Shown: positions 1-64,000 of the stretch, piece by piece
How positions within the stretch are numbered: the stretch's first letter is position 1
Layout of the letters: every line of letters starts with the position of its first letter
Assembly: GCA_963752595.1 (NCBI GenBank)
Contig: CAVVYZ010000016.1
Coordinates: 1-64,000, forward strand
Direction of reading: 5' to 3'
Origin: an uncultured delta proteobacterium
Lineage (GTDB): Bacteria > Desulfobacterota > Desulfomonilia > UBA1062
Length of the DNA: 64,000 bases
The notes under the pieces: generated by a model
What the model was told of the DNA's origin: nothing
Database searches by the model: none
Seen by the model: only the letters and a program-made list of their open reading frames with translations
Position numbers and translations under genes: made by a program

Positions 1-19
1 CGCAATCAGGACACCTTAG

Positions 20-292
20 CAATACGTACTAGTTGAAGGTTACAATGAACCTGCAGCAAAAAGGTTCGGCAAGAGCGCTCGCGAACTGCTCGGCTCAAAC
101 ATCCTGGACTACATGCGCAAGGATGTGGCCTCAGGGATCCGGGCAGCCCTGGAGAAGGTCATCGGCTCGGGCAAACCTTTCCAGTTCCTGGTCGAACCTT
201 CGGATGTGCCCGTCAGCATACGGATGTATCCCATCCGCGACATGCAGGGGAAGGTATCGAGGATTGCCGTAAACGCAAGGGACTGCGATTAA
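20..292 (+). CDS. 3' end of a PAS-domain protein (partial, not in the ORF track)
   Basis: Frame +2 reads YNEPAAKRFGKSARELLGSNILDYM...IRMYPIRDMQGKVSRIAVNARDCD* (TAA 290-292), a typical PAS pattern. No start codon is visible; an in-frame stop lies at 17-19. Confidence 0.6.
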   Translation, partial: QYVLVEGYNEPAAKRFGKSARELLGSNILDYMRKDVASGIRAALEKVIGSGKPFQFLVEPSDVPVSIRMYPIRDMQGKVSRIAVNARDCD

Positions 293-302
293 AGCAAGCT
301 CT

Positions 303-650
303 TTACGGGCCTCCCCGGATGAAATGGGGCATTGCAGAAGGGAGCTCCAGAACCATCTCCACGAAACCGCCGTACCTGCCATCCCTATACCAGGGTGCCT
401 GGTAGATGAGCTTCCTGACGCCGTTCTTTTCAATGGTGTAGACGTTTGCCTGCTTTGTTTCCATGATCTGTTCAAGCTTTGTCCGGGCCGGTTCGGGATG
501 GCAGTCGAACAGATTCGAACCCACCAGCTCCCGGCCGCCCTGTTCCCGGAACATCCGTGCCGACCGGTCGTTCATCTCGAGAATAATCCCTTCGGGGTCG
601 CACACCGTAATGGCTCCCGCAAACTCCTGCACCCATTGATGCATGTCCAT
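303..650 (-). CDS. Stand-alone PAS-domain protein
   Basis: AITVCDPEGIILEMN...ELVGSNLFDCHPEPA...QAPWYRDGRYGGFVE. Start probably at the ATG at 650. Confidence 0.8.
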   Translation of the reverse strand: MDMHQWVQEFAGAITVCDPEGIILEMNDRSARMFREQGGRELVGSNLFDCHPEPARTKLEQIMETKQANVYTIEKNGVRKLIYQAPWYRDGRYGGFVEMVLELPSAMPHFIRGGP

Positions 651-676
651 GAATAAATTCCAGCCTTTCACTGCCT

Positions 677-740
677 TGTCAACTTCGCCCCCTCACCCAT
701 CCCTCTCCCCCGTTTCCGGGGGAGGGCAAGGGAGAGGGGG
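677..740 (+). repeat. REP-like palindromic repeat, family A (tgtcaa-ttcgccccctcaccca-ccctctccccc...gggagagggg)
   Basis: Near-identical copy on the - strand at 22333-22395; imperfect inverted repeat. Confidence 0.75.
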
Positions 741-876
741 CTTTATGCACCTTATCGGGCCGCCTCTTGTCACCTGCTCCCGTTTTCTAAGGGAGAGGGT
801 CAGAACACCTTTGCATGCCGGCCGGGCGACTGCGGCAGACAGGGCATACAGCAGGGACGGTACGGATCTCCAGTGC

Positions 877-2430
877 TCAGGAGGCCTCTTCTATTTCGTC
901 TTCAGGAAGCTCTATGTCGCTTTTCACCATGAGCAGGGTCTGGGCCTCGGAGGCAGGGAGCTCCTGGACATCCTTGAGCTTCCTGCCGATGGCCCGGGTC
1001 CGCACCTGGGCCTTGTCGAGGGTGTTCGATGCCTCGTGGAGCTTCTTCTGCACCTTGCTCAAGACCTCGCCGTACTTTGTCCACTCGGTCTTGACCGCCG
1101 CCAGCAGGTTCCAGACCTCGCTGGAGCGCTTCTCGATGGCCAGGGTGCGGAAGCCCATCTGGAGGCTGTTCAGGATGGACCAGAGCGTGGTGGGCCCGGC
1201 GATGACCACCTTGCATTCCCGCTGCACGAACTCGGCCAGGCCCGGGCGCCGGATCACCTCGGCAAACAGCCCCTCGGTGGGCAGGAACAGGATGCCGAAG
1301 TCCGTGGTCTTCGGCGGGTTCAGGTACTTGTCGCAGATGTCCCCGGCGCACTGCTTGATCCGGTTTTCGAGCTGCTTGGCGGCCGCTTCGGCAGCATTCG
1401 GCGTCGCCCTTTCCTGGGCCTCGACGAGCCGCTGGTAGTCCTCGATGGGGAACTTGGCGTCGATGGGGAGCCACACGACTTCGTTCCTGTCCTCGCCCCG
1501 GCCCGGCAGCTTGATGGCGAACTCGACCCGCTCCGCGTCCTCCTTGGTGGCCACGTTCGCTGCGTACTGGTCGGGGGTGAGGACCTGCTCGAGCATGGCC
1601 CAGAGCTGGACTTCGCCCCAGGTGCCGCGGGTCTTCACGTTGGTGAGCACCTTCTTGAGGTCGCCCACGCCGGCGGCCAGGGTCTGCATCTCGCCCAGGC
1701 CCTTGTAGACCTGCTCCAGCCGGTCGCTGACCTGCTTGAAGGATTCGCCCAGACGTTTCTCCAGGGTGCCCTGGAGCTTCTCGTCCACGGTGGCCCGCAT
1801 CTGGTCGAGCTGCTTGGCGTTGTCTTCCTGGATGGACTTGAGCTTTTCTTCCACCGCGGACTTGAGCGTGTCGAGCCTCTGCTCGTTGCTCTGGGTGAGC
1901 TTTTCCAGCCGCTCGCCAAAGCCCGCGAGCTTCTCGCCCTGCACCTTCGACATCTCGCCGATGCTGGCGGTAAGGGTTTCGGTGAAATTCCTGATAGCCG
2001 AGTGCAACTCTTCGCGCAGGGTCTTGCCGGCGGTTTGCGAATCCTGCCGCACCTGCTCCAGCTTGGCCGTATTTTCGCTCTGGATGACCATTAGCCGGTG
2101 CTCGACCGTTTCCCGCATATGCTCGAGCTTCTGATCGTTGGTCTGCGTCAGCGCCGAGATCTGCTTGTTGAGGGTATCTCCCACGCCTTTGAGGGTACCT
2201 GCGAGCTCTTCGCGGGAAAGCTTCCACGAATTGCCGGCTTCTTCCCGGTTCTTCGCGATCTCGTCCCTTACCAGGCGCTCCGTGCGCTCATACGACTTCT
2301 CGACCGACTGGAGCGCCTCCAGGAGAGGACGCATATCAACAGCCGGTTTGCGGAAAAGAAGGATGATCAGGATAACCAGGTCAACCCCGAGCAGGACCGG
2401 AACAGCCATCAGGAGAGTACTATCCATCAT
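877..2430 (-). CDS. rmuC: DNA recombination protein RmuC
   Basis: N-terminal TM segment, long coiled coil, motifs NVKTRGTWGE, LPIDAKFP, FLPTEGLFAE, GPTTLWSILNSLQMGFRTLAIEKRS. Confidence 0.93.
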   Translation of the reverse strand: MMDSTLLMAVPVLLGVDLVILIILLFRKPAVDMRPLLEALQSVEKSYERTERLVRDEIAKNREEAGNSWKLSREELAGTLKGVGDTLNKQISALTQTNDQKLEHMRETVEHRLMVIQSENTAKLEQVRQDSQTAGKTLREELHSAIRNFTETLTASIGEMSKVQGEKLAGFGERLEKLTQSNEQRLDTLKSAVEEKLKSIQEDNAKQLDQMRATVDEKLQGTLEKRLGESFKQVSDRLEQVYKGLGEMQTLAAGVGDLKKVLTNVKTRGTWGEVQLWAMLEQVLTPDQYAANVATKEDAERVEFAIKLPGRGEDRNEVVWLPIDAKFPIEDYQRLVEAQERATPNAAEAAAKQLENRIKQCAGDICDKYLNPPKTTDFGILFLPTEGLFAEVIRRPGLAEFVQRECKVVIAGPTTLWSILNSLQMGFRTLAIEKRSSEVWNLLAAVKTEWTKYGEVLSKVQKKLHEASNTLDKAQVRTRAIGRKLKDVQELPASEAQTLLMVKSDIELPEDEIEEAS

Positions 2431-2533
2431 GCCCCTTCCTCAATATGCCCTTTCAACAAGTGGTGATCTACAAAGTAGCACCGTACATTTCTGGTATAAT
2501 CGCTTTAGCGCTCCAAGGTCAATGAAAAGCTAA

Positions 2534-2803
2534 ATTGCCTATAATGCCTTGATCCAGACGGGCATATTCCCTAATGTTATTATGGAGGACACCGGCCTGT
2601 GGGAGCCTTGGACCAACGAGAGCATCGAGGAAGCCCTTGCGGATGTAAAACGCAAGCTCGGTCTGATTGATGAGAATGCCCACGACGGATTTATCCGCGA
2701 TCTTCTGGAGCGCAGGCTCGTCTTTAAGGAAGGTAACTACGTCTGGCCCAGGGGCATCCGTTCAGCGCTTGTGTACTGGGATGTGGCGAGGAATGCTGTT
2801 TGA
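2534..2803 (+). pseudogene. C-terminal fragment of a probable SAM-dependent methyltransferase-like protein
   Basis: Reads IAYNALIQTGIFPNV...SALVYWD directly after a stop codon. Resembles the C-terminus of methyltransferases found near metal-uptake genes. No N-terminal domain upstream. Confidence 0.45.
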
Positions 2804-2845
2804 TCGGCAGAGAATATCAGTAAAAAATAGAAGGAGGATGAGAGC

Positions 2846-3058
2846 ATGTTGAAAATCAGTGCGCGGAATGTTTTGAAGGGTAAGGTAAAAAAGATCACCC
2901 CCGGTGCGGTCAATTCCGAGGTGATCGTGGAATTGCCCGGCGGTTCCGAAATCGTTTCCATCATCACGAGGGAATCGGCCGAGTCAATGAAAATTGCTGT
3001 GGGCAAGGAGATCGCCGCCGTGATCAAGGCTTCAAGCGTCATGCTTGCTGTAGACTGG
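2846..3058 (+). CDS. Molybdenum-pterin-binding (Mop/TOBE, molbindin) protein; stop codon apparently lost, ORF runs to 3175
   Basis: MLKISARNVLKGKVKKITPGAVNSEV...VSIIT...AVIKASSVMLAVD is the classic ~68-aa molbindin. AGGAGG RBS upstream. Confidence 0.88.
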
Positions 3059-3059
3059 A

Positions 3060-3087
3060 AAGCTGCTGAAAGATTTTTCAGCAGCTT
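3060..3087. terminator. Hairpin between convergent genes, probable terminator
   Basis: aagctgctgaaa-gatt-tttcagcagctt, perfect 12-bp stem directly after the molbindin domain. Confidence 0.6.
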
Positions 3088-3198
3088 ATCCGGCAACAGT
3101 ACCTTGCAGAAATGCAATGACCCGGCTGCGGACTGTTGCCAGGTCAAGGGAAGCCATATCGACAATTCGATATAGGCAAGAATCGTCAAGGAGAGAGA

Positions 3199-3957
3199 TC
3201 AGACAAGAGGTATTCCGGAACGGGGATCGCTGAATCCCCATTGTTTGATATCGACGTCGTACTGGGTGGCGGAAAGAAGCGTTCCGCAGCATACACGATC
3301 TCGGGAAGGAGGCGTGTGGATTTCAGCGGTGAGACGATCGGACAAATCATCCATGATCCAAGTGGGGATCCGGTCCCGCTCAGAGGGGTAGATAAATCCG
3401 AAGAGGACAAAATAATTGAAGAGGATACGCCAGTTCGGGTCGAAGCGGTAGAGCAGGCGCTGCCAATCCATTTGATCGGCGTATTTGAGCAGGATGTGTG
3501 CAATATCGGCGCCGTCATAACGGTCTCGTGTCATGACGAATGCTTTGGACCATATCATCTCCTCAGGAGGGATAAATTTAACCGGAAACTCGAGGATCAC
3601 CCCTTCAGAGGCATGGGTGAACCACTCCTCATCCACAATGGCAATGCCATTGGCGGAACCGAAAATCACATCGACCATGTCATCGTTATGAAATGCCTTG
3701 CCGAGCCAGATGCCATCCGTCAGCTCGGTTCTATACCCGGCTTGCGAAAACGCATTGAGGATGCCGTCTATATCCCGCGGTTGGACGAAGATATCAAAAT
3801 CCTTGGTATCCCGCATGATCCCGGTATAGCATCCGAGGGCATACGCACCACCGACAAGATACGGAATAGCCGAATCACGAAGTGCGGTGAGCACCTGATA
3901 GTAAAACTTCCGTCTCATGGGGTTGAAACTGGTTTTATCCAAAACATATGGCTGCAT
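3199..3957 (-). CDS. Nucleotidyltransferase family protein (Pol-beta superfamily)
   Basis: YLVGGAYALGCYTGIMRDTKDFDIF (GG...DxD) motif; WSKAF...RDRYDGAD. Confidence 0.85.
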   Translation of the reverse strand: MQPYVLDKTSFNPMRRKFYYQVLTALRDSAIPYLVGGAYALGCYTGIMRDTKDFDIFVQPRDIDGILNAFSQAGYRTELTDGIWLGKAFHNDDMVDVIFGSANGIAIVDEEWFTHASEGVILEFPVKFIPPEEMIWSKAFVMTRDRYDGADIAHILLKYADQMDWQRLLYRFDPNWRILFNYFVLFGFIYPSERDRIPTWIMDDLSDRLTAEIHTPPSRDRVCCGTLLSATQYDVDIKQWGFSDPRSGIPLV

Positions 3958-4002
3958 GGCTTCTCCTTTGAGCTCTCCGAGCTTTTAAGCCGGTCAGCCT
4001 CG

Positions 4003-4752
4003 TCACGTACCGGGCCTGGGAAATTCCAGCAAACGGTATGGCGGATGATGGGGAAACGATTTGGCGAGCAAAGGCGCAGCCACATTGTAAACCGGGATGT
4101 TTTTCGTGGTAAAACCCTCAGGACTCCCGAAATGTGCATGGCCGTGAATCACTGCATCGACATCGAACCAGTTCACCGGATCTTCAAGACGGCTCGAACC
4201 GAGGAAAGGAAAGACCTCTAAAGATTCGCCGACGACTGTCTCCCGAATCGGAGAATAATGCATCAACACAATGCGCGGAACATTCGATAGCCGTACCAGT
4301 GCCGACTCCAATTTCATCCCCTCATCCATGGCCTCTTGAACGAAATGCTTGATGACTTTTTCACCCCATGATCCGAGCTGGTATCTGCCGAAACCTCCGC
4401 CGAACCCCTTTATCCCGGCAAAGCCTATGCCGTGAGACTCAAAGACCTCTCCATCAAGGATCATCACCCCTGAATCGCAGAGGATTTGCTTGATTTCGTC
4501 CTGCTTATTGGATTCGTAATCATGATTTCCGAGCACCCCGACTGTCGGAATTCTGATCGTTGCCGAGATTTCCGATGCAAGGATGTGGGCTTCTTCGATC
4601 ACTCCGCTGTCTACCAGATCTCCGCACAGCACAAGGATATCTGCTGTCTTGGCTATATGCATAAACAGCATGTGCAGATACTCCTGGTTTGCTTTTCTGC
4701 AATGGAGATCAGCCACAGCTGCTATTCTTATTGCCTTCTTTCTCAAGGGCAT
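4003..4752 (-). CDS. Calcineurin-like metallophosphoesterase
   Basis: DLH, GDLVD, GNHD, MHY, HGHAH motifs. Confidence 0.9.
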   Translation of the reverse strand: MPLRKKAIRIAAVADLHCRKANQEYLHMLFMHIAKTADILVLCGDLVDSGVIEEAHILASEISATIRIPTVGVLGNHDYESNKQDEIKQILCDSGVMILDGEVFESHGIGFAGIKGFGGGFGRYQLGSWGEKVIKHFVQEAMDEGMKLESALVRLSNVPRIVLMHYSPIRETVVGESLEVFPFLGSSRLEDPVNWFDVDAVIHGHAHFGSPEGFTTKNIPVYNVAAPLLAKSFPHHPPYRLLEFPRPGT

Positions 4753-5116
4753 CTTAACCTCTTTCTTTGCATAAGGGTAGAAAGTACCCAAGATGCGGTT
4801 CTTATTCCCGGCCAACAGGCCATACTATTATTATAATAATAAAGAACGAGCCCTACCGGCACATCTCCAGACATAAAAATTCTCTTCCTCAATGATTGAC
4901 CGGCTGAACGGCAAAGGTCTCCCCATCCGGGTGCAATTAATTTTTTTGTTCAGTACAGGTTAAAAGGTATGCATCGAGCAGAGTAACGATTATCTCTGCT
5001 TCCGCAGGAGGATGTTCAGGGGAGTTCACCGGGAACGACGAAACTCGATCTCCTTTTCAAGGTTTGCATACACGCATCCGCTTACGGATCACATGCGCAG
5101 GCATGCGCTCGGCGTT

Positions 5117-5629
5117 CTACAGTTTCTCGCCGGACGGCCCCTGCTCGAACTTGAGCTTCGTAAAAACTTCCCGCGGGCTGTCATACTGGATATAGGAAAG
5201 CGGCATATCGTTCAGTTTGAACGATACGTCGAGGGGAGATATGTAGTCATTGATGAGATATGCCTTTGCCTGGTGCACGAGGTCATTCATCGAGCCGGTG
5301 ACGGACCGGTTGAGGGTTTTTGAAAAAGATATGTGGACCATCGCCGGCGAGATCAACCGGTCGAACAAAAACCGCAAGCCGTCATCGTGGAGGATATCGA
5401 ACATATAATTCGTTACCTTATGCAGGAACATGGACCCGGTCGTGATTCCTGTTCCGGGCATCACCATGGAATAGAGAGAGAATGTGTTGGTAATCATGAT
5501 GTACTGAGCCCGGTCCGCATAGAACAGGTGGGCTGTCCAGTCTGCAAAGGGGTTCGGATCTGCGGGGAACACTATCGATGGTGCCACGCTGATCTTTCTC
5601 CCGAGTTTTGTCGTGATCCGTATGATCAT
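5117..5629 (-). CDS. Hypothetical protein (DUF6933-like)
   Basis: MIIRITTKL...NPFADWTAHLF...IMITN...KTLNRSVTGSMNDL...LNDMP pattern; family recalled from memory. Confidence 0.6.
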   Translation of the reverse strand: MIIRITTKLGRKISVAPSIVFPADPNPFADWTAHLFYADRAQYIMITNTFSLYSMVMPGTGITTGSMFLHKVTNYMFDILHDDGLRFLFDRLISPAMVHISFSKTLNRSVTGSMNDLVHQAKAYLINDYISPLDVSFKLNDMPLSYIQYDSPREVFTKLKFEQGPSGEKL

Positions 5630-5930
5630 CTCAGGACATCCGATCCTGGTGAACGGGCTGAACTGCGACCGGTTTTGACTTGTCCAGGGCGCAGGCAGCA
5701 ATGGTCATTGCAGCCATGGCCGGAAACGAACGCCTGGAAAATCTTCTAGTGAACATAATCAGGAAATCCTCCCCCTGCCCTATCGGAACAGGCGTATTTC
5801 ATTCCAGTTCTTAGGGAAAAGACAGCACTAAAACATATTATACTATTTTTCCCAGCACTTCACCAGCAGATGCTTTTTATGCTGCCTCAGCTTCGCCTGC
5901 TTTGCTTCCCGGAACATTTGCCCGTTATGA

Positions 5931-6680
5931 TCAAGCCTTCTTTCTCGTTATAAATATTAATGTGTTGCCGCCCAGGATGACCTCTTCTTTCAATGTAAGA
6001 TCGTATCGATACTTTTTCCATTTCTTTTCGGACTGCATGGATGCATGCAATTTCAACAGCATAACAACCGGGAACCAAAGATACTGCTTCCACTTGATCT
6101 TGTCACGCACAATACGTTCAATCTCCAGCCCGTTTATTTCAAAAATCAGGCTGATCAATGTTATCGTTAACGGGGTATTGTGAAAATTGAAAAGGTTGCA
6201 TCCTGTTTGATTATAATCTTCGATCGACTTCGGTTTGGTGAGGTATCCGCTAAAGAAGAACTTGCACCGTTTCTCCATGTTTGAATAATTGGGGATGCTG
6301 AAAATGCCATATCCGCCCGGCTTCAGAACACGGGCGAATTCCTCAACCGCCTTGTAAGGATTGGTCATATGCTCCAGGCCGTCGACACAACAGATGTAGT
6401 CAAACGTATCACGGGATGAATCGATCTTCTCATTAAGGTCCGTATAAATGCAGGGCAGGTTTTCGACTTTGAAAATCGACGGCTCTATCTCGCCGCATAC
6501 AACATCATACCCCATATCCCTCAGGTGCATACCGAGATGCCCAAACCCTGCAGGAGCATCCAGTACCTTTCCGGCGGTTTGTTTTGAAAACCAGGATATG
6601 ACGGTCTTATGGATACTCCCTCTCGCCTTTGGGGTAATATCCTGATCATCATAGATGTCATCGATATTTGTCATTAACAA
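5931..6680 (-). CDS. Class I SAM-dependent methyltransferase
   Basis: VLDAPAGFG, FDYICCVDGLEH, RVLKPGG...SIPN. Lower GC than flanking sequence. Confidence 0.88.
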   Translation of the reverse strand: MLMTNIDDIYDDQDITPKARGSIHKTVISWFSKQTAGKVLDAPAGFGHLGMHLRDMGYDVVCGEIEPSIFKVENLPCIYTDLNEKIDSSRDTFDYICCVDGLEHMTNPYKAVEEFARVLKPGGYGIFSIPNYSNMEKRCKFFFSGYLTKPKSIEDYNQTGCNLFNFHNTPLTITLISLIFEINGLEIERIVRDKIKWKQYLWFPVVMLLKLHASMQSEKKWKKYRYDLTLKEEVILGGNTLIFITRKKA

Positions 6681-6724
6681 AGCCTCCTCTTAAAAAGACT
6701 GATCGGATACATGCTCGGACCCGG

Positions 6725-7195
6725 TCAGGATGTTGCCACGAGAACGCCCCCTGCAACGATGAGCAGGGAGCCGAATACCAGCTTGGCCGCGTTCACGTCC
6801 TTCCATTCAGCAAAGACGACCAGGCCGATGGATACAGCGACCAGCGTATTCATATTGTACAGCGGAACGAGCCGGGAAATGGGAACGCCGTATTTTGTCA
6901 GGGCCAGGGCCACCATCCCGGCAGCGACTGCCCAGGTGAAGCCCACCAGCGAGGCGAAGAAGCCCGAGCGCAGGGATATGGTCTTGTCCGGGATGAGGAT
7001 GCTGATGAGTATGCCGACCGCCGCAATTGCCAGGCCGGAACAGATGAGATACCACCCGGTGCTGATGCCGGCTCCGGTGCTCGGCTTGGCGAATACCCCC
7101 GAAAGGCCGAAGAATATGGCGGGGATGATCCCGCCGATGATTACTGCCGTCATTGACTGCGTCATATGAACTATATTCCTTCTTTGGTTATCCAC
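6725..7195 (-). CDS. Small DMT/EamA-like membrane protein
   Basis: About five hydrophobic helices; ISRLVPLYNMNTLVAVSIGLVVFAE. Confidence 0.7.
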   Translation of the reverse strand: MDNQRRNIVHMTQSMTAVIIGGIIPAIFFGLSGVFAKPSTGAGISTGWYLICSGLAIAAVGILISILIPDKTISLRSGFFASLVGFTWAVAAGMVALALTKYGVPISRLVPLYNMNTLVAVSIGLVVFAEWKDVNAAKLVFGSLLIVAGGVLVATS

Positions 7196-7553
7196 CGGAC
7201 CGCTTTGCCGCGTAGCCCCGGCGTTTCAGCTCTTCTACGAGCATGTCCCGGTGATCTCCCTGTATCTCGATCACGCCGTCCTTTACGGTGCCGCCGGTAC
7301 CGCACTTCTGCTTCAGCTCCCGCGCAAGCTTCTTCAGACCGTCGTCATCCAGGGGGAGTCCGGCTATCAGGGTTACCCCTTTGCCTTTCCTCCCCTTTGT
7401 CCGGCGCCCGACACGGACGCTGCCGTCGCCTCTCGGGCCGGGCTTCCCGGCGGAGCATTCACAGGAGGCAACGGGTTTGCCGCATTCCGGGCACAGCCTG
7501 CCGTGGTCTGTCGTATATACCGAACGTGAATCCATATCGTTTTTCGTTATCAC
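7188..7553 (-). CDS. yciH: Translation initiation factor SUI1/YciH
   Basis: KGRKGKGVT, LKQKCGTGGTVKDGVIEIQGDHR. Confidence 0.92.
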   Translation of the reverse strand: MITKNDMDSRSVYTTDHGRLCPECGKPVASCECSAGKPGPRGDGSVRVGRRTKGRKGKGVTLIAGLPLDDDGLKKLARELKQKCGTGGTVKDGVIEIQGDHRDMLVEELKRRGYAAKRSGG

Positions 7554-7587
7554 ACCCGGCGATCAAGAACAAATACACGAATGATCT

Positions 7588-7911
7588 TTATGCCGGAATC
7601 CGGATTTTCCCGGAGCAGGGATCGAAGTCCATCTTCCCGGAAGCCACTATCCGCTCCTTCGCGGTTTTCGAAAGCCTCTTGAAACGGTACTCGACCTTCA
7701 GGGCAAGGCCCTTGTCTCCCACAGCCAGCGAGAAAGCCACCTCCACAGGCTTGTGGGCGTGCAGGTATTTCGGGGTCTTGCACCCCTGGGACAGGTGCTG
7801 TTTGAAACGTCTCTGCACATCGGTCGATATGCCGGCATACAGGAAACCGCCAACAGTCCGGACGACGTAAAGATGCCAGCTTGCCAAGACAGGGGTGCCC
7901 GGTCCGGTCAT
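7588..7911 (-). CDS. GIY-YIG nuclease family protein (YhbQ/UPF0213-like)
   Basis: WHLYVVRT...LYAGISTDVQRRFKQH...ALKVEYRFKRLSKTAKE. Start overlaps the upstream stop (TAATG). Confidence 0.85.
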   Translation of the reverse strand: MTGPGTPVLASWHLYVVRTVGGFLYAGISTDVQRRFKQHLSQGCKTPKYLHAHKPVEVAFSLAVGDKGLALKVEYRFKRLSKTAKERIVASGKMDFDPCSGKIRIPA

Positions 7912-8867
7912 TATCTGCGCACAACATGGCCGCGATACCAGATTCTCCCAAGCCACCGCTGGTAGTGCCAGGCAATCCAGGGAAGCAGACCCCGCGACCT
8001 CAGCCAGAACCTGTCCGGGATTTCCTCATTCACGGGCACTGCACGCAAAGAGACCTCGGCGCAGACAATGCCCTCGCCTTCCGTATGCTTCCGGCAGGCG
8101 ACCACCCGGCCGGCAGCATCTATGACAGCGGCATTTCCTTCATAGTATCCTCGATAGGGGAGAGGCAGCCCGAACATGGGGCAGCCGATACTGCCGCAAT
8201 GCGCGGCATGGATGACCGGAACACCGGCAAGACGCGCGGTATCCTGCACCGCAGCCAGTGCATTAAATGCATTCTCAGCCTCCCAGGGGTCCCTGATCAG
8301 GCGGGGCAGGATCTTCTCTGGGATGCTCCACCAGCAGGACCCTCCCATAATGACATCCACCCGGCCCCGAAGCCTTCTTGCAGTCATGGTGCGCATGAAC
8401 TCCCAGCACACTGCAGCTCCCACGCGTGTGCTTCCGTAAAGCCCCAGAACCCCGGTATCGTCCGGATCACCGCCCTGGTAGAACGCATTCTCCCACATGG
8501 TCGGCAGGTCTTTGTCATGCTGCCCGATCAGCGTGCCGCCCGCGAATGCCATATAGCGGTTCCGGACCTCTGCACCGGAAATGCGGCACAGAAACGAGCC
8601 TCCGATCACGACACCGTGGCGGGCAGAGAAATCGCGGAGGAACGATGCAGCCGGGCCGGAATCTGTCTCAATTGCATCGGCGAGCTTCGGATTCCAGGCA
8701 ACCCCGGTGTTGAAGAATTCCGGAAGGGCTATCCACCGGGCACCCTCATGAACAGCCGACAAAGCCAGCTTTTCACAGCTCGCGATGTTTGCAGACGAGT
8801 CGGCAATTTTTGTGGCGAGCTGGACTGCTGCTACCTTTTCCCATTTTCCCCTCTCTTCATCACTCAT
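7911..8867 (-). CDS. Carbon-nitrogen hydrolase (nitrilase superfamily)
   Basis: E-K-C triad: LPEFF, HDKDLP, VCWE. Confidence 0.9.
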   Translation of the reverse strand: MSDEERGKWEKVAAVQLATKIADSSANIASCEKLALSAVHEGARWIALPEFFNTGVAWNPKLADAIETDSGPAASFLRDFSARHGVVIGGSFLCRISGAEVRNRYMAFAGGTLIGQHDKDLPTMWENAFYQGGDPDDTGVLGLYGSTRVGAAVCWEFMRTMTARRLRGRVDVIMGGSCWWSIPEKILPRLIRDPWEAENAFNALAAVQDTARLAGVPVIHAAHCGSIGCPMFGLPLPYRGYYEGNAAVIDAAGRVVACRKHTEGEGIVCAEVSLRAVPVNEEIPDRFWLRSRGLLPWIAWHYQRWLGRIWYRGHVVRR

Positions 8868-8921
8868 GGTAAGATCGATGCCTCCTCATTTTCTCAAGGG
8901 CTTTCAAAGTCTTTTAATTTT

Positions 8922-8996
8922 ACCCCCTCTCCTTTATCCTCTCCCACGAGGGGAGAGGAGGAAGGGGCAACCCCTTAAGCCAAGCTTAAGGGGTAT
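8922..8996 (+). repeat. Palindromic repeat, family B (ccccctctcctttatcctctccc...gggagaggag..aagggg plus terminal CCCC-hairpin-GGGG)
   Basis: Related copies at 22160-22231 (-) and 30288-30350 (+). Confidence 0.75.
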
Positions 8997-9087
8997 CATC
9001 TGAATGAAACATACCATACGGAACGGCCGGCCGGAGCTTCTGCCACTGATCTGTCGAGGGTTCAGACGACCTCTGCACCGTGCTCGA

Positions 9088-10000
9088 TCAGGATGCGATG
9101 TTGATTACGACGCTATGATGAAGCAAGCGATCAAGGATCGCCGTGACGACGACCTGGTCGTGAAAGAGCTCGGTCCAATCGGTGAATGCCTTGTTGGATG
9201 TCAGGATAGTGCTGGCCTTCTCATAGCGGTTGGCAACGAACCGGAAAAAAAGATTGCATTCCTGCCGGTCGATGGGCGTGTAGCCGACTTCGTCAACGAC
9301 CACAAGCGCCGATTTGTAATAGCTTCTCCCTCTGCCGGAGCGGCCTGTCTCGTGGTCTTTCCTGAGTTTCCCGATGAGGTCCTCCATGGTAGTGAAGTAC
9401 ACGCTTAATCCCGACTGGCAGGCTTTCACCGCTAAAGCTACGGCCAGATGAGTCTTGCCCACCCCAGGAGGACCCAGGAAGATCACGTTCCCCCTCTGGC
9501 GGATGAAGGTCAGGTCGAACAGCGACATGACTTTCTGCCGGTCAAGGCCAGGCTGGAAGGTGAAGTCGAACTCGTCGATGGACTTGATGAAGGGAAGCCC
9601 CGAGATCTTCAGCGTGGTTTCCACCCGGCGCTGCTCTTTCTGGGCCACTTCCTCTTCGAGCAGGTCATCGAGGAAGGAGAGATAGCTTTTCCCCTGTTCC
9701 TGGGCTGTATGAATAACGCCATCGAGAATTTCCCGAATCCGTGGGAGCCTCAACCGGGTGAGGTTGGCTTCGATCCTCTCGAATACCAGGGTATCGCTCG
9801 ATATCGTACACCCCGCTGCATGGGCATAGGCGGACACAGGCCTGGTCTCAACATCCATATCATACCGGGGTTTCATCGGTGAGATGGTCAGCTTTGCCCG
9901 ACCCTTTGCCGGTCTGCCATGATGGTATTTCCTGCCTGAGCAGGGACCGATGGCGACGCACCTTCCTTCTTGTTGTATGGCAGGAACCACCCACGGCCCG
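9088..10000 (-). mobile_element. istB: IS21-family remnant: short istA 3' end and nearly complete istB ATPase truncated at the C-terminus
   Basis: DEFDFTFQPGLD, GPPGVGKTHLA, VVDEVGY, RYEKASTILTSN, AILDRLLHH. Upstream VETRPVSAY resembles an IstA C-terminus. No intact transposase. Confidence 0.85.
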
Positions 10001-10004
10001 CCGG

Positions 10005-10164
10005 CCCGGATAGAACTCCGGATATCCAAGGACAATGATAAATGGACAATTCCGCTCACGTAAGATATCAAGCCCCTGTCTCACGAGAGCCGATCCGATT
10101 CCCTGCCGTTGACGATGCGCACATGCGGAACATCTTCCGGTCCCTCAATTCGTATTGTGATCAT
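10005..10164 (-). pseudogene. GNAT N-acetyltransferase (YhbS-like) remnant with internal deletion and 3' truncation
   Basis: GGAG RBS and MITIRIEGPEDVPHVRIVN joined out of frame to RQRQGIGSALVRQGL...IIVLGYPEFYP, then IS21 sequence. Confidence 0.7.
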
Positions 10165-10191
10165 AGATTCTCCTTGGCCGCAAGCCGGCTT

Positions 10192-10689
10192 TTAGATAGC
10201 CCTCGCATGACGATCGGCAAGCTTCAGCAGTGTCGGGATCCTGTATGGGCCATGCATGCTCAGGATTGACTGTGCTGCCTGGTCGACGGAGCAGCCGATC
10301 GCGGAGACAAAAAGCGGTTTCTTGCTCTTGCCGCGATAGATCGGGACAAAACGGTCGGCTACCTTCAATGGGTTCTTCGCAACGCCTATAACTGCAGGCG
10401 AGTACGAAAGCGATTCGAAAAGATGAGCACCGATACCTTTCCCCACATCAGGCTCAAGGTGAACGTACCCATCGATGATGATCGTCTCGAATTTGCGTCC
10501 GGCCCGCTGCAGTACTGACAGCAAGCATGGGAGTTCCCGCTCGTAGAATCTGCCTGCGTGGTATTGCAGCGCGCTCGGCATAACCACCCGTATGAGCTCT
10601 GTCGGCTCGCTGTCGGGCCACTTGTCGAAAACCACACACGCGGCAATCGATCTGTCGCTTTCATAATGAACGTCCAGAGCTGCCTTCAT
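10192..10689 (-). CDS. Endonuclease V family protein (short form)
   Basis: ALDVHY, YHAGRFYERELP, IIIDGYV, VIGVAK, PLFVS, MHGPYRIPTLLKLAD. Confidence 0.85.
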   Translation of the reverse strand: MKAALDVHYESDRSIAACVVFDKWPDSEPTELIRVVMPSALQYHAGRFYERELPCLLSVLQRAGRKFETIIIDGYVHLEPDVGKGIGAHLFESLSYSPAVIGVAKNPLKVADRFVPIYRGKSKKPLFVSAIGCSVDQAAQSILSMHGPYRIPTLLKLADRHARAI

Positions 10690-10698
10690 ATTAAATGA

Positions 10699-11349
10699 TC
10701 ATTTCAGATTATTGATGATGGTCATTGCATCGTCGTGCATGGTTTTCTGTATGTCGGCTATGGTCTGAACGGCTCGCTGATAGTCCTGATACACCTTCTG
10801 CAGGTCGAATTGTGCCAGCTGGGCATCATTCCTGACCGAACCGAGGATATCCTGCAGATATTCATTGTAAGCTTTTAACATTTCGGGGGTGGTAATTGCC
10901 TCGCCCTCGATGACCGAGCTTCCGGTCCCCGTGTTGGTGAAGGTCTTCCTGCGGATTCCTGTCTTTCCCAACCCGCCGGGGTTCTGCAGAAAGGTATTGG
11001 TGAGGTTCAGCTCTTCCCGCAGGGCATTCCCCAGTCTTTTGACAGAATCCTCCCTTATGCGCGCCTTCTGCACCTTGTCCTCCCCGATCTGCCGAACCTG
11101 CTGCTGAAGAGATGAGATGGCGGCTGTGACATTCATCCGGGGGTTCGCCTTTACATAGCTTCCCCATGCATTCAGGACCTCCTGCTGAGATTTCCCCTCA
11201 TAAAACATCATGGCCGTCCGGTTTAATCCTGTATTCAGCTGATTGACAGGTGCTCCCCGAAAGACAGGAGAAGAAAAACCCTGGGCCAAGCAGACCGATT
11301 GCAGTGAAAGTACCAGGAATGAAACCGTGATCAGATATCCTGCCCTCAT
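10699..11349 (-). CDS. Secreted hypothetical protein with a helical C-terminal tail resembling T3SS needle/filament proteins
   Basis: Signal peptide MRAGYLITVSFLVLSLQSVCLA-Q, GGAGGG RBS; C-terminus DAQLAQFDLQ...QTIADIQKTMHDDAMTIINNLK. Confidence 0.65.
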   Translation of the reverse strand: MRAGYLITVSFLVLSLQSVCLAQGFSSPVFRGAPVNQLNTGLNRTAMMFYEGKSQQEVLNAWGSYVKANPRMNVTAAISSLQQQVRQIGEDKVQKARIREDSVKRLGNALREELNLTNTFLQNPGGLGKTGIRRKTFTNTGTGSSVIEGEAITTPEMLKAYNEYLQDILGSVRNDAQLAQFDLQKVYQDYQRAVQTIADIQKTMHDDAMTIINNLK

Positions 11350-11443
11350 TGAATCCCCTCCTTGTTTTGTAATGGGAAAGCCAAGACAATACCACGAATG
11401 AACCGGAATATTCAAAGGCTGTATTGGGCCGAAGTCAGGTTAC

Positions 11444-11507
11444 GCGCAACATCACACAATCAGCGGTCGTGGCTGGCTCCCGGGTCCGCCGGGTTGGCTT
11501 GCCGGGA
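11444..11507 (-). repeat. Degenerate attC-like site
   Basis: - strand TCCCGGC-aagc-caacccggcgg...ccgctgattg-tgtgat-GTTGCGC. L boxes and R' are recognisable; R'' is decayed. Confidence 0.35.
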
Positions 11508-11852
11508 CATCATGGGGAAAATCCGCTTCTCCCTGAGCGAAACTTGTTTCTTGCCGAGGCCGCTCCCTGCCGAGGGGGCTTAAGTAATGGCCGGACTCCG
11601 AGTTTAAACCCAATAGTGAAGCAAAATCTGTTGAATCTGCATTACGTATCATCATCCGGTGTGAGATACATTCCGCCTTACCACGCGTAGCGTGCTCCTC
11701 CGACGAAGGCATGCGCAGTTTCTTCGCTGCCGCGCAGCTCGGCGTTGTAGTCCGCGAAGAACTGCACATCAGTTTTTTGATCATATCCCCCGGATGGCTG
11801 TTTGCACAATGACTCAGGCTTCCATCCCAGTCTGTTCTGAAAGGTTTAGTGC

Positions 11853-12104
11853 TTAAATGTCCATATCTTGCGGACGTCCCCTAGTTTCACTTTTTCCCCT
11901 GTTGCGGATAATAAGGCCATTCAGGAAACGTCTTAAAATCTGGTCTCCGCATTCTTTATAGTTTTTATGATCTTCTTTCCTGAACAGGGCGGACAGTTCG
12001 GTCTTGGAAATCTCAAAATCAGCAAGTTTCAGGATATCGATGATATCGGTGTCTTTGAGATTCAATGCGATCCTGAGTTTTTTCAGTATATCGTTATTTT
12101 TCAT
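11853..12104 (-). CDS. DUF1456 (YehS) family protein
   Basis: MKNNDILKKLRIALNL...ELSALFRKEDHKNYKECGDQILRRFLNGL. Confidence 0.88.
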   Translation of the reverse strand: MKNNDILKKLRIALNLKDTDIIDILKLADFEISKTELSALFRKEDHKNYKECGDQILRRFLNGLIIRNRGKSETRGRPQDMDI

Positions 12105-12214
12105 GAGTGTCTCCCGGATACTCTTTGTGAGGCCTGCTTGTTGCCCGGCGTCACCTCATGGCACCTTGCAGCTTAAAAAGCCTGTAACCCTTCTCAACTT
12201 ATTGAAGCTGTTTT

Positions 12215-13106
12215 TTACCTGCTATCGGATGTTCCCAGCCGGCATTGCACAATTTCGGTAAACCGACCAAGAATCTCATCCTGTATCGAGCGCTTGATCT
12301 TAGGGTTGATCCCCTGTTCAACAAAAGCCGGGTCCTGGATGTTATTTCTGCACAGCTCAAGCAACTTGACATTACTGAAAACATAATCGGGTGGTTTGTT
12401 GAGTTTTTTTGCAAATGCATCTCTTAAGATAAAGATCTCTTTGAACATCTCCTGCCGGTTTTTATCGAGCCGGTGATACCCTTTGGCTTTTTCATATTTT
12501 GCCGGTTTAACTTTATTATTGTTCTTTCCATCCTGAAGCATGAGATTTTGGAGGATATAGGTATCCAGCAGTCCGTTGTTTTTGAGCTTGTCAAACAGCG
12601 CATCCTTCAACCTGAATAAATATCTCACGTCTCCCATGGCATATTCGATGGCGGCTTTGTTGAGCGGTCTTGTCATCCAGTTGTATTGCTGGAACTTTTT
12701 TTTATTCAGGGGAGCGTTTCCCAGCTCTTCACTCAAGAACATGTGCCAGGCTCTGCTTCGGATATTTCAGCAGGGTAACCGCAGGTCTCAGATCGAGAAC
12801 AGACTTCAGCTTAATTCCGTATGCCGTATCAAGCAACGCTGCATCGCTTAATGAATCATACATGATCTTCAACAAATCACGTTTTTCAAAAAGCCTCTTT
12901 ATGCCCTCACCATTCTTGAATTTAAAAGGATCGATGATAATTTCGTTCTCCAGGTCAAAGATCTGGATAAGACATAAATGCTCCCCATAGCAGTGAAGAT
13001 TGCATTCAGCTTCCACATCAACGGCGATTATCTTCCGGTCGTGTTTATCCAATGCATCCAGGTAGCCGTAAATTTCACTGTCGGTTTTCAGCTCAATAAT
13101 ACTCAT
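12215..13106 (-). CDS. rnd: Ribonuclease D-like 3'-5' exonuclease with HRDC domain, split by a frameshift near 12735
   Basis: IAVDVEA...LCLIQI; NWMTRPL...EYAMGDVRYL; HRDC-like RDAFAKKLNKPPDYVFSN. ORFs 12729-13106 and 12215-12742. Confidence 0.8.
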
Positions 13107-13388
13107 GAGACGCTCTATACCTTATTTGCGGTGGAATTCATACCCGTACCGTCAGATGCATTGGGAACAGTAATAGAATGGCCGACCAGTATTTTCATGT
13201 CTGCGGATAAGGGTTGTTACCTCCTTCTCTATGCCATCCTGGAGGAATAAGCCCCAGTTCTATATTTGTTGAAGTAGAAGAAAATAGAAACGTCCCCTTT
13301 TCCACATATATTGGAGTTATTATAATAAAATTTTTGTGGTTCTCTTGAGATCTTTTTTCAAGTTCAAATGCTGATTGCTTTGTGAACC

Positions 13389-13802
13389 TTACCAATCGCT
13401 TCGGTCATCCTTACTTTTTGCTTCGGTATTCTTAGAAATCAGGTACAACACCCGCGCCTTCACCTGATCTCGCCTATTCTCGCTCTTACATTCTATCATG
13501 GCATTCCTGCTCGTATGATGTATATGTAAGCGGGTGTTTTGCTCATGCAACCGCCACACTGCGCCCTGTTCCCCAGCCCGGCAGGGTTGCCAATGGCCAT
13601 GCACGAATTTCACCCAACAGTTCTGATTTGTGTAGCCATTCAACGACCTTGGAGCCGACCTCCCTACGTTATCATCATTAGGGTGTTTTATCGTGATGCG
13701 CCCGTAATACACGTTGTCCATAAAGTAGAGGGTCGGTGAACCAAACAGGTCTCCAGTATACCCAATAAAATTTTCAAATGTGTAAAAGTAGTCGAAAGCC
13801 AT
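13389..13802 (-). CDS. Hypothetical protein
   Basis: 137-aa ORF with strong GGGAGGT RBS; no recognisable family. Confidence 0.6.
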   Translation of the reverse strand: MAFDYFYTFENFIGYTGDLFGSPTLYFMDNVYYGRITIKHPNDDNVGRSAPRSLNGYTNQNCWVKFVHGHWQPCRAGEQGAVWRLHEQNTRLHIHHTSRNAMIECKSENRRDQVKARVLYLISKNTEAKSKDDRSDW

Positions 13803-14094
13803 TCCATACCTCCCTTTTATTGAGCCACGTCGATAATCAATTCCCTAATCCACAAAAGCACAGACGACCCTCAGTCCACCGTCCCTAGCCGTCCTATCTC
13901 ATCGCTTCTTTCCTCACACAGTACCCCCCCCAACCTACTCAGCGCAACAGCCCACAAGCCTTAGTTCCCTCAAGCAACCTACCCGCCACGGTGCACGTCT
14001 CTAAAGTGAGTCACCTTTTATTTAATTATACCAGGCAATATAAAAACTTGCAAAACCATCAATACCCATATCTTTGATAGCTATTTCCACCCCC

Positions 14095-14330
14095 ATAGTG
14101 CGGGCTCGACCTTGCCCCATCTTTGGCCGACCGGTTCATCCGGGATCTCTCCCTCGATTACGGCCCGGTACTTCTCCTCATGCCCTTCGGATTCCACCTC
14201 ACGATGGACACCCTGCCCTCCGGTCTTTCAACCGGCCGGCGAGGCATTACCCCCGCTTTCGGATATGGCACCCCTCATCCGAGCGCCAGAGGGACTTGAA
14301 CCCTCCTGATTTATGCGCTGCCCAGCGCAC
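14095..14330 (-). mobile_element. Group II intron 5' remnant (inner intron), truncated, no RT ORF
   Basis: - strand begins GTGCGCTGGGCAGCGCAT (GUGYG boundary) and carries domain-I-like sequence AGGGCAGGGTGTCCATCGTGAGGTGGAATCCGAAGG. The 3' boundary is approximate. Confidence 0.75.
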
Positions 14331-14687
14331 ACTATGCCCTCTGCTGACTCCTGCATGACGGTCAGGTCGGATCTCTCCTCCCTCAGTTCATCTTCAAACA
14401 TCATGCAGATCTCCCGGGGTAAGACACAGAGCTTTCTCGCGCGTAAGCGCCGGATTTATAAAACGTACACAATTCACGGATGGAGGACTTCGTTGTCACG
14501 TACCGACTCGTCCCGTGTACGTCACACCTCTTATCCGGCTCCTGTTCGTCGCCCCTTAGCTTTTGGATTGGACTTCCTCCAGACCTCACCTCACGATGAC
14601 GCCCTTGCCCTTCTCCTAGCCTTCGGCTCCGTTTATACCTGGCGCGAGGACTCCCACCTCGCTAGCTCTGTGCCATGCCCGGCACAC
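14331..14687 (-). mobile_element. Group IIC-type intron 5' remnant (outer intron) inserted in an attC site
   Basis: - strand begins GTGTGCCGGGCATGGCACAGAGCTAGCGAGGTG, then GGGCAAGGGCGTCATCGTGAGGTGAGGTCTGGAGGAAG, TCTTACCCCGGGAGATCTGC and AGTCAGCAGAGGGCATAGT. Inserted directly after the attC hairpin. Confidence 0.8.
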
Positions 14688-14747
14688 ACGTTTCGCATCA
14701 GCGGCGCGGGCGGCAGCCCGCGTCCGTCTGCATGCGCCGGGTTAGAC
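14688..14747 (-). repeat. attC site A (R' box interrupted by the intron)
   Basis: - strand GTCTAAC-ccggc-GCATGCAG...CTGATGC-gaaac-GT|intron. Confidence 0.85.
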
Positions 14748-14748
14748 A

Positions 14749-15261
14749 TTAGCTTCTCATCCGACCAATAAGTAACTCCATCTCACGAAGCCAGCTTTCT
14801 AAGTTGTCAAAGTAGTCGCCAGGTATTTCTTTGTGGGTTTTCGGATGCTTGAATGCCGTTACCCCGTCGTCTTCACCGCCGGCATAGAAAACCAACGGGA
14901 TTCCCGCTACATGGCTAACATGGTCACGCATTGCCTTTGCGTGTGACAGCCATGTCGAGTTGTCTTGTCCCAAGTTATAGAGCTCGGTCAATTTGGGACT
15001 CACGCTCTCCTTTGCCTTCATCGCATTTCGCATATGCCCAAGCGTAACGTTCTCCGGCTTAAGTCCGCACCCTAGTTCTTCGTTTAGTTCCTGACACAAT
15101 GCCGAGTATGCGCCAAAAAGCTGAGCAAAGAATGCTTCTTGATGAGCCCGTTCGAAGTCGTGTCCTCGCCCAGGAATTTCGCATTCCCGTAGTTCCTGTA
15201 AATGAAGCCGCGCATACCGCATTTTTGCGTCTGTGCGACTGGTTAGACTTTTTTGCGTCAT
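14749..15261 (-). CDS. Integron cassette protein, HEPN-like (R-x4-H)
   Basis: Helical protein with AMRDHVSH motif, flanked by attC sites. Confidence 0.65.
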   Translation of the reverse strand: MTQKSLTSRTDAKMRYARLHLQELRECEIPGRGHDFERAHQEAFFAQLFGAYSALCQELNEELGCGLKPENVTLGHMRNAMKAKESVSPKLTELYNLGQDNSTWLSHAKAMRDHVSHVAGIPLVFYAGGEDDGVTAFKHPKTHKEIPGDYFDNLESWLREMELLIGRMRS

Positions 15262-15268
15262 CTTTAAT

Positions 15269-15327
15269 CCCTAACGCTGGGATCACCGCGCGGCTATGCC
15301 GCGTCGGCCTGGATGCCCTTGTTAGCC
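15269..15327 (-). repeat. attC site B
   Basis: GGCTAAC-aaggg-CATCCAGG...GTGATC-ccagc-GTTAGGG with a GC-rich central hairpin. Confidence 0.85.
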
Positions 15328-15331
15328 TTTT

Positions 15332-16166
15332 TTAAGATATTCCTTTCGAAACCACTCTGATGGTTTAAAACGAACAATATTTTCTTTTAAGAGTTCTGGT
15401 TCAAGCCCATATTTTGAACCAACCACTAAGATCAACCGTTTGGCTGTACCTGGTGGTAGATCAAGACTTTTATCTACTTCACGAAAATGTATAAATTACC
15501 ATTGTAGTAGTTGGACTCTCTTTTTTGTATACAGTGTAGGATAAGTAAGAAACTCATGTGCTTCTTTTAATAAGATTCGACTCAATAACTTCGCATAGTT
15601 CATCATCAGAGTATCCTGCATATCTGCCACGATAAAACTGCCGTTCAACTAGATCAGTATCAATTATTTTAACTTTATTATATTTTGGTATGCGTTTCAT
15701 TATATTCGATGCACGAAATGATGAAATTACACCAAACCCAAATTGTTTAATTAAGCCTTCAAAGAGTAGTTTCAGATCGATTGCCTTGCCAATTGATAAA
15801 GCTTGTAAACGGTCAAGTGGAGAAGGTAGATCTGAGAAAATCAATCTCAGGAGCACAAAGAGGATATATTGCAAGCTGATCCTTTCTGGCCCTTAACAAA
15901 AGCACCAATCTCAAACCACAACCAGTGGCCTTTCGATCGAAAGTGGCGTTATAATGACAATTACTGCTTGAGGATATCAGCTTTTCTTCAATAGCCGCAA
16001 GCCAATCTTTAGAAGCACCTATTGCCCCTGGGGAACTTGTGCAGAATACATTAATTCCATCTGCAAAGACCTTCACAATTTCAGCTTGTAGGACAGATGC
16101 AAACTCGCCATCGGAAGAGGCATGACTGATAAATAGATTTGGCTTTTCTATTTGATGTTGTGGCAT
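15332..16166 (-). CDS. Integron cassette: TIR-domain protein, several frameshifts
   Basis: LFISHASSD...VFCTSS...WLAAIEEKL is a TIR N-terminus. Continues through ORF 15554-15874 to a stop at 15332. Confidence 0.7.
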
Positions 16167-16185
16167 ATCAAACCTTCCTTTGTTG

Positions 16186-16283
16186 GGCTAACGCTACGGA
16201 TCACCGGCCACCAGGGCTAGGTGAGCGATTAAGTTTGCAAGGACGACTAGCCCTGGTGGTCCGCGTGCAACCGCTTGTTAGCC
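16186..16283 (-). repeat. attC site C (98 bp)
   Basis: GGCTAAC...ccaccagggctag/ctagccctggtgg 13-bp stem...GTTAGCC. Confidence 0.88.
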
Positions 16284-16293
16284 AAGAATAATC

Positions 16294-16677
16294 TTAAGAA
16301 AGCAAATTTTTTATCTGTTCATCAATATCTGCAATTGCTCTGCTCATCTCAATTGTCATATTGAAAATTAACTCTTTTTTGATTTTATCAGAGGAATCAT
16401 CCTTATCTAAATACTCGTTATATAATTTGGCAGCTGCTCTTGGCATATGAACTTCTAGTTCAGCAGCAAACTTATTTGAGATTGTATCATTAGATAAACC
16501 TTCAATTAACATTTGAAGGACTTGTTCTTTTTTTTGTCCAAGTCTTATGCGCTCTTCCTTTAGATAAGCAATTTTTGTCTCCCGTTTCCAGTGAAAGTGG
16601 TTATAAATCAACTGTGCAATTGGTGAAATACTACCAATGAATCCACCGATGACAACTCCGATCAACGTTTCTGACAT
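16294..16677 (-). CDS. Integron cassette: hypothetical protein with N-terminal TM helix
   Basis: MSETLIGVVIGGFIGSISPIAQLIY followed by a helical region. Low GC, flanked by attC sites. Confidence 0.7.
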   Translation of the reverse strand: MSETLIGVVIGGFIGSISPIAQLIYNHFHWKRETKIAYLKEERIRLGQKKEQVLQMLIEGLSNDTISNKFAAELEVHMPRAAAKLYNEYLDKDDSSDKIKKELIFNMTIEMSRAIADIDEQIKNLLS

Positions 16678-16691
16678 ATAGGCACCTTCCT

Positions 16692-16755
16692 GGCTAACGT
16701 TTGGCATCACCAGCGCGGGCGATAGCCCACGTCTGTGTGGATGCCATGGTTATAT
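16692..16755 (-). repeat. attC site D
   Basis: ATATAAC-catgg-CATCCACA...GTGATGC-caaac-GTTAGCC. Confidence 0.88.
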
Positions 16756-16760
16756 GATAT

Positions 16761-17474
16761 TTATGTTCCTTCTATTTTAACTATATGTTTGGGCTCTAGA
16801 GTCTTTCCTCTCAGATCGATAGAATAGCCATCGAATAGGTCGCCAGAGTCATCTTCAGGGTCCAGAAAATTGAAGTAGGCACGTAATACACAGAAGGGAA
16901 AGTAACCTCTCTCACAAAGGAGAGAATATGGTATAGCACAATGAATTATCAGGGGGGCCGACATGGCATGGTCAACACCAACATGATAGCCAGCACAACC
17001 TAACAGGATTTCAGGGCCATGAAGGCAGAAATGATTGTCCGGCTTCTTTGCACACTTGTAACTAAGAAAGAAAAAGGGTCCTGGACTTTGTTGAGATCGG
17101 TATACTAAGGTACTTTTCCCATTTGCTGTTTGGTTACTGTCAGCAGAAAGTCTCACTGTTTCTTCAGATAGAGGAAGGATGCCCTTTTCGAGAAAAACCT
17201 GTTTGTCACTGTGACGCGTGCAATGATAACCCATGATCCTCATATCATTAGCAACACAACTTTGATCCCATTTATTTAAAGAATGATCTTCTGTGCAACC
17301 GAGACAATGTGATACATCAGCTATCATTTGATTGGTTATACCCCAGAATCCAGACGAAGCTGTTTTTCCAGAGGTCTTCAGGTCAGCATACAAGTCTGCA
17401 GGTATGAACCAGTCTTTGGAAATCTGGTCTGTCGCGACCTCAATGGACTCTCGATCATCAATATCTATGATCAT
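16761..17474 (-). CDS. Integron cassette: hypothetical protein, possible ADP-ribosyltransferase-like fold
   Basis: 237 aa between attC D and attC E; GYHCTR...FLEKGILPLS motif. Confidence 0.65.
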   Translation of the reverse strand: MIIDIDDRESIEVATDQISKDWFIPADLYADLKTSGKTASSGFWGITNQMIADVSHCLGCTEDHSLNKWDQSCVANDMRIMGYHCTRHSDKQVFLEKGILPLSEETVRLSADSNQTANGKSTLVYRSQQSPGPFFFLSYKCAKKPDNHFCLHGPEILLGCAGYHVGVDHAMSAPLIIHCAIPYSLLCERGYFPFCVLRAYFNFLDPEDDSGDLFDGYSIDLRGKTLEPKHIVKIEGT

Positions 17475-17482
17475 CTTCCCTC

Positions 17483-17539
17483 ATATAACGTGGGCATCAC
17501 CGGCGGCTGTAAGCCGTCCGGTGGATGACCTGGTTATGC
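17483..17539 (-). repeat. attC site E
   Basis: GCATAAC-caggt-CATCCACC-ggacggcttacagccgccg-GTGATGC-ccac-GTTATAT. Confidence 0.88.
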
Positions 17540-17545
17540 ATTTTT

Positions 17546-18438
17546 TTAAAGTAAAAACGAGTCAGACACTTCAACAATATTCAAGCTTTTAAGTAAACCA
17601 GACTTACTTTTATTTTTAAACACTCTGCAATAAATAAAGCCTTCCTGAGAATACCTAACTCTTTGTGTATTTGCTAATAGGCTATTTGCAATTAAAGACA
17701 CACTATAATCAGTTTTTGCATCACCAAAGAGTGTGAACGGAATAGGCCGACCTTCTTCGCTGATATATATTCTTCCTTTAAATGTATTACTGTTATAACT
17801 TGAGACTCTACCAGTTATCGTTGTTGGTTTTTGGCTTGTCTCGGTATACGAAATATATTCATAGGTTGATTCATTGAATTGGCTACCAATTATTAAATCA
17901 CCACCAGGTGTATTAACGCTTAGTGATCCTTCTGTTGCAGTTTTTTGGGCATATACAGGCCTATGCATGTCTTTAATTGGTTTTAAACATTTTTCAGAGA
18001 GAGCATCTAATCTGTGTTGATATAACACAGGTATTTTTGATCCAGATTTTTTAATTTCCTCGTATTTTTCCCTAATGATTTTTCATAATCCACATGAAAC
18101 CCTAAAGTTTCAGATATTACATAATCATAAGCTGAATATACCAGATGACCTAATGGAGTATTTTGGGGGGCAGTTCCAAGTTGATAAAAAGTACTTGCAG
18201 CAATAGCAAGAACTGCTGTCATTTTCCAGCTTCCTTCTTCAGAAGGAAGGGCCAAAATATTTGCCCCTCTTAGAGAAGGAGCTTGAGTTATAATTTCATC
18301 ATGTAAGACAAGCTGGGTGGTTAAGGCCAAGGATCGATGTAAGCCTATTAGTGCTTGTGCTACATCATATAGATCAATTTCGTTTTCATCAGCTTGCCCA
18401 CCTGAAAACGAAAGGGTGAATTTTAATAACTCATTCAT
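17546..18438 (-). CDS. First cassette: hypothetical protein split by a frameshift near 18030
   Basis: ORFs 18007-18438 and 17546-18028 overlap on the same strand. AGGAG RBS, low GC, followed by attC E. Confidence 0.7.
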
Positions 18439-18531
18439 ACCATCTCCTCTTTAACGTCTCATGATCAATCAACAAAAAGATCATTACTAGTGATTCTTAA
18501 GCTAACATTTACTATACTGCAAAATTGAAGC

Positions 18532-18555
18532 AAAAGTCGCTATATAGCGACTTTT
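18532..18555. promoter_or_regulatory. Perfect 24-bp palindrome upstream of the cassette array
   Basis: aaaagtcgctat|atagcgactttt. Confidence 0.5.
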
Positions 18556-18648
18556 ACGGAAATATTACAATAACATGATATTCTTCTTATATCTACTTTT
18601 GAGTATTCGCCATGTACATTTTCCCCGCCGCTCCCATATCGCGTCATT

Positions 18649-18843
18649 TCACCCCACATTATTCAGAAACAGCCTTTGAATCCGCAGGAAGCGGTAGCAG
18701 TAGGTGCAGGTTTCCACATAGCAGGATTCGGGGTTGCCGTGGGAATTGAACAGGCATTGGTCTTCACCGCACTGGATGCAGCCCAGGCATTCCCGGCATT
18801 TGTCAGGGTAGTTCTCTCGATCGTCGTCAGGCTTCGCGGTCAT
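18649..18843 (-). CDS. Small Cys-rich protein
   Basis: 64 aa with CRECLGCIQC...C...C...CTYC, directly downstream of the Stv-like gene. Confidence 0.5.
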   Translation of the reverse strand: MTAKPDDDRENYPDKCRECLGCIQCGEDQCLFNSHGNPESCYVETCTYCYRFLRIQRLFLNNVG

Positions 18844-18884
18844 GGCTCGCGGTGTATCCCGGAGCTGGAGGCGACCATTCCTGA

Positions 18885-19382
18885 TCAGGACCGGCAGAAG
18901 CTGCAGTAGATGTTCTTATAACCCTTCTTCTTGATCGCGCTCTGCTCGAAGATGGATGCCAGCCTGATCTCGGATGAAAACCACCTGTTGCGAGGCGACA
19001 CAATATCGCACCCGCTCGATGTGATCCATTGCTCATACTCCGCGTATGTCTCATAATCGTTCGACCCGCTGCCTGCGTATTTCTGAAGGTGGTAATTGAA
19101 CACTTCCTTCTGGAGCAGCGGGTGGAATCCGCTCGCCTTCATCAGGTCGAACCGGCCCTTGTTTTTCCCTATTATACCTTCAAGGACATCTTCGACCTGG
19201 GTCATGGTGCTCTTCCCGTGTATGGAGCAGAACCAGATCACCGGGTTGCCTACGCCCTTGGGAGGCCATGCGATCTTTTCGTCCGGCCCCGGCTTTCCGC
19301 CGTGGGCTGAAACGATGAGGTTCGTGTTGCCGGGATTGGTAAACAGATACATTGTGCCGCCGCCGAGTGAAATCTTTGCCAT
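18885..19382 (-). CDS. Stv-domain-like ('putative adhesin') protein
   Basis: IVSAHGG, NYHLQKY, DIVSPRNR and YKNIYCSFCRS motifs; GGAGG RBS. Confidence 0.65.
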   Translation of the reverse strand: MAKISLGGGTMYLFTNPGNTNLIVSAHGGKPGPDEKIAWPPKGVGNPVIWFCSIHGKSTMTQVEDVLEGIIGKNKGRFDLMKASGFHPLLQKEVFNYHLQKYAGSGSNDYETYAEYEQWITSSGCDIVSPRNRWFSSEIRLASIFEQSAIKKKGYKNIYCSFCRS

Positions 19383-19432
19383 GCCTTTCCTCCTTGCCTT
19401 CCGGAATATGTCTCACAAAAATCAAGCTGCCC

Positions 19433-19468
19433 AGGCCCCCTCTCCTGCTGAAGGCAGGTGGGGGCTTA
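19433..19468 (-). terminator. Hairpin after tssH
   Basis: aggcccccTctcctgc-tgaag-gcaggtgggggctt inverted repeat. Confidence 0.4.
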
Positions 19469-19485
19469 AGTCGGATTATTCCGAC

Positions 19486-22137
19486 CTATTTAATTTCGAA
19501 CTTGAAGCCCGCTCCGTCGAGCAGGACCTTGACCTTCTTGATCTGCTCGCCCTTTGCCATGCGTGAAAGGATCTCGCGCGACATCTCGGGCAGCAGGGTG
19601 TTGGTCATGATGTGGTCCGCGTTGCGGGCGCCGCTGTCCACCTCGGTGCACCGGCCGGCAATGGCATCCACGATGTCTTCGCCGTAGATTCGAGCACGCA
19701 TTTGCGGTTTTCCATCATGCGTTTCTTGATGCGGTTGAGCTTGAGCCTGACGATGAGCTGCATGATCTTGTCCGTGATGGGGTAATAGGGCACCACCTTC
19801 AGACGCCCCAGGAATGCGGGTTTGAAGTGCTTGAGCAGGTCTGGCCGGAGCATCTCGGCAAGCGCTGACGGGTCGGGCCTGGTCTCCTCGTCGGCGCAGA
19901 CCTTCATGATGAGGTCGGTGCCGAGGTTGGAGGTGAGGATGATGAGCGTGTTCTTGAAGTCGATCTCGCCGGCCCTCGCCGTCTTCCAGCGTGCCCTTGT
20001 CGAAGACCTGGAAGAACAGCTCCATGACATCGGGGTGGGCCTTCTCGACCTCGTCGAGGAGCACCACGCTGTAGGGCCTGCGTGCGCACCGCTTCGGTGA
20101 GCACGCCCGCCCTCGCCGTATCCCACATAGCCCGGGGGCGAGCCTTTGAGGCCGGAAACCGTGTGGGCTTCCTGGTATTCCGACATGTTGATGGTGATCA
20201 CGTTCTCCTCGCCGCCGTAGAGCAGGTCGGAAAGGGCCAGCGCGGTCTCGGTCTTGCCAACGCCGCTCGGGCCGACGAACATGAAGACCGCCGTCGGTTT
20301 GGACGGGTCCTCGATGCCTGCATGGGCGGTCTGGATCATCTGGGCGACTGAGCGCAAGCGCGTGATCCTGGCCGATGATCCGCTCCCCCAGGAGGTTTTC
20401 CATGTTGAGCACGGTCTCGATCTCGTCGGCCAGCATGCGGCCCGTCGGGATGCCGGTCCAGCCCGAGATCACCTCGGAGATGGTCTGGCTGTCCACCGCC
20501 ATCTGCACCAGAGGCTCGTCGCCCTGGATCTTCTGAAATTCCTTTTCCAGGGCTTTCAGGTCTTTCTGCTTCTTTGGCAGGTCCTTGCGTCTTTGGGTCG
20601 GCGGCGTGGAGTTCGTGGATCTCTTTGCGGACCCCGATGATCTTGTCCGCCGTTTCCATTTCCGCCTGCCACTTCTTGTTCAGATCCTCCAGGCGCTTTT
20701 CCGATCTCTTTCTTCTCGTTCTCCAGGGCCTTGACCTTGCTCTGAATGGTCGGTGCCCATGAGCGTCTCTTTTTCCAGGGCTTTAAGCTCGCTTATCGAT
20801 ATGGGCGATCCGCCTGGTGGCCTCTTCCACCGCAGGCGGGCTCGTGGTCAGGCCGATGGCCACCCGGGCGCAGGCGGTGTCGAGCACGCTCACCGCCTTG
20901 TCCGGAAGCTGCCGGCCCGAGATATAGCGGTGGGAGAGCCGCACCGTGTCGTCGAGCGCCTCGTCCGTGATCATGACCTTGTGGTGGTTTTCAAGGAAAG
21001 GGGCGATGGCCCGCATCATGACCAGTGCCTTTTTCTCGTCCGGCTCTTCCACTTTGACCACCTGGAAGCGCCGGGCCAGGGCCGCATCCTTTTCAAAGTA
21101 TTTCTTGTATTCGGCCCAGGTGGTGGCGGCGATGGTGCGAAGCTCGCCGCGGGCCAGGGCCGGTTTGAGCAGGTTCGCCGCATCGCCCTGGCCGGCCGCT
21201 CCGCCTGCGCCGATCAGCGTGTGGGCCTCGTCGATGAAGAGGATGATGGGCACGGGCGATGCCTTGACCTCGTTGATGACGGATTTGAGCCGGTTTTCAA
21301 ACTCGCCCTTGATCCCTGCTCCTGCCTGGAGCAGGCCTAGGTCGAGCGTACCGGATCTCCACGTCCTGCAGAAGCAGGCGGCACGTCGCCCTGGGCGACC
21401 CGCAGGGCAAAGCCTTCCACCACCGCGGTCTTTCCCACGCCTGCCTCGCCGGTCAGGATGGGGTTGTTCTGCCTGCGGCGGATGAGGATATCGACCATCT
21501 GGCGGATTTCGAAATCGCGGCCCAGCACCGGGTCGATCTCGCCGTTCTTTGCCTGCTCGGTGAGGTTGATGGTGAACTGGTCGAGGGCCTTGGTGCCTGC
21601 GGGTTTCGCCTCGCCGGGCGCGCCCGGCTCAGAACCTGCCTGCGCAGCAGCGCCGCTGTCTTCGGCCGAGCCTTTGACGATATCCATCAGGCTTTCCTGC
21701 AGGGTGTCGACCTTGATCTTCTTGAAGGCATCCGATTCGGAAGCGAGCATCCGCGCGGTCTGGTCGTCACGGAGCAGCGCCAGGATGATATGACCCGACC
21801 GGATGACCTGCGCCTGGTAGTCGATGGATGCGAGCATCCATGCCTCCTGGATCATCTTCGGGATCTGCGGCGAGAAGACCGGCGTGCGGGCATTGCCCGT
21901 CTTGAACCCTTCGAGTGCCCGGGCCAGGTCTGCGGTCAGGCGGTCCGGATTGATCTCGAAATGCCTGAGGATCTTGTGAAGGTCCGTATCCTGGAGGTCC
22001 ATGAGCTTGAGCAGGAAGTGCTCGAGGTCCACCTCATAGTGGGTGTGCGACATGCACAGCCCCGCGGCGGATTCCAGTGCGCCCCTGCAGGTCGTGTCGA
22101 GTTTGGCGATGAGGGTCTTCAGATTGTTTACAGCCAT
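19486..22137 (-). CDS. tssH: T6SS ATPase TssH/ClpV (multiple frameshifts)
   Basis: ClpV N-terminus (LKTLIAKLD...HYEVDLEH), [49 protein letters not shown]. Confidence 0.93.
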
Positions 22138-22159
22138 GACGGATGCTCCTTTCATTCAG

Positions 22160-22231
22160 ATAATCCCCGCAGCAAGCTGCCGGGGCACCCCTTCTCCTCT
22201 CCCCTCGCGAGAGGATACAGGAGAGGGGGTA
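22160..22231 (-). repeat. Palindromic repeat, family B
   Basis: - strand ccccctctcctgtatcctctcgcgaggggagaggagaaggggtgCCCCggcagcttgctgcGGGGat. Confidence 0.75.
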
Positions 22232-22332
22232 TTTCAATACTGTTTCGTGCAGCGCCGAAAAAGCCAAAGCACCGCTCTTTGTTACCATATACGGGGTAGC
22301 GCCTTGCCGACTTTTGTCCTGTAGGTGAACAA

Positions 22333-22395
22333 CCCCCCTCTCCCCAGCCCTCTCCCCCGAGGGGGAGAGGGTTGGGTGAGGGGGCGAAATTGACA
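22333..22395 (-). repeat. REP-like palindromic repeat, family A
   Basis: - strand tgtcaatttcgccccctcacccaaccctctccccctcgggggagaggg..., matching 677-740. Confidence 0.75.
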
Positions 22396-22414
22396 TGGCA
22401 ATAGCTCAGATGTT

Positions 22415-23459
22415 TCATGCGCTCGCTGCTTTCCCCTTCATGACGTCTCCCTCCTGGACGGCGAGGAATACGTCCTGTGTGAGGCGGTCCTTGGGCGACG
22501 TGAGCCAGGTGGACCAGCCGAGCTGCTGTTTCTTTGCCCCAAGCTCGCACGGGGGCACGTCCTGCCTTGAGAGGATGACCCGGATGTCGAACCCATAGCC
22601 CATCCCCACCATGTACCTGACCAGTGAGAAGATCGGGCGGAGGAGGTCGCCGGTAGTGGGCAGGAAGCGCTGGAACTCGGCAAAGCTCATGGGCCCCAGG
22701 TGGATGCGGAAGAAGCTCTGGCGGTCTTTGATGCAGGAGCCGCAGATGCTGTCCACGCCCAGCCCTGAATTTCTCGATCCGAGCTGCGTCCGGTCTTCCT
22801 CGCTCAAAGGGAGCGCCTTCTCGACGAACTGCTCCACCTTCACCTGACGTGCCCGAAAGGTACGACACGGTTGCCTCGATGGCTGCAGCGGACGGCGCCT
22901 GACGCGAGAGGAAACCGGTATAGAACGACATGGATTCCTTGGGCAGGCCGATCTTGTCGGCAAGGCCCTTTGTGCCGAGGCCATCCAGGCTCAGCAGGTA
23001 GGATGAGAGCCGGTCGTCTTCGCCGCTCGTGTAGTTTTCGGGCAGGCGGCCCTTCTTCCACGCGAGGTAGAAAAGCGAGATGAGGCGGTGGTGAAAGATG
23101 TCGAAGAACGCGGCGAGCGTATGGTCCTTCTGCCGCCCCCGATCCTCCACCAGGGAGTTGTACCACTGGGGCAGGACTCCGGACGGGCCGATGAGGCCCA
23201 TGAAGGCTACCCCTACCCCGGCAGGCTTGTCCTCGCCCGGCTCCGTAAACGATGCGATATCGCTCGGGGGAAAGGTGAAGCCCGGCTTCACCGAGAAGCG
23301 CACCGGCTCGCGGGAAGGGACAAGGCTCTTGCCCAGGCGCTCCGCCTCCGGATGGAGCGCCTCCAGGAGGCTCACCATCTGGAAGAAGGAGAACTTGTAG
23401 AACTCCTTCGAGAGACGCTCTGTCAGATCAGGACCTGGTTCCCGCTTCGTGGGGGCCAT
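22415..23459 (-). CDS. tssG: T6SS baseplate TssG (frameshift near 22850)
   Basis: FSFFQMVSLLE, FMGLIGPSGVLP, FFDIFHHRLISLFYLAWKK, LGWSTWL. Confidence 0.9.
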
Positions 23460-25232
23460 TTCTTCAATGCCTCTTTCCGCTGGACGGTGCGTGCCTCCAG
23501 CCGGGTGAATGAGTTCACGGATACGTACTGGGCAAGGAACCGCTCGAGGATGGATGCGAACAGGTAGAGGCCGGAGCCCACGTACTTGTCCTCATCGAAC
23601 TCGATGGAAACCTGCACCCCGCGGCAGAAGGTCTGCCCGATGCGCCTGGTGATGTGCTCGGAAGCCACCCTCGCGATCCCCGATATCTGCTGCCTGGTGG
23701 ATGGGCTGTTCTCGAAGTCGTAGAGCTTGAGGATCTCCTTCAGCCCGTCCTCTCCGCCCTCGACGATGGAGAGGTAGTTGAGCGACAGATGCGAGATGAG
23801 CCGCCACTGCAATGACCCTCCCCAGTGCAGGCCTCCTGGTGGGGGTGGGCTTGATGAGCGAGTGTATCTTGGCAACCGGACCGGCGCTCTCCATGTCGAA
23901 ATCCCCGGCAACGTCCCCGAAGGGAAGCCTGGCGGGCAGGTCGCGGTTCGTGCAGGAGGTGTACACGGTGATGACCTCTGTGGAAGGGTCTGCGGGCCGA
24001 AAGTCGATGTCGGCAAACGAGAGGAAGACGTCGCTCCCGTTGTCGCCCTTCTTCTCCGAGGGCCTCCTCTGCATGTGCCAGAAGACCTTCTTTTTCTTCA
24101 TGTCCGTGTCTTCGAGATGATGCCGGACAGAGTAGAACGGACGGTACTCGACCGCTTCCTGTCCTTCGCCGGTTGGGGAAGAGACGACCCGGTCGATCTG
24201 GAAGATCTCGGTGAATGCCTGCCTGCGCATATCCGGGATCACCCGGTACTCGGTCTTCTGCCTGTCGATACGCACCGGCTCTGCGACGCGCTCGAAAATG
24301 TTGATGGCCGGGACTGCGTTGATGCAGAAGGTGTCCTTGTTGACCACAAGGTCCGATTTCGGGACCTTGTCGAGGTAGAAGGTGATGTCGAGGGTGTCTC
24401 CCAGGTCCGGCTTCTTCAGCCTGCCCAGCCCGGCCAGATCGAAGAACAGGAACTTCTCCGGGAAGCAGAAGTATTCGAACAGGAGGATGTATCCCGGGAA
24501 CGAGCGCTGCGGATGAGGCAGCATGGATTCGCTGTCCCCAAATCCCACCGGCAGGATGCTCTGCTGCGGGTCGAGGACGAGCGTCTCCTGCTTTCCCTTT
24601 TTGTCCTGAACCTGGCACTCCACGTGGCAGACATTGTTGAACAGGAGCTCGTAGAGATGGAACACATGCTGGTGAGGGCCGTTGAGATAAAAACGCATCC
24701 TGTCCCAGCCGATCTCGGAGAGGCTCGCGCTGCCATAGGTCTTGAGCTTGATAGTCAGGGCCCTCACTGCGCCCTTTACCTGCTTTGCAGGGTCTTTCAG
24801 CCCTGCGGAGGCAACCTCCACCGGCCAGATCGTGAGAGGATAGGTGGTGGAGAACTGGCAGGCCGTCCCTCCCACCGGCTTGGAGAACAGGGCCGTATCC
24901 CTTGGGATGTGGTAGCCCGTGGGCGGTATGCTCTGTTTTATGGGGTCGAACTTCACGATGGACATGGAGGGGATCGGGTTCAGGTAGTGCGGATAGATGA
25001 TACTCAGCAGGGATTCGGTGATCTCGGGCAGATCATCGTCGAGCTTCTTGTGGATGCGGGCGCACAGGAAGGCAAAGGCCTCGATGATCCGCTCGGTATG
25101 GGGGTCTTCGCACTTGTCGTTTTCGAGCAGGAGGCGGCCTGCGATCTTCGGATACTTTCTCGCGAACTCCGAGCCCAGTTCCCGGATGTAGGTCAGTTCC
25201 CGTTCGTAGTAGTGGAGAAGGTTGTCATCCAT
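23423..25232 (-). CDS. tssF: T6SS baseplate TssF (frameshift near 23820)
   Basis: YYERELTYIRELGSEFARKYPKIAGRL, DPHTERIIEAFAFL, CTNRDLP, WRLISHLSLN, YVSVNSFTRL. Confidence 0.93.
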
Positions 25233-25247
25233 GGGTGGCTCCTCGTT

Positions 25248-25733
25248 CTATTTCGAAATGACGTACTCGCCCCGGTTCACGTCGAAGTAGGTGTCAAAGG
25301 TCACGGGCTCGGTATCGGATTCCAGAACGAGCAGCCCGTTGATGCGGAAATGGACGTTTCCGCCCCTGTCCTCATCCAATTCGATCTGTACGGTTACGCT
25401 GTGCAGCCTGGGTTCAAAGAGCTCGATGGTCTTCATGATATCGGCTTTCAGCTGCTTTTGTGTTGCCGGGCTCCTGGGGTTTTTCGACGTGAAGTCCTTG
25501 ACCCCGTATACGAACAGAGACTTGCCCAGCTCCTGATATTCGGGCTCGATATCGACGATGTGGCGCCTGGTGTTGAGCAGGTTCTCCAGGTCTCTGACCA
25601 CCGAGGCCCTGACCTGCCTGATGGATGCCAGGCGATACTGGACAGGCTCGTACGAGTTCTGAGGCTCCTCGTCGATGAGCCTGTCCAGCACCGATGCCTG
25701 GGTGATCTGCTGGTGCTCCTCCTGGTCTCTCAT
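25248..25733 (-). CDS. tssE: T6SS baseplate TssE (gp25-like)
   Basis: SVLDRLID, VVRDLENLLNTR, YGVKDF, IELFEPRL. Confidence 0.92.
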   Translation of the reverse strand: MRDQEEHQQITQASVLDRLIDEEPQNSYEPVQYRLASIRQVRASVVRDLENLLNTRRHIVDIEPEYQELGKSLFVYGVKDFTSKNPRSPATQKQLKADIMKTIELFEPRLHSVTVQIELDEDRGGNVHFRINGLLVLESDTEPVTFDTYFDVNRGEYVISK

Positions 25734-25749
25734 CCCTTAGAGATAAGGA

Positions 25750-26248
25750 TCAGCTGCCTTTGTTGGCTTTGAGATCCCAGTTCGAAGCGATGTTCCCTTT
25801 GGGCTTGCCGGTGCCGTGGTCGGTCTCGGTGTAGGTCCACTCGATCTTACCATAGTTGAATCCCACTTCCTCCAGGGGCAGGGTCTCGCCGCCGCTGGCG
25901 CTCCCGCCGGGGCTTACCACGCTGACGATGACATCGGAGAGTTTGTATTCCATATACTTCTGCTTGTCGCCGGTGGCGCGGCACAGTTCGATGATAACGC
26001 TCTTGATGTGGCCGCCGTTGCAGCAGGACAGGTTCAGCTTCGGGGATGCCTTATCCAGCGTTTTTACGATGGAAAAATCCCTGTGGTTGACACCGCTCTG
26101 CGGTCGCGGCGCCGCCGCTGCTCCTGGAACCGGTTGCAGCCTGAGACAACCCGTGAGAGAAAGACAGGATCTCGATCCAGTCCTTGTGCTTATCGTCCGT
26201 ACTCTCTCCAGGTATCCCGTCAATCTTCAAAAAAGCATCAAATGCCAT
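25750..26248 (-). CDS. hcp: T6SS tube protein Hcp (frameshift near 26100)
   Basis: DAFLKIDGIPGESTDDKHKDWIEILSFSHG; DFSIVKTLDKASPKL; EEVGFNYGKIEWTY. Confidence 0.93.
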
Positions 26249-26307
26249 GGTAGTATTCCCTCCTTAATCTCCATTTTCTTTTGTTTATAAATCCACGATT
26301 CATATAT

Positions 26308-26347
26308 CCCTTCGGAGCGGCAACCTTTATGCCGCCGCTCCGAAGGG
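26308..26347. other. 14-bp stem hairpin between tssC and hcp
   Basis: cccttcggagcggc...gccgctccgaaggg. Confidence 0.55.
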
Positions 26348-26366
26348 TTTAAGCCCTTAATGAGTA

Positions 26367-27864
26367 TTATCCCTTGGCCGGGGGCGGCAGATCCGCCACC
26401 AGCCGCAAGGAGACGGTGAGCTCATCGAGCTGGTAATGGGGCTTCAGAAACGCCACTGCCCGGTATGCGCCCGGCTTGCCCGGGATCTCGGTGACATCGA
26501 TCCGGGCTTCCCGCAGCGGCAGCTGGCCTTGCTTCCTGGCCGGCATTGTCGTCCAGGAGCACGTAGTTGCTGATCCAGCGGTTCAGGAAATCTTCGGCAT
26601 TCTTCGGGTCATGAAGCTGCCGATCTTGTCCCGCATCATGGACTTCAGGTAATGGGCAAACCGGGATACGGCCAGGATGTACTGCAGCTGCGAGGAAAGC
26701 CTCGCATTGGCAGTTGGCCGCATCGGAGTCGTACACCTTGGGCTTGTTGGCCGTCTGGGTGCTGAAGAATGCCGCATAGTCGGTGCCCTTGCAGTGGACC
26801 AGGGGAATGAAGCCCAGGTCGGCAAACTCTTTTTCCCGCCGGTCGGTGATGGCGATCTCGGTGGGGCATTTCAGCGCCACGTCGCCCTCGTCGGTCTTGA
26901 AGGTATGGACCGGCAGACCCTGCGACCAGGCCGCCGCCTTCGACGCCCCGGATGGCCGCGCACCAGTGGTACTTGGCAAAGGCATCGGTCAGCCGGGCGC
27001 CTAGGGCATAGGCGGCATTGCCCCAGAGATACTTGCTGTGATCCGTGCCGTCCACTTCCTCTTCGAAGTTGAAGGCCTCGACCGGGACATTGGCCTGGCC
27101 GTAGGGGAGCCGCATGAGCATATGGGGCAGGGCCAGCGCCACATAGCGGGAATCCTCGGATTCGCGGAAGGACTTCCACTTGGCGTAATCGACGCTCTGA
27201 GAAGATCTTGGCCAGGTCGCGCGGGACCGCCGAGCTCGGTGAAGCTGTCCAAGTTGAACATCTTGGCGGATGCTGCCGGAGATGAAGGGCGCATGGGCGG
27301 CCGCGGCCACCTGGGAGATCTTTTCCAGCAGGGCCAGATCCTGCGGATGGTTGCTGAATTCGTAGTCGCCGATGAGCGCGCCGTAGGGGGCGCCGCCGAA
27401 CATGCCGAACTCCTCTTCGTAGATCTTCTTGAACAGGGCGGACTGGTCGAACTCGCTGGCCTTTTCCATGTCCTTGAGCAGATCTTTCTTGGAGACATTC
27501 ATGACCCTGATCTTCAAGGTCTCGCCCGGTCTCGCTCTGGTTCACCAGGTAGGCAAGGCCTCTCCACGAAGCCTTCGAGCTTCTGGAAATCGGCGTGGTG
27601 CATGACCTCGTTGAGCTGGTCGGAGATAGCTGGTCGATCTGGGCGATCCGGGCGTTGATCATTGGCCTCCGTGTCTTTGGAAACCATCATGGCGCCTTCC
27701 ATGATCTGGCTGACGAACTCGCTGATGAGGTCCTTGGCCCGTCGCCTTCTGGCTCTCGTCCCGGGCCATGCGGCCTTCCTCGATGATCTTGTCGAGCAGG
27801 CCCTTCCTCCTGCTACCGTCGGCTGGTGCGGACCTGCTTGAGCCTGTTGTTCCTTGTCAGCCAT
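26367..27864 (-). CDS. tssC: T6SS sheath large subunit TssC/VipB (many frameshifts)
   Basis: [70 protein letters not shown]. Confidence 0.93.
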
Positions 27865-27880
27865 GGCGCCTTCCTCCCTC

Positions 27881-28414
27881 TTATTCTTTTCCGGTCGCTT
27901 CCGGTTGGCCACCCGGCTTCTTGTACCCAAGCTTCTCGAGCGACTCGGTGCTGGAGATAACCTCCTGCAGCAGTTCGTCGAGCTTGTCGTTGCCGTCCAG
28001 CTTGCCCAGAAGGTCGGAAAGCTTCTTCCTGGCCTCGACCAGTTTCCGGAGCGGCTCTGATCTGCTCGGCCAACCTTCTCCGGATGGAAATCGTCCAGGG
28101 ACTTGAACTTGCAGCTCCACCGCCAGCTTGGTAGTCGTCGTTCGTGAGCTTGTTGTCGACCTTGAAGGCCAGCCTGGGCTTCATCCCCTCGAGCACCTTG
28201 TTGAAGTTGTCGCGGTCGATCTCGACGAACTTCCGGTCCTTCAGCTTGGGAAGCGGCTCATCCGGGCTTGCCCGACAGATCGCCCAGCACGCCGACGACA
28301 AAGGGGATCTCCTTCATCTCGATGGCGTCCGCCGATCTCCACGTCATAGGTGATCTGGACCCGGGGGGACCGCACCCTGTCCAACTTATGCTGTGTGCTT
28401 TCCTTCTTGGCCAT
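27881..28414 (-). CDS. tssB: T6SS sheath small subunit TssB/VipA (frameshifts)
   Basis: MAKKESTQHKLDRVRSPRVQITYDV, LKDRKFVEIDRDNF, PLRKLVEARKKLSDLLGKLDGN. Confidence 0.92.
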
Positions 28415-28443
28415 ACCATATCCTCCTTTTTACCTTCGCGGCC

Positions 28444-29796
28444 TTAGCCTTTATAAACAAAAGCCTTCGTTATGTCCTGGTTGCACAGTTTCTGGAAAAG
28501 CTCGTTCTTTGCCTTGTACTTGTCCTCGTCGGAGGCCTCGTCCGCAGTGAGGCACTGATAATATGCATCGATGACCTCGGCGATCCACGTGGGGGACTCC
28601 CACTTTTCGAGGCTCAGCTCTCCGATGAGCGTATACAGCTGTTCGATGACCGGCCTGGCGAGATCGTGCCGGTTGACCTTGAGGCAGAGCTTCGCGATGA
28701 GGAGCCGGTAGCGGTTCTGCTGCCTTACTGACGGCGCGCTGCTCACCGCAGCAGTCAATTGTTCGAGTGCCTGTCTGATCCCGGATTGGTTGACTGTCTG
28801 GAGCGCGGCTTCCCACAATGCGTCTTCGATCCCTGCACCATCCTGGACAAAGAATGCCGGGACAGCGCCGGGGCTCAAAGACGGTGATCCCTGCGCCGCT
28901 ACGGCCTGACCTGCAGCCGGGTACTCAGTTCCGGATACTCCGCCGGCAGATGCTGCCGCCTTCGTCTGGGCATCTTTCATGGGCACCTCCCTTTTGTCGG
29001 GCTCCTGCACCCGCCTGTCTTTCAGGATCCGGGAAATGAGCTGCTCGCAGTCCTGGATGGCTGCACGCATCTCCGAGAGCCTGGGTGCCTCTTTGCCGAA
29101 CTTCTCGTCCACGAGGCCGTCCATCTTGTCGAACTCGGCGAGGCAGGTGTTTAAGCAGCCTTCGACCTTTTCGTAGAATGCCTTGGATGTGGCAGCGACT
29201 GCGGCATCGAACTCCTCAGCCGGGATCTTGCCTTCTGCGATAAGGTCTTCCCGTGCCCGGCGTTTCTTTTCATCGACGTCGCCGAACTGGTTGAGGATGT
29301 CTTTCTCGGTGCCCACCTTGCGGGAATCCTGCCAGGAAAGCCAGGAGTAGCCGGGGGTTTTAGCCGGATCGGTAAGAGGGATGTCCTTTAAGGCGGACCA
29401 TAGCTTGTCGTTCAGGAACTCGAAAGGCCCGGCCCGGAACTCCATGTCGCCGTCTTCTATCAGGGGATAAACCGTATCCCAGTACTGATCGAGGAGACCG
29501 TTGATAATGACGAGACCTGTGTTCAAACCCTCGAAGCCTTTTGTTTTCACCAGGGCCTCGGTCAGCCATGCAGCGATCTGGAGGTCTTTGGTCCTGGTGG
29601 TGAGTGCATCGACTGAGGTCTTGATGACCGCGGCCCAGTCCGACGTCTTGATCTCGCGCTCCCAGTCGCCGCGGGCGAGCATGTCGTCCGCTTTCCTCGC
29701 CTCCTTGATGGTGTCGTAGACGGGCGTATAGCGCAAGTCTTCGCCGGCCGGATTTTCTCCCGGGATAGGTGCCGTACATGCCTGGATATCGATCAT
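28444..29796 (-). CDS. tssA: T6SS TssA (ImpA N-terminal domain)
   Basis: PIPGENPAGEDLRY...IKEARKADD...DWAAV...TKDLQIAAWLTEA; C-terminal LEKWE motif. Confidence 0.9.
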   Translation of the reverse strand: MIDIQACTAPIPGENPAGEDLRYTPVYDTIKEARKADDMLARGDWEREIKTSDWAAVIKTSVDALTTRTKDLQIAAWLTEALVKTKGFEGLNTGLVIINGLLDQYWDTVYPLIEDGDMEFRAGPFEFLNDKLWSALKDIPLTDPAKTPGYSWLSWQDSRKVGTEKDILNQFGDVDEKKRRAREDLIAEGKIPAEEFDAAVAATSKAFYEKVEGCLNTCLAEFDKMDGLVDEKFGKEAPRLSEMRAAIQDCEQLISRILKDRRVQEPDKREVPMKDAQTKAAASAGGVSGTEYPAAGQAVAAQGSPSLSPGAVPAFFVQDGAGIEDALWEAALQTVNQSGIRQALEQLTAAVSSAPSVRQQNRYRLLIAKLCLKVNRHDLARPVIEQLYTLIGELSLEKWESPTWIAEVIDAYYQCLTADEASDEDKYKAKNELFQKLCNQDITKAFVYKG

Positions 29797-29829
29797 ACTG
29801 TAACTTGGCCTCCCATCGGTAAAAATTCT

Positions 29830-30693
29830 TTACTTCTCACGGTAGGTGAACACGGCCTCCCGGATCTCCAAGATGGCTATTTCTTTTTTTCCGGCCTGGT
29901 ACACGTGCTGGCCTGCACCCCGGTAATAGCCGTCGCCGAGCGCTATCCAGTCGGTCATCCGCCCGAGCTTGATCTTCTCGTCTTCATGGGAAGAAGAGCC
30001 GGGATAGAGCACGGGCAGGAAGCAGCCCACATTCAATCCCCCCCAGGTGGTGACGTTCGCCTGGATCCAGATGAGATCGGTGAGCGAGCGGGGCGCGGTC
30101 ACGGTGAGCTCGCGGATGGCTGCAAAGGGGATCCATACATAGCGGCCGTGGATGAATGCTTCGAGGAACGGGGACAAGACGCTGTCGGTGTCCTTGAGCC
30201 CGGAGAAGGTCTCGCCGTTGAGCGTTCCCTTGACCTTCGGGATGGATTTCTCTGCCTGGGCGAAGAGCGCTCCGACGGCTTTGATGTCCCCCTCTCCTTT
30301 ATCCTCTCCCGCAACAGGAGAGGAAGGAGTGGTACCCCCTGCCGGGGATCTTTTGATGAAAAGGAGCTTCCTGACTGCATTGTAATAAGGTTCGAAAAAG
30401 TCTGGTGCTTCGGGCAGGAACGACGGGAGCTGCTTGAGGTCGAAGACGGCAATCCGCTCCTTTTCTGCAGCGATAAGCTGGGAATAGACGGAAGCGCCCT
30501 TAAGACGTGACGGGTCCTGGGTCGAGATCATGTCGAGATGCACGGATGCCTTGTCCCACTCTCCGAGCAGGACCAGGACCTGGAACAAGAGCGTCCTCTT
30601 TCCTGTGTCCGCAGGAGAAGACTTCACCCCTTCCACGAGTGCTGCCCGGGCTTCGGACAGCCGCCCTTCCTTAATCAAGCTCCTCAAATCCAT
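29830..30693 (-). CDS. tagJ: T6SS accessory protein TagJ (ImpE/SciE) with an in-frame repeat insertion
   Basis: VKSSPAD...LFQVLVLLGEWDKA, DTDSVLSPFLE, YVWIPF, APRSLTDLIW, PVLYPGS, LGRMTDW, GAGQH. Confidence 0.9.
   Translation of the reverse strand: MDLRSLIKEGRLSEARAALVEGVKSSPADTGKRTLLFQVLVLLGEWDKASVHLDMISTQDPSRLKGASVYSQLIAAEKERIAVFDLKQLPSFLPEAPDFFEPYYNAVRKLLFIKRSPAGGTTPSSPVAGEDKGEGDIKAVGALFAQAEKSIPKVKGTLNGETFSGLKDTDSVLSPFLEAFIHGRYVWIPFAAIRELTVTAPRSLTDLIWIQANVTTWGGLNVGCFLPVLYPGSSSHEDEKIKLGRMTDWIALGDGYYRGAGQHVYQAGKKEIAILEIREAVFTYREK
30288..30350 (+). repeat. Palindromic repeat, family B, inside the tagJ CDS
   Basis: ccccctctcctttatcctctccc (23 nt identical to the 8922 copy) followed by aggagaggaaggag..CCCCctgccGGGGatc. 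Confidence 0.75.
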
Positions 30694-30787
30694 ACCACGT
30701 AAAACCTTTCACTCTTAAAGTCTACCAAACCATAAGCCATGCAGAAAAACAATAAAAAACCAGTATCGTTGCCGGAATGCGCCTACT

Positions 30788-31493
30788 TTACGAAAAAGTC
30801 CACAACCGGATGAAATCCTGAGAAGCGAGCGACCTCCTGAACAGGGCGAAATGGGTATTTTCCGGTATGCCGCCCATGAACACCGTATTCGGGGATTCGC
30901 CGATGAGCGCCTTCAGCCGGGTGTGCCACAGGACGAGCGTATCCGACGGGTCCTCGCTGAGCCCTCCCTTGATGGGCAGGAAGAGCTCTGCAGCATTCCG
31001 ATAATGAATCGAGCTCATGCATATCCTGGTATTTCCCTGCTGCGGCGCCCGCCCCCTGGAACAGGGTCGGATACGGCAGCATCCCGAGGTCGCTCTCCAG
31101 GGCCGACACGTCGAACGATTTCTTGGAGCCCACGTATTCCATCCGGCTCCAGATCCCTTCGAAGACGTATGGAAGCAGTTCCCAGGTTTCCTCCCAGCCG
31201 TCCAGCGGCCCTGTGCCGAAGATGAGGAACGGGTACGGCCGGCCCACGCTGTCGTTGCTGTCGCGGAGCAGCCCGCAGACGAGCTCCTGCTTTTTCATGC
31301 CCCGGGCCCAGAACCTCCAGGAACAGGCTTGCTGCGGCCTTTCCTGCAGCGCCGAATACCCGGACTCCATCCAGTCGGCAAAAGCCTTGAGCAAAGGCGT
31401 CTGGGCCCCGATGGCGATATAATCCCTCGCCACGGGGTGCTTACCCGCAGCCCCCCAGGCCCAGCCCTGCTTTTGCTTTACTGAGCCCAGCAC
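30788..31493 (-). CDS. tagF: T6SS-associated TagF (ImpM/SciT-like), frameshift near 31000
   Basis: GKHPVARDYI, WRFW, DSNDSVGRPYPF; located next to tssM. Confidence 0.82.
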
Positions 31494-34400
31494 GTTACGA
31501 TTCTCTCGGGCGCCAGGCCTGCCCCCTGGCTGAAGAGGTCGGCGGCCTGCTGGTAGTTGCCGTCGAAACGGTAGTTCACCTTGATGTACCTGATGCCCAT
31601 CCGCTTCAATGATGCGCTCTGCCCGGGAAAATCGCCGGGCGTAAACGTATGCCGGCCTGACGGGAACTCGCTTAAGAACTTGGAGAAGCCGAAGTTGCCT
31701 TCATACTGCCGGGTAAGCGTTACATTGCCGACCTCGATGGTAAAGACCGCGGTGCCGCAGTTCTGGGGCGAATAGTTGAACACCTTGCGGACCGGGTAGT
31801 TGAGGTTCTCCAGGGTGAGCATCTCGCTTGCACACCCGAGCTCCAGACGGGTGGAATGGGGCTTGACCGACGCATCGGAGTTGGAGTCGGTAGGCAGACC
31901 TGTGATGGTGACGGTGTAGCTGGACTGTACCGGCTTGTCCGCCTTCGAGGAGAAGCTCAAGAAACCGACCTCGAAGGGCACCTTCCTGCCCATGACCTCC
32001 TTGGGGGAGTATCCCTGCAAGTCCCTGTTCAGGAAAGGTGCTGCCGGGCCCTGCATGAACCTGCCGGCAGGCCCCTGTCCGCCGCCTATCATTGCGTTTG
32101 CCTGCAAGGGGTCGGTTATCCCCTGCACCATGACCAGAACGTCCTTGACCCAGAGTTCCTGGAGGTGGCACCCGGTTTCCCGGCAGGCGTAGGCCCACAG
32201 AAAATCGAGCGGGCCCTGCACGAGCTGCCACAGGCCGGGATCGGCGCCTGTCCAGCCGGAAGCTTTGAGCTCGCCGATCGCATCACGGGCCTTGATGAAC
32301 GGCGATGCCGCTGCCGTACCTTCGGCGAACGTAGCGGTTGCGAGCTGGAAGATAGCCTGACGGGACGACTTCACCGCCGTGGACGCCTCACCCAGTGAGG
32401 AGAGGTACGCGGCATACGCCTTGATCGCATTGGTCCGCGAGGTGGCGGCGCCCGTGTCCGCGACACCGGATATCTTATCTTTGATCTTGGAGCCGGTCTC
32501 GGTGACCTTCGTGATGAGAGACCCGCCTCCGGCGGCATTGACTGCGCCCATGGCCAGGGCCTGGTCTGCAGTATCGTTGATGCCGTCGACGAACACAATC
32601 CATGCAGGGGCGGCGTTTCCGGTTCTATACGGCCCCAGTTCGGACTTCATGCGGCTGAGGAAGGCAAAGTACGGTCCCCCCTTTGTAGCCATCCTGCCGG
32701 CGGTCTGTTCCCACTCGGCTTTCCCTTTGAGCCTCTGTGCGCCTTGCGCGAACGAGCGCACGAAATTCTCCCATGCTGCCAGATAGTTCTGTCGGTACCA
32801 CTCCTGGAAGGCGGGCTTGTTCGCATTGATTGCCTGAGCATCGCCCAGGGCCATGCAGATCTCGTCAAAAACCGCATCCACGTGCTTTTTGCCCTCGAGG
32901 GTGAAAGCACCCGGCACGAACGGCTCGTCCGGCAATGAATTGCTTCCACCCCAGAACTCCTTTAAGCTGGCGCCCGGGAGCGATGTGCCGGTGCTCACCC
33001 AGACCGCTACCCACCGGAAGTCCGCATTCTTCTGTGCGAGCGCTTTCTTCAGCCATGGTTTGAGGTTTTTCATCTCCTTGCCCGATGACTGCTGCTCCTC
33101 ATCCCCCCAGATCAGTCGATAGAGGTACAGGTTGGAGAGGCTCTTGGCCATCTCGGGCGCCACGCTTCCTCCTGCGGCAGGGATGAACGGCAGATACGAA
33201 GGCTGGGGCTTGGACTGGAGCTCTTCGAGCGAAGCTTCTTTCATGTGCGCATCGACGAGGTTGATCCGCCGGGTAAGGTGCATGACGTACTGGGCGTACA
33301 CGGGGTCAGGGGTTGCAGCCGTGAAGGTGGCAAGATCCTGCTCTATCTTCTTGTCCATGGACGAGATGATGCCCTCTTCCACCAGCCTGCAATAGTTGCT
33401 CTTGAGCCTTCCTTCGATGTCTTTGCTGTGGGTGAGGCCGAATCTCGGTATCCACCAGTGCCTGTTCCCCTCTTCCACCTTGAGGATGCCCTTACGGTAA
33501 AGCTCGAGGGTATTCACGTCGACCGTGAACTCTCCCTGGAGGACCGGGGGATCTTTGGGCACGGACCTTATGATGGAGAGGTTCTTGACGAACGAAAAAC
33601 TTAAGAGTCCGCAGATGGCAATGGAGATCGCAAGCCACGACAGCAGGCCCAGGTTCTTGGTGAGCCTTGACCATTCGATGGCCTGCCTGGTGGGGGCGAA
33701 CAGGTGCCTTTCCCGGGGCAGGATCTTTTCGAAAAAGTCGTGGAGGAAGAGTCCCTTGCTGGTGCCGGGCAGGACGTCCCGCTCCTCAATGAGGCCTAAG
33801 TTCTTGAGGAAGTGGGAATACGGGGTTCCTTCCTGGCGGCCGGTGCTGAAATAGATGCCGCGCAAAAGCGGGCTTTCCTGGTAGGGGTTCTCCTGGAAGG
33901 CTGCCTTCATGAACGAGGTGAGGCCCTCTTCAGCTTCGAGAACTCCTCGGGGAAGAGCAGGAGCGAGGGCTCCAGGTATCTGGGGTCTGTCTTGTGGAGC
34001 TGGATGAGGCGGATGCTCCTCAAACGCTCGGAGATGGTGTGCATCGCGTTCTTGATGAACGATACCGGGTCGGCCTTGCCCGAGTCGGTTGATCATGCCC
34101 ATGGCCTGCTGTTGGCCCGCCTCGGAGAGCCGGCCCGTAAACTGGGTCATGCCCTGGATCAGGTCGCACTTGGTCACGAGCACATAGACCGGGAACTTGC
34201 TGCCCAGGGCCCGCATGAGCTCATCGATCCTGCGGCGGATGTTCGGGCCGTCCTCTTCAGGGCCTCGGGCCCGGTCTCCAGGATCTTGTCCGCGGCAACG
34301 GTGACGACCAGGCCGTTTAAGGGCTCTTTTTTGCGGTATTTGGCCAGGAGCGAGAAGAAATTCTGCCATTCGTCCTTGTCCCTGCCCTCATCGACGGGGA

Positions 34401-34932
34401 TGGCATACCTGCCTGCGGTATCGATGATGATGGCCTGCTCGAAGAACCACCAGTCGCAGTTCTTCGTGCCGGAGATCCCGGAGATCCGGTTGACCTCGGA
34501 AAAAGGCGAGGAGAGCTTGGCGCTCTTGATCGACGTGGTCTTGCCCGATCCGCTCTCGCCGAGGACCATGTACCACGGCAGGACATAGAGCGGGTTGCCC
34601 TGTTTCTTCAGGTGCGATTTCTTCAGGGCGTCGACGGCTTCTTTCCACTTGTCCTGGAGCTCGGAGGCGTGTTTCTTCTCGTCGTCTTTCAGTGACCTCA
34701 GGTAGGCGTTGTCCTGCTCGATGATCTGGCTGACGAAGTGCTGCTCCTTTTTCCTCAGCATGACCTTACGGATGATAAAGCCCGCCAGACCCACCCCAAT
34801 AAACAGGACAATGAGGAAGATGCCGACCCACCAGGGCCAGCCCATGCCGAGCACGATTCCGAACACCAGGAGAAGGACGAGTATGCTGCTTAATGCAATC
34901 AGTGCATAAACCATCGGACTCTGTTTCATCAC
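31478..34932 (-). CDS. tssM: T6SS membrane complex TssM/IcmF (frameshifts near 33900-34260)
   Basis: N-terminal TM segments, LYVLPWYMVLGESGSGKTT, CDWWF, IDTAGRY, PLNGLVV, FPVYVLVTKCDLIQG, LLRGIYFS. Confidence 0.92.
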
Positions 34933-35606
34933 GGCACCATCTTGAAAAGGGTTTCGCTGACGTTGTTCAGGACGAAATGATAAATCAGGAACAGCGCAGC
35001 AAAGAGTACGACCGGAACGCCTGCCGCCACGATATTGAAGAAGGGAAAACTGCTCCGGGTTTTGACCTTTACCTCAGGCCCGGTATCCGGGGGGTAGCCT
35101 TCGGGGAACAGCTCGCCCTTTTCCATGGACGGGATGCCCAGGGAGCTGCCGGTGAGCACTTTGAGGTTCGAGGTCTTGAGCTGGTCGATGAGGAACTTGT
35201 CGCCCTCGTTGCAGTAGCGGCCCGTGAACCCCATGGCCAGGCACAGGTAGTAGACCTCCCGGCCGTCCTTCTGGTGGGGGCCCAGGCTGTTGAGGCGGTC
35301 GAAGAACAGCTCGCCCGCATTCGTCGTCTGGTAGTGGATCCTCTGGAGGAGATCACGCTGCCAGAGCTGCCTGCTCGACCAGGTCGAGTTCATGATGGAC
35401 TCGTCGATCCAGGCACAAACAGCGAACCGCGCCGCCTCGTAATCCTCCTGCGTGATCTCGCCGTAGCCCACGCCGTCCCTGCTCTGGGTGAGGAGCCGGT
35501 CGATATCCGCCCTCACCTGGTCGTACGCCGGCTGGCGTTTGTCATAAGTTTTCTTGAAATAGAGCACGTAGCTGATCAGTTCGATGAAGCAGTCACTCAG
35601 TCGCAT
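34929..35606 (-). CDS. tssL: T6SS TssL/DotU
   Basis: ARFAVCAWIDE, NAGELFFDRL, EVYYLCLAMGFTGRY; C-terminal TM helix, no OmpA domain. Confidence 0.92.
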   Translation of the reverse strand: MRLSDCFIELISYVLYFKKTYDKRQPAYDQVRADIDRLLTQSRDGVGYGEITQEDYEAARFAVCAWIDESIMNSTWSSRQLWQRDLLQRIHYQTTNAGELFFDRLNSLGPHQKDGREVYYLCLAMGFTGRYCNEGDKFLIDQLKTSNLKVLTGSSLGIPSMEKGELFPEGYPPDTGPEVKVKTRSSFPFFNIVAAGVPVVLFAALFLIYHFVLNNVSETLFKMVP

Positions 35607-35609
35607 GTT

Positions 35610-36995
35610 TTACGTCCTCCCTACGACCATGAGCTCGACCTTGAGATCTCCGGCCGCACTGTCCCAGAACAGGGCGATGTTCTTGCCCTTCTGCACGTTG
35701 GCCCATTGGTCGCCGTAGTGTTCTATCTGAAAATAACTGGCGTTCGCCCTCCTCGGCAGCTCCTGCGGCGGGATGGGCAGGTGCTTGAGGCCCAGTGCCG
35801 GCAGTGCCCGCACGATGAGGATGGCAAGCGCTTCCCGCGAGCTCAGTTTTGCGCTCGTATCGATGGACCTGAGAACCTCTGCAGGATCTGCCTCGGTCTC
35901 GATCACGAGGTAGAAGCGGTTCGACCCCTCGAAGATCGCAGGCGGCAGATCCGCGGAATAGTATGTCCCGTCGTATACGAGAGAAAAGACGTATTCGGGG
36001 CCGGAGGTGATCTCATCGAGCAGGCGGGTGATCATTTCCTGCGCTGCCGAGAAACAGGAAGAAAGATTTTCATGAGAGTACGACGGGATCGAGCCCTTAC
36101 CCCCCTCGGTGCCTCCCAGCACTGTTACCTCCTGCGAGAAGGTGGAGAGGTCTCCGACTATCCGGCGCAGCATCCCGTAAATGGTCCACGGGTGAGCCTG
36201 GGCATCGTCCGTGAGGTGGTAGAGCTGGGGGATGTAGCGGTTCAGCGACCGCAAGGCCAGGAGAAAGACCATGTCCCGCGCCCCGAACTCGGCCGTGTGT
36301 ATGCCCCGGTCCCGCTTATAGAGCTCGAGCTGGTGCCCGCGGGCCGTGACCTGGTCGCGGACTTCCTTGACGACCTTCTCGAGAACCGGCGAGGCTTCTA
36401 TGGAAACGCAGGGCGGGATGTACCGCTCGGAGAGGACCACGTCCTCGCCTTTGCGTTCGAGCTGGGCGATCGGGATGACCTCATAGTCGGCAAACCGGTC
36501 CTGCTCGGTCTCCCAGAAGATCCGAACGCTATAGAAGAGCCTTTTGATCTCTGCAGACGGGCCCTGTTCGTGCATATCGGGCATCTCTTCGAAGTCGGAC
36601 GGCGCAACGAACCGGGTGGTGACCTTGGAAAGCCTCGTGGAGCCGTCCATGACCGTGACGTTCAGGCCCTGATCACTCCATTTCTTTATGCCCAGGTACA
36701 CCTTCAGCGGCTTGCCGCCCTCGACCCAGTCCTCGTCAAAACCCCGTGCCTCCACCAGTGCATTGTCCGGGATGGCCACGTGGGTCATGTCCCGGAACAC
36801 GAACTCTCCGCCCGTGATCTGGAATGTCCTGGTCTCCAGCGCGGACTTCTGGACCTGCAGCGAATTCACCCCCCACAGGTGGGGCATGAGGAACCGGTAT
36901 GCCGGTGCCGTGAGTGACTGGAGATAGCGGTCGGAGAGCTGGAAATGCTGGGGCTGCAGAAACAAACCGTGATGCCAGAAGATCGGCCTCTCCAT
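35610..36995 (-). CDS. tssK: T6SS baseplate TssK
   Basis: IFWHHGLFLQPQHFQ, YIPPC, PIPPQELP...YFQI. Confidence 0.93.
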   Translation of the reverse strand: MERPIFWHHGLFLQPQHFQLSDRYLQSLTAPAYRFLMPHLWGVNSLQVQKSALETRTFQITGGEFVFRDMTHVAIPDNALVEARGFDEDWVEGGKPLKVYLGIKKWSDQGLNVTVMDGSTRLSKVTTRFVAPSDFEEMPDMHEQGPSAEIKRLFYSVRIFWETEQDRFADYEVIPIAQLERKGEDVVLSERYIPPCVSIEASPVLEKVVKEVRDQVTARGHQLELYKRDRGIHTAEFGARDMVFLLALRSLNRYIPQLYHLTDDAQAHPWTIYGMLRRIVGDLSTFSQEVTVLGGTEGGKGSIPSYSHENLSSCFSAAQEMITRLLDEITSGPEYVFSLVYDGTYYSADLPPAIFEGSNRFYLVIETEADPAEVLRSIDTSAKLSSREALAILIVRALPALGLKHLPIPPQELPRRANASYFQIEHYGDQWANVQKGKNIALFWDSAAGDLKVELMVVGRT

Positions 36996-36998
36996 GCC

Positions 36999-37517
36999 CT
37001 ATTCCTCCTGTGTTGAAACGATCTGTTTGGGCCCGAGCTTGATGACGGCGTTCAAAGGCATGGGCACCATCCGCTTGCTGAAAAGGCCCCTCTTTTCCTG
37101 GGGGATCCGGTAGAACCTGACGATCTTGTCTTTGTCGATGTTGTAGTACCCGGCTACGATGCCTACGAACTTGGCCCCCTCTGCCCTGTCCAGGCTGGCT
37201 TTCTGATTTTTGCCCGGATTCACGATGACCCTTCTCGCATTGGCGACGCTCGGGTCGAAGTTGCTGCACGAGAGCAGCTTGTAGAGGCCGTCGGTATCCT
37301 CGGCGAGCTGTCTGAACTCATTGGGGTCCCTGAGCTGGTACACGCACACCGACAGGGTATGCGATGTGCCGTCGCGCAGGTTGAGCTTTTTATCCGGCTC
37401 AAAACTCAGATTGATCCCCTTTTCTTCATACTCCCACCTGGCAGGCGTCGGCGCGGCGCATGAAGCCAGCAGGAAAAGCGTGCATAGAAAAAACAGGATG
37501 GTACGTACCGATTTCAT
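36999..37517 (-). CDS. tssJ: T6SS lipoprotein TssJ
   Basis: Lipobox LLASC; LN...LSVCVYQL, FVGIVAGYY. Confidence 0.9.
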   Translation of the reverse strand: MKSVRTILFFLCTLFLLASCAAPTPARWEYEEKGINLSFEPDKKLNLRDGTSHTLSVCVYQLRDPNEFRQLAEDTDGLYKLLSCSNFDPSVANARRVIVNPGKNQKASLDRAEGAKFVGIVAGYYNIDKDKIVRFYRIPQEKRGLFSKRMVPMPLNAVIKLGPKQIVSTQEE

Positions 37518-38263
37518 TAAGATTTCCCCTCCCCACGGCTGAATGACCGTTGACAGCTCTTCTCAAACTCCCGCAGCAGGTCTTGTGCGAACCGCTCGGA
37601 CTCAAACCATTTCTTGATCTTGGCAAAAGATGCCTCATACACCTCGAAGGCCTCGGCCTTCTTGAGCGGCCCGAACTTTAAACCCGAGCCTAACCCTGAT
37701 TCTATCTTGCAAGGGTCTATTTCCGCAAGTATGTTTCTTATGGTGCTGCGGGATGCGTCCTGGAACGCATTGTGCGAGACGAGAAAAGCCTTCTTGATCT
37801 GCCCCAGGTATTCTTCGAGGGGCTTCGATAGCTCTTGCGATTCCAGATCCCCGCCGATGACGGCCCTGATCGTCTCTTCCCCTGACCCGCTCCCGCCGAG
37901 CGTGGCATTCATCACCCGGATGATCTCGTTGAGAGAATCGAACACCGTGTTGAGCGAAGCAGCCAGCTTTTCCAGGGTCTGAGGGGATGACGCATCCGCC
38001 AGAGCGGCCCTGTTTCCCAGGAGGAGCCGGACGAAATCTTCCAGGACGGCAGAGCCCTGCTCCGGTTGCGCCTGTTTGCCTTTCAGCTCTTCCTGCACCC
38101 GGCGGGCGATGGCAATGCGCTCACCGGGTTGCAGCCCTTTGAGCTCTTCATCCAAATACTGCCTGATGGCTCCCTTTGCATCTGCTCCCTCGGCGGCATA
38201 GATGCCCTGTACGGCCCGGGCGAGTTTTGTGATCGATAACCGGTTGTTCATTACAGCAGCCAA
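37517..38263 (-). CDS. Hypothetical T6SS protein resembling the TagH/Fha C-terminal domain, with no FHA domain
   Basis: HNAFQDASRSTIRNILAEIDP...KAEAFEVY...F...REFEKS resembles the TagH C-terminus. Translationally coupled to tssJ (TAATG). Confidence 0.6.
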   Translation of the reverse strand: MAAVMNNRLSITKLARAVQGIYAAEGADAKGAIRQYLDEELKGLQPGERIAIARRVQEELKGKQAQPEQGSAVLEDFVRLLLGNRAALADASSPQTLEKLAASLNTVFDSLNEIIRVMNATLGGSGSGEETIRAVIGGDLESQELSKPLEEYLGQIKKAFLVSHNAFQDASRSTIRNILAEIDPCKIESGLGSGLKFGPLKKAEAFEVYEASFAKIKKWFESERFAQDLLREFEKSCQRSFSRGEGKS

Positions 38264-38264
38264 C

Positions 38265-40679
38265 CTACTTCTTTCCCTTGTCAGGATTGATGATGATCGT
38301 CTCTGCCAGAGAGTCGTCTTCCTTGAAAGGCTCGCTCTTCTTTTCCTCTTTCTTCATGTCCGGCATGCCGGTTCCGGCTCCGGGAATCTTCTTTCCCGCG
38401 CCCGAAATCGGGCTCATGATGACCGTCTCCGGGATATCGTCCTCGGGCTCGGGCCGGGTACGGCCCTTTTCCGTTTCCCTCGTCAGCGGTTTATCATTGG
38501 CTGCCGGGGCTGAACCCATGATCACGGTTTCCGGGACATCCTCCACGGTTCCGTGGCCGGTTTTCATGATTACGGTCTCTTCCGGGCTCTCTTCCTGCTT
38601 GCCCGGGGACGACCCCATAATGACCGTCTCCGCAATCTCTTCCGGCTTCTTTGCCTGCGTGAGGATGACGCTCTTCGGCGACTGGCCGGCCTTCATATCT
38701 CCCATCAGGGTACGGACATGGTCGGCGGTAAGAACAATGGTCTCGTGGGAATCTTCCAGGCCGGTGTCCTTTGTTACGCTCTCTGCACACTCCTCGGGAG
38801 GAGCATGCATGACTACGGTCTTCTCACCATCCTGGTCGAGCGGGACTTCGACCCTGAACTGCTCCGGTGGAGAGGGGGATATGATCATGGTTTCTCCGCC
38901 GTCTTCTCCTGCCCTCCCCTCTCCTGTGGCTGCTCTTCCCTCTTCCGGCATCGCTCGCACTTTAGTAATCACCGGTGCCGGCTGCTCCGGAGGAGCCGCC
39001 GTATCATGGCCGGTATCTCCGGGCGCTTTTTCTTGCATGGTTTCATACGATACGATGATGTCTTCAAGGATTGAGCTGATGGCCTTTTCCGGGGACTTCG
39101 CCGTGCTTTCTCCGGCACCCGGCGCGTGGCTGAACAGCTCCTGCTTTACCGTGTCCCTTAAGAAGTCGATGTCCTCCAGGAAAGCCGGGGCTGAAAATGC
39201 GGAATCCGGCTTCATGCCGTTTGCCAGCAGAGACCATCCGAGGTCCAGGGCCTTCTGCCAGAGCGCGGCCCATTCCTCACGGACCGTCGACCTGTCGGGG
39301 TTCCAGAAGATGTCTGCAGGATCAAAGATATGCTCGCCATTTATTCGTGCGAATCCGGCAGACCCTTGCTCCGGGGACGCAAGCAGGGAATTTATCCTCT
39401 CAGAAAGTGCTTTGCTGATATCGGAAGCCCCCTGGAGGTTGTTCGCGGCAAGGACCTGGAACCACAGGAGGCCGAGCATGTACGTTCCGTAGGAGGGCGG
39501 CATTGCGGGCAGGGCCGTCTCCCCCATCTCGATGATCTCGAGCGAGAAGTTCCAGAAGAACGGCAATCCGCTCTGTTGCTGCTGCAAGCTCACCCACAGC
39601 CTGTCCGCAGACCCGGCGAGATCCGGATAGCGGCATGCATTGGTTCCCGTAAGGACGATTTTTGAAAGCTGCGCGAGGAAGGCGCACTTAAGATAGAGGA
39701 TTTCGAGGAATCTCCTCTCGTCCTGAGTGAAAAACAGGTGCTGCCCTGTTGAGAGTGAAGGGGCAAGCGCTTTGACCGAGAGCAGCCTGCCCGTCTCGTT
39801 GTTCCCGTTCAATCGGGTTTTGAGCTCGCTGCCGGCGGCGCCTGAAAGCAGGGCGAGGAAATCAAAGGCATTGACCGTACCCGGCTCTAATACGAGCAGG
39901 AAGAAGGGGTAAAACGAAAACGGCACAATCCTCTGCCCGGCCAGTCCTTTGCTTTCATAACATTCCCTGCGGGTTGGACACGTTGTGCAGGGGAAGGATT
40001 CAGGGGGAGCGTCCTTGCCCATGAGCATTCCGAAATCCTTCACCAGTGCATGCCGGCCCTTTACCTTGGCCGGCTCGGTCCCCGCAGGGGCACTTGCGTA
40101 GAAATCAGTCGAACCCTTCTGCGAGAGGCACGAAGGGCAGTACAGGTAGCGGTTTAAAGATGAGGAGTAGGCTTTGAGCCCGTTTTCCTTCAGCACTGCA
40201 TCATCGCGGCAGAGTATAAGATCGTTGCCGCAGAAAGGGCACGGCGGGTGGAAAAACGTTTCTGTGGCGCGGCAGTAGAATAATGATGAAAACGGGATGA
40301 GGCTGCCGTCTTCGCCCACCTGCCCCTGCAGGGTGATGAGCGAGTCGCCTTTCTTCCGGAAGACTCTCTGCCAGCTTTCCTCCACGAGAAGATTTGTCAT
40401 GGGTACGATGCCGCCGGTACTCATGGAATACGCATCTTTCGAGACCAGGAGGAATAGCTGCTTTACCGGCCGGGAGCCGCCGCTTTTGACCTGTGCTGCA
40501 ATGATGCGGGTAAACGGCCCTGATTCACTGACAACCGCAAAGGGAGACCGGGGCTGTTCTTCGTCCGGCCGGTCATCGTTCATGCGTGATACGCTTAAGC
40601 GGAAGCCCGGATGAGCGGGCAGCAGATATGGCAGCAATGTTGGGTATGCGGGTGTATGGTCCATCGTCATCCTCTCCAC
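38265..40679 (-). CDS. Large hypothetical protein: Cys-rich (Zn-binding) N-terminus, degenerate kinase-like middle, Thr-motif repeat tail
   Basis: CPFC, CPSC and CTTC motifs; YPDLAGSADRLWV and SYGTYMLGLLWFQVL; repeated ETVIM-type motifs. First gene of the T6SS operon. Confidence 0.75.
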   Translation of the reverse strand: MERMTMDHTPAYPTLLPYLLPAHPGFRLSVSRMNDDRPDEEQPRSPFAVVSESGPFTRIIAAQVKSGGSRPVKQLFLLVSKDAYSMSTGGIVPMTNLLVEESWQRVFRKKGDSLITLQGQVGEDGSLIPFSSLFYCRATETFFHPPCPFCGNDLILCRDDAVLKENGLKAYSSSLNRYLYCPSCLSQKGSTDFYASAPAGTEPAKVKGRHALVKDFGMLMGKDAPPESFPCTTCPTRRECYESKGLAGQRIVPFSFYPFFLLVLEPGTVNAFDFLALLSGAAGSELKTRLNGNNETGRLLSVKALAPSLSTGQHLFFTQDERRFLEILYLKCAFLAQLSKIVLTGTNACRYPDLAGSADRLWVSLQQQQSGLPFFWNFSLEIIEMGETALPAMPPSYGTYMLGLLWFQVLAANNLQGASDISKALSERINSLLASPEQGSAGFARINGEHIFDPADIFWNPDRSTVREEWAALWQKALDLGWSLLANGMKPDSAFSAPAFLEDIDFLRDTVKQELFSHAPGAGESTAKSPEKAISSILEDIIVSYETMQEKAPGDTGHDTAAPPEQPAPVITKVRAMPEEGRAATGEGRAGEDGGETMIISPSPPEQFRVEVPLDQDGEKTVVMHAPPEECAESVTKDTGLEDSHETIVLTADHVRTLMGDMKAGQSPKSVILTQAKKPEEIAETVIMGSSPGKQEESPEETVIMKTGHGTVEDVPETVIMGSAPAANDKPLTRETEKGRTRPEPEDDIPETVIMSPISGAGKKIPGAGTGMPDMKKEEKKSEPFKEDDSLAETIIINPDKGKK

Positions 40680-41129
40680 ATAAGACCGGCGTCAATACAG
40701 GCAGAACCTGCAGACTTCGAACCGAGGCCGCGGAAGATCTGCTTAAATGCATGGTTCTTCACCCGCAAGACGGGCATCATGCTATTCATTCGCATAAACC
40801 TGCGTATCCAATGAAAACCCCCGGGGGCTAAGCTTAAATTCCAAAGATCTCTTCTCGGAAAGGCAGCAGCTAAAATTGAGGGTGAGTGGAGCGTTTTTTT
40901 CAGCATCCGCCGCATGGCCGGATGCCTGCCCGGATGGGATCATGGATACAATGCTCCGCTCTCCAGGGTGAAAATCTCATGGAAGTAGTTGTCTTGAAAG
41001 GTATCAATTTTTATGCGCCACACTCATTCACATTCAATCATCATATTCGATGCCCGAAAAGATCCCTGTTTCTTGCAATTACTTTGTTTTTGTATATAGC
41101 AATTTCCCAAGACAGGTACAAGCGTATAT

Positions 41130-42641
41130 TTATGAAAATTCTGAGTATTTTATAAAATTCCGGGCAATTTCAGGGGAGTATTCAACCCGGCACCTCTTCC
41201 CCACCATCTCGGTGCGTTCCATGGCAAGGAGCTCATCCGGTTGTGCATCGACATGCGCCAGGGCTCTGCTCCCATCGGAAAGCCTCCCGATCACGGTCCC
41301 GCTCACCGGTTCACCCTTGCTGCCGTGCCTGATCACATAGGCCTCGATCGCGAGCTCGCCTTGAGCCTTCTCGACAGGCTCGGGCAGGGCCGCTGCGTCG
41401 ATCTTGTGCTGGATAAGGGAATCATCCCTCCCGGTCCAGGGATTGACAGGAGGTTCGCCGCCGTAGACGCCGATGGAATGCTTGGTGATGTACCAGCCGT
41501 TCGCCGTGACCATGGCCTTCCTGGATCTGTTCAGCCTGATCGCATCCGCAGCAGAGGCGATTGCATGCAGCGAATAGTTGTTCCCCGGCCCGCCGAAGAA
41601 TGCGAGCCCTCCGGTGAGGCTCAAGGGTCTCGGGTCGTCCTCGGCAATGCCGATCTCTTTCATGGCGATCTCCACCGCAGACGGAAAGCAGCTGTAGAGG
41701 TCGAAAATATCGATGTCGTCAAGCCTCAACCCGGCCTGGGACAGGGCCAGCTGCGAGGCGTTCCTGATAGCAGGGGAGGAATCGAGCCTGGGCCTCCGGG
41801 AGACGTTCCATATATCGTTGAAATCTGCACCGCCGAGGGGATAGACCCATTTGTCACGACCGATCCCGAGCTCTTCCGCGACCTCGCTCGTGGTCAGGAG
41901 CACGGCCGCTGCCTGGTCCACATTGATATTCGCATTCATGTGCTTGGTATAGGGGTAGCTGATGTAGCGGTTCTCCGGCGTCACTTCCGCGATCTCCGCC
42001 GCACTTATGGGCTTCCGTATCCAGGCATGGGGATTCCCGGCTGCAGCCTGAGAGAGCTTTTCCCAGAGCCTTGCCATGTAACGCCTGTGCTCGTCAGGGC
42101 TCCTGCCGGAAGCCCCCCGGATGGCGGTCTCGAAGAGGGGGTACATCACTGAGGGAAAGAAAAGGTCATAGCCGGCCTCGATATTGCTGACGCCAGGGAC
42201 CTCCGTACCGTCGATGCACTCGGGAGGCTTGCTCTCCGGCCAGTCGAGCGCAATCTCGCCCTTCAGGGCACGGCGGATGGAATAAATCGCCTCCGCCCCG
42301 GTGATCAGAACCGCCCTCGTCCTGCCGGAAGCCAGGACACGGCACGCCCTGTTGACCAGCAGCTGCGGGGTATTACCGCCGATGGGGAGATAGGAGCGCT
42401 CCTTCGGATCGATCCCGAGTTTCCCGCAGAGCATCCCCGGCGCATCCCGGTACGGCCACTGAAAGAGGTTCACCACATGCAGCGTATCGATGATTTCTTT
42501 TATCCCGCTGACACCGGCATCATCGATGGCTTCCCTGCAGACCCGCGCCATGAGGCTCAACGGATCAAGGGGTTTTTCAGCGTTCTTCCTTTGAGTATAT
42601 TGGGAGATGCCTGCAAGGATGGGAGTGTAAATTTTTGACAT
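41130..42641 (-). CDS. Thiolase-like acetyl-CoA acetyltransferase family protein
   Basis: IGGNTPQLLV, YPLFETA, NVDQAAAV, FDLYSCFPSAV, LTGGLAFFGGPGNNY, ANGWYITKH. Confidence 0.88.
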   Translation of the reverse strand: MSKIYTPILAGISQYTQRKNAEKPLDPLSLMARVCREAIDDAGVSGIKEIIDTLHVVNLFQWPYRDAPGMLCGKLGIDPKERSYLPIGGNTPQLLVNRACRVLASGRTRAVLITGAEAIYSIRRALKGEIALDWPESKPPECIDGTEVPGVSNIEAGYDLFFPSVMYPLFETAIRGASGRSPDEHRRYMARLWEKLSQAAAGNPHAWIRKPISAAEIAEVTPENRYISYPYTKHMNANINVDQAAAVLLTTSEVAEELGIGRDKWVYPLGGADFNDIWNVSRRPRLDSSPAIRNASQLALSQAGLRLDDIDIFDLYSCFPSAVEIAMKEIGIAEDDPRPLSLTGGLAFFGGPGNNYSLHAIASAADAIRLNRSRKAMVTANGWYITKHSIGVYGGEPPVNPWTGRDDSLIQHKIDAAALPEPVEKAQGELAIEAYVIRHGSKGEPVSGTVIGRLSDGSRALAHVDAQPDELLAMERTEMVGKRCRVEYSPEIARNFIKYSEFS

Positions 42642-42812
42642 TGTTTGGAAATATAGATTTTTTTTCCGAGCCTGTCAATGAAACTGCAGATCCGTTCCCA
42701 GCAAGAACACGCCGGACCGGCCGCAAAAAACGATCTTCATTTCACTCCCGGAATGGTATATGAAAAGGATCATATAATAAGAATGTATGTTCTCGAGGAT
42801 CTTAACAAAGCC

Positions 42813-44921
42813 ATGCGCATGAAAGATATGATGACACGCTCTTTCGAGAGCCTGAGCCCTGATGACGACTTGAGCACGGTGGCACGGCTTTTCCGGGAGA
42901 CCCGGCTCGAGGCGCTACCCGTGACCGATGCGCGGGACGGCCGCCTCATCGGCATCATGACCAAGGCGAACCTCTATGATGCGGTGGCAAAGGGCATGAC
43001 GCCGGATATGCCCATCCACGATCTCTATTCAACGGATATCCTGAAGCTCGATGAGGACCTTTCCTATGATGAAGTCAAGGAGATCGTGCGCACGAGCCAT
43101 GCAGGCAACGCAATCGTGGTGAATGACCGTGATGAGGTAAAGGGCATCTTCACCAAGGCCGGGTGGATCATGGCCATGCTCAAGCGCGAGACCCAGCTCA
43201 ACAACAACCTCAATGTCATCCTCCAGACCATGCATAACGGCCTCGTTGCCATTGACAGGAAAGGCGCCGTGGTCGAGATCAACAAGGCTGCACAGAAGGC
43301 GCTTTCCGTAGATGGAGAAGAAACCCTCGGCAGGGATGTAACAGAGATCCTGCCCGGCTTGCAGCTCGAGAGCGTCCTCGAAAAGGGGCAGCCCTCGATC
43401 GGACACCTCTTCTCGGCCCATGAGATCAGTCTCCTGTGCAACATCACCCCCATTACCAGGGAAGGCAAGGTCAACGGCGCCATTATCGTGTTCCAGGATG
43501 TGACCGACCTCGTGCTTATCATCACCGAGCTCGAGAGCGTCACGAAGCTCAACCGGACGCTGCAGTCGGTCATGAACCTTGCCTATGACGGGATCATTGT
43601 CGTGGACGAAAAGGGGCTTCTCTCCATGGTGAACAAGGCTGCCGAGAGTTTCCTCCGCAGGAATGCGGGGCTGATCGTGGGAAAGCCGGTGGAAGAGGTC
43701 ATCGAGAATACCCGGATCCACCAGGTCCTCAAGACAGGGGTCCCCGAGATCAACCATCTCCAGTTCATCAGGGGCGTACCCTATGTGGTTTCGTCGCTTC
43801 CCATCATCCGCAAGGGTCAGGTGGTGGGCGCGGTGGGCAAGATCCTGTTCCGCAACCTCGACGAGGTCAAGGATCTTGCCAGGAAGCTCGCCAATGTCGA
43901 CCACGAGGTGTCGTATCAGGGCGGCAGGGATCCCGAAGAGCCTCTTTCCGCAGGAGATTTCGACCATATCGTCACGGCAGACCCTGCGTTCAGGCAGATC
44001 ATCGACGAGGCGGCAATCGTGTCGCGCGGAACCTCGAACATCCTCATCACGGGCGAGAGCGGCACCGGAAAGGAGCTCATCGCCCAGGCCATCCACAAAA
44101 ACAGCAGCAACAGGAACGGCCCGCTGGTCAAGGTCAACTGCGCCGCCATACCGGACAGCCTCATGGAATCCGAATTCTTCGGGTATACTTCAGGTGCGTT
44201 CACCGGCGCACACCGTAGCGGCAAGAAGGGCAAGCTCGCCATGGCGGACGGAGGCACCCTCTTCCTGGACGAGATCGGCGACATGCCCCTGTTCCTGCAG
44301 AGCAAGCTCCTGAGGGTGGTCCAGGATAAGTCCTTCGAGCCTGTCGGCTCGAACAAACCCCAGAAGATCGATGTGAGGTTCATAGCGGCCACCAACCAGG
44401 ACATCGAGGAGATGGTAGTCCAGGGCGGGTTCCGCTCGGATCTCTTCTACCGCCTCAACGTCATACACCTGCACATACCCCCTCTACGGGAAAGGCGGCA
44501 GGACATCAGCCTGCTGGTCCAGTATTTCCTGGAGAAGTACAACCGCATCTTCGGCACGTGTGCGCGGGACATCTCACCCGAGGTGCGCGAGGTCTTCCTC
44601 GACCACGACTGGCCGGGGAATGTCCGCGAGCTGGAAAATGTCATCGAGCGGGGAATAAACTTTGCGAGGGGCACGACAATAGAAAAGCAGGACCTGCCGC
44701 ACTATTTGCGTGACCGTGCAAAGCCTGCACCTCATCCACAGAAAGTTTATCGGAAAAATCAGGGGCTGAAGCCCAGCCGCGAAGACCATGAGAAAGAGCT
44801 CGTGCTGGATGCCTTGAGGCAGGCAGGCGGAAACAAGGCCGAAGCAGCCAGGATTCTCGGCATCAGCAGATCTTGGCTCTATGAGAAGATGACCAAAATC
44901 GGGATTTCTTCCCGGAGTTAG
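42813..44921 (+). CDS. Sigma54-dependent enhancer-binding protein with CBS pair and two PAS domains
   Basis: GESGTGKE, ESEFFGY..GAFTGA, LFLDEIGDM, FRSDLFYRLNV, WPGNVREL; Fis-type HTH. Start uncertain (42678-42819). Confidence 0.92.
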   Translation: MRMKDMMTRSFESLSPDDDLSTVARLFRETRLEALPVTDARDGRLIGIMTKANLYDAVAKGMTPDMPIHDLYSTDILKLDEDLSYDEVKEIVRTSHAGNAIVVNDRDEVKGIFTKAGWIMAMLKRETQLNNNLNVILQTMHNGLVAIDRKGAVVEINKAAQKALSVDGEETLGRDVTEILPGLQLESVLEKGQPSIGHLFSAHEISLLCNITPITREGKVNGAIIVFQDVTDLVLIITELESVTKLNRTLQSVMNLAYDGIIVVDEKGLLSMVNKAAESFLRRNAGLIVGKPVEEVIENTRIHQVLKTGVPEINHLQFIRGVPYVVSSLPIIRKGQVVGAVGKILFRNLDEVKDLARKLANVDHEVSYQGGRDPEEPLSAGDFDHIVTADPAFRQIIDEAAIVSRGTSNILITGESGTGKELIAQAIHKNSSNRNGPLVKVNCAAIPDSLMESEFFGYTSGAFTGAHRSGKKGKLAMADGGTLFLDEIGDMPLFLQSKLLRVVQDKSFEPVGSNKPQKIDVRFIAATNQDIEEMVVQGGFRSDLFYRLNVIHLHIPPLRERRQDISLLVQYFLEKYNRIFGTCARDISPEVREVFLDHDWPGNVRELENVIERGINFARGTTIEKQDLPHYLRDRAKPAPHPQKVYRKNQGLKPSREDHEKELVLDALRQAGGNKAEAARILGISRSWLYEKMTKIGISSRS

Positions 44922-44980
44922 CCTCTCCGTTCGCGTCACCTCATCCGCTTGAGGGCCGAATGATCGAAAGGGCGGACACC

Positions 44981-45017
44981 TGTCCGTAATCCCTGACAAT
45001 TTCCGGGATACCGGACA
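44981..45017. promoter_or_regulatory. Putative enhancer (UAS): two tandem imperfect T(G/T)TCCG-N6-C(G/T)GACA dyads
   Basis: tgtccgtaatccctgaca and tttccgggataccggaca, about 60-90 bp upstream of the sigma54 promoter with an AT-rich spacer. Confidence 0.55.
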
Positions 45018-45072
45018 CATACCCTTATTGCTTTGTATTATTATAATACGATAAACGCTGGATCTTCCCTAC

Positions 45073-45088
45073 TGGCATGCCTGTTGCT
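45073..45088 (+). promoter_or_regulatory. Sigma54 (-24/-12) promoter
   Basis: TGGCATG-CCTG-TTGCT matches TGGCACG-N4-TTGCW; adjacent to an EBP gene. Confidence 0.85.
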
Positions 45089-45160
45089 CATATATCACGG
45101 ACGTGCAGCCCTTCAGGTGTGGGGGGATGAGCGACACTACTTTATCAGGAGGTTTCATCA

Positions 45161-47056
45161 ATGTTCAAGTCGTATGAGGACGCGTACAAGCGTTCTTTGG
45201 AAGACAAGGAAGGTTTCTGGAGCATAGCGGCCGGGGCGATTCAGTGGGACAAGAAGTGGGACAAGGTGCTGGACGACTCCAAGGCACCGATCTACCGGTG
45301 GTTCACGGGGGGCAGGCTGAACACCTGCTACAACGCCGTTGACTACCACGTGGAAAACGGCAGGAAGGACCAGGTTGCCATCATCTATGACTCCCCGGTC
45401 ACGAACACGATCCGCACGATCACCTATGGGGAGCTGCTCGGGGAGGTTTCCCTGTTCGCGGGAGTGCTCAAATCCCTGGGCGTGAACAAGGGCGACCGCG
45501 TTGTCATCTACATGCCCATGATCCCCGAGGCGGCCGTAGCCATGCTCGCCTGCGCGCGGATCGGCGCGATCCATTCGCTGGTGTTCGGCGGGTTCGCACC
45601 CAACGAGCTCGCGGTAAGGATCGAGGATGCCAAGCCGAAGGTCATGCTGTCCGCATCGTGCGGGATCGAGCCCAAGGGCGCCATCCCCTACAAGCCGCTG
45701 CTGGACAAGGCCATCGAGCTTTCGAGCCACAAGCCGGAAAAATGCGTGATCTACCAGAGGCCGCAGGCCAAGGCGGATCTTACCCCGGGCAGGGATATCG
45801 ACTGGCAGGACGCCATCAAAGGGGCCAAACCGGCAGGCTGCGTGATCGTAGAGGCAACCGACCCGCTTTATATCCTCTATACATCGGGCACGACAGGAAT
45901 CCCCAAAGGTGTCGTCCGGGACAACGGCGGACACGCCGTGGCCTTGAAGTGGACCATGAAGCACATCTACGGCGTGGAGCCTGGAGACGTGTACTGGGCG
46001 GCGTCGGACGTGGGCTGGGTGGTCGGCCACTCGTACATCATCTATGCACCGCTGCTCTACGGGTGCACGACCATCATGTACGAGGGGAAACCCGTGGGCA
46101 CCCCTGATCCGGGCGCGTTCTGGCGGGTGGTTTCCCAGCACAAGGTCAAGGTGCTCTTCACCGCTCCCACGGCGTTTCGGGCCATCAAGAAGGAAGACCC
46201 GACAGGTTCCTACCTGGGAAAATACGACATTTCCTGTCTGAAATATCTGTTCCTTGCAGGCGAACGGCTCGACCCCGATACCTACCACTGGGCCGGCGAC
46301 ATGCTGAAAATCCCGGTCGTGGACCACTGGTGGCAGACAGAGACCGGATGGGCCATTGCCGCGAACTGCATGGGCATTGAGGAGCTGCCCATCAAACCGG
46401 GTTCCCCCACGAAGCCTGCGCCGGGCTACGATGTGAGGATCATGAACGACAACGGAAAAGAAATGGAGAACGGCGGTGAGGGCGTCATCGGGATCAGGCT
46501 CCCGCTGCCCCCCGGCTGCCTCCCCACCTTATGGCAGAGAGACGATGCCTACATCAGCTCATACTTGAGCGACTATCCGGGATACTACGCCACGGGCGAC
46601 GGCGGGTACAAGGACGCTGACGGCTACATGTACATCATGGGCAGGGTCGACGACATCATCAACGTTGCCGGCCACAGGCTCTCGACCGGAGGCATGGAAG
46701 AGGTCGTAGCAAAACATCCCAATGTCGCCGAGTGCGCTGTCATAGGGGTCGAAGACCAGCTCAAGGGGCAGGTGCCCGTTGGCTTCGTAGTCCTCAAGGC
46801 CGGTGTCACCAAGGCCGAGCAGGAGATCCAGAAAGAGGTCGTGGGCATGGTCCGAAACGAAATCGGGGCTTTAGCCTGCCTGAAGGATATCACCGTGGTC
46901 AAGCGCCTGCCCAAGACCAGGAGCGGCAAGATCCTGCGGGCGACCATGCGCAAGATCGCGGACGGCCAGAAGTTCACGGTGCCTTCAACGATCGAAGACC
47001 CGGCGGTGCTCGGTGAGATCGAGACTGCATTGAAGGAGATCGGCTATCCCAAATGA
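45161..47056 (+). CDS. prpE: Propionyl-CoA synthetase / acetate-CoA ligase
   Basis: YILYTSGTTGIPKGVVRDNGG, DHWWQTETG, TGDGG, NVAGHRLSTG, LPKTRSGKILR. Confidence 0.88.
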   Translation: MFKSYEDAYKRSLEDKEGFWSIAAGAIQWDKKWDKVLDDSKAPIYRWFTGGRLNTCYNAVDYHVENGRKDQVAIIYDSPVTNTIRTITYGELLGEVSLFAGVLKSLGVNKGDRVVIYMPMIPEAAVAMLACARIGAIHSLVFGGFAPNELAVRIEDAKPKVMLSASCGIEPKGAIPYKPLLDKAIELSSHKPEKCVIYQRPQAKADLTPGRDIDWQDAIKGAKPAGCVIVEATDPLYILYTSGTTGIPKGVVRDNGGHAVALKWTMKHIYGVEPGDVYWAASDVGWVVGHSYIIYAPLLYGCTTIMYEGKPVGTPDPGAFWRVVSQHKVKVLFTAPTAFRAIKKEDPTGSYLGKYDISCLKYLFLAGERLDPDTYHWAGDMLKIPVVDHWWQTETGWAIAANCMGIEELPIKPGSPTKPAPGYDVRIMNDNGKEMENGGEGVIGIRLPLPPGCLPTLWQRDDAYISSYLSDYPGYYATGDGGYKDADGYMYIMGRVDDIINVAGHRLSTGGMEEVVAKHPNVAECAVIGVEDQLKGQVPVGFVVLKAGVTKAEQEIQKEVVGMVRNEIGALACLKDITVVKRLPKTRSGKILRATMRKIADGQKFTVPSTIEDPAVLGEIETALKEIGYPK

Positions 47057-47066
47057 CAGCTTGGAA

Positions 47067-47096
47067 GGGGGCAGGCATGCCCTGCCCCCAATGTTT
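47067..47096 (+). terminator. Rho-independent terminator
   Basis: gggggcagg-catgc-cctgccccc followed by aatgtttt. Confidence 0.55.
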
Positions 47097-47258
47097 TAAG
47101 ATTAAAGCGACTCCTTAAGATACGGCTATCCCTTCATCCTGCCGGATAAGGGGTAGTTCAAGCCTTCTTTCGTTTCAGCGCCGGAGTTTCTTTCTTTCAC
47201 AAAAAAAACAGGCTTTGGGGAACTATACCCTAAGGCACCTGACATAAAGGAGAATACA

Positions 47259-48527
47259 ATGCAGAGTGCAGAGAAGATAGCAACAGAAGTACCGGGTGAG
47301 ATCATAAAAACCATGCCGAGGGGCATACCGCTCATCGGAGGCATCCTGGGAAGCACGATGTGCGGGCTGCTGCTGTACGCGTGGAGCGTGTTCATCAAAC
47401 CCTTAAGCGCCGAGTTCGGCTGGACAAGGGCCGAGATCGCCATGGCCTTTGCCGTCTGCGCGCTTACCTTCGGCCTCACGACATTCATCGCAGGCAAACT
47501 GAGCGATAAGTACGGGCCGCGGGGTGTGGTGCTCGTCGGCTCCATCATCCTGAGCATCGGGTTCGTGCTCTCCGGGTTCATTCAGACCAAGGGCCAGCTC
47601 TACATTACCTATGGACTGATTTCAGGTTTCGGCGGCGGGCTCGTATATCTTCCGCCCATCGCAACCGCACCGAAGTGGTGGCCCGACAGGAGAGCCCTCG
47701 CAACAGGCTTTGCCGTGGTGGGGCTGGGCCTGGGCTCATTTATCATGGCGCCGCTGGCCACTGCAATCATCACCAATCCCAACCTCGGCTGGCGGTATGT
47801 GTTCATCTACGTGGGAATTGCCATGGGCATCATGGGCATCATCTCCGCATTCTGCCTCGATGTACCGCCTGCAGGATGGAAGCCGGCCGGCTACAATCCA
47901 CCTGCGCCGTCTACAAGCAACCCCGGACAGAGACTTCGAGACTATACCTTCAATGAAACCATCAGGTCGCCCCAGTTCTGGTTCCTGTATATTGCCTACT
48001 TCTGCGGCTGCTTTGCAGGGCTCATGGTTATCGGCCATATTGCAGGCCACGGGAGAGATGCCGGGCTCCTGCCCATGCAGGCTGCCGCTGCGGTGAGCAC
48101 CCTGGCGATATTCAATGCGGCGACGCGCATCCTGATCGGGGCCATTGCCGACAAGATCGGCACCAAGGGCTCGTTCGTCGGCATCTTCATTCTCCAGGTG
48201 GCAGCCATGACGCTATTATATCCTGCCGGGTCCTCGGCAGTGCTCCTGGCGGCGGTAGCCGCACTCATCGGATGGAATTACGGAGCCATGTTCACCCTGT
48301 TCCCCGCCACCTGCCTCCAGTATTACGGCCCGACGTCCCAGGGCTCCAACTACGGCCTGCTTTTCACCTCATTCGGCCTTGCCGGATTTCTGGGCCCCTG
48401 GATCGGCGGCCTGCTCAAAGACACGACCGGGACGTACTATGCACCGTTTCTCGTCGGCGCAGCGATGGTGACGATTTCAGTCGCCATTACCGCTTTCATC
48501 AAACAGCCGGAGAGGAAACCGCTATAA
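47259..48527 (+). CDS. MFS transporter, OFA (oxalate/formate, monocarboxylate) family
   Basis: About 12 TM segments; [41 protein letters not shown]. Confidence 0.9.
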
Positions 48528-48542
48528 AGAAATCATTTTGAA

Positions 48543-48595
48543 GAGCTTTCCCGGCGGCCTGGATTTACTGATTATGATGGCTGCCGGGAAAGCTC
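48543..48595. terminator. Hairpin after the MFS gene
   Basis: gagctttcccggcggcc...ggctgccgggaaagctc. Confidence 0.5.
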
Positions 48596-48760
48596 GTGTT
48601 CGATTAAAATATCTTGAATATATCGCAGACCAGGAAAAAAAAGATCTCGACGGTGATGAGCAGGATGGTGATCCACTCCAGGTTCGATAATGCTTGTGAT
48701 ATTACCCAGACGGCCGGTATTTTATTCATAATTCTCTTTCACTCTGCCGATAAATGGAGC

Positions 48761-49114
48761 ATGGAAAAAGATCCAAGGATTGAAGCCCCTCTGAAGCAGG
48801 AACAGGATGTTCGGGCAGACTCAGACGCGCCCTTGGATCAGCCGATTTCTTCTTCCGCACTCAATGAGTACACTCTACGCTCATGTCTGCTCCGTTTCGT
48901 GGGTATTGCATTCCTCGGCATGTTCATAGACATCGTCATCTTCTGTCTTTCTGCCCTGGCAGTGTTTATGGGATACCGGTTCTCGACTATCGGGCTCTAT
49001 TATACCCTGATTGAAGTTCCGCTCATCTGCGGCATCCTCGGTATCTTCTTTTTCGAAGAGATGTTTGATGTTGCCGCCGAAGTAGCCGGAAAGATCCCCC
49101 GGTTCGGACGATAG
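48761..49114 (+). CDS. Small membrane protein
   Basis: GGAG RBS before MEKDP; two hydrophobic helices. Confidence 0.55.
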   Translation: MEKDPRIEAPLKQEQDVRADSDAPLDQPISSSALNEYTLRSCLLRFVGIAFLGMFIDIVIFCLSALAVFMGYRFSTIGLYYTLIEVPLICGILGIFFFEEMFDVAAEVAGKIPRFGR

Positions 49115-49199
49115 AGCAAAGATTCCCGCTTTTGATAATACTGCAGACAAGTTTGCCCTCCCGGAATCTCTACGCCTTCAATAAAATCCGACCGGACTT

Positions 49200-49985
49200 T
49201 TACTTCACGACAGCCGGTGATTCCCCCGCTGCATCAGATGCAGGCGCGAACAGGATCAGAGAGCCGCATCCCGAGCAGACGAGCTTGCGGCTGCCGAAGC
49301 GCGGGGAGATCTCATAGGGATGCCCGCAGGTTCTGCAGGTGATTGTCTGCCATTTTCCCGGCGTCAGCTTTGCCGCCTGGGGAGAAGTCTGCCCAAGCCC
49401 TCTGTAATCCTGAGCCTGGCTTTCCGAACGAGCCGGGGCCAAGGAGTTCATGGCGGCAGAGGCAGCCGGAACCGCCCCCATCGTCTTTGCCTCCGGCACC
49501 GGTACGGCATGTTCCCGTTTGCAGCGAGGGCATCCGATCTTATCCCCTGGATATTCGGGAGGAAGCTTTATTTTCAACCCGCACGGGCAGGTGATGAATG
49601 CAAAGTTGTTCATCGCCCGGATGATGTCTCCTGCCCTTCTCCTGCTTTCAGCCGGGGATGGTGCGGCAGCAGCCCCGGATTCATACGGCACCCTGATCTC
49701 GACCTTGCCCGGGTCTTTCAGATCAGCCGCAGGGATCAGCACCCGGCGCTTGCGGGTAACCCGGATGTAGGCCTTCATGTAATCGAGATACCCTGCACCC
49801 CGGCTCATCGCCCGAAGGACCATGATGCGCTCGGAAAGCGGCGGGTGCGTGGCGAAGACGCTGTCGTGTATGCTCTGCATGTTCGGATTGACGATGTAAA
49901 AGGGAGCGGTCACCGATTGCGAGGCTATGAGCTTTTCCGTGCTGCTCCCGATTTTTTCCAGGGCGGAAGCCGGATGCCTTCGCAC
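49200..49985 (-). pseudogene. C-terminal fragment of an M48/HtpX-like peptidase with zinc ribbons; catalytic HExxH region absent
   Basis: ASALEKI...FYIVNP...FATHPPLSERI; CPCG/CPRC and CRTC/CSGC motifs. No N-terminal part in the 130 bp before the next gene. Confidence 0.65.
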
Positions 49986-50118
49986 CGGGTGCAGTAGTCG
50001 ATCTCGATGCGGTCGAACTCAAGGGTAACGAGGATGTCACCACATTGCGGGCATTTCATAGGATGTGCTTATAGCATGGTTTTTCATGCCTCGGATAGAA
50101 GCAACATCGGGAGCATGA

Positions 50119-50769
50119 TCACTTCCCGGGCAGTCTTTCCTTGAAGCTTTCCTCAAAAGAGCTGTACTGAGCCATATGGGCCTTGGCATATTCGCGGTAG
50201 GTAGGATCCTGCGACCCGGCATACTTGACCGTCTTTTCAATGGATGCTTCGAGGCATGACAGCTGGAGCAGCTTGATATCCCGCACGAGGAGCAGCGAGA
50301 AATCCGGGATCCTGGACTGTTTCCATGTGTTTATGAGCTCTACCAGGCTGCCTTCGAGCGCCTTCAGGTCGGATATGAAAGCCTTTTTCTCTTTGCGGGT
50401 CAGGTTTTTTATTCCCGGGCCTGCTGCCTTCTCGGAAATAAAGGCAACATTAGCGGCCTGCATATCCGCGATAACCTTTTCCCTCTTCAGGAATTGAGCT
50501 GCCTCGCTGCTGAAGGCATTCATGACCGCAGTATGCCCTTTTACTTCATCCGGGGACATGTTCCGGGCTGTAATGCTTTCGATCTCATAGACATCGACGG
50601 GCGTGGCGCCTTCGGAAAGAAAGAGCTCACTACCCTCGATCCAGTAGGCTTTTGCGTATATGACCTTACCGCTGAAGTAGGTGACCGTATAATCCGCCCA
50701 TAACGGTCCGGCAGAGAAGACTGCCAGGACAAGACCTGTTATGGATATTATTGCTGCTCGCCTGAGCAT
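50119..50769 (-). CDS. Secreted hypothetical protein
   Basis: Signal peptide ending ...GPLWA-D; translationally coupled to pheT (TAATG). Confidence 0.7.
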   Translation of the reverse strand: MLRRAAIISITGLVLAVFSAGPLWADYTVTYFSGKVIYAKAYWIEGSELFLSEGATPVDVYEIESITARNMSPDEVKGHTAVMNAFSSEAAQFLKREKVIADMQAANVAFISEKAAGPGIKNLTRKEKKAFISDLKALEGSLVELINTWKQSRIPDFSLLLVRDIKLLQLSCLEASIEKTVKYAGSQDPTYREYAKAHMAQYSSFEESFKERLPGK

Positions 50770-53123
50770 TACTGCCGTAAGGTGATGCCGAGCTCTTTCT
50801 GAAGCGCACTCATGATCTTTTCCTGCAGCGGGGCCAGTATCGAATCTTCCAAGGTCCTGGTGGAGGACTGGTATGTGAGCCGTATGGTAATGCCCTTCTT
50901 ACCCTGGGGCAGCTTTTCCCCGGTATACAGGTCGACAGCCGTCACCGTGCGCAAGTCTGCGATGTGCCTGCCCTCGATCACCTTAAGGATCTCTGCGAAA
51001 GGAATCCCCTCATCGGCAACCAGTGAGAGGTCCCTCCAGGTCATGGGGAACTTCGGAATTTCCTTCAATCCCTGCCACCGGCTTCCCTGGAGGGCATCAA
51101 CGGAAAGCTCGGCCGCATATACCTCATCCGCGATATCGAGCATCTCCAGTATATCTCCATGGAGCGCCCCCATGTGTCCCACGTGCCGGGAATCAAGTAA
51201 GACGTCTGCCTGACAGCCGGGTTTGTAGAAGATACGCTCCGAAGGCCTGACCGTAATCCCCGGGAGAAGCGCCTCCACGATCCCCTTGATGTCGTAGAAA
51301 TCCACTTCGCGCGGCGTTGACGCCCAGCCGGTGTCCTCGCGCTGGCCGGAGACGGCGATACCAAGTTTCTGAGGCTCATCCGGCAGATTCCCTTTTCCCT
51401 TCGGGTAAAAGCACTTGCCGATCTCGAAGATGCCGATGTCTTTCTGCTGCAGGTTCTTGTTCCTGGCCGTGACGGTGGCGAGGCCGGGTATCAGCGAGGT
51501 GCGCATGATCTTCATTTCGTCGGAGATGGGGTTCAGGAGCTCGAGGACGCTGTCCCCGAAGAACCTCGCCCACTTGGGCGAGATGAAGGAATAATTGACC
51601 ACTTCGGTGTATCCCATGGCGCACAGGCTGGTGCGCAGGTCGTTGAAGTTCAACCGTTCGACCGGGGATACCATGGGCTTGAACGTGGGAAGTTCGGGCC
51701 GTACATTGTCCATGCCGTACACCCTGATGAATTCCTCCACGAGGTCGATCTCCCGGGTCACGTCATGGCGGAATGCAGGCACTCTGACCTTCCAACCCGA
51801 GTCGGCCTTCTCGAGGCCGAACCCGAGCCTGGTCATGATGCCTTCTATCTTTGCATCCCCGGCTTCCTCGATACCGAGGACCTTGTACAGGTATGCCTTC
51901 CTGAAATATATGGGCTTCGGCTCGAACTTAAAATAATTTACATCGATCACGCCCTTGTAGACCTTTGCATCTGCGAGAACCTGCATGAGATATGCTGCAC
52001 GGGTTGCCGCATCGGCCTGGATCGTGGGATCGATCCCGCGTTCGAAGCGGTATGACGCCTCGGTGGAGAGGCTCAATCCCTTCGATGTCCTGCGGATGCC
52101 TATGGGGTCGAAGAATGCGCTTTCGAGAGCGATCTTCGTGGTCGTCTCCTGTGTTTCGGAGTTCTCTCCTCCCATTACGCCTGCCAGGGCAACGGGCTTT
52201 TCCTTGTCGCAGATGATCAGATCGACTGCCCGCAGGCGCCGGTCGACAGAATCAAGGGTGGTGAATTCCTCACCCTCAATGGCCTTTCTCACGACGATGC
52301 CCCTGCCCGCTATCAGGGTGTAGTCGAACGCATGCAGCGGCTGTCCGTATTCGAGCATCACGTAGTTCGTAATATCGACGATGTTGTTGATGGCACGCAC
52401 GCCCGCCTGGAAAAGCCTTCTTCGCATGGAGAACGGGCTCTTCCTGATTTTCACGTCCTCGACCACCCGGGCGGCATACCGTGGGCATGAGTCCGGCGCG
52501 AGGATCTCGACGGATAGAAGACTTTCCACCGGCGTATCAGTCTCGACAAGGAGATTATTCGGAAGTTTGAGCTCTGTGCCGAACACGGCTGAAATTTCCC
52601 GGGCTATGCCTATTACTGAAAGCTCATCGCCCCGGTTCGGGGTCACGTTGATCTCGAAAACCCAGTCTTCGAGATCGAGGGCGTCGATCAGGATGTCGCC
52701 CGGCTTGAGGTCTGCTTCGATCTCCATGATGCCGGTGTGGTCGTCGGTGAGCCCCAGCTCCCTCTCGGAAACGAGAACACCGTAAGATTCCTGGCCCCTG
52801 AGCTTGACCTTCTTGACCACCATGCCCTGGCCCAGGTCGGCGCCGATGGGTGCGAAAGCGCTGATCATGTCCGGCCGGCAGTTGGGTGCGCCGCAGACGA
52901 CCTGGAGGGTCTCTGTCCCGGTGTCCACCATGCAGATTTTCAGCTTCTCTGCATCCGGGTGAGGCCTTACTTCCACGATCCGTGCCGCGATGATCTCTCG
53001 GGGAATCTTTTCATGGACGATCCCCTCCACCTCGGTGCCGCTCATGGTCAATGCCCTGGCGACTTCGAGGGCGTCCTTGTCCACGTTCACATAATCTCTG
53101 ATCCACTTATAGCCGAGCTTCAT
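50769..53123 (-). CDS. pheT: Phenylalanine--tRNA ligase beta subunit
   Basis: HPDAEKL, VVCGAPN, TPNRGD, INNIVDITNYVMLEYGQPLHAFD, RFERG, MRTSL. Confidence 0.97.
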   Translation of the reverse strand: MKLGYKWIRDYVNVDKDALEVARALTMSGTEVEGIVHEKIPREIIAARIVEVRPHPDAEKLKICMVDTGTETLQVVCGAPNCRPDMISAFAPIGADLGQGMVVKKVKLRGQESYGVLVSERELGLTDDHTGIMEIEADLKPGDILIDALDLEDWVFEINVTPNRGDELSVIGIAREISAVFGTELKLPNNLLVETDTPVESLLSVEILAPDSCPRYAARVVEDVKIRKSPFSMRRRLFQAGVRAINNIVDITNYVMLEYGQPLHAFDYTLIAGRGIVVRKAIEGEEFTTLDSVDRRLRAVDLIICDKEKPVALAGVMGGENSETQETTTKIALESAFFDPIGIRRTSKGLSLSTEASYRFERGIDPTIQADAATRAAYLMQVLADAKVYKGVIDVNYFKFEPKPIYFRKAYLYKVLGIEEAGDAKIEGIMTRLGFGLEKADSGWKVRVPAFRHDVTREIDLVEEFIRVYGMDNVRPELPTFKPMVSPVERLNFNDLRTSLCAMGYTEVVNYSFISPKWARFFGDSVLELLNPISDEMKIMRTSLIPGLATVTARNKNLQQKDIGIFEIGKCFYPKGKGNLPDEPQKLGIAVSGQREDTGWASTPREVDFYDIKGIVEALLPGITVRPSERIFYKPGCQADVLLDSRHVGHMGALHGDILEMLDIADEVYAAELSVDALQGSRWQGLKEIPKFPMTWRDLSLVADEGIPFAEILKVIEGRHIADLRTVTAVDLYTGEKLPQGKKGITIRLTYQSSTRTLEDSILAPLQEKIMSALQKELGITLRQ

Positions 53124-53134
53124 GGCTTCCCTTT

Positions 53135-54139
53135 TCAGGTAAACTGTCCGAGGAATCTCAAATCGTTGTCGAAGAACTGCCGGATATCGTCGATCCCGTA
53201 TTTGAGCATGGCTATCCTCTCGATGCCGAGGCCGAATGCAAAGCCGGTTACGGCTTCGGGATCGATGTTCACGTATTTATACACTTCCGGGTCCACCATG
53301 CCGGAGCCCAGGATCTCCAGCCATCCGGAATTCTTGCATACCCTGCATCCCTTGCCCTTGCAGATGATGCAGCCGATATCCACTTCTGCGGACGGCTCGG
53401 TGAAGGGAAAGAACGACGGCCGGAAACGCAAAGGAACGTCCTTGCCGAAAAGCCGGTGGATGAACTCGTAGAGCACGCCCTTTAAGTGTGCAAAGGTGAT
53501 GCCTTCCTCGACCCATAAACCCTCGATCTGGTGGAACATGGGCGTGTGGCTCACGTCGGAATCGCACCGGTACACCTTGCCCGGCGCGATGATCCGGACC
53601 GGCAGCCCGCTTTTTTCCATCACCCTGATCTGAACCGGCGAGGTATGCGTGCGCAGCAGGATGCCCTGCTGGAAGTAGAAGGTGTCCTGCATGTCTCTGG
53701 CAGGATGGTGCTCCGGGATATTCAGCGCCTGGAAGTTGTGGTAGTCGTCCTCCACCTCTGGCCCTGAGGCAATGGTGAATCCGAGGCTCAGGAAGATATC
53801 TTCGAGTTCCCGGATCACGGAATTGATAATATGGATTCCCCCCTTCCTGGGGGCTCTCCCGGGCAGGGTCACATCGATGCCCGGGCCTGCCGAAGCCTTT
53901 TGAAGTTCATCGGTTTTCCGTGCAAGGGCATCTTCCATGAATGTTTTCAATTCATTGGACAATGCTCCGATACGGGGCCTCTCTTCGGCGGACAATGTCC
54001 CCATCTGGCGGAGAATGGAGGTCAGAGCCCCCTTCCTCCCCAGATATTTGACCCGCATGGGCTCAATATCGTCAGGTCTCTGTATGGAATCGAGTTCTTC
54101 GCTAAAGGACTGCTTTAAGGCTTCTAGCTGGTTTTCCAT
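53135..54139 (-). CDS. pheS: Phenylalanine--tRNA ligase alpha subunit
   Basis: HPARDMQDTFY, LRTHTSPVQIR, FRPSFFPFTEPS, GFAFGLGIER. Confidence 0.98.
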   Translation of the reverse strand: MENQLEALKQSFSEELDSIQRPDDIEPMRVKYLGRKGALTSILRQMGTLSAEERPRIGALSNELKTFMEDALARKTDELQKASAGPGIDVTLPGRAPRKGGIHIINSVIRELEDIFLSLGFTIASGPEVEDDYHNFQALNIPEHHPARDMQDTFYFQQGILLRTHTSPVQIRVMEKSGLPVRIIAPGKVYRCDSDVSHTPMFHQIEGLWVEEGITFAHLKGVLYEFIHRLFGKDVPLRFRPSFFPFTEPSAEVDIGCIICKGKGCRVCKNSGWLEILGSGMVDPEVYKYVNIDPEAVTGFAFGLGIERIAMLKYGIDDIRQFFDNDLRFLGQFT

Positions 54140-54142
54140 CTA

Positions 54143-54490
54143 TTATGATTGAACGACAGCCTCGACTATATAAGAAAAGCCTTTGGGATCGGTGACCGCG
54201 ATGTCTGCAAGCACCTTCCTGTCCAGATCCACGCCCTTGGTGCTGAGCGCATGGATGAACCTGGAATAGGTGTATCCCCTCTCTCTCAGAGCAGCATTGA
54301 TACGTGCGATCCAGAGCGACCGGAACTCGCGCTTCCTCACCCGCCTGTCGCGATATGCATATGCGAGGCCCTTGTCCAAGGTCTCCAGAGCTGCCCTGAG
54401 AAGATTTCTCCTGCCGCCCACATAACCCTTGGTGAGCTTGTGCAGCTTTCTCTTCTTCCTGACTCCTATCTTACCACGTTTTACTCGCAT
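54143..54490 (-). CDS. rplT: 50S ribosomal protein L20
   Basis: MRVKRG...YAYRDRR..KREFRSLWIARINAA...DRKVLA. Confidence 0.97.
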   Translation of the reverse strand: MRVKRGKIGVRKKRKLHKLTKGYVGGRRNLLRAALETLDKGLAYAYRDRRVRKREFRSLWIARINAALRERGYTYSRFIHALSTKGVDLDRKVLADIAVTDPKGFSYIVEAVVQS

Positions 54491-54502
54491 TTCTTAAACC
54501 CC

Positions 54503-54697
54503 TTATAGATATGGCAACATCCGCTTGACACCGCCAAGGTTGGCCGAATCAACCAGAGCTGATCTTCTTAAATGGCGTTTCTGTTTCCTTGTCTTAGACG
54601 AGAGGAGATGGCTTGCAAATGCTTTGCTCCTCTTGATCTTCCCGCTGCCGGTAGCGGTAAACCTCTTTGCTGCGCTCCTGTTTGTCTTCAGTTTCAT
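54503..54697 (-). CDS. rpmI: 50S ribosomal protein L35
   Basis: [20 protein letters not shown]...HLL. Confidence 0.97.
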
Positions 54698-54714
54698 TTC
54701 TTTACTCCTCTTTT

Positions 54715-55254
54715 CTACTTCGGGGCGAGCATCATGATCATGGTACGGCCTTCAGCCTTGGGCTCGGACTCGACGGATGCGAGATCGACCAGATCGACCT
54801 TGATCCTTTCGAGCATCTCCATTCCCTTATCCATGTGTATGATCTCCCGTCCTCGGAAGCGTACAACAACCTTTACTTTATTTTTGGACTCCAAGAACCG
54901 CTGAATGTGCTTCATCTTGAACTGGTAATCGTGTTCATCGGTCTTAGGCCTGAATTTTATCTCCTTGATGACGACTACCGTCTGCTTTTTCTTTGCAGCA
55001 CTTTCCCGCTTCGCCTTCTCATACTTGAATTTGCCGTATTCCATGATGCGGCAGACAGGAGGGGTGGCCTTTGGAGCAATTTCAACGAGGTCCATTCCGA
55101 AATCCCGCGCCCTGTCAAGAGCTGCAGGCACGGTCATGATCCCCAACTGCTCTCCCTCAGGAGAAATAACCCGGACGCTGTCAGCGACAATCCCGTTATT
55201 AATCCTGATGGTATCCTTGTCTTTCCCGGTTTTTTTAAAGCCGATCTTAGCTAT
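54715..55254 (-). CDS. infC: Translation initiation factor IF-3 (probable ATA start)
   Basis: [42 protein letters not shown]; GGAGGG 4 nt before ATA at 55254. Confidence 0.96.
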
Positions 55255-55321
55255 AACGCCCTCCATACTTTTAAAATTACGCGCCTTTGTAACCCACAGA
55301 TGGACCGATTGTCAATACGGA

Positions 55322-57207
55322 TTAGATCACGGGCTGTGCATCTTTCACGATTTTTATGAAATCGTCTATTCCCATGGCCTTCTGATCGCCGCTTCTCTCC
55401 CGTACGGTTATCGTACCTTCTTCCTTTTCCCGGTCTCCGATCACGACCATATACGGAACTTTCTGCAGCCGTGCTTCCCTGATCTTAAAGCCGATCTTCT
55501 CGTTTCTCGTATCGAGCTCAATGCGGACGTCGTTGGCCCTCAGTTTCGCTGCAACCTGGTCTGTATAGTCTGCCTGTGCATCGGTAATATTCATAATTAT
55601 TGCCTGAACCGGAGAAATCCATACCGGAAATGCCCCGGCAAAATGCTCGATGAGCACGCCGATGAACCGCTCGAGCGATCCGAGGATAACCCGGTGGAGC
55701 ATGACCGGCCTGTGACGCCCGCCGTCCGATCCGATGTAATGGATGTCGAAGCGTTCGGGCAGGTTGAAATCGCACTGGATCGTTGCGCACTGCCACGACC
55801 TGCCGATGGCGTCCTTGATCTTTACATCGATCTTGGGGCCGTAGAATGCGCCGTCCCCTTCATTGATATCATAGGGAAGCCCTTTTTTATCAAGGGCATC
55901 CTTGAGTGCTTTCGTGGCCTGATCCCACATCTCTTCGGAGCCCATGGACTGCTCGGGCCTGGTGCTGATTTCCATGCTGTAGGAGAACCCGAAGATCGCC
56001 ATGACCTCGGCGACCATGTCGATGATAGCGGTGATCTCGTCAATGAGCTGGTCCGGCCTGCAGAAGATGTGTGCATCGTCCTGGGTGAACTGACGGGTGC
56101 GGAGCAGCCCGTGGATGACTCCCGATTTCTCGTTCCGGGTGACGCTGCCCAGCTCGAAATACCGTAAGGGAAGGTCCCGGTAGGAACGGATCTTGGATTT
56201 ATAGATCACGATGTGGGAGAGGCAGTTCATGGGCTTGATGCCGTAGACCTGCTCGTCGAGCTCGGTGAAATACATGTTCTCTTTGTAGTTTTCCATGTGC
56301 CCCGAGATCTCCCAGAGCCTTCCCCGCAGGATGTTCGGCCCGTAGACGATATCATAGCCGCGCCTGAAGTGGAGCTTCTTCTCGAAGTCTTCGATGAGCG
56401 ACCTGAGCTTGCCGCCCTTGGGCATGTAGATGACCAGGCCCGGGCCTGCATCTTCGGAAAACATGAACAGATCGAGCTCGCGCCCGAGCTTCCGGTGGTC
56501 TCGCTTCTTCGCTTCTTCGAGGAAGTTGAGGTATTCCTTAGGGCTTTCGGGGGGCAAAGGCGGTCCCGTAGATGCGCTGAAGCATCTTGTTTTTCTCGTT
56601 CCCCGCCAGTAGGCACCGGCAACGGACAGGAGCTTGAACGCCTTGACGTATCCGGTGGACGGGACATGGGGGCCGCGGCACAGGTCTATAAAGGATCCCC
56701 TGCTCATAGACGTGACCTTGTCGATCTCTTCGCCCATATCCTGGATGATCTCGACCTTGTACGGCTCGCCCTTTTCCTTGAAAAAGGCGATCGCCTCGCT
56801 CTTTTCCATCTCTTTGCGGTAAAGGGCTCGTTCTTCCCGATCAGCTCTTCCATCGTATCCTCGATCTTTTCGAGGTCCTCGGCGGAAAAACTATCCGAGC
56901 GGTCAAAATCGTAGTAGAAGCCTTCCTCGGTTGCCGGCCCGATGGTGGGCTTGGCATCGGGGAATAGCCGTTTTACCGCCTCGGCCATGATATGGGCGGC
57001 CGAATGGCGGATGATGTGCATGCCCTCTTCGAGAGTCGGCTTCCACGGTTTCAATGGACTGTCCGCTCGCAAGGGGGGCTGGACAGATCCGCACAGATTA
57101 CCGTCTACACGCGCTGCAACGGCACGCTTGTCCCGGATGACATCCCTGATGATCGATCCTTCCGTGGTAACGCTCTTGCCGTCCACGGTAACGGTTATCT
57201 GAGGCAT
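55322..57207 (-). CDS. thrS: Threonine--tRNA ligase (frameshifts, probably assembly errors)
   Basis: [56 protein letters not shown]. Confidence 0.96.
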
Positions 57208-57225
57208 AGATTCTCCATAAAAAAA

Positions 57226-57300
57226 TGGTAGGCACGCAGGGATTTGAACCCCGGACCCCCACCGTGTCAAGGTGGTGCTCTCCCACTGAGCTACGTGCCT
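57226..57300 (-). tRNA. tRNA-Val(GAC)
   Basis: AGGCACGTAGCTCAGTGGGAGAGCACCACCTTGACACGGTGGGGGTCCGGGGTTCAAATCCCTGCGTGCCTACCA folds as a cloverleaf with encoded CCA. Confidence 0.97.
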
Positions 57301-57476
57301 GTGACTGCCTTTTCGTTATCCTGTATCTTTGCCATTTGTCAATCGGTTTTTGATGCGGCTATATCGCGCCTGTCCATTTTTATCTTGAATGATTTTCAAT
57401 GACCGGATAGCCTGACCATCTCGTATACCGATAGGTGCGATAAGAAAATATTATTTATTTAAGAAGGAAACGATTC

Positions 57477-58061
57477 ATGGATATCCCGGCACATGAGATT
57501 GCCTTTGACTTCGACGGCGTAGTGGCAGACACCTTCCGGCTGTTCGTCGAGATGGCAAAAAAGGAATATAATGTCGACATTGATTATGAAGAAATCACCG
57601 AGTACGATTTCATGCGCGTGGTGAAGATGGATTATGAGAATGTCGCGCAGATTTTCGAAAGACTCAGTATCTATCCCCATGAGCTCGACCTGAAACCGAA
57701 CTCGGGAGCAGCCGAAGTCCTTGCCCGGCTGGCGAAAACCGCGCCTCCGCTGTCCGTAGTCACTGCACGCCACATTGGAGAGCCGGTGCACCGCTGGTTC
57801 GAAAAGAACATCCCGCAGATCGGCGCAGGCTTTCTCAAGGTCAGTGCAACGGGCGAGAGCACGGCAAAGCTCAGCATCCTTAAAAGTCAGGGCATAAAAT
57901 ATTTTGTCGAAGACAGGGTCGATACCTGCCATCTCCTCGCCAAGGAAGGGATCACGCCGATTATCTACGATCAGCCCTGGAACCGCGAAGGCCACTCATA
58001 CACGGTGGTGAAAAGCTGGAACGATATCTCTGCACTGATCGACTGGGAAAGCTGCAGGTAA
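57477..58061 (+). CDS. HAD-superfamily hydrolase (5'(3')-nucleotidase-like)
   Basis: FDFDGVVAD, VVTAR, FVEDR, QPWN. Confidence 0.88.
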   Translation: MDIPAHEIAFDFDGVVADTFRLFVEMAKKEYNVDIDYEEITEYDFMRVVKMDYENVAQIFERLSIYPHELDLKPNSGAAEVLARLAKTAPPLSVVTARHIGEPVHRWFEKNIPQIGAGFLKVSATGESTAKLSILKSQGIKYFVEDRVDTCHLLAKEGITPIIYDQPWNREGHSYTVVKSWNDISALIDWESCR

Positions 58062-58095
58062 CCTTCCCCTCTTTTCAAGGAGAGGAAGAATCGTT

Positions 58096-58847
58096 TTACT
58101 CGTCTTCCTTCAGGGCCTTGCTCAAGGATTTTTCAATGTAATCGATGTGCTCGATCGTGAGCGCCTTGGCGGCGTCCGGATCTTTCCGATCGATCGCATC
58201 GATGATCTTATCAGCTGCTCGACGATCTCGTTCGAGCAGTTATCCACCCGTGAAAGCTTTTTCCTGCTGTAGGGGAACGCACCCGTGAGTACGTGTGGCA
58301 ATGCTCTCTCTGCAGGTGGACAAAGATGGTGTTCTCGGGTCGAATCCGCCAGGATGTCGAAGAAATCCGAATAGAGCCTGCCTCCTTCCTTGGAGGTAAG
58401 GACATTCTCCGACACCGATATTCCCGATCCTCTCCACGAGCTTGTTGAAACGCTTCTTCTGATCTTTGGCAGCATTCTTTGCAGCAAGATAGCAGCCTCG
58501 GAGTCGATGAGCCTCCGTACGGCGAGGAGCTCCCAGATCTTCTCATGGTCGATGGAAATCAGGTCCTCTATGGAAGACTTCACATTATCGGTCAGGGACC
58601 TGACATATTTGCCTTTCCTGTCCCTGGATTCGATATATCCTTTTGCCTCGAGCAGCTTCATGGCCTCGCGCAGCGAGATCCGGCTGATGCCGAAGAGCTC
58701 GGTCATCTCCTGCTCGGAAGGGAGCTTTTCTCCTATCTTGAGCTTTCCCTGGGAGATGAGCTCGATGATCTGGTTCATCACCAAGGTAGGAATATCCGGA
58801 GATTTTTCGATACGGGATAGTCCTGGGAATTTCGTTTTCTTTATCAT
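58096..58847 (-). CDS. GntR/FadR-family transcriptional regulator (frameshifts)
   Basis: GEKLPSEQEMTELFGISRISLREAMKLLEAKGYIE..KGKYV followed by an FCD-like region. Confidence 0.88.
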
Positions 58848-58946
58848 ACTTTCCCCCTCATCTTTGTCTACTAACATATAATATAATATATGAATACAAT
58901 ATAAGATACACATATAACATCATGGAAGACAATTAAAAAAGTGCCC

Positions 58947-59657
58947 TTAGCCGGCGTCCAGTATAGAAGCTTCGGACGGAAGTCGAGATAATCGGCCGAG
59001 ACGAATTCGAAACGGATGCCTGTCAACGGTGCGATTAAATCCTCTGTAGTCGAGAGTTCCCGAGATGCATGTGCCCGAACACCCAGATATCGCACCCGAT
59101 AGTCCCTGCCGAACTCGACTGCCTTGCTCGGCCTGCCGTCCAGGGAAATGGGCGGGAAATGGGTCATGATGATCCTTATCCTGAGGCCTGCCGGAAGGGT
59201 TCAGGGATATTTTCGAGTCTCGTCCAGCTCCCGCTCCCAGATCTTCTTGTCTTCTTCCGTGGTATTTTCGAGCTGGAGCCCGGGATCGAGCCAGAGCCTG
59301 GAACCGGCGATGCCGATGTCGCCGAATACCACGGACGAATTCTGCAGGGGCATGATCGTGGGCCGCAACGAACTGCTTCACTTTGTTCAGGCTCGACCAC
59401 CAGTAGTCGTGGTTGCCCTTGATGATGACCTTGCTGCCGGGAAGGCGTTCGAGAAAAGCAAAGTCTTCTCTCGCTTCGTCGATGCGCATGGCCCAGGAGA
59501 TATCACCGGGAACGAGGACCACGTCATCCGGATGAATGCGGTCGAGCCATGCCTTCCTGATCTTCTCCGGGTGATCCTTCCATGAGCTTCCGAACATGTC
59601 CATGGGCTTGTCCGCCTGAAAGGACAGGTGCAGATCAGAGATGGCGAATATCTTCAC
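58947..59657 (-). CDS. Metallophosphoesterase (frameshifts)
   Basis: IFAISDLHLS...KPMDMFG..W, PGDISWAM, KGNHDYWW. Confidence 0.85.
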   Translation of the reverse strand: MKIFAISDLHLSFQADKPMDMFGSSWKDHPEKIRKAWLDRIHPDDVVLVPGDISWAMRIDEAREDFAFLERLPGSKVIIKGNHDYWWSSLNKVKQFVAAHDHAPAEFVRGIRRHRHRRFQALARSRAPARKYHGRRQEDLGAGAGRDSKISLNPSGRPQDKDHHDPFPAHFPGRQAEQGSRVRQGLSGAISGCSGTCISGTLDYRGFNRTVDRHPFRIRLGRLSRLPSEASILDAG

Positions 59658-59659
59658 GT

Positions 59660-60591
59660 ACTTTCCTTTCTTTAAGGATGTCCCGGGCTGCCGGCAGTCT
59701 TCGCCGATCTGCTCGATCAGGTATTCCTTGTCGGCAAATTTGATCTCGCCCCGGATATGCTCCACAAATTCGATGGTCAGCTCCGGCCGTAGATATCTCC
59801 TCATCGAAGATCGAAAATGAATGCCTCGATGGAGGTCCCCATGTCTCCGAATGTCGGATTGTTGCCGATGTTCACCACCCCTTCGAGCTATTTGTCCTCG
59901 AGATAGATATACACTGCATACACTCCATAGGCAGGGATGAGCTCTTTGTCGGTCTGAACATTCGCCGTGGGGAAGCCGAGCCTCTGCCCCTGGACATGCC
60001 ATGCACCACCGGCCCATGGATGCCGGAAGGGAAACTTCATGAGCCTCGCCTGCCCCGGCATACATCCCCGGAGAGGATCATCTTTCTGATGTAGGTGCTC
60101 GATATCACGGCCCCCTCGATACATCACCGGATCGACGCATTCCACGAAAAAGCCCATTTTCGCCCCGATGCGTTTCAAGAACGGGATGTCGCCCATGGCC
60201 TTTTTCCCGAACGAGAAGTCATGCCCGACCACCACACCCTGGGCCCCGATCCTTTTCAGATGGTGTCCTTGACAAATATCTCCGGGTTGGTATCCGCAAC
60301 CTCCCGGGTAAAGGGTGCGATGATGAGATAATCCATGCCGAGGCAGCGGATGGCCTCGATCTTTTCTTCCAGGGTAAAGATGAGCTGGGGGGTAACGCCC
60401 TTTATCACCGAGGCGGGGTGCGGGTTGAAGGTATAGACCACCGACACGCCGCCGATGCTTTGCAGCATGCGACCTGACCCTCTGAAAGATCTCCTGATGC
60501 CCGATATGGCAGCCGTCGAAGTTGCCGATCGTCACCACGGCCGTATTAATTTCTCAGGATCGATCCATTCATTGTTCCATATAACTTCCAT
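59660..60591 (-). CDS. ribF: Bifunctional riboflavin kinase/FAD synthetase (frameshifts)
   Basis: VTIGNFDGCHIGHQ, TFNPHP, VVGHDFSFG, LGFPTANV, GVYA, HIRGEIKF. Confidence 0.92.
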
Positions 60592-60663
60592 AGATACGTC
60601 CTTGACTATTTTATGGTTCCCAACTATATATGAAATTCACTAGAGGTTTTCAAGTTCAGTAGT

Positions 60664-60750
60664 GCCGGGATGGCGGAATTGGCAGACGCGCAAGGTTCAG
60701 GACCTTGTGGGTGCAAGCTCGTGCAGGTTCAAGTCCTGTTCCCGGCACCA
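60664..60750 (+). tRNA. tRNA-Leu(CAG)
   Basis: GCCGGGATGGCGGAATTGGCAGACGCGCAAGGTTCAGGACCTTG...GTTCAAGTCCTGTTCCCGGCACCA; long variable arm. Confidence 0.97.
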
Positions 60751-60928
60751 AAGTTTTTCTTTCACTGCACTGAAATTACCCCCGTAATGTATTTTCCCCT
60801 CTATGGCTCGCTCCAAAAACATGATTTGACATTTGATGGTATTTTCTTCAATCAATATGGAAGGCCAGGGGTTTGCGGGTTTTCTCTGCATTCCTGTTCC
60901 CCTAACCCCGCCGGCGCGGAGAGCATGG

Positions 60929-61576
60929 ATGGCACAAACAACAAGTAAAAATGGAGCTTATTCAAGGCTGAAGGGTGATCAGAGGGAGGCCCGGAAGAAT
61001 GCCATCATCGATGCCGCAGAGGAGATATTTGCCTCAAAGCCGTTCAGCAAGGTCAGCATGCGGGATATCGCGAAACAGGCAGGCATTTCTCCGGCGCTGA
61101 TCTATCGCTATTTTCCGGACCAGCAGCACCTGTTTGTCGAGGCATTCTTCAGGGGTGCGGAGCATCTCACCAGGATCTTCGATCGTCTCTTAAGCACGCC
61201 CGGCAGCGACTTTATTGAAGAAGGGGCAAACCGGTTCATCGCCTTTCTCACCGAGCACGAACAGTATTTCAAGATGATGACGCATTTCATGCTCGAAGGT
61301 TCTCTTAATGAGGCCCTTCGGGACAGGCTCAACGACATTGAACGATCCATGCTGGGCCAGTTCGACCGGCTCTTCGAGAAGGCAGGGGCCAAAGGGAATC
61401 CGCGCCTGCTCTCCCATGCGTTTTTCGCCTCGCTGAACGGCATCCTCATTACCTTCAGGCAGCACCCGGGCAGGAGCCCCGAAGAGGTCCGCGAGCATAT
61501 GGACCATGTCGGCCGCATCATTGCACAGCTCTTCACGAACGCGGTCAAACAGGATGATACGGGCATCCCTCGCTAA
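60929..61576 (+). CDS. TetR/AcrR-family transcriptional regulator
   Basis: IIDAAEEIF...VSMRDIAKQAGISPALIYRYF. Confidence 0.92.
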   Translation: MAQTTSKNGAYSRLKGDQREARKNAIIDAAEEIFASKPFSKVSMRDIAKQAGISPALIYRYFPDQQHLFVEAFFRGAEHLTRIFDRLLSTPGSDFIEEGANRFIAFLTEHEQYFKMMTHFMLEGSLNEALRDRLNDIERSMLGQFDRLFEKAGAKGNPRLLSHAFFASLNGILITFRQHPGRSPEEVREHMDHVGRIIAQLFTNAVKQDDTGIPR

Positions 61577-61599
61577 GATGCCAGTTTGCTTCTATGAAG

Positions 61600-63203
61600 T
61601 CATGAAACCGAGTCACCGACCTCTCGAAGAGCAGAGTCCTGGTAGGCATGATAGAGCTCGTGGCAGAAGCTGTCCCACCGGCGGCAGACATCCAGGGTCG
61701 TTTCATCCATGATAAAGAGGTTCGGATGGGCGACGAGCTCCTCCATCTCCGCACCGAGCTTTTTGACTATTTCCTCATCTGCGCCTGCCAGGATGTTTCG
61801 TACGAACTCCGCAGGCGCATACCAGGACGACGCCCGCTGGAAGTCCCGGTGAATCTGGGTCAGGAGCACATTCCGGGGGCCTTCCCAGAGCTCGTTGATG
61901 GCAGAATCCCTGAAAAGCCTGGGCAGGGACGAGAAGTCTTCCATCACGCCGTGGCCGCCGAAGACGGACATGGCCAGTCCGGATGAATCGGTGCAGTCCC
62001 ATGATGCGGCCATCTTCTGGAGCATGATGAGCTCGCGCACGGCGAAACGCTTCTTCTTCATGAGCTTCGGTTTCGTCTGTGACCAGGCCGCCTTTGAGCC
62101 CGCCCTCGAGGCCGAGGAAATCCCTGTAGAGCTTGAAGGCCGCTGCGGTGGTCCTCTTCGCGCTCGTCGATGTGCCGGATCTGGTCCGCCAGCATGGGAA
62201 ACTGACCGATCCTGAAGCCCGAAGGCGTCCCTGAACTCGGCATATCTCTTTGCCTCCCGGACCGCCCTGGTCATGAAGGCTGCGGCGGACAGGCCCACGG
62301 TGAGCCTTGAATAGGTGAGCACGATGCCCACCACGTTGGCCACTCCCCTGTCCAGCGGGCCCACCGGATATGCGACGGCCCCGTTAAAGGTGATCTCCGC
62401 CGTGGTCAGCTCGCTGGTGCCCATCTTCCATTTGATCCGGTCGATGGTGTAGCCGTTCCTGATCTCTTTTTCCTTGTTGCCCGGGCAGCCATGAAGGCAC
62501 CACGAACAGTGCGACCTCTTCCGAACCGGCGGGCTTGGCAGTCACCACTGCATAATCCGCATGGGTGGCGGAGCAGAAGAATTTCTTGCCGTAAAGCTTC
62601 CATGGCCGTCTTCCTGAACCGCCTCCAGGACATTGGAAGGCACATCCGACCCGCCCTGGATCTCGGAAAGGTACTGTGCGCCGATGGCGAAATCGCCGTC
62701 TATGCCTTCCTTGCAATGCTCGAGGATTGCCTTGTCTCAGGGGTGTCTGCGAATTTGTCCAGCAGGGCGACAAGGCCCTCCGTACAGGTGATGGGGCAGG
62801 CGATGCAGGCCTCGCCGTTCTGGTAGATGAGGAACATTTTGGCCAGCCTGAGCCAGGGTGAGGTCTTGCTGGAGAAAAGGGCTTCGGAGAAGATCTCCTT
62901 TTCCATGATCTCTGTCTCGGCGGGCCTGACGATCCGGTCGATCCGGTGGTTGTGGCCGTCATAGTGCATCATGTAGGGCCTGTTCTCGGGCTAGGCAGAT
63001 GGTTTCCGCAAAATCCCTCCACCGGTAGGATACCTTGTCGGACATCCTCAGCAGCTCTTCATGGATGCTCTTCCCAGCCATCGCCGGAGAAATGCTGCAC
63101 CACCTTCTGGAAAAAATCGTCATCGAGGTAATAATTCACCTTGCTCCTCCATCGGAGAAACTCATCGAAAGTAATATGGGTTGTTCCTATCAGGTAATGA
63201 CAT
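61600..63203 (-). CDS. Acyl-CoA dehydrogenase (AidB-like), frameshifts
   Basis: ACPITCTEG, LYGKKFFCSA, KWKMGTSELTTAEI, FGGHGVMEDF..PRLFRD...LWEGPRNV. Confidence 0.88.
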
Positions 63204-63282
63204 TTGTATACCGCTCCTTTTTTTTGGGTGTTCAGAGCACGATTGTAAGCTCAAGAGAAATAATAAGATATTTATTTACAAG

Positions 63283-63299
63283 TGTAAACAGTGTTTACA
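63283..63299. promoter_or_regulatory. Palindromic operator candidate upstream of the acyl-CoA dehydrogenase
   Basis: tgtaaaca-g-tgtttaca in an AT-rich promoter region. Confidence 0.6.
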
Positions 63300-63341
63300 G
63301 ATATTTCAGAAAACGGCCTCGCAGAATGGCACAAATGGGTA

Positions 63342-64000
63342 TTACATCCCTTTGAAGGCCGCCTGGTCATCGAGCCATGTCACAAGCTCGTCCTGGATCG
63401 GCGGGATATACCTCACCGGATATGGCGAATGCGAGGAAGAGTTCGAGGTAAACTCATCATACCACTTCTGCTGGATGGGGATGATCCGGGAGAGGATAAG
63501 GTCTTCCTTCATCCCGAATCTTTTTGCGAGCTCCACCTGCGTAAGGAATACCGGCTTTTCCGAGAGCCCGAGTACGAGATAGCTGAAGAGTGTCGCCTTG
63601 ACGATCCGGATGTTCCTGCCTTCGATACTTCCGCTCCAGGCAGCGGTTATGCCTTTCTCCGATTCGACTTGAGCTTTCAGCCCGTCAAAGTCCTTCCGGG
63701 AAACGTTCGTGCAGAAATCCAGAACCTCGGGTTTTGTGAGGCTCCTGGTAAGAAGGCGCACCTGCCGGTAGGGCCTTAATAGATACATGGGGTTGTCGTA
63801 ATCCTTGAGGATCTGGAGGGAAGGTCTCTTGCCGATTTCGAGAAAATGCCCGTTCACCTTGACTCCCCTCATGTCGTCCCGATGAGAATCGAGAAATTCG
63901 ATCAGGCCGGCAGGGGTGCCTGCATTCGTATATGTCAGGGGGATGATGCCCCGGATCGAGAGCGCCCAGAGAACAGTGACGAGTATGAACCCGGCGCCCA
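63342..64000 (-). CDS. Hypothetical protein (5' end outside the window)
   Basis: Open frame continues to the window edge with a hydrophobic segment (GFILVTVLWAL). Confidence 0.6.
   Translation of the reverse strand, partial: GAGFILVTVLWALSIRGIIPLTYTNAGTPAGLIEFLDSHRDDMRGVKVNGHFLEIGKRPSLQILKDYDNPMYLLRPYRQVRLLTRSLTKPEVLDFCTNVSRKDFDGLKAQVESEKGITAAWSGSIEGRNIRIVKATLFSYLVLGLSEKPVFLTQVELAKRFGMKEDLILSRIIPIQQKWYDEFTSNSSSHSPYPVRYIPPIQDELVTWLDDQAAFKGM

Follow-up and report, generated by a model that had tools for sequence, protein, structure and literature searches.

CALINs, arrays having a minimum of two attC sites with no intI gene nearby, are commoner than complete integrons. How they arise and whether they are active is hard to settle, partly because attI sites are not predictable (PMC4889954). 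In the available text of that source, half of the CALINs have an IntI elsewhere in the genome, attI is described as unknown for most integrons and not searchable, and four origins are given, none of which is a retained and reloaded attI. An attI-headed CALIN has been described in the Shewanella prophage M16-3 (PMC9892861), where, according to the accessible part of the paper, both sites lie within 40 kb of one cryptic prophage and turnover data are not included; it was the single such case found in a literature search on attI with CALINs and on orphan or multiple attI sites, with subscription journals mostly outside coverage. In Xanthomonas, a sedentary integron with an inactivated intI occupies a fixed locus, CALINs lie at conserved positions and mobilisation in trans is stated to be possible (bioRxiv 2025.06.18.660453, accessible portion). 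Insertion of cassettes by IntI away from its own gene, as proposed below, is also known from the attG/SALIN system (bioRxiv 2022.09.11.507474, available text).

The array considered here lies in a window of 64,000 nucleotides, the whole stretch of DNA analysed, on contig C16 of the genome of an uncultured delta proteobacterium (G000). It resembles the CALINs of PMC4889954 in its small size, its attC sites, the lack of a nearby intI and the presence of an IntI elsewhere in the genome, and differs from them, as described in the available text, in keeping a full attI. The plain CALIN recognised by an earlier, sequence-only reading stands as an attC array lacking intI, but its docking site has been retained. 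The array is probably a satellite platform that is headed by attI, has no integrase gene beside it and receives its cassettes in trans through an IntI from another locus, at present that on contig C20. In contrast to Shewanella M16-3, the sites here lie at separate chromosomal loci, are conserved between species and carry different cassettes, and what the genome comparisons add to the published attI-headed CALIN is evidence that cassettes turn over, drawn both from orthologous loci and from populations. Since attI is defined here to the base at several integrase-less loci, comparable across species and populations, whether CALINs still capture genes can be tested directly, a single short site and a single enzyme being sufficient.

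Cassettes and the interrupted array end

The sequence-only reading had listed five attC sites, each following a single low-GC gene on the minus strand. The sites were recovered with a profile built for this analysis from 10 attC sites on other contigs, those of the window being excluded: four of the five matched strongly (E 1e-9 to 3e-5, 20–34 bits), the match to the third, longer site being weak (E 0.06), while 20 shuffled windows yielded one match of at least 8 bits (maximum 10.6). The bottom strands fold into bulged hairpins (z −2.7 to −5.5). The exact complementarity between R'' and the upstream R' reported for three cassettes likewise holds, in cassettes 2, 3 and 4 (ATATAAC/GTTATAT, and GGCTAAC/GTTAGCC twice); at least three such pairs in five have a chance probability of ~0.0005 when R' is drawn randomly from 80 heptamers of related arrays. 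Cassettes 1 (GCATAAC vs GTTAGCT) and 5 (GTCTAAC vs GTTAGGG) are mismatched. The array thus combines attC boxes (R''/L''/L'/R') and hairpins, co-oriented ORFs and exact R''/R' complementarity in three of five cassettes. As had been stated, no intI is present in the window, the contig giving no PF00589 or TIGR02249 match, and the locus is a CALIN rather than a complete integron with intI adjoining the array.

All cassette ORFs lie on the minus strand, and low GC content applies to cassettes 1–4 (36–43 %, against 59 % in the T6SS locus) but not to cassette 5 (51 %); the description of one gene per attC fails for cassettes 1 and 4, which extend over at least two frames. The two frames of cassette 1 probably belong to a single gene that contains an indel. 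The source genome has no second copy of any of the five cassettes, most of which are unnamed. In a Pfam scan, none matched a T6SS family (effector, immunity, VgrG, PAAR), and cassette 3 had no convincing match in Pfam or PADLOC. The weak matches lean towards anti-phage functions, TIR-like here and HEPN AbiU2 in the sister genome G004. The predicted model of the cassette 2 product scored highest against ART-fold chains (Z 5.6 and 5.2), with no Foldseek match at E 0.001, and may weakly resemble the ADP-ribosyltransferase fold, which is offered as a lead only.

Table 1. Features of the cassette array and its flanks (positions in the window)
Feature	Position	Strand	Remarks
Second intron-like 5' fragment	14090..14330	-	begins GTGCGC; interrupts the first fragment; extent approximate; weak RF02001 match, E 0.31
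Group II intron 5' part, in attC 5 top strand	14331..14687	-	RF02001 98 bits at 14600-14424; 93% to C2 copy; 76% to pR148 intron
attC 5	14688..14747	-	held-out profile E 1e-8; cut after GT of R' (junction)
Cassette 5 gene	14749..15261	-	170 aa; DUF6586-like, PF20227 26.9 bits vs cut-off 27
attC 4	15269..15327	-	held-out profile E 1e-7; 90% like C13 attC
Cassette 4 gene	15328..16166	-	TIR-like N-terminus; several frames; PADLOC SpbK E 0.0015, ThsB E 0.025, both weak
attC 3	16186..16283	-	98 bp; of a foreign type that departs from the attC family usual in this genome; fold z -5.2; weak profile match
Cassette 3 gene	16294..16686	-	ORF, 130 aa
attC 2	16692..16755	-	held-out profile E 1e-9
Cassette 2 gene	16761..17474	-	237 aa, unnamed family; 114 homologues; predicted model pLDDT 93
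attC 1	17483..17539	-	held-out profile E 3e-5; fold z -5.5
Cassette 1 gene	17546..18438	-	DUF7946 + DUF7947; frames 18438-18007 and 18028-17546; PF25678 E 5e-30, PF25679 E 3e-12
Orphan attI	18500..18559	-	24-bp palindrome 18555-18532; conserved TGCAGTATAG box; crossover G/TT at 18506/18505
Candidate cassette promoter	18567..18595	-	TAGATA-17-TATTGT, TG before -10; 8/12; putative, by eye, weak
Small Cys-rich ORF, upstream neighbour of attI	18649..18843	-	64 aa; no Pfam match

The fifth attC is not whole, since a group II intron that starts at 14687 interrupts its top strand at GT|T. Sequence similarity suggests that this is a dead fragment of a lineage also present in plasmid pR148: the RT and domains V and VI are absent, and no RF00029 match was obtained between 13700 and 14800, so that the domains and 3' end of a functional intron are missing. 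The copy on contig C2 lacks an ORF of its own and contains another intron, which codes for an RT, while the RT of a relative is 54 % identical to LtrA of pR148. Canonical group IIC-attC introns insert in the bottom strand (PMC3001079, available text). The insertion seen here is instead on the top strand, after GT of R', as in pR148 and in the Enterobacter cloacae top-strand group IIC intron cited in the accessible part of PMC7923331, which share with the window the cassette strand and the GT|T target within R'. This target and the sequence kinship place the fragment with the pR148 type, the class C label being that of PMC7923331, although just 357 nt of the 5' part remain. For the second intron-like fragment, no further copy was found in the genome.

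The orphan attI and its relatives

The position near 18500, at which the sequence-only reading had placed a promoter, is occupied by an attI site (Table 1). It is identical to the attI on C20 (G000:C20:131336-131270) at 65 of 67 positions (54/55 in the core) and has homologues in G005, G006, G007 and G011, each ~190 nt upstream of intI, between intI and the first cassette. A profile of the relatives' sites matches it with E 2e-11, the next unrelated match having E >4, which suggests that the head is no chance look-alike. The crossover position is defined independently, since the heptamer that follows it exactly complements the R'' of the first attC in 44 of the 54 loci of the attI family with a detected attC. 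The heads on C20, C13 and C26 and the orphan attI of G004 conform to this rule, unlike that of the window, where GTTAGCT faces the R'' GCATAAC of cassette 1. Cassette 1 shares 8 nt past the crossover with the first C20 cassette. A recent homogenisation of the window attI with that of C20 by gene conversion, tentatively proposed here as a real possibility, would also account for cassette 1 beginning with the first 8 nt of the first C20 cassette in place of a complement of its own R''.

A hidden attC in 18506–18440 was rejected, an L'/R'-like end being present and R'' absent. An obligatory hairpin at the attI palindrome was rejected as well, as arm positions 6–8 are often unpaired and uncompensated among 21 variants (the central 10 nt being fixed by the search pattern); a protein-binding site fits equally well. 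Upstream of attI, a promoter scan gave nothing at 9/12 in the source genome and a 10/12 site in G004.

The sequence-only reading had also invoked an integrase acting in trans and suggested a search for intI elsewhere, and such a gene was found: an intact IntI on C20 (TIGR02249 458 bits, cut-off 265), in the complete integron of the genome, the attI of which is copied at the head of the window array. It is the only intact integrase gene of G000. An IS-like element separates intI from attI and may have cut off intI expression, and further IS elements lie within and near the C20 integron. The arrays on C13, C2 and C26 likewise begin at attI-type heads, with intI deleted on C2.

Cassette content, which the sequence-only reading had suggested comparing between strains, was compared with that of a sister species. 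G004 is syntenic on both flanks (77–87 % DNA identity) and has this attI in the corresponding position at the end of its T6SS locus, intI also being absent, with no cassette in common with G000. Conservation is higher in attI (49/55) than in the preceding spacer (58/96), and the distance from the Cys-rich ORF to attI is 90 nt in G000 and 95 nt in G004. The only intact IntI of G004 belongs to another lineage (52 % identical) and is paired with another attI type; no cognate integrase was found for its orphan attI in a genome 91 % complete, and intI is missing from its locus orthologous to C20. In their two attI types and two IntI lineages, the two genomes are mirror images of each other.

Orphan sites recur in the genus, with G005, G006 and G007 each having one attI next to intI and one orphan attI. 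At a second integrase-less attI, linked to pyrG, no two of 8 loci begin with the same first cassette and the complement is exact in every one (8/8), these loci being one group that shares an identical upstream 25 nt; by contrast, Xanthomonas strains with a common intI lesion usually share arrays, according to the portion of that source available. Sites adjacent to intI have 11 different first cassettes in 17 loci, whereas platforms with truncated intI (5' stubs) look less variable (4 first cassettes in 13 loci); metagenome loci in these counts are not independent, and different first cassettes can come from excision alone. Several orphan sites have a conserved motif upstream. Its reading as coding sequence from the 3' part of intI was rejected, since IntI stops ~100 nt earlier, and it is a boundary motif that does not code.

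Probable loading in trans and the alternatives

Under loading in trans, the common ancestor of G000 and G004 would already have had an attI without intI at the locus, and an IntI from another locus would then have inserted cassettes there, at G/TT 18506, and excised them. Transcription of the array may begin at a putative local promoter immediately upstream of attI and not in the T6SS. A later top-strand insertion of the group II intron would have broken the last attC, the far end of the array being deleted. Points counted against loading in trans are the R'' mismatch at the window head, the IS-like element on C20, the lack of a cognate IntI in G004, the lower variability of the truncated-intI platforms and the state of the G000 assembly, which is 84 % complete with 6.8 % contamination. 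Among sequencing runs, two DNA runs were listed, with shares of 0.05–0.06 and no cover across 16400–19800, and no RNA run. A broader and more speculative extension, possible but somewhat doubtful, is that the genus has a distributed integron: free-standing, selected attI pads at fixed chromosomal addresses (the T6SS end, pyrG and others) would be homogenised in each genome through gene conversion, outlast and even swap their integrase and go on capturing cassettes in trans, many 'dead' CALINs thus being live capture sites.

It is unlikely that the locus is a relic integron, its intI having disappeared independently or at a late stage in the individual lineages, with arrays built in cis before that and now frozen. 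Loss of intI is frequent in the genus, as seen in the C2 deletion, the 13 loci with 5' stubs and the G004 orthologue of C20, and is among the CALIN origins given in the available text of PMC4889954; two broken cassette genes and the interrupted last attC would also suit a frozen array. However, neither an intI fragment nor the platform boundary motif was found on C16, and many frameshifts at the locus are probably assembly errors, since clpV, tssF and tssB are affected too. Moreover, the similar ORF–attI spacing in both genomes makes one shared intI loss simpler than two, the cassettes having since become wholly different.

Retention of attI at the T6SS end for the co-expression of captured effector and immunity genes is improbable. 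The array starts, as had been estimated at about 200 bp, with a first cassette ATG 211 bp beyond the last upstream ORF; in G000 the array is on the strand that also carries clpV, an Stv-domain gene and the Cys-rich ORF, and the weak ART-fold likeness of the cassette 2 model would agree with an effector. The adjacency is also kept in G004 and is therefore no assembly accident, but 8 of the 9 other T6SS loci examined are devoid of attC and attI (TssF is present in 15 other genomes). G011 has clpV and the Cys-rich ORF with attI absent, in G004 the T6SS operon and attI are separated by an FHA gene on the opposite strand, the attI palindrome scores as terminator-like in G000 (not in G004), and the cassette matches described above point away from T6SS families. 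The Cys-rich ORF is not T6SS-specific: it occurs in 14 of 52 family genomes, adjoins T6SS DNA only in G000, G004 and G011, and lies away from it in 11 of 13 other genomes. These comparisons do not support an effector bank or the read-through from the T6SS tail suggested by the sequence-only reading, the gene order of G004 arguing against the latter. The T6SS link is probably positional only, the secretion system being merely a neighbour of the array, which lends no support to a new T6SS mechanism; a literature search on integrons and T6SS found no such link in titles and abstract openings, subscription journals being mostly outside coverage.

A recent move or copying of attI and cassettes from C20 by rearrangement, followed by inactivity, is very improbable. 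The near-identity of the two attI cores, the 8 nt shared past the crossover and the IS elements around the C20 integron would fit such a transfer, but it is largely refuted by the attI at the orthologous position in G004; in addition, the 40 nt upstream of attI resemble G004 (29/40) and not C20 (24/45), no IS end was found at the junction, and no cassette is common to C20.

Finally, insertion at a secondary site (attG), a demonstrated route to CALINs in the available text of bioRxiv 2022.09.11.507474, or a bin artefact joining contigs of different organisms, which the contamination level could suggest, is scarcely credible: attG sites are described there as unlike attI in sequence and structure, whereas the window head is a near-exact attI that stands apart in the profile search, and orthologues of the C16, C20 and C2 loci are all present in the single genome G004.

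An attI-headed array without an integrase gene

Judged by its sequence, the head of the cassette array adjoining the T6SS locus is an attI site. When this region was compared by BLAST with the rest of its genome (G000), one long non-attC match was found near the array head (65/67 identical), to a site on contig C20 that opens an array of 14 attC sites and faces an intact integron integrase (IntI, 458 bits). In the related genomes G005, G006, G007 and G011, homologous attI sites precede intI by approximately 190 nt, and the integrases of these genomes are 81 % identical to that of G000 and group with it in a single clade. Scanning for the motif gave 72 attI loci (60 metagenomic and 12 genomic), which are not independent because the same strain recurs in several samples, and the titled records among them are almost throughout deltaproteobacterial MAGs. 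The heptamer following the motif complements the first attC R'' box exactly in 44 of the 54 loci with a detected attC, which fixes the predicted crossover at G/TT.

The five attC sites claimed in the sequence-only reading were borne out by a search of the window with a profile whose ten attC sites all came from other contigs, in which four matched strongly and the third (98 bp) weakly (maximum across 20 shuffled windows, 10.6 bits); in all five, the bulged hairpin is the fold of the bottom strand. The R''/R' complementarity claimed for three cassettes is exact in cassettes 2–4 (P ~0.0005, tested with 80 real heptamers); cassettes 1 and 5 lack it. The description of single low-GC genes fits the composition of four cassettes (36–43 % GC) but not the fifth (51 %), and frameshifts interrupt cassettes 1 and 4. 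Since clpV, tssF and tssB of the T6SS are likewise frameshifted, many of these breaks are probably assembly errors. The window was correctly said to lack intI, as no tyrosine recombinase was found on the whole contig; the array is by definition a CALIN, which appears to work like an integron platform minus the integrase gene.

Coordinates of features in the window and on other contigs and loci
Feature	Position	Remark
Five attC sites	14688-17539	- strand
attI	18559-18500	
attI region matching C20	18559-18495	C20:131336-131270
Predicted attI crossover	18506/18505	
TG-extended promoter candidate	18595-18567	8/12 match
Group II intron copy	14687-14331	from after GT of attC 5 R' to a second intron-like 5' end
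Promoter-like site	14054-14025	TTGCAA-17-TATAAT, 10/12
Stv-domain gene	18885-19382	after clpV
IstB (IS21 family) ORF	9088-10071	
Twintron	C2:224224-226856	L004 10225-12857
attC without R''	C20:120677, C20:125974, C2:224177	
TTCACC-N7-GACGGAGTCTG	C20:133969, C2:219677, C26:45934	
IS-like element	L002 about 2450-3820	
Beta-lactamase-like gene	L099:6017-6793	G004
CRISPR-like repeats	C1 about 309300-310800	hairpin scan

Orthologous sites and cassette turnover

In G004, another species of the same genus, synteny with the window locus extends over both flanks (77–87 % identity), and an attI without intI lies 95 nt past the same small Cys-rich ORF that precedes the window attI, followed by an array with two attC sites, none of whose cassettes is related to those of the window. 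The orphan attI at the T6SS end is, on this comparison, apparently old, its cassettes having since been exchanged. The product of the third gene in the G004 array resembles class D beta-lactamases (Pfam transpeptidase, E 2e-38); the gene begins at an R' box, and no attC was detected after it.

The window attI is identical to its G004 orthologue at 49/55 positions (preceding spacer, 58/96), vs 54/55 for the C20 attI, whereas the 40 nt upstream resemble those of G004. After it comes GTTAGCTT, with which the first C20 cassette begins, rather than the complement of the cassette 1 R''. Both the attI likeness and GTTAGCTT would be accounted for if gene conversion from C20 had extended over the crossover; alternatively, strong selection may have been combined with deletion of a first cassette.

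A second orphan attI follows pyrG in G002, G005, G006, G007 and G020. In one group of eight loci (these genomes and three metagenome contigs), eight different first cassettes were found, with an exact R'' complement in 8/8; a second group of six loci has three. The attI sites beside intI carry 11 different first cassettes at 17 loci, while 13 platforms with truncated intI share only four, which counts against activity. An identical first-cassette start at one pyrG-linked site (L157) and at truncated-intI platforms L134, L142, L151, L162, L167, L172 and L173 suggests that cassettes are exchanged between platforms.

Other arrays of G000 also open at attI sites. That of C13 starts at a diverged copy of the window attI (profile E 0.65; 12-nt core exact), its first heptamer matching its attC, while those of C2 and C26 start at a second attI type, which in G004 adjoins an IntI of another lineage; in the C5 array the first heptamer matches, yet no attI was recognised. 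The G004 locus orthologous to C20 has no intI and the second attI type, and the intact IntI of G004 sits at the orthologue of the C2 locus, from which intI is deleted in G000; the two species thus hold mirror-image sets of integrase and attI types, and the different types at these orthologous loci (C18 and C4 in G004, C20 and C2 in G000) suggest platform swapping. Although contamination of the G000 bin is 6.8 %, a binning artefact is unlikely for the window array, since G004 has orthologues of C16 (the window's contig), C20 and C2. A non-coding motif, TTCACC-N7-GACGGAGTCTG, occurs on three G000 contigs and in many relatives; it follows the intI stop by about 100 nt and is kept at the outer platform edge with both attI types, at different loci and even where intI is lost; it is absent from the window.

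Proposed loading in trans and the T6SS link

Recombination of attC with attI by IntI inserts circular cassettes into attI (PMC4889954). The attI, the cassettes, a distant IntI and the orthologous G004 site with other cassettes are observed. IntI would have reached the window attI in trans when the locus already lacked intI, a local promoter would drive the cassettes, and selection, perhaps along with conversion, would preserve the site. The proposed mechanism as a whole is considered probable, with reasonable rather than high confidence. For the claim that the integrase acted in trans or was lost, a candidate source is the intact C20 IntI, whose attI matches the array head and which probably acted in trans. 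Activity of the window site today is less sure, because the C20 intI is separated from its attI by an IS-like element, bounded by 16-bp terminal inverted repeats and presumably encoding a transposase, which may cut intI off from its promoter. Among the papers searchable here, one attI-headed CALIN has been published (PMC9892861); what the present case adds is evidence, across species and populations, that cassettes turn over, together with the mirror-image sets of integrase and attI types.

The suggested T6SS link holds in that the adjacency recurs in G004, but not at the other loci examined. TssF was found in 15/60 relatives, and at eight of nine loci examined no attC or attI was detected up to 18 kb beyond tssF; the ninth was G004, whose attI lay just beyond the stretch surveyed. 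The Cys-rich ORF occurs in 14/52 family genomes, has no T6SS DNA within 1.5 kb of it in 11/13 of those other than G000, and is followed by attI only in G000 and G004; G011 has clpV and the ORF without attI. In G004, an FHA gene on the opposite strand separates the T6SS operon from attI. A promoter scan upstream of the window array revealed none of at least 9/12 in G000, and the stretch of G004 corresponding to the TG-extended candidate holds a promoter-like site of 10/12. Pfam returned no match of the cassettes to T6SS families; cassettes 4 (TIR-like) and 2 (ART-like, Z 5.6) offer weak leads. The T6SS link is an address common to two species, not a demonstrated function. In G021, a close homologue of the Stv-domain gene occupies the same place, where G011 has a different small gene.

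Introns and other mobile elements

The array ends in a group II intron (Rfam, 98 bits) that lacks a catalytic domain and is debris, depriving cassette 5 of a recombination site of its own. On C2 a complete copy is present, and since TATGCAT follows its end, the predicted target is top-strand GT|T. Among 13 intron loci examined, eight distinct 5' junctions are preceded by an attC-like hairpin with GT at its end, a more distant intron lacks such a hairpin, and no junction was obtained from three loci. The window copy belongs to the lineage of the intron of plasmid pR148 (76 % identity, same GT|T site), and a class C intron on the top strand has been published (cited in PMC7923331). Immediately beyond the intron fragments, and upstream of a 137-aa ORF, is the strongest promoter-like site of the region.

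On C2, an ORF-less top-strand attC intron forms a twintron: close to its domain V/VI it hosts another group II intron, which has a 440-aa RT ORF. Three attC sites without R'' each follow the same element end beside a 347-aa transposase-like ORF, an arrangement like that of attC-targeting IS110-family elements. CRISPR-like repeats were noted on C1, and a stretch matching the window's IstB ORF is also present on C5 and C29.

Follow-up and report, generated by a model that had tools for sequence, protein, structure and literature searches.

The closest described counterparts of the locus studied here are the TagH/Fha proteins of T6SSs (Fha1, ImpI, VCA0112; TIGR03354), which combine an FHA domain (PF00498) with a C-domain (PF20232) and are encoded before tssJ-tssK-tssL. 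The C-domain is preceded by a disordered linker that is needed for activity (bioRxiv 2023.12.21.572528), and the phosphosite of the A. citrulli Fha is T640 (PMC12607579). The PpkA(TagE)-PppA(TagG)-Fha(TagH)-TagF pathway of P. aeruginosa H1, Serratia and Acidovorax comprises a Hanks kinase, a PP2C phosphatase, an FHA protein and TagF. In Agrobacterium, PpkA phosphorylates TssL at Thr14 within the site DLPpTVVEI, which is then bound by Fha (PMC3953482). V. cholerae produces Fha-S, a short FHA-less isoform that forms condensates and binds TssE (PMC13389060). According to a 2026 review of T6SS accessory factors (PMC13584744), the way in which phosphorylated TagH/Fha sets off assembly of the system is not yet clear; the term pseudokinase does not occur in that review.

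Here we describe a gene pair at the head of a T6SS operon in a 64,000-nucleotide stretch of DNA from an uncultured delta proteobacterium (the window). Our literature searches, which did not extend to most subscription journals, turned up no account of the module.

Gene order and genomic slot of the pair

The operon is organised as follows:

38265..40679, minus strand: gene 1, 804 aa from GTG; a Cys-rich predicted pseudokinase domain followed by a conserved helix and a tail of threonine repeats
37517..38263, minus strand: gene 2, 244-248 aa; homologue of the TagH C-domain with no FHA and an additional three-helix domain (residues 8-64) at its N terminus
36999..37517, minus strand: tssJ (PF12790, TIGR03352)
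35610..36995, minus strand: tssK (PF05936, TIGR03353)
34929..35606, minus strand: tssL, 225 aa (Pfam and NCBIfam matches)
31478..34932, minus strand: tssM, split over two frames in the window assembly
30783..31493, minus strand: tagF (PF09867, TIGR03373)
28444..30693, minus strand: tagJ (ImpE) and tssA
19486..28414, minus strand: tssB, tssC, hcp, tssE, tssF, tssG and clpV, several of them frameshifted

Gene 1 and gene 2 are spaced by 1 base, and the end of gene 2 overlaps the start of tssJ (TAATG), after which tssK, tssL, tssM, tagF, tagJ and tssA follow in this order. The first-pass annotation had delimited both ORFs as tightly coupled to tssJ and had listed tagF; the coordinates, the strand, the coupling and, by its two family matches, tagF all hold. 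The database calls are slightly shorter, with 244 aa for gene 2 (248 aa in the window ORF) and 799 aa for gene 1. The latter begins with an ATG at 40664, 6 nt 3' of GGAGAGG, which is likely to be the true start rather than the GTG. Upstream of the gene pair no sigma-70 promoter was found. Frameshifts in the window assembly affect tssM, tssC, hcp, tssF, tssG and clpV.

The proposed linkage of both genes to T6SS loci proved to be tight. In 72 of the 73 loci with downstream room the pair precedes tssJ or tssK, as a single-copy module fixed at the operon head, and all 16 genomes with gene 2, out of 300 genomes of the phylum, encode TssK. In one locus (L075) neither tssJ nor tssK lies within about 9 kb of the pair. 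Four other T6SSs of the same phylum sample encode a canonical TagH, with FHA and FHA_C domains, directly before tssJ or tssK. The gene pair occupies the slot that tagH/fha has in such operons, and we saw no full-length TagH beside the module at this position.

Architecture of the two proteins

Gene 1 comprises a kinase-like part, a helix and a tail:

39135..40649, minus strand: predicted protein-kinase-like fold (AF2 model), residues ~11-515, with degenerate catalytic motifs
39960..40274, minus strand: nine near-invariant Cys (C136-C240), from column frequencies in homologues
39033..39092, minus strand: conserved helix C-terminal to the kinase fold, with the consensus D-x-A-I-x-x-I-L-x-x-I-x-x-K-W
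38268..39038, minus strand: acidic, Pro-rich tail with 8 threonine motifs
within 38268..39038, minus strand: motif threonines T597, T621, T647, T685, T702, T718, T752 and T794

A kinase-like nature had been suspected from YPDLAGSADRLWV and SYGTYMLGLLWFQVL, both of which we located in gene 1, and the predicted structure agrees with it. The AF2 model (pLDDT 85, pTM 0.85) matches the IRAK3 pseudokinase best (Z 13.8, rmsd 3.8, 239 aligned residues, 11% identity), and its top 50 structural matches are all protein kinases (Z 11.2-13.8). Foldseek gave E values of only 0.02 and above, and an Atlas search led to kinase clusters at 0.80-0.85, which we take as a lead only. At the sequence level, no Pfam or NCBIfam family, Pkinase included, passes its cut-off, hhalign against three locus kinases is not significant (P 0.2), and a PDB sequence search with the gene 1 and gene 2 profiles returned nothing below E 0.08. 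The unnamed family of predicted pseudokinases to which gene 1 belongs numbers 607 clusters at 50% identity (E ≤ 1e-30), a count that includes fragments and tail matches. Like IRAK3, gene 1 has a (predicted) kinase fold devoid of canonical catalytic motifs, but it differs in its Cys-rich insert and in having no transmembrane segment by hydropathy (best 19-residue value 1.58 vs 2.49 for a TssL control). An acidic tail takes the place of the kinase transmembrane segment and periplasmic sensor domain. YukC/EssB of type VIIb systems is reportedly likewise a pseudokinase serving as a secretion-system part.

The lack of a clear Gly loop, HRD and DFG, noted at first sight, was corroborated by column frequencies in 250 homologues: GxGxxG, HRD and DFG do not occur where expected, and neither the HRD...N nor the APE motif is retained. 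The window protein has E-M-G at the DFG position. A catalytic-loop-like H/Y-P-D-L has its Asp in 55% of the homologues and a D-I-G motif in 70%, while Arg predominates (58%) at the position of the metal-binding Asn. Strand beta3 appears to have no invariant Lys (K50/R33 at position 81). These catalytic-like Asp residues vary, whereas structural Trp, Pro and Cys residues are constant, as are the polar residues N96, R177, E326 and K331. Judged from motif loss only, the kinase domain is predicted to be catalytically dead. The three CxxC motifs and extra Cys of the first-pass annotation (C147/150, C181/184, C231/234; C136, C157, C240) are among the best-kept positions of the family, each of the nine being present in 245-250 of 250 homologues. 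They probably form two to three Zn sites, and from predicted secondary structure the insert appears to sit between helix alphaC and strand beta4.

The conserved helix that follows is a likely docking helix for gene 2. Behind it lies the tail, which is probably disordered and whose repeats are absent from the first-pass annotation. Within its 257 residues the window tail contains 8 motifs of a Thr followed by three hydrophobic residues, compared with a mean of 0.19 and a maximum of 3 in 10,000 shuffles. The repeated consensus reads [DE]-x-L-x-E-T-V-I-L-S-P. Across 246 tails we counted 1006 motifs, versus 0.09 per shuffled tail, with a median of 4 and up to 9 per tail (3-6 in most gene 1 members). 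Directly after E, Thr occurs 708 times and Ser 3 times, and 87% of the motifs have L or I at +3. The motif is almost exclusive to gene 1 (0.53 per 100 aa); it was found in none of 56 TssL ORFs of related loci and in none of 75 gene 2 ORFs. The tail threonines are candidate phospho-Thr ligands for FHA domains. The module consensus D-L-x-E-T-V-I-L resembles the Agrobacterium site DLPpTVVEI, and FHA reading in trans, known there, is proposed here. However, the sites of the module are repeated and reside on a soluble protein instead of TssL.

Gene 2 had been described as resembling the TagH/Fha C-domain while lacking FHA, and both points stood up to profile comparison. Pfam T6SS_FHA_C (PF20232) matches the window protein weakly (E 6.6e-4, 20 bits vs a cut-off of 23.7), and TIGR03354 scores 11.8 bits, below its cut-off of 120.25. 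PF20232 is carried by 25 of 120 gene 2 homologues among the matches listed. With hhalign, gene 2 aligns to canonical TagH C-domains with P 76.7 and E 2e-5 and, end to end along the whole C-domain, with P about 90 and E 2e-7 (reversed control P 0.5). No FHA domain (PF00498) was detected in gene 2 or in the 120 homologues listed, and a search for longer forms, itself weak, recovered a tail fusion only and no FHA-bearing form. Foldseek and VIA gave no meaningful match for the gene 2 model (best Z 6.8, helical bundles). By profile homology, gene 2 is a divergent TagH C-domain without FHA. One residue deserves a separate entry:

37871..37873, minus strand: Thr131 of the T-I-R motif, candidate retained phosphosite

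The T-I-R motif is invariant in gene 2 (118/118), and Thr131 falls within 3 columns of a conserved TagH C-domain Thr, at about the known phosphosite (hhalign, 3-column gap; register uncertain). The study of the Agrobacterium TssL-Fha pair (PMC3953482, Fig. S2) reportedly marks T362 of Fha1 on an alignment, which bears on this assignment.

Partner genes, reduced and fused forms

A stand-alone tandem FHA-FHA protein is encoded in 15 of the 16 module genomes vs none of the 284 others, and a full-length orthologue of a membrane Hanks kinase with PEGA domain in 14 of 16 vs none of 17 other T6SS genomes; these co-occurrence counts overstate independence because the module genomes are kin. TagF is present in 15 of the 16. 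Searches for the tandem-FHA protein drew a blank in G219 and in 3 of 30 further genomes. In relatives with the module, PP2C, kinase and tandem FHA share one gene cluster, and PP2C adjoins tandem FHA in 10 of the 11 regions fetched. The window genome itself (84% complete) yielded TagF but no Hanks kinase over cut-off, PP2C_2, tandem FHA or VgrG; the two FHA proteins that it does encode are a cyclase and an HD protein. The whole module is missing from three T6SSs (G061, G093, G236) that belong to the same TssK clade.

In one lineage the kinase fold is gone and only the helix and tail are kept. These tail-only proteins (126-164 aa) occur in 8 of the 11 module loci of one family and nest within the full-length clade in a quick TssK tree with many open forks (61 rows: 40 of 80 module loci, 20 of 21 other T6SS loci and the window). 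Tandem FHA accompanies the tail also after loss of the kinase fold. In addition, one cluster of three near-identical members, known from protein sequence, fuses helix, repeats and gene 2 into a single 530-aa protein, and this form (P0371) passes the PF20232 cut-off. The helix is retained in both the tail-only and the fused forms. The fusion was absent from all 29 metagenome loci and all 11 family loci retrieved. An apparent fusion of gene 1 and gene 2 in L060 was rejected as a scaffold N-gap artefact.

A proposed split TagH and competing readings

The core of the module is the threonine-repeat tail together with the TagH-C protein. Given the co-occurrence of tandem FHA and kinase, the tail-only lineage and the fusion of tail and gene 2, it is likely that TagH has been split in three, and we favour, with some reserve, the reading that the two genes and the separate tandem-FHA reader form a three-piece TagH/Fha assembly switch. 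Compared with canonical TagH, the module has no FHA domain in cis, carries the linker on a separate gene behind a pseudokinase, repeats Thr motifs in this linker, and adds a three-helix N-domain to gene 2. From Fha-S, which is also a T6SS C-domain protein of similar size without FHA, gene 2 differs in being a gene of its own; Fha-S is translated within fha beside full-length Fha. The relatives resemble the PpkA-PppA-Fha-TagF pathway in having Hanks kinase, PP2C, FHA protein and TagF, but the reader lacks a TagH C-domain, and phosphorylation probably targets several sites in a tail carried by a separate protein.

From the observed motifs, gene order, co-occurrence, predicted folds and tail-only and fused forms we infer phosphorylation, a series of binding steps and activation as their effect. 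Gene 2 would represent the TagH C-domain piece, the gene 1 tail TagH's phosphorylated linker, and the tandem-FHA protein the reader. The PpkA-like membrane Hanks kinase would phosphorylate the tail threonines, perhaps also Thr131, and the reader would bind the phospho-threonines via its intact first FHA domain. The helix preceding the tail would tie gene 1 to gene 2, whose C-domain would cluster and engage the TssJLM/baseplate assembly site. This engagement would overcome TagF, and the PP2C phosphatase would reset the switch. The pseudokinase/Zn domain may serve as an optional input or docking module. Because ordinary Hanks kinases co-occur, gene 1 was rejected as a PpkA substitute; catalysis is likely supplied by such a kinase, and the pseudokinase domain is probably an optional add-on.

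We consider it unlikely that the tail acts as a phosphorylation-independent scaffold, in which the E-T-V-I-L repeats would bind a T6SS part (e.g. TssK, TssM or ClpV) by strand addition and cluster gene 2 at assembly sites, with kinase and FHA acting elsewhere, for instance on Thr131. Such a scaffold would suit the strongly hydrophobic, beta-favouring motifs, the invariant Thr that gene 2 has of its own and the failure to find kinase and FHA partners in the incomplete window genome, and the V. cholerae Fha indeed works without kinase, no phosphosite having been found on it (PMC8993066). Yet the motif Thr is almost never Ser or Val, which fits pThr-specific FHA reading, and tandem FHA follows the tail even without the kinase fold. 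Equally doubtful, if not slightly more so, is a decoy or threshold device, i.e. a phosphorylated, FHA-read tail that titrates kinase and FHA activity and keeps the system inactive until a strong signal arrives. The many equivalent sites per tail would make a suitable sink, gene 2 offers a candidate site of its own, and the three T6SSs lacking the module may still function; against this, the fusion of tail and gene 2 reproduces the layout of linker and C-domain in TagH, a positive factor.

It appears very improbable that gene 1 encodes a kinase that is atypical yet active, or a nucleotide-binding switch, and phosphorylates its own tail or gene 2. A whole kinase fold is predicted, each of the two catalytic-like Asp residues is kept in more than half of the homologues, and four polar residues are invariant, but the Asp residues vary where structural positions do not, Arg prevails at the Asn position, the Gly loop is missing, the window protein has E-M-G for DFG, and the domain is dispensable and accompanied by ordinary kinases. 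T6SS effectors are typically variable and located by vgrG. A T6SS locus and an enzyme-like fold could suggest a secreted effector (gene 1) with its chaperone or immunity protein (gene 2), a notion that is hardly credible in view of the single-copy operon-head position and the TagH C-domain of gene 2.

The split-TagH reading modifies the initial proposal of a rewired, cytoplasmic and possibly dead threonine-phosphorylation pathway. Its kinase fold, TagH-C similarity and T6SS link stand, but since relatives carry an intact membrane Hanks kinase, PP2C and tandem FHA, the complete pathway is unlikely to be dead or confined to the cytoplasm. With reader, phospho-linker and C-domain naturally separated, each part of TagH could be tested on its own, and the module links the phospho-TagH wiring of Pseudomonas and the phospho-TssL wiring of Agrobacterium, read in trans, with the recent Fha condensate model. 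More speculatively, and with a rather low probability, the T6SS subtype could assemble via a kinase-switchable multivalent condensate of multi-site pThr tail, FHA reader and self-associating TagH C-domain, gated by the Zn-binding pseudokinase as a sensor of redox state, metal or nucleotide in the cytoplasm of anaerobic Desulfobacterota, Nitrospirota and anammox Planctomycetota. The module is a marker for a T6SS subtype of anaerobic bacteria from sediment and digesters and of anammox bacteria, and its hosts include Geobacter and Ca. Brocadia, which are named or cultivable relatives.

Organization and distribution of the two-gene module

Both open reading frames that the first-pass annotation had coupled to tssJ are real and lie closely packed directly ahead of that gene.

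38265-40679 (-): gene 1, 804 aa, Cys-rich pseudokinase-like protein with a threonine-repeat tail
37517-38263 (-): gene 2, 248 aa, FHA-less homologue of the TagH C-domain
3' of gene 2: tssJ, tssK, tssL, tssM, tagF, tagJ, tssA, tssB, tssC, hcp, tssE, tssF, tssG, clpV
17546-19382: genes with Stv, DUF7947 and DUF7946 domains, immediately after clpV; possible cargo

tagF is present, as annotated, and lies 3' of tssM. A domain-family search yielded no match over cut-off for gene 1 and only a sub-threshold T6SS_FHA_C match for gene 2, in which, as predicted, no FHA domain was found. Among the candidates scored, 145 homologues of gene 1 and 158 of gene 2 were detected at E ≤ 0.001, and a gene 1 profile recovered 607 representatives at E ≤ 1e-30. 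Named matches and loci belong mainly to Desulfobacterota/Deltaproteobacteria, but also to Nitrospirota, Methylomirabilota and Ca. Brocadia.

In the 80 loci fetched (best 80 of 150), gene 2 follows gene 1 wherever the contig continues (75/75), and tssJ or tssK comes next in 72 of the 73 loci with room, which bears out the proposed T6SS linkage. The sole exception, L075, has the pair without T6SS genes within ~9 kb. Locus L011 carries tssK directly after gene 2 and no tssJ, gene 1 of L145 is reduced to 251 aa with the last helices alone kept, and a second tssJ paralogue lies 4 kb upstream of gene 1 at L002:5482-6042. An apparent fusion of both genes in L060 was rejected as an N-gap artefact.

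The available portion of a 2026 review of T6SS accessory factors (PMC13584744) mentions no pseudokinase, and literature searches, at the level of search listings, returned no description of the module.

Structural features of the gene products

Gene 1 residues 6-550 were modelled with AlphaFold2 from an alignment of 120 sequences (pLDDT 85, pTM 0.85). Foldseek gave no match at E ≤ 0.001 (best E 0.02), and the rows listed were without exception protein kinases or kinase-like folds. The kinase fold suspected earlier is supported by a VIA search of 48,161 chains, in which all 50 rows shown are protein kinases, headed by the pseudokinase IRAK3 (Z 13.8, rmsd 3.8, 239 aligned). The annotation had noted no clear Gly loop, HRD or DFG; indeed, in 250 homologues the corresponding positions, placed from secondary structure and not by residue-level superposition, read D-S-D-P, H/Y-P-D-L-x-x-S-L-D-R-I-W-V and D-I-G (E-M-G in the window protein). 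From this model we infer that the folded part is a pseudokinase. The CxxC motifs and extra Cys likewise hold up: nine Cys, together with Trp, Pro and Asn residues, are near-invariant in the 250 homologues, and the Cys-rich insert, placed by inference between alphaC and beta4, probably binds Zn.

A conserved helix (residues 530-549) leads into a tail of 257 residues, which is acidic, Pro-rich and contains two aromatic residues. It harbours eight T-hydrophobic-hydrophobic-hydrophobic motifs, compared with a mean of 0.19 and a maximum of 3 in 10,000 shuffles. Across the 246 of 250 homologues with a tail of ≥ 30 aa, we counted 1006 motifs (median 4, at least one in 240 tails; 0.09 per shuffled tail), and the last copy lies ≤25 residues from the C-terminus in 223/240. 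The position after the motif's E is T 708 times versus S 3 times. None of the 56 TssL ORFs and 75 gene-2 ORFs from these loci contains the motif. FHA domains prefer Leu/Ile at pT+3. The tail consensus, [DE]-[DE]-L-x-E-T-V-I-L-S-P, is similar to DLPpTVVEI of Agrobacterium TssL, which, according to the accessible part of PMC3953482, is phosphorylated by PpkA and bound by Fha solely in its phosphorylated form, FHA domains being specific for pThr.

The gene 2 model is all-helical (pLDDT 76, pTM 0.48) and found no PDB match in structure searches. Its proposed similarity to the TagH C-domain was recovered by hhalign against canonical TagH proteins, locally with P 76.7 and over residues 64-247 with P 90 and E 2e-7 (reversed control P 0.5); an additional domain of three helices occupies residues 8-64. 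The triplet T131-I132-R133 is conserved without exception (118/118) and falls, in an uncertain register, ≤3 columns from a conserved TagH Thr located 130-142 residues from the TagH C-terminus. Since A. citrulli Fha requires T640, within its C-domain 562-777, as stated in the sections available of PMC12607579 and bioRxiv 2023.12.21.572528, gene 2 may retain the classical phosphosite at T131.

Putative partner genes and natural variants

Among 300 further genomes of the phylum, sampled evenly and ≥ 90% complete, TssK occurs in 33, the folded part of gene 1 in 12 and gene 2 in 16, with all gene 1- and gene 2-bearing genomes among the 33. A tandem FHA-FHA protein without TagH-C is encoded in 15/16 gene-2 genomes versus 0/284 others, a full-length orthologue of a membrane Hanks kinase with PEGA in 14/16 (query's genome counted) versus 0/17 other T6SS genomes, and TagF in 15/16, counts that are not independent because the sampled genomes are kin. 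The tandem protein was also found in 27/30 hand-picked gene-1 genomes, three of which supplied the profile while one repeats G289. All 11 proteins examined retain the G-R, S-x-x-H and N-G residues in their first FHA; the second is degenerate where the search pattern matched (5/11). The tandem FHA gene clusters with those for PP2C, a trypsin-like protein, the Hanks kinase, TPR-CsgG proteins and a TssB/C-like gene. Canonical TagH occupies the slot before tssJ/tssK in four of the 17 other T6SSs; one has other FHA proteins, and neither kind occurs in 12. The T6SS of G207 (L104:3809-6509) shows another wiring: two FHA proteins precede its tssJ-like and tssK genes, and T6SS_FHA_C gave no match.

Directly after the tandem FHA gene, L117:9618-11180, L118, L121, L122 and L123 encode a single TssB+TssC-like chain of 520-526 aa (VipA and VipB matches), which we take to resemble TagB/TsmA and which has one conserved E-T-L-L-V motif. 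TPR-CsgG, CsgG-like and outer-membrane beta-barrel genes adjoin the kinase cluster (L105:2283-14418, L049:4640-9515) and are candidates for an envelope sensor analogous to TagQRST; some of them recur in the window's genome at C24:64627-68190, with no kinase block. Further membrane Ser/Thr kinases with Cache-like or CHASE2 sensors lie directly upstream of gene 1 in L006, L007, L010, L013, L014, L021 and others, this kinase/Cache cluster spanning 16/80 loci (best 80 of 150).

Four genomes of family f9 possess gene 2 and the tandem FHA protein, with gene 1 replaced by 126-132 aa comprising the helix and 2-3 motifs. Family-wide, the module occurs in 11/55 genomes: eight tail-only, two that have the kinase fold, one of them broken, and one cut by a contig end. 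In a quick TssK tree, the four tail-only rows group together (support 99) within a 95-supported group holding 20 full-length rows, and this nesting suggests that the tail-only form arose when the kinase fold was lost. The same group includes three T6SSs without the module, which also lack the tandem FHA (L088, L089, L091; G061, G093, G236); the open frames that contain their TagF matches span about 790-830 aa and may be fusions. The one cluster that a search for longer gene 2 forms turned up joins the helix, the repeats and gene 2 in a single chain of 530 aa; its three near-identical members lie on different contigs and are known from protein sequences alone.

Proposed mechanism and state of the window's T6SS

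The module would work like a TagH-centred threonine phosphorylation pathway. By defining features neither gene belongs to TagH or PpkA. Whereas canonical TagH unites FHA, disordered linker and C-domain in one protein, these parts appear here on three genes. We favour, with modest confidence, a split-TagH mechanism: the membrane Hanks kinase would phosphorylate the gene 1 tail, the tandem FHA would read it, the helix would tie gene 2 to the tail, and gene 2 would cluster at the membrane-complex site and overcome TagF, with PP2C as the putative reset. The clustering and TagF steps are modelled on TagF antagonism and Fha foci in Serratia (PMC6082577, available part) and on an FHA-less V. cholerae Fha isoform with C-domain condensation and TssE binding (PMC13389060, available part). 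A scaffold independent of phosphorylation appears unlikely, and a decoy role slightly more so. That gene 1 is an active atypical kinase is quite improbable; at positions mapped from secondary structure in 250 homologues, the catalytic-loop Asp is present in 55% and the DFG Asp in 70%, and Arg occupies the metal-binding Asn position in 58%. An effector function is scarcely credible.

A genome-wide search of the window's own 84%-complete assembly found neither PP2C_2 nor tandem FHA nor VgrG, and no Hanks kinase reached the cut-off; contig C24 carries the accessory cluster's CsgG-like and outer-membrane genes, with the kinase block not adjoining. Gene 1 and gene 2 are intact in the window, and tssM, tssC, hcp, tssF, tssG and clpV are frameshifted, pointing to assembly indel errors or decay of the T6SS. 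Assembly error is plausible because the sole thrS is likewise split and, where tssM and tssC are broken, low-depth contigs of close relatives (one study) show a single-base indel difference. The frameshift areas are 19486-34932 (T6SS core), 55322-57270 and 61600-62962, with thrS and an acyl-CoA dehydrogenase gene among those affected.
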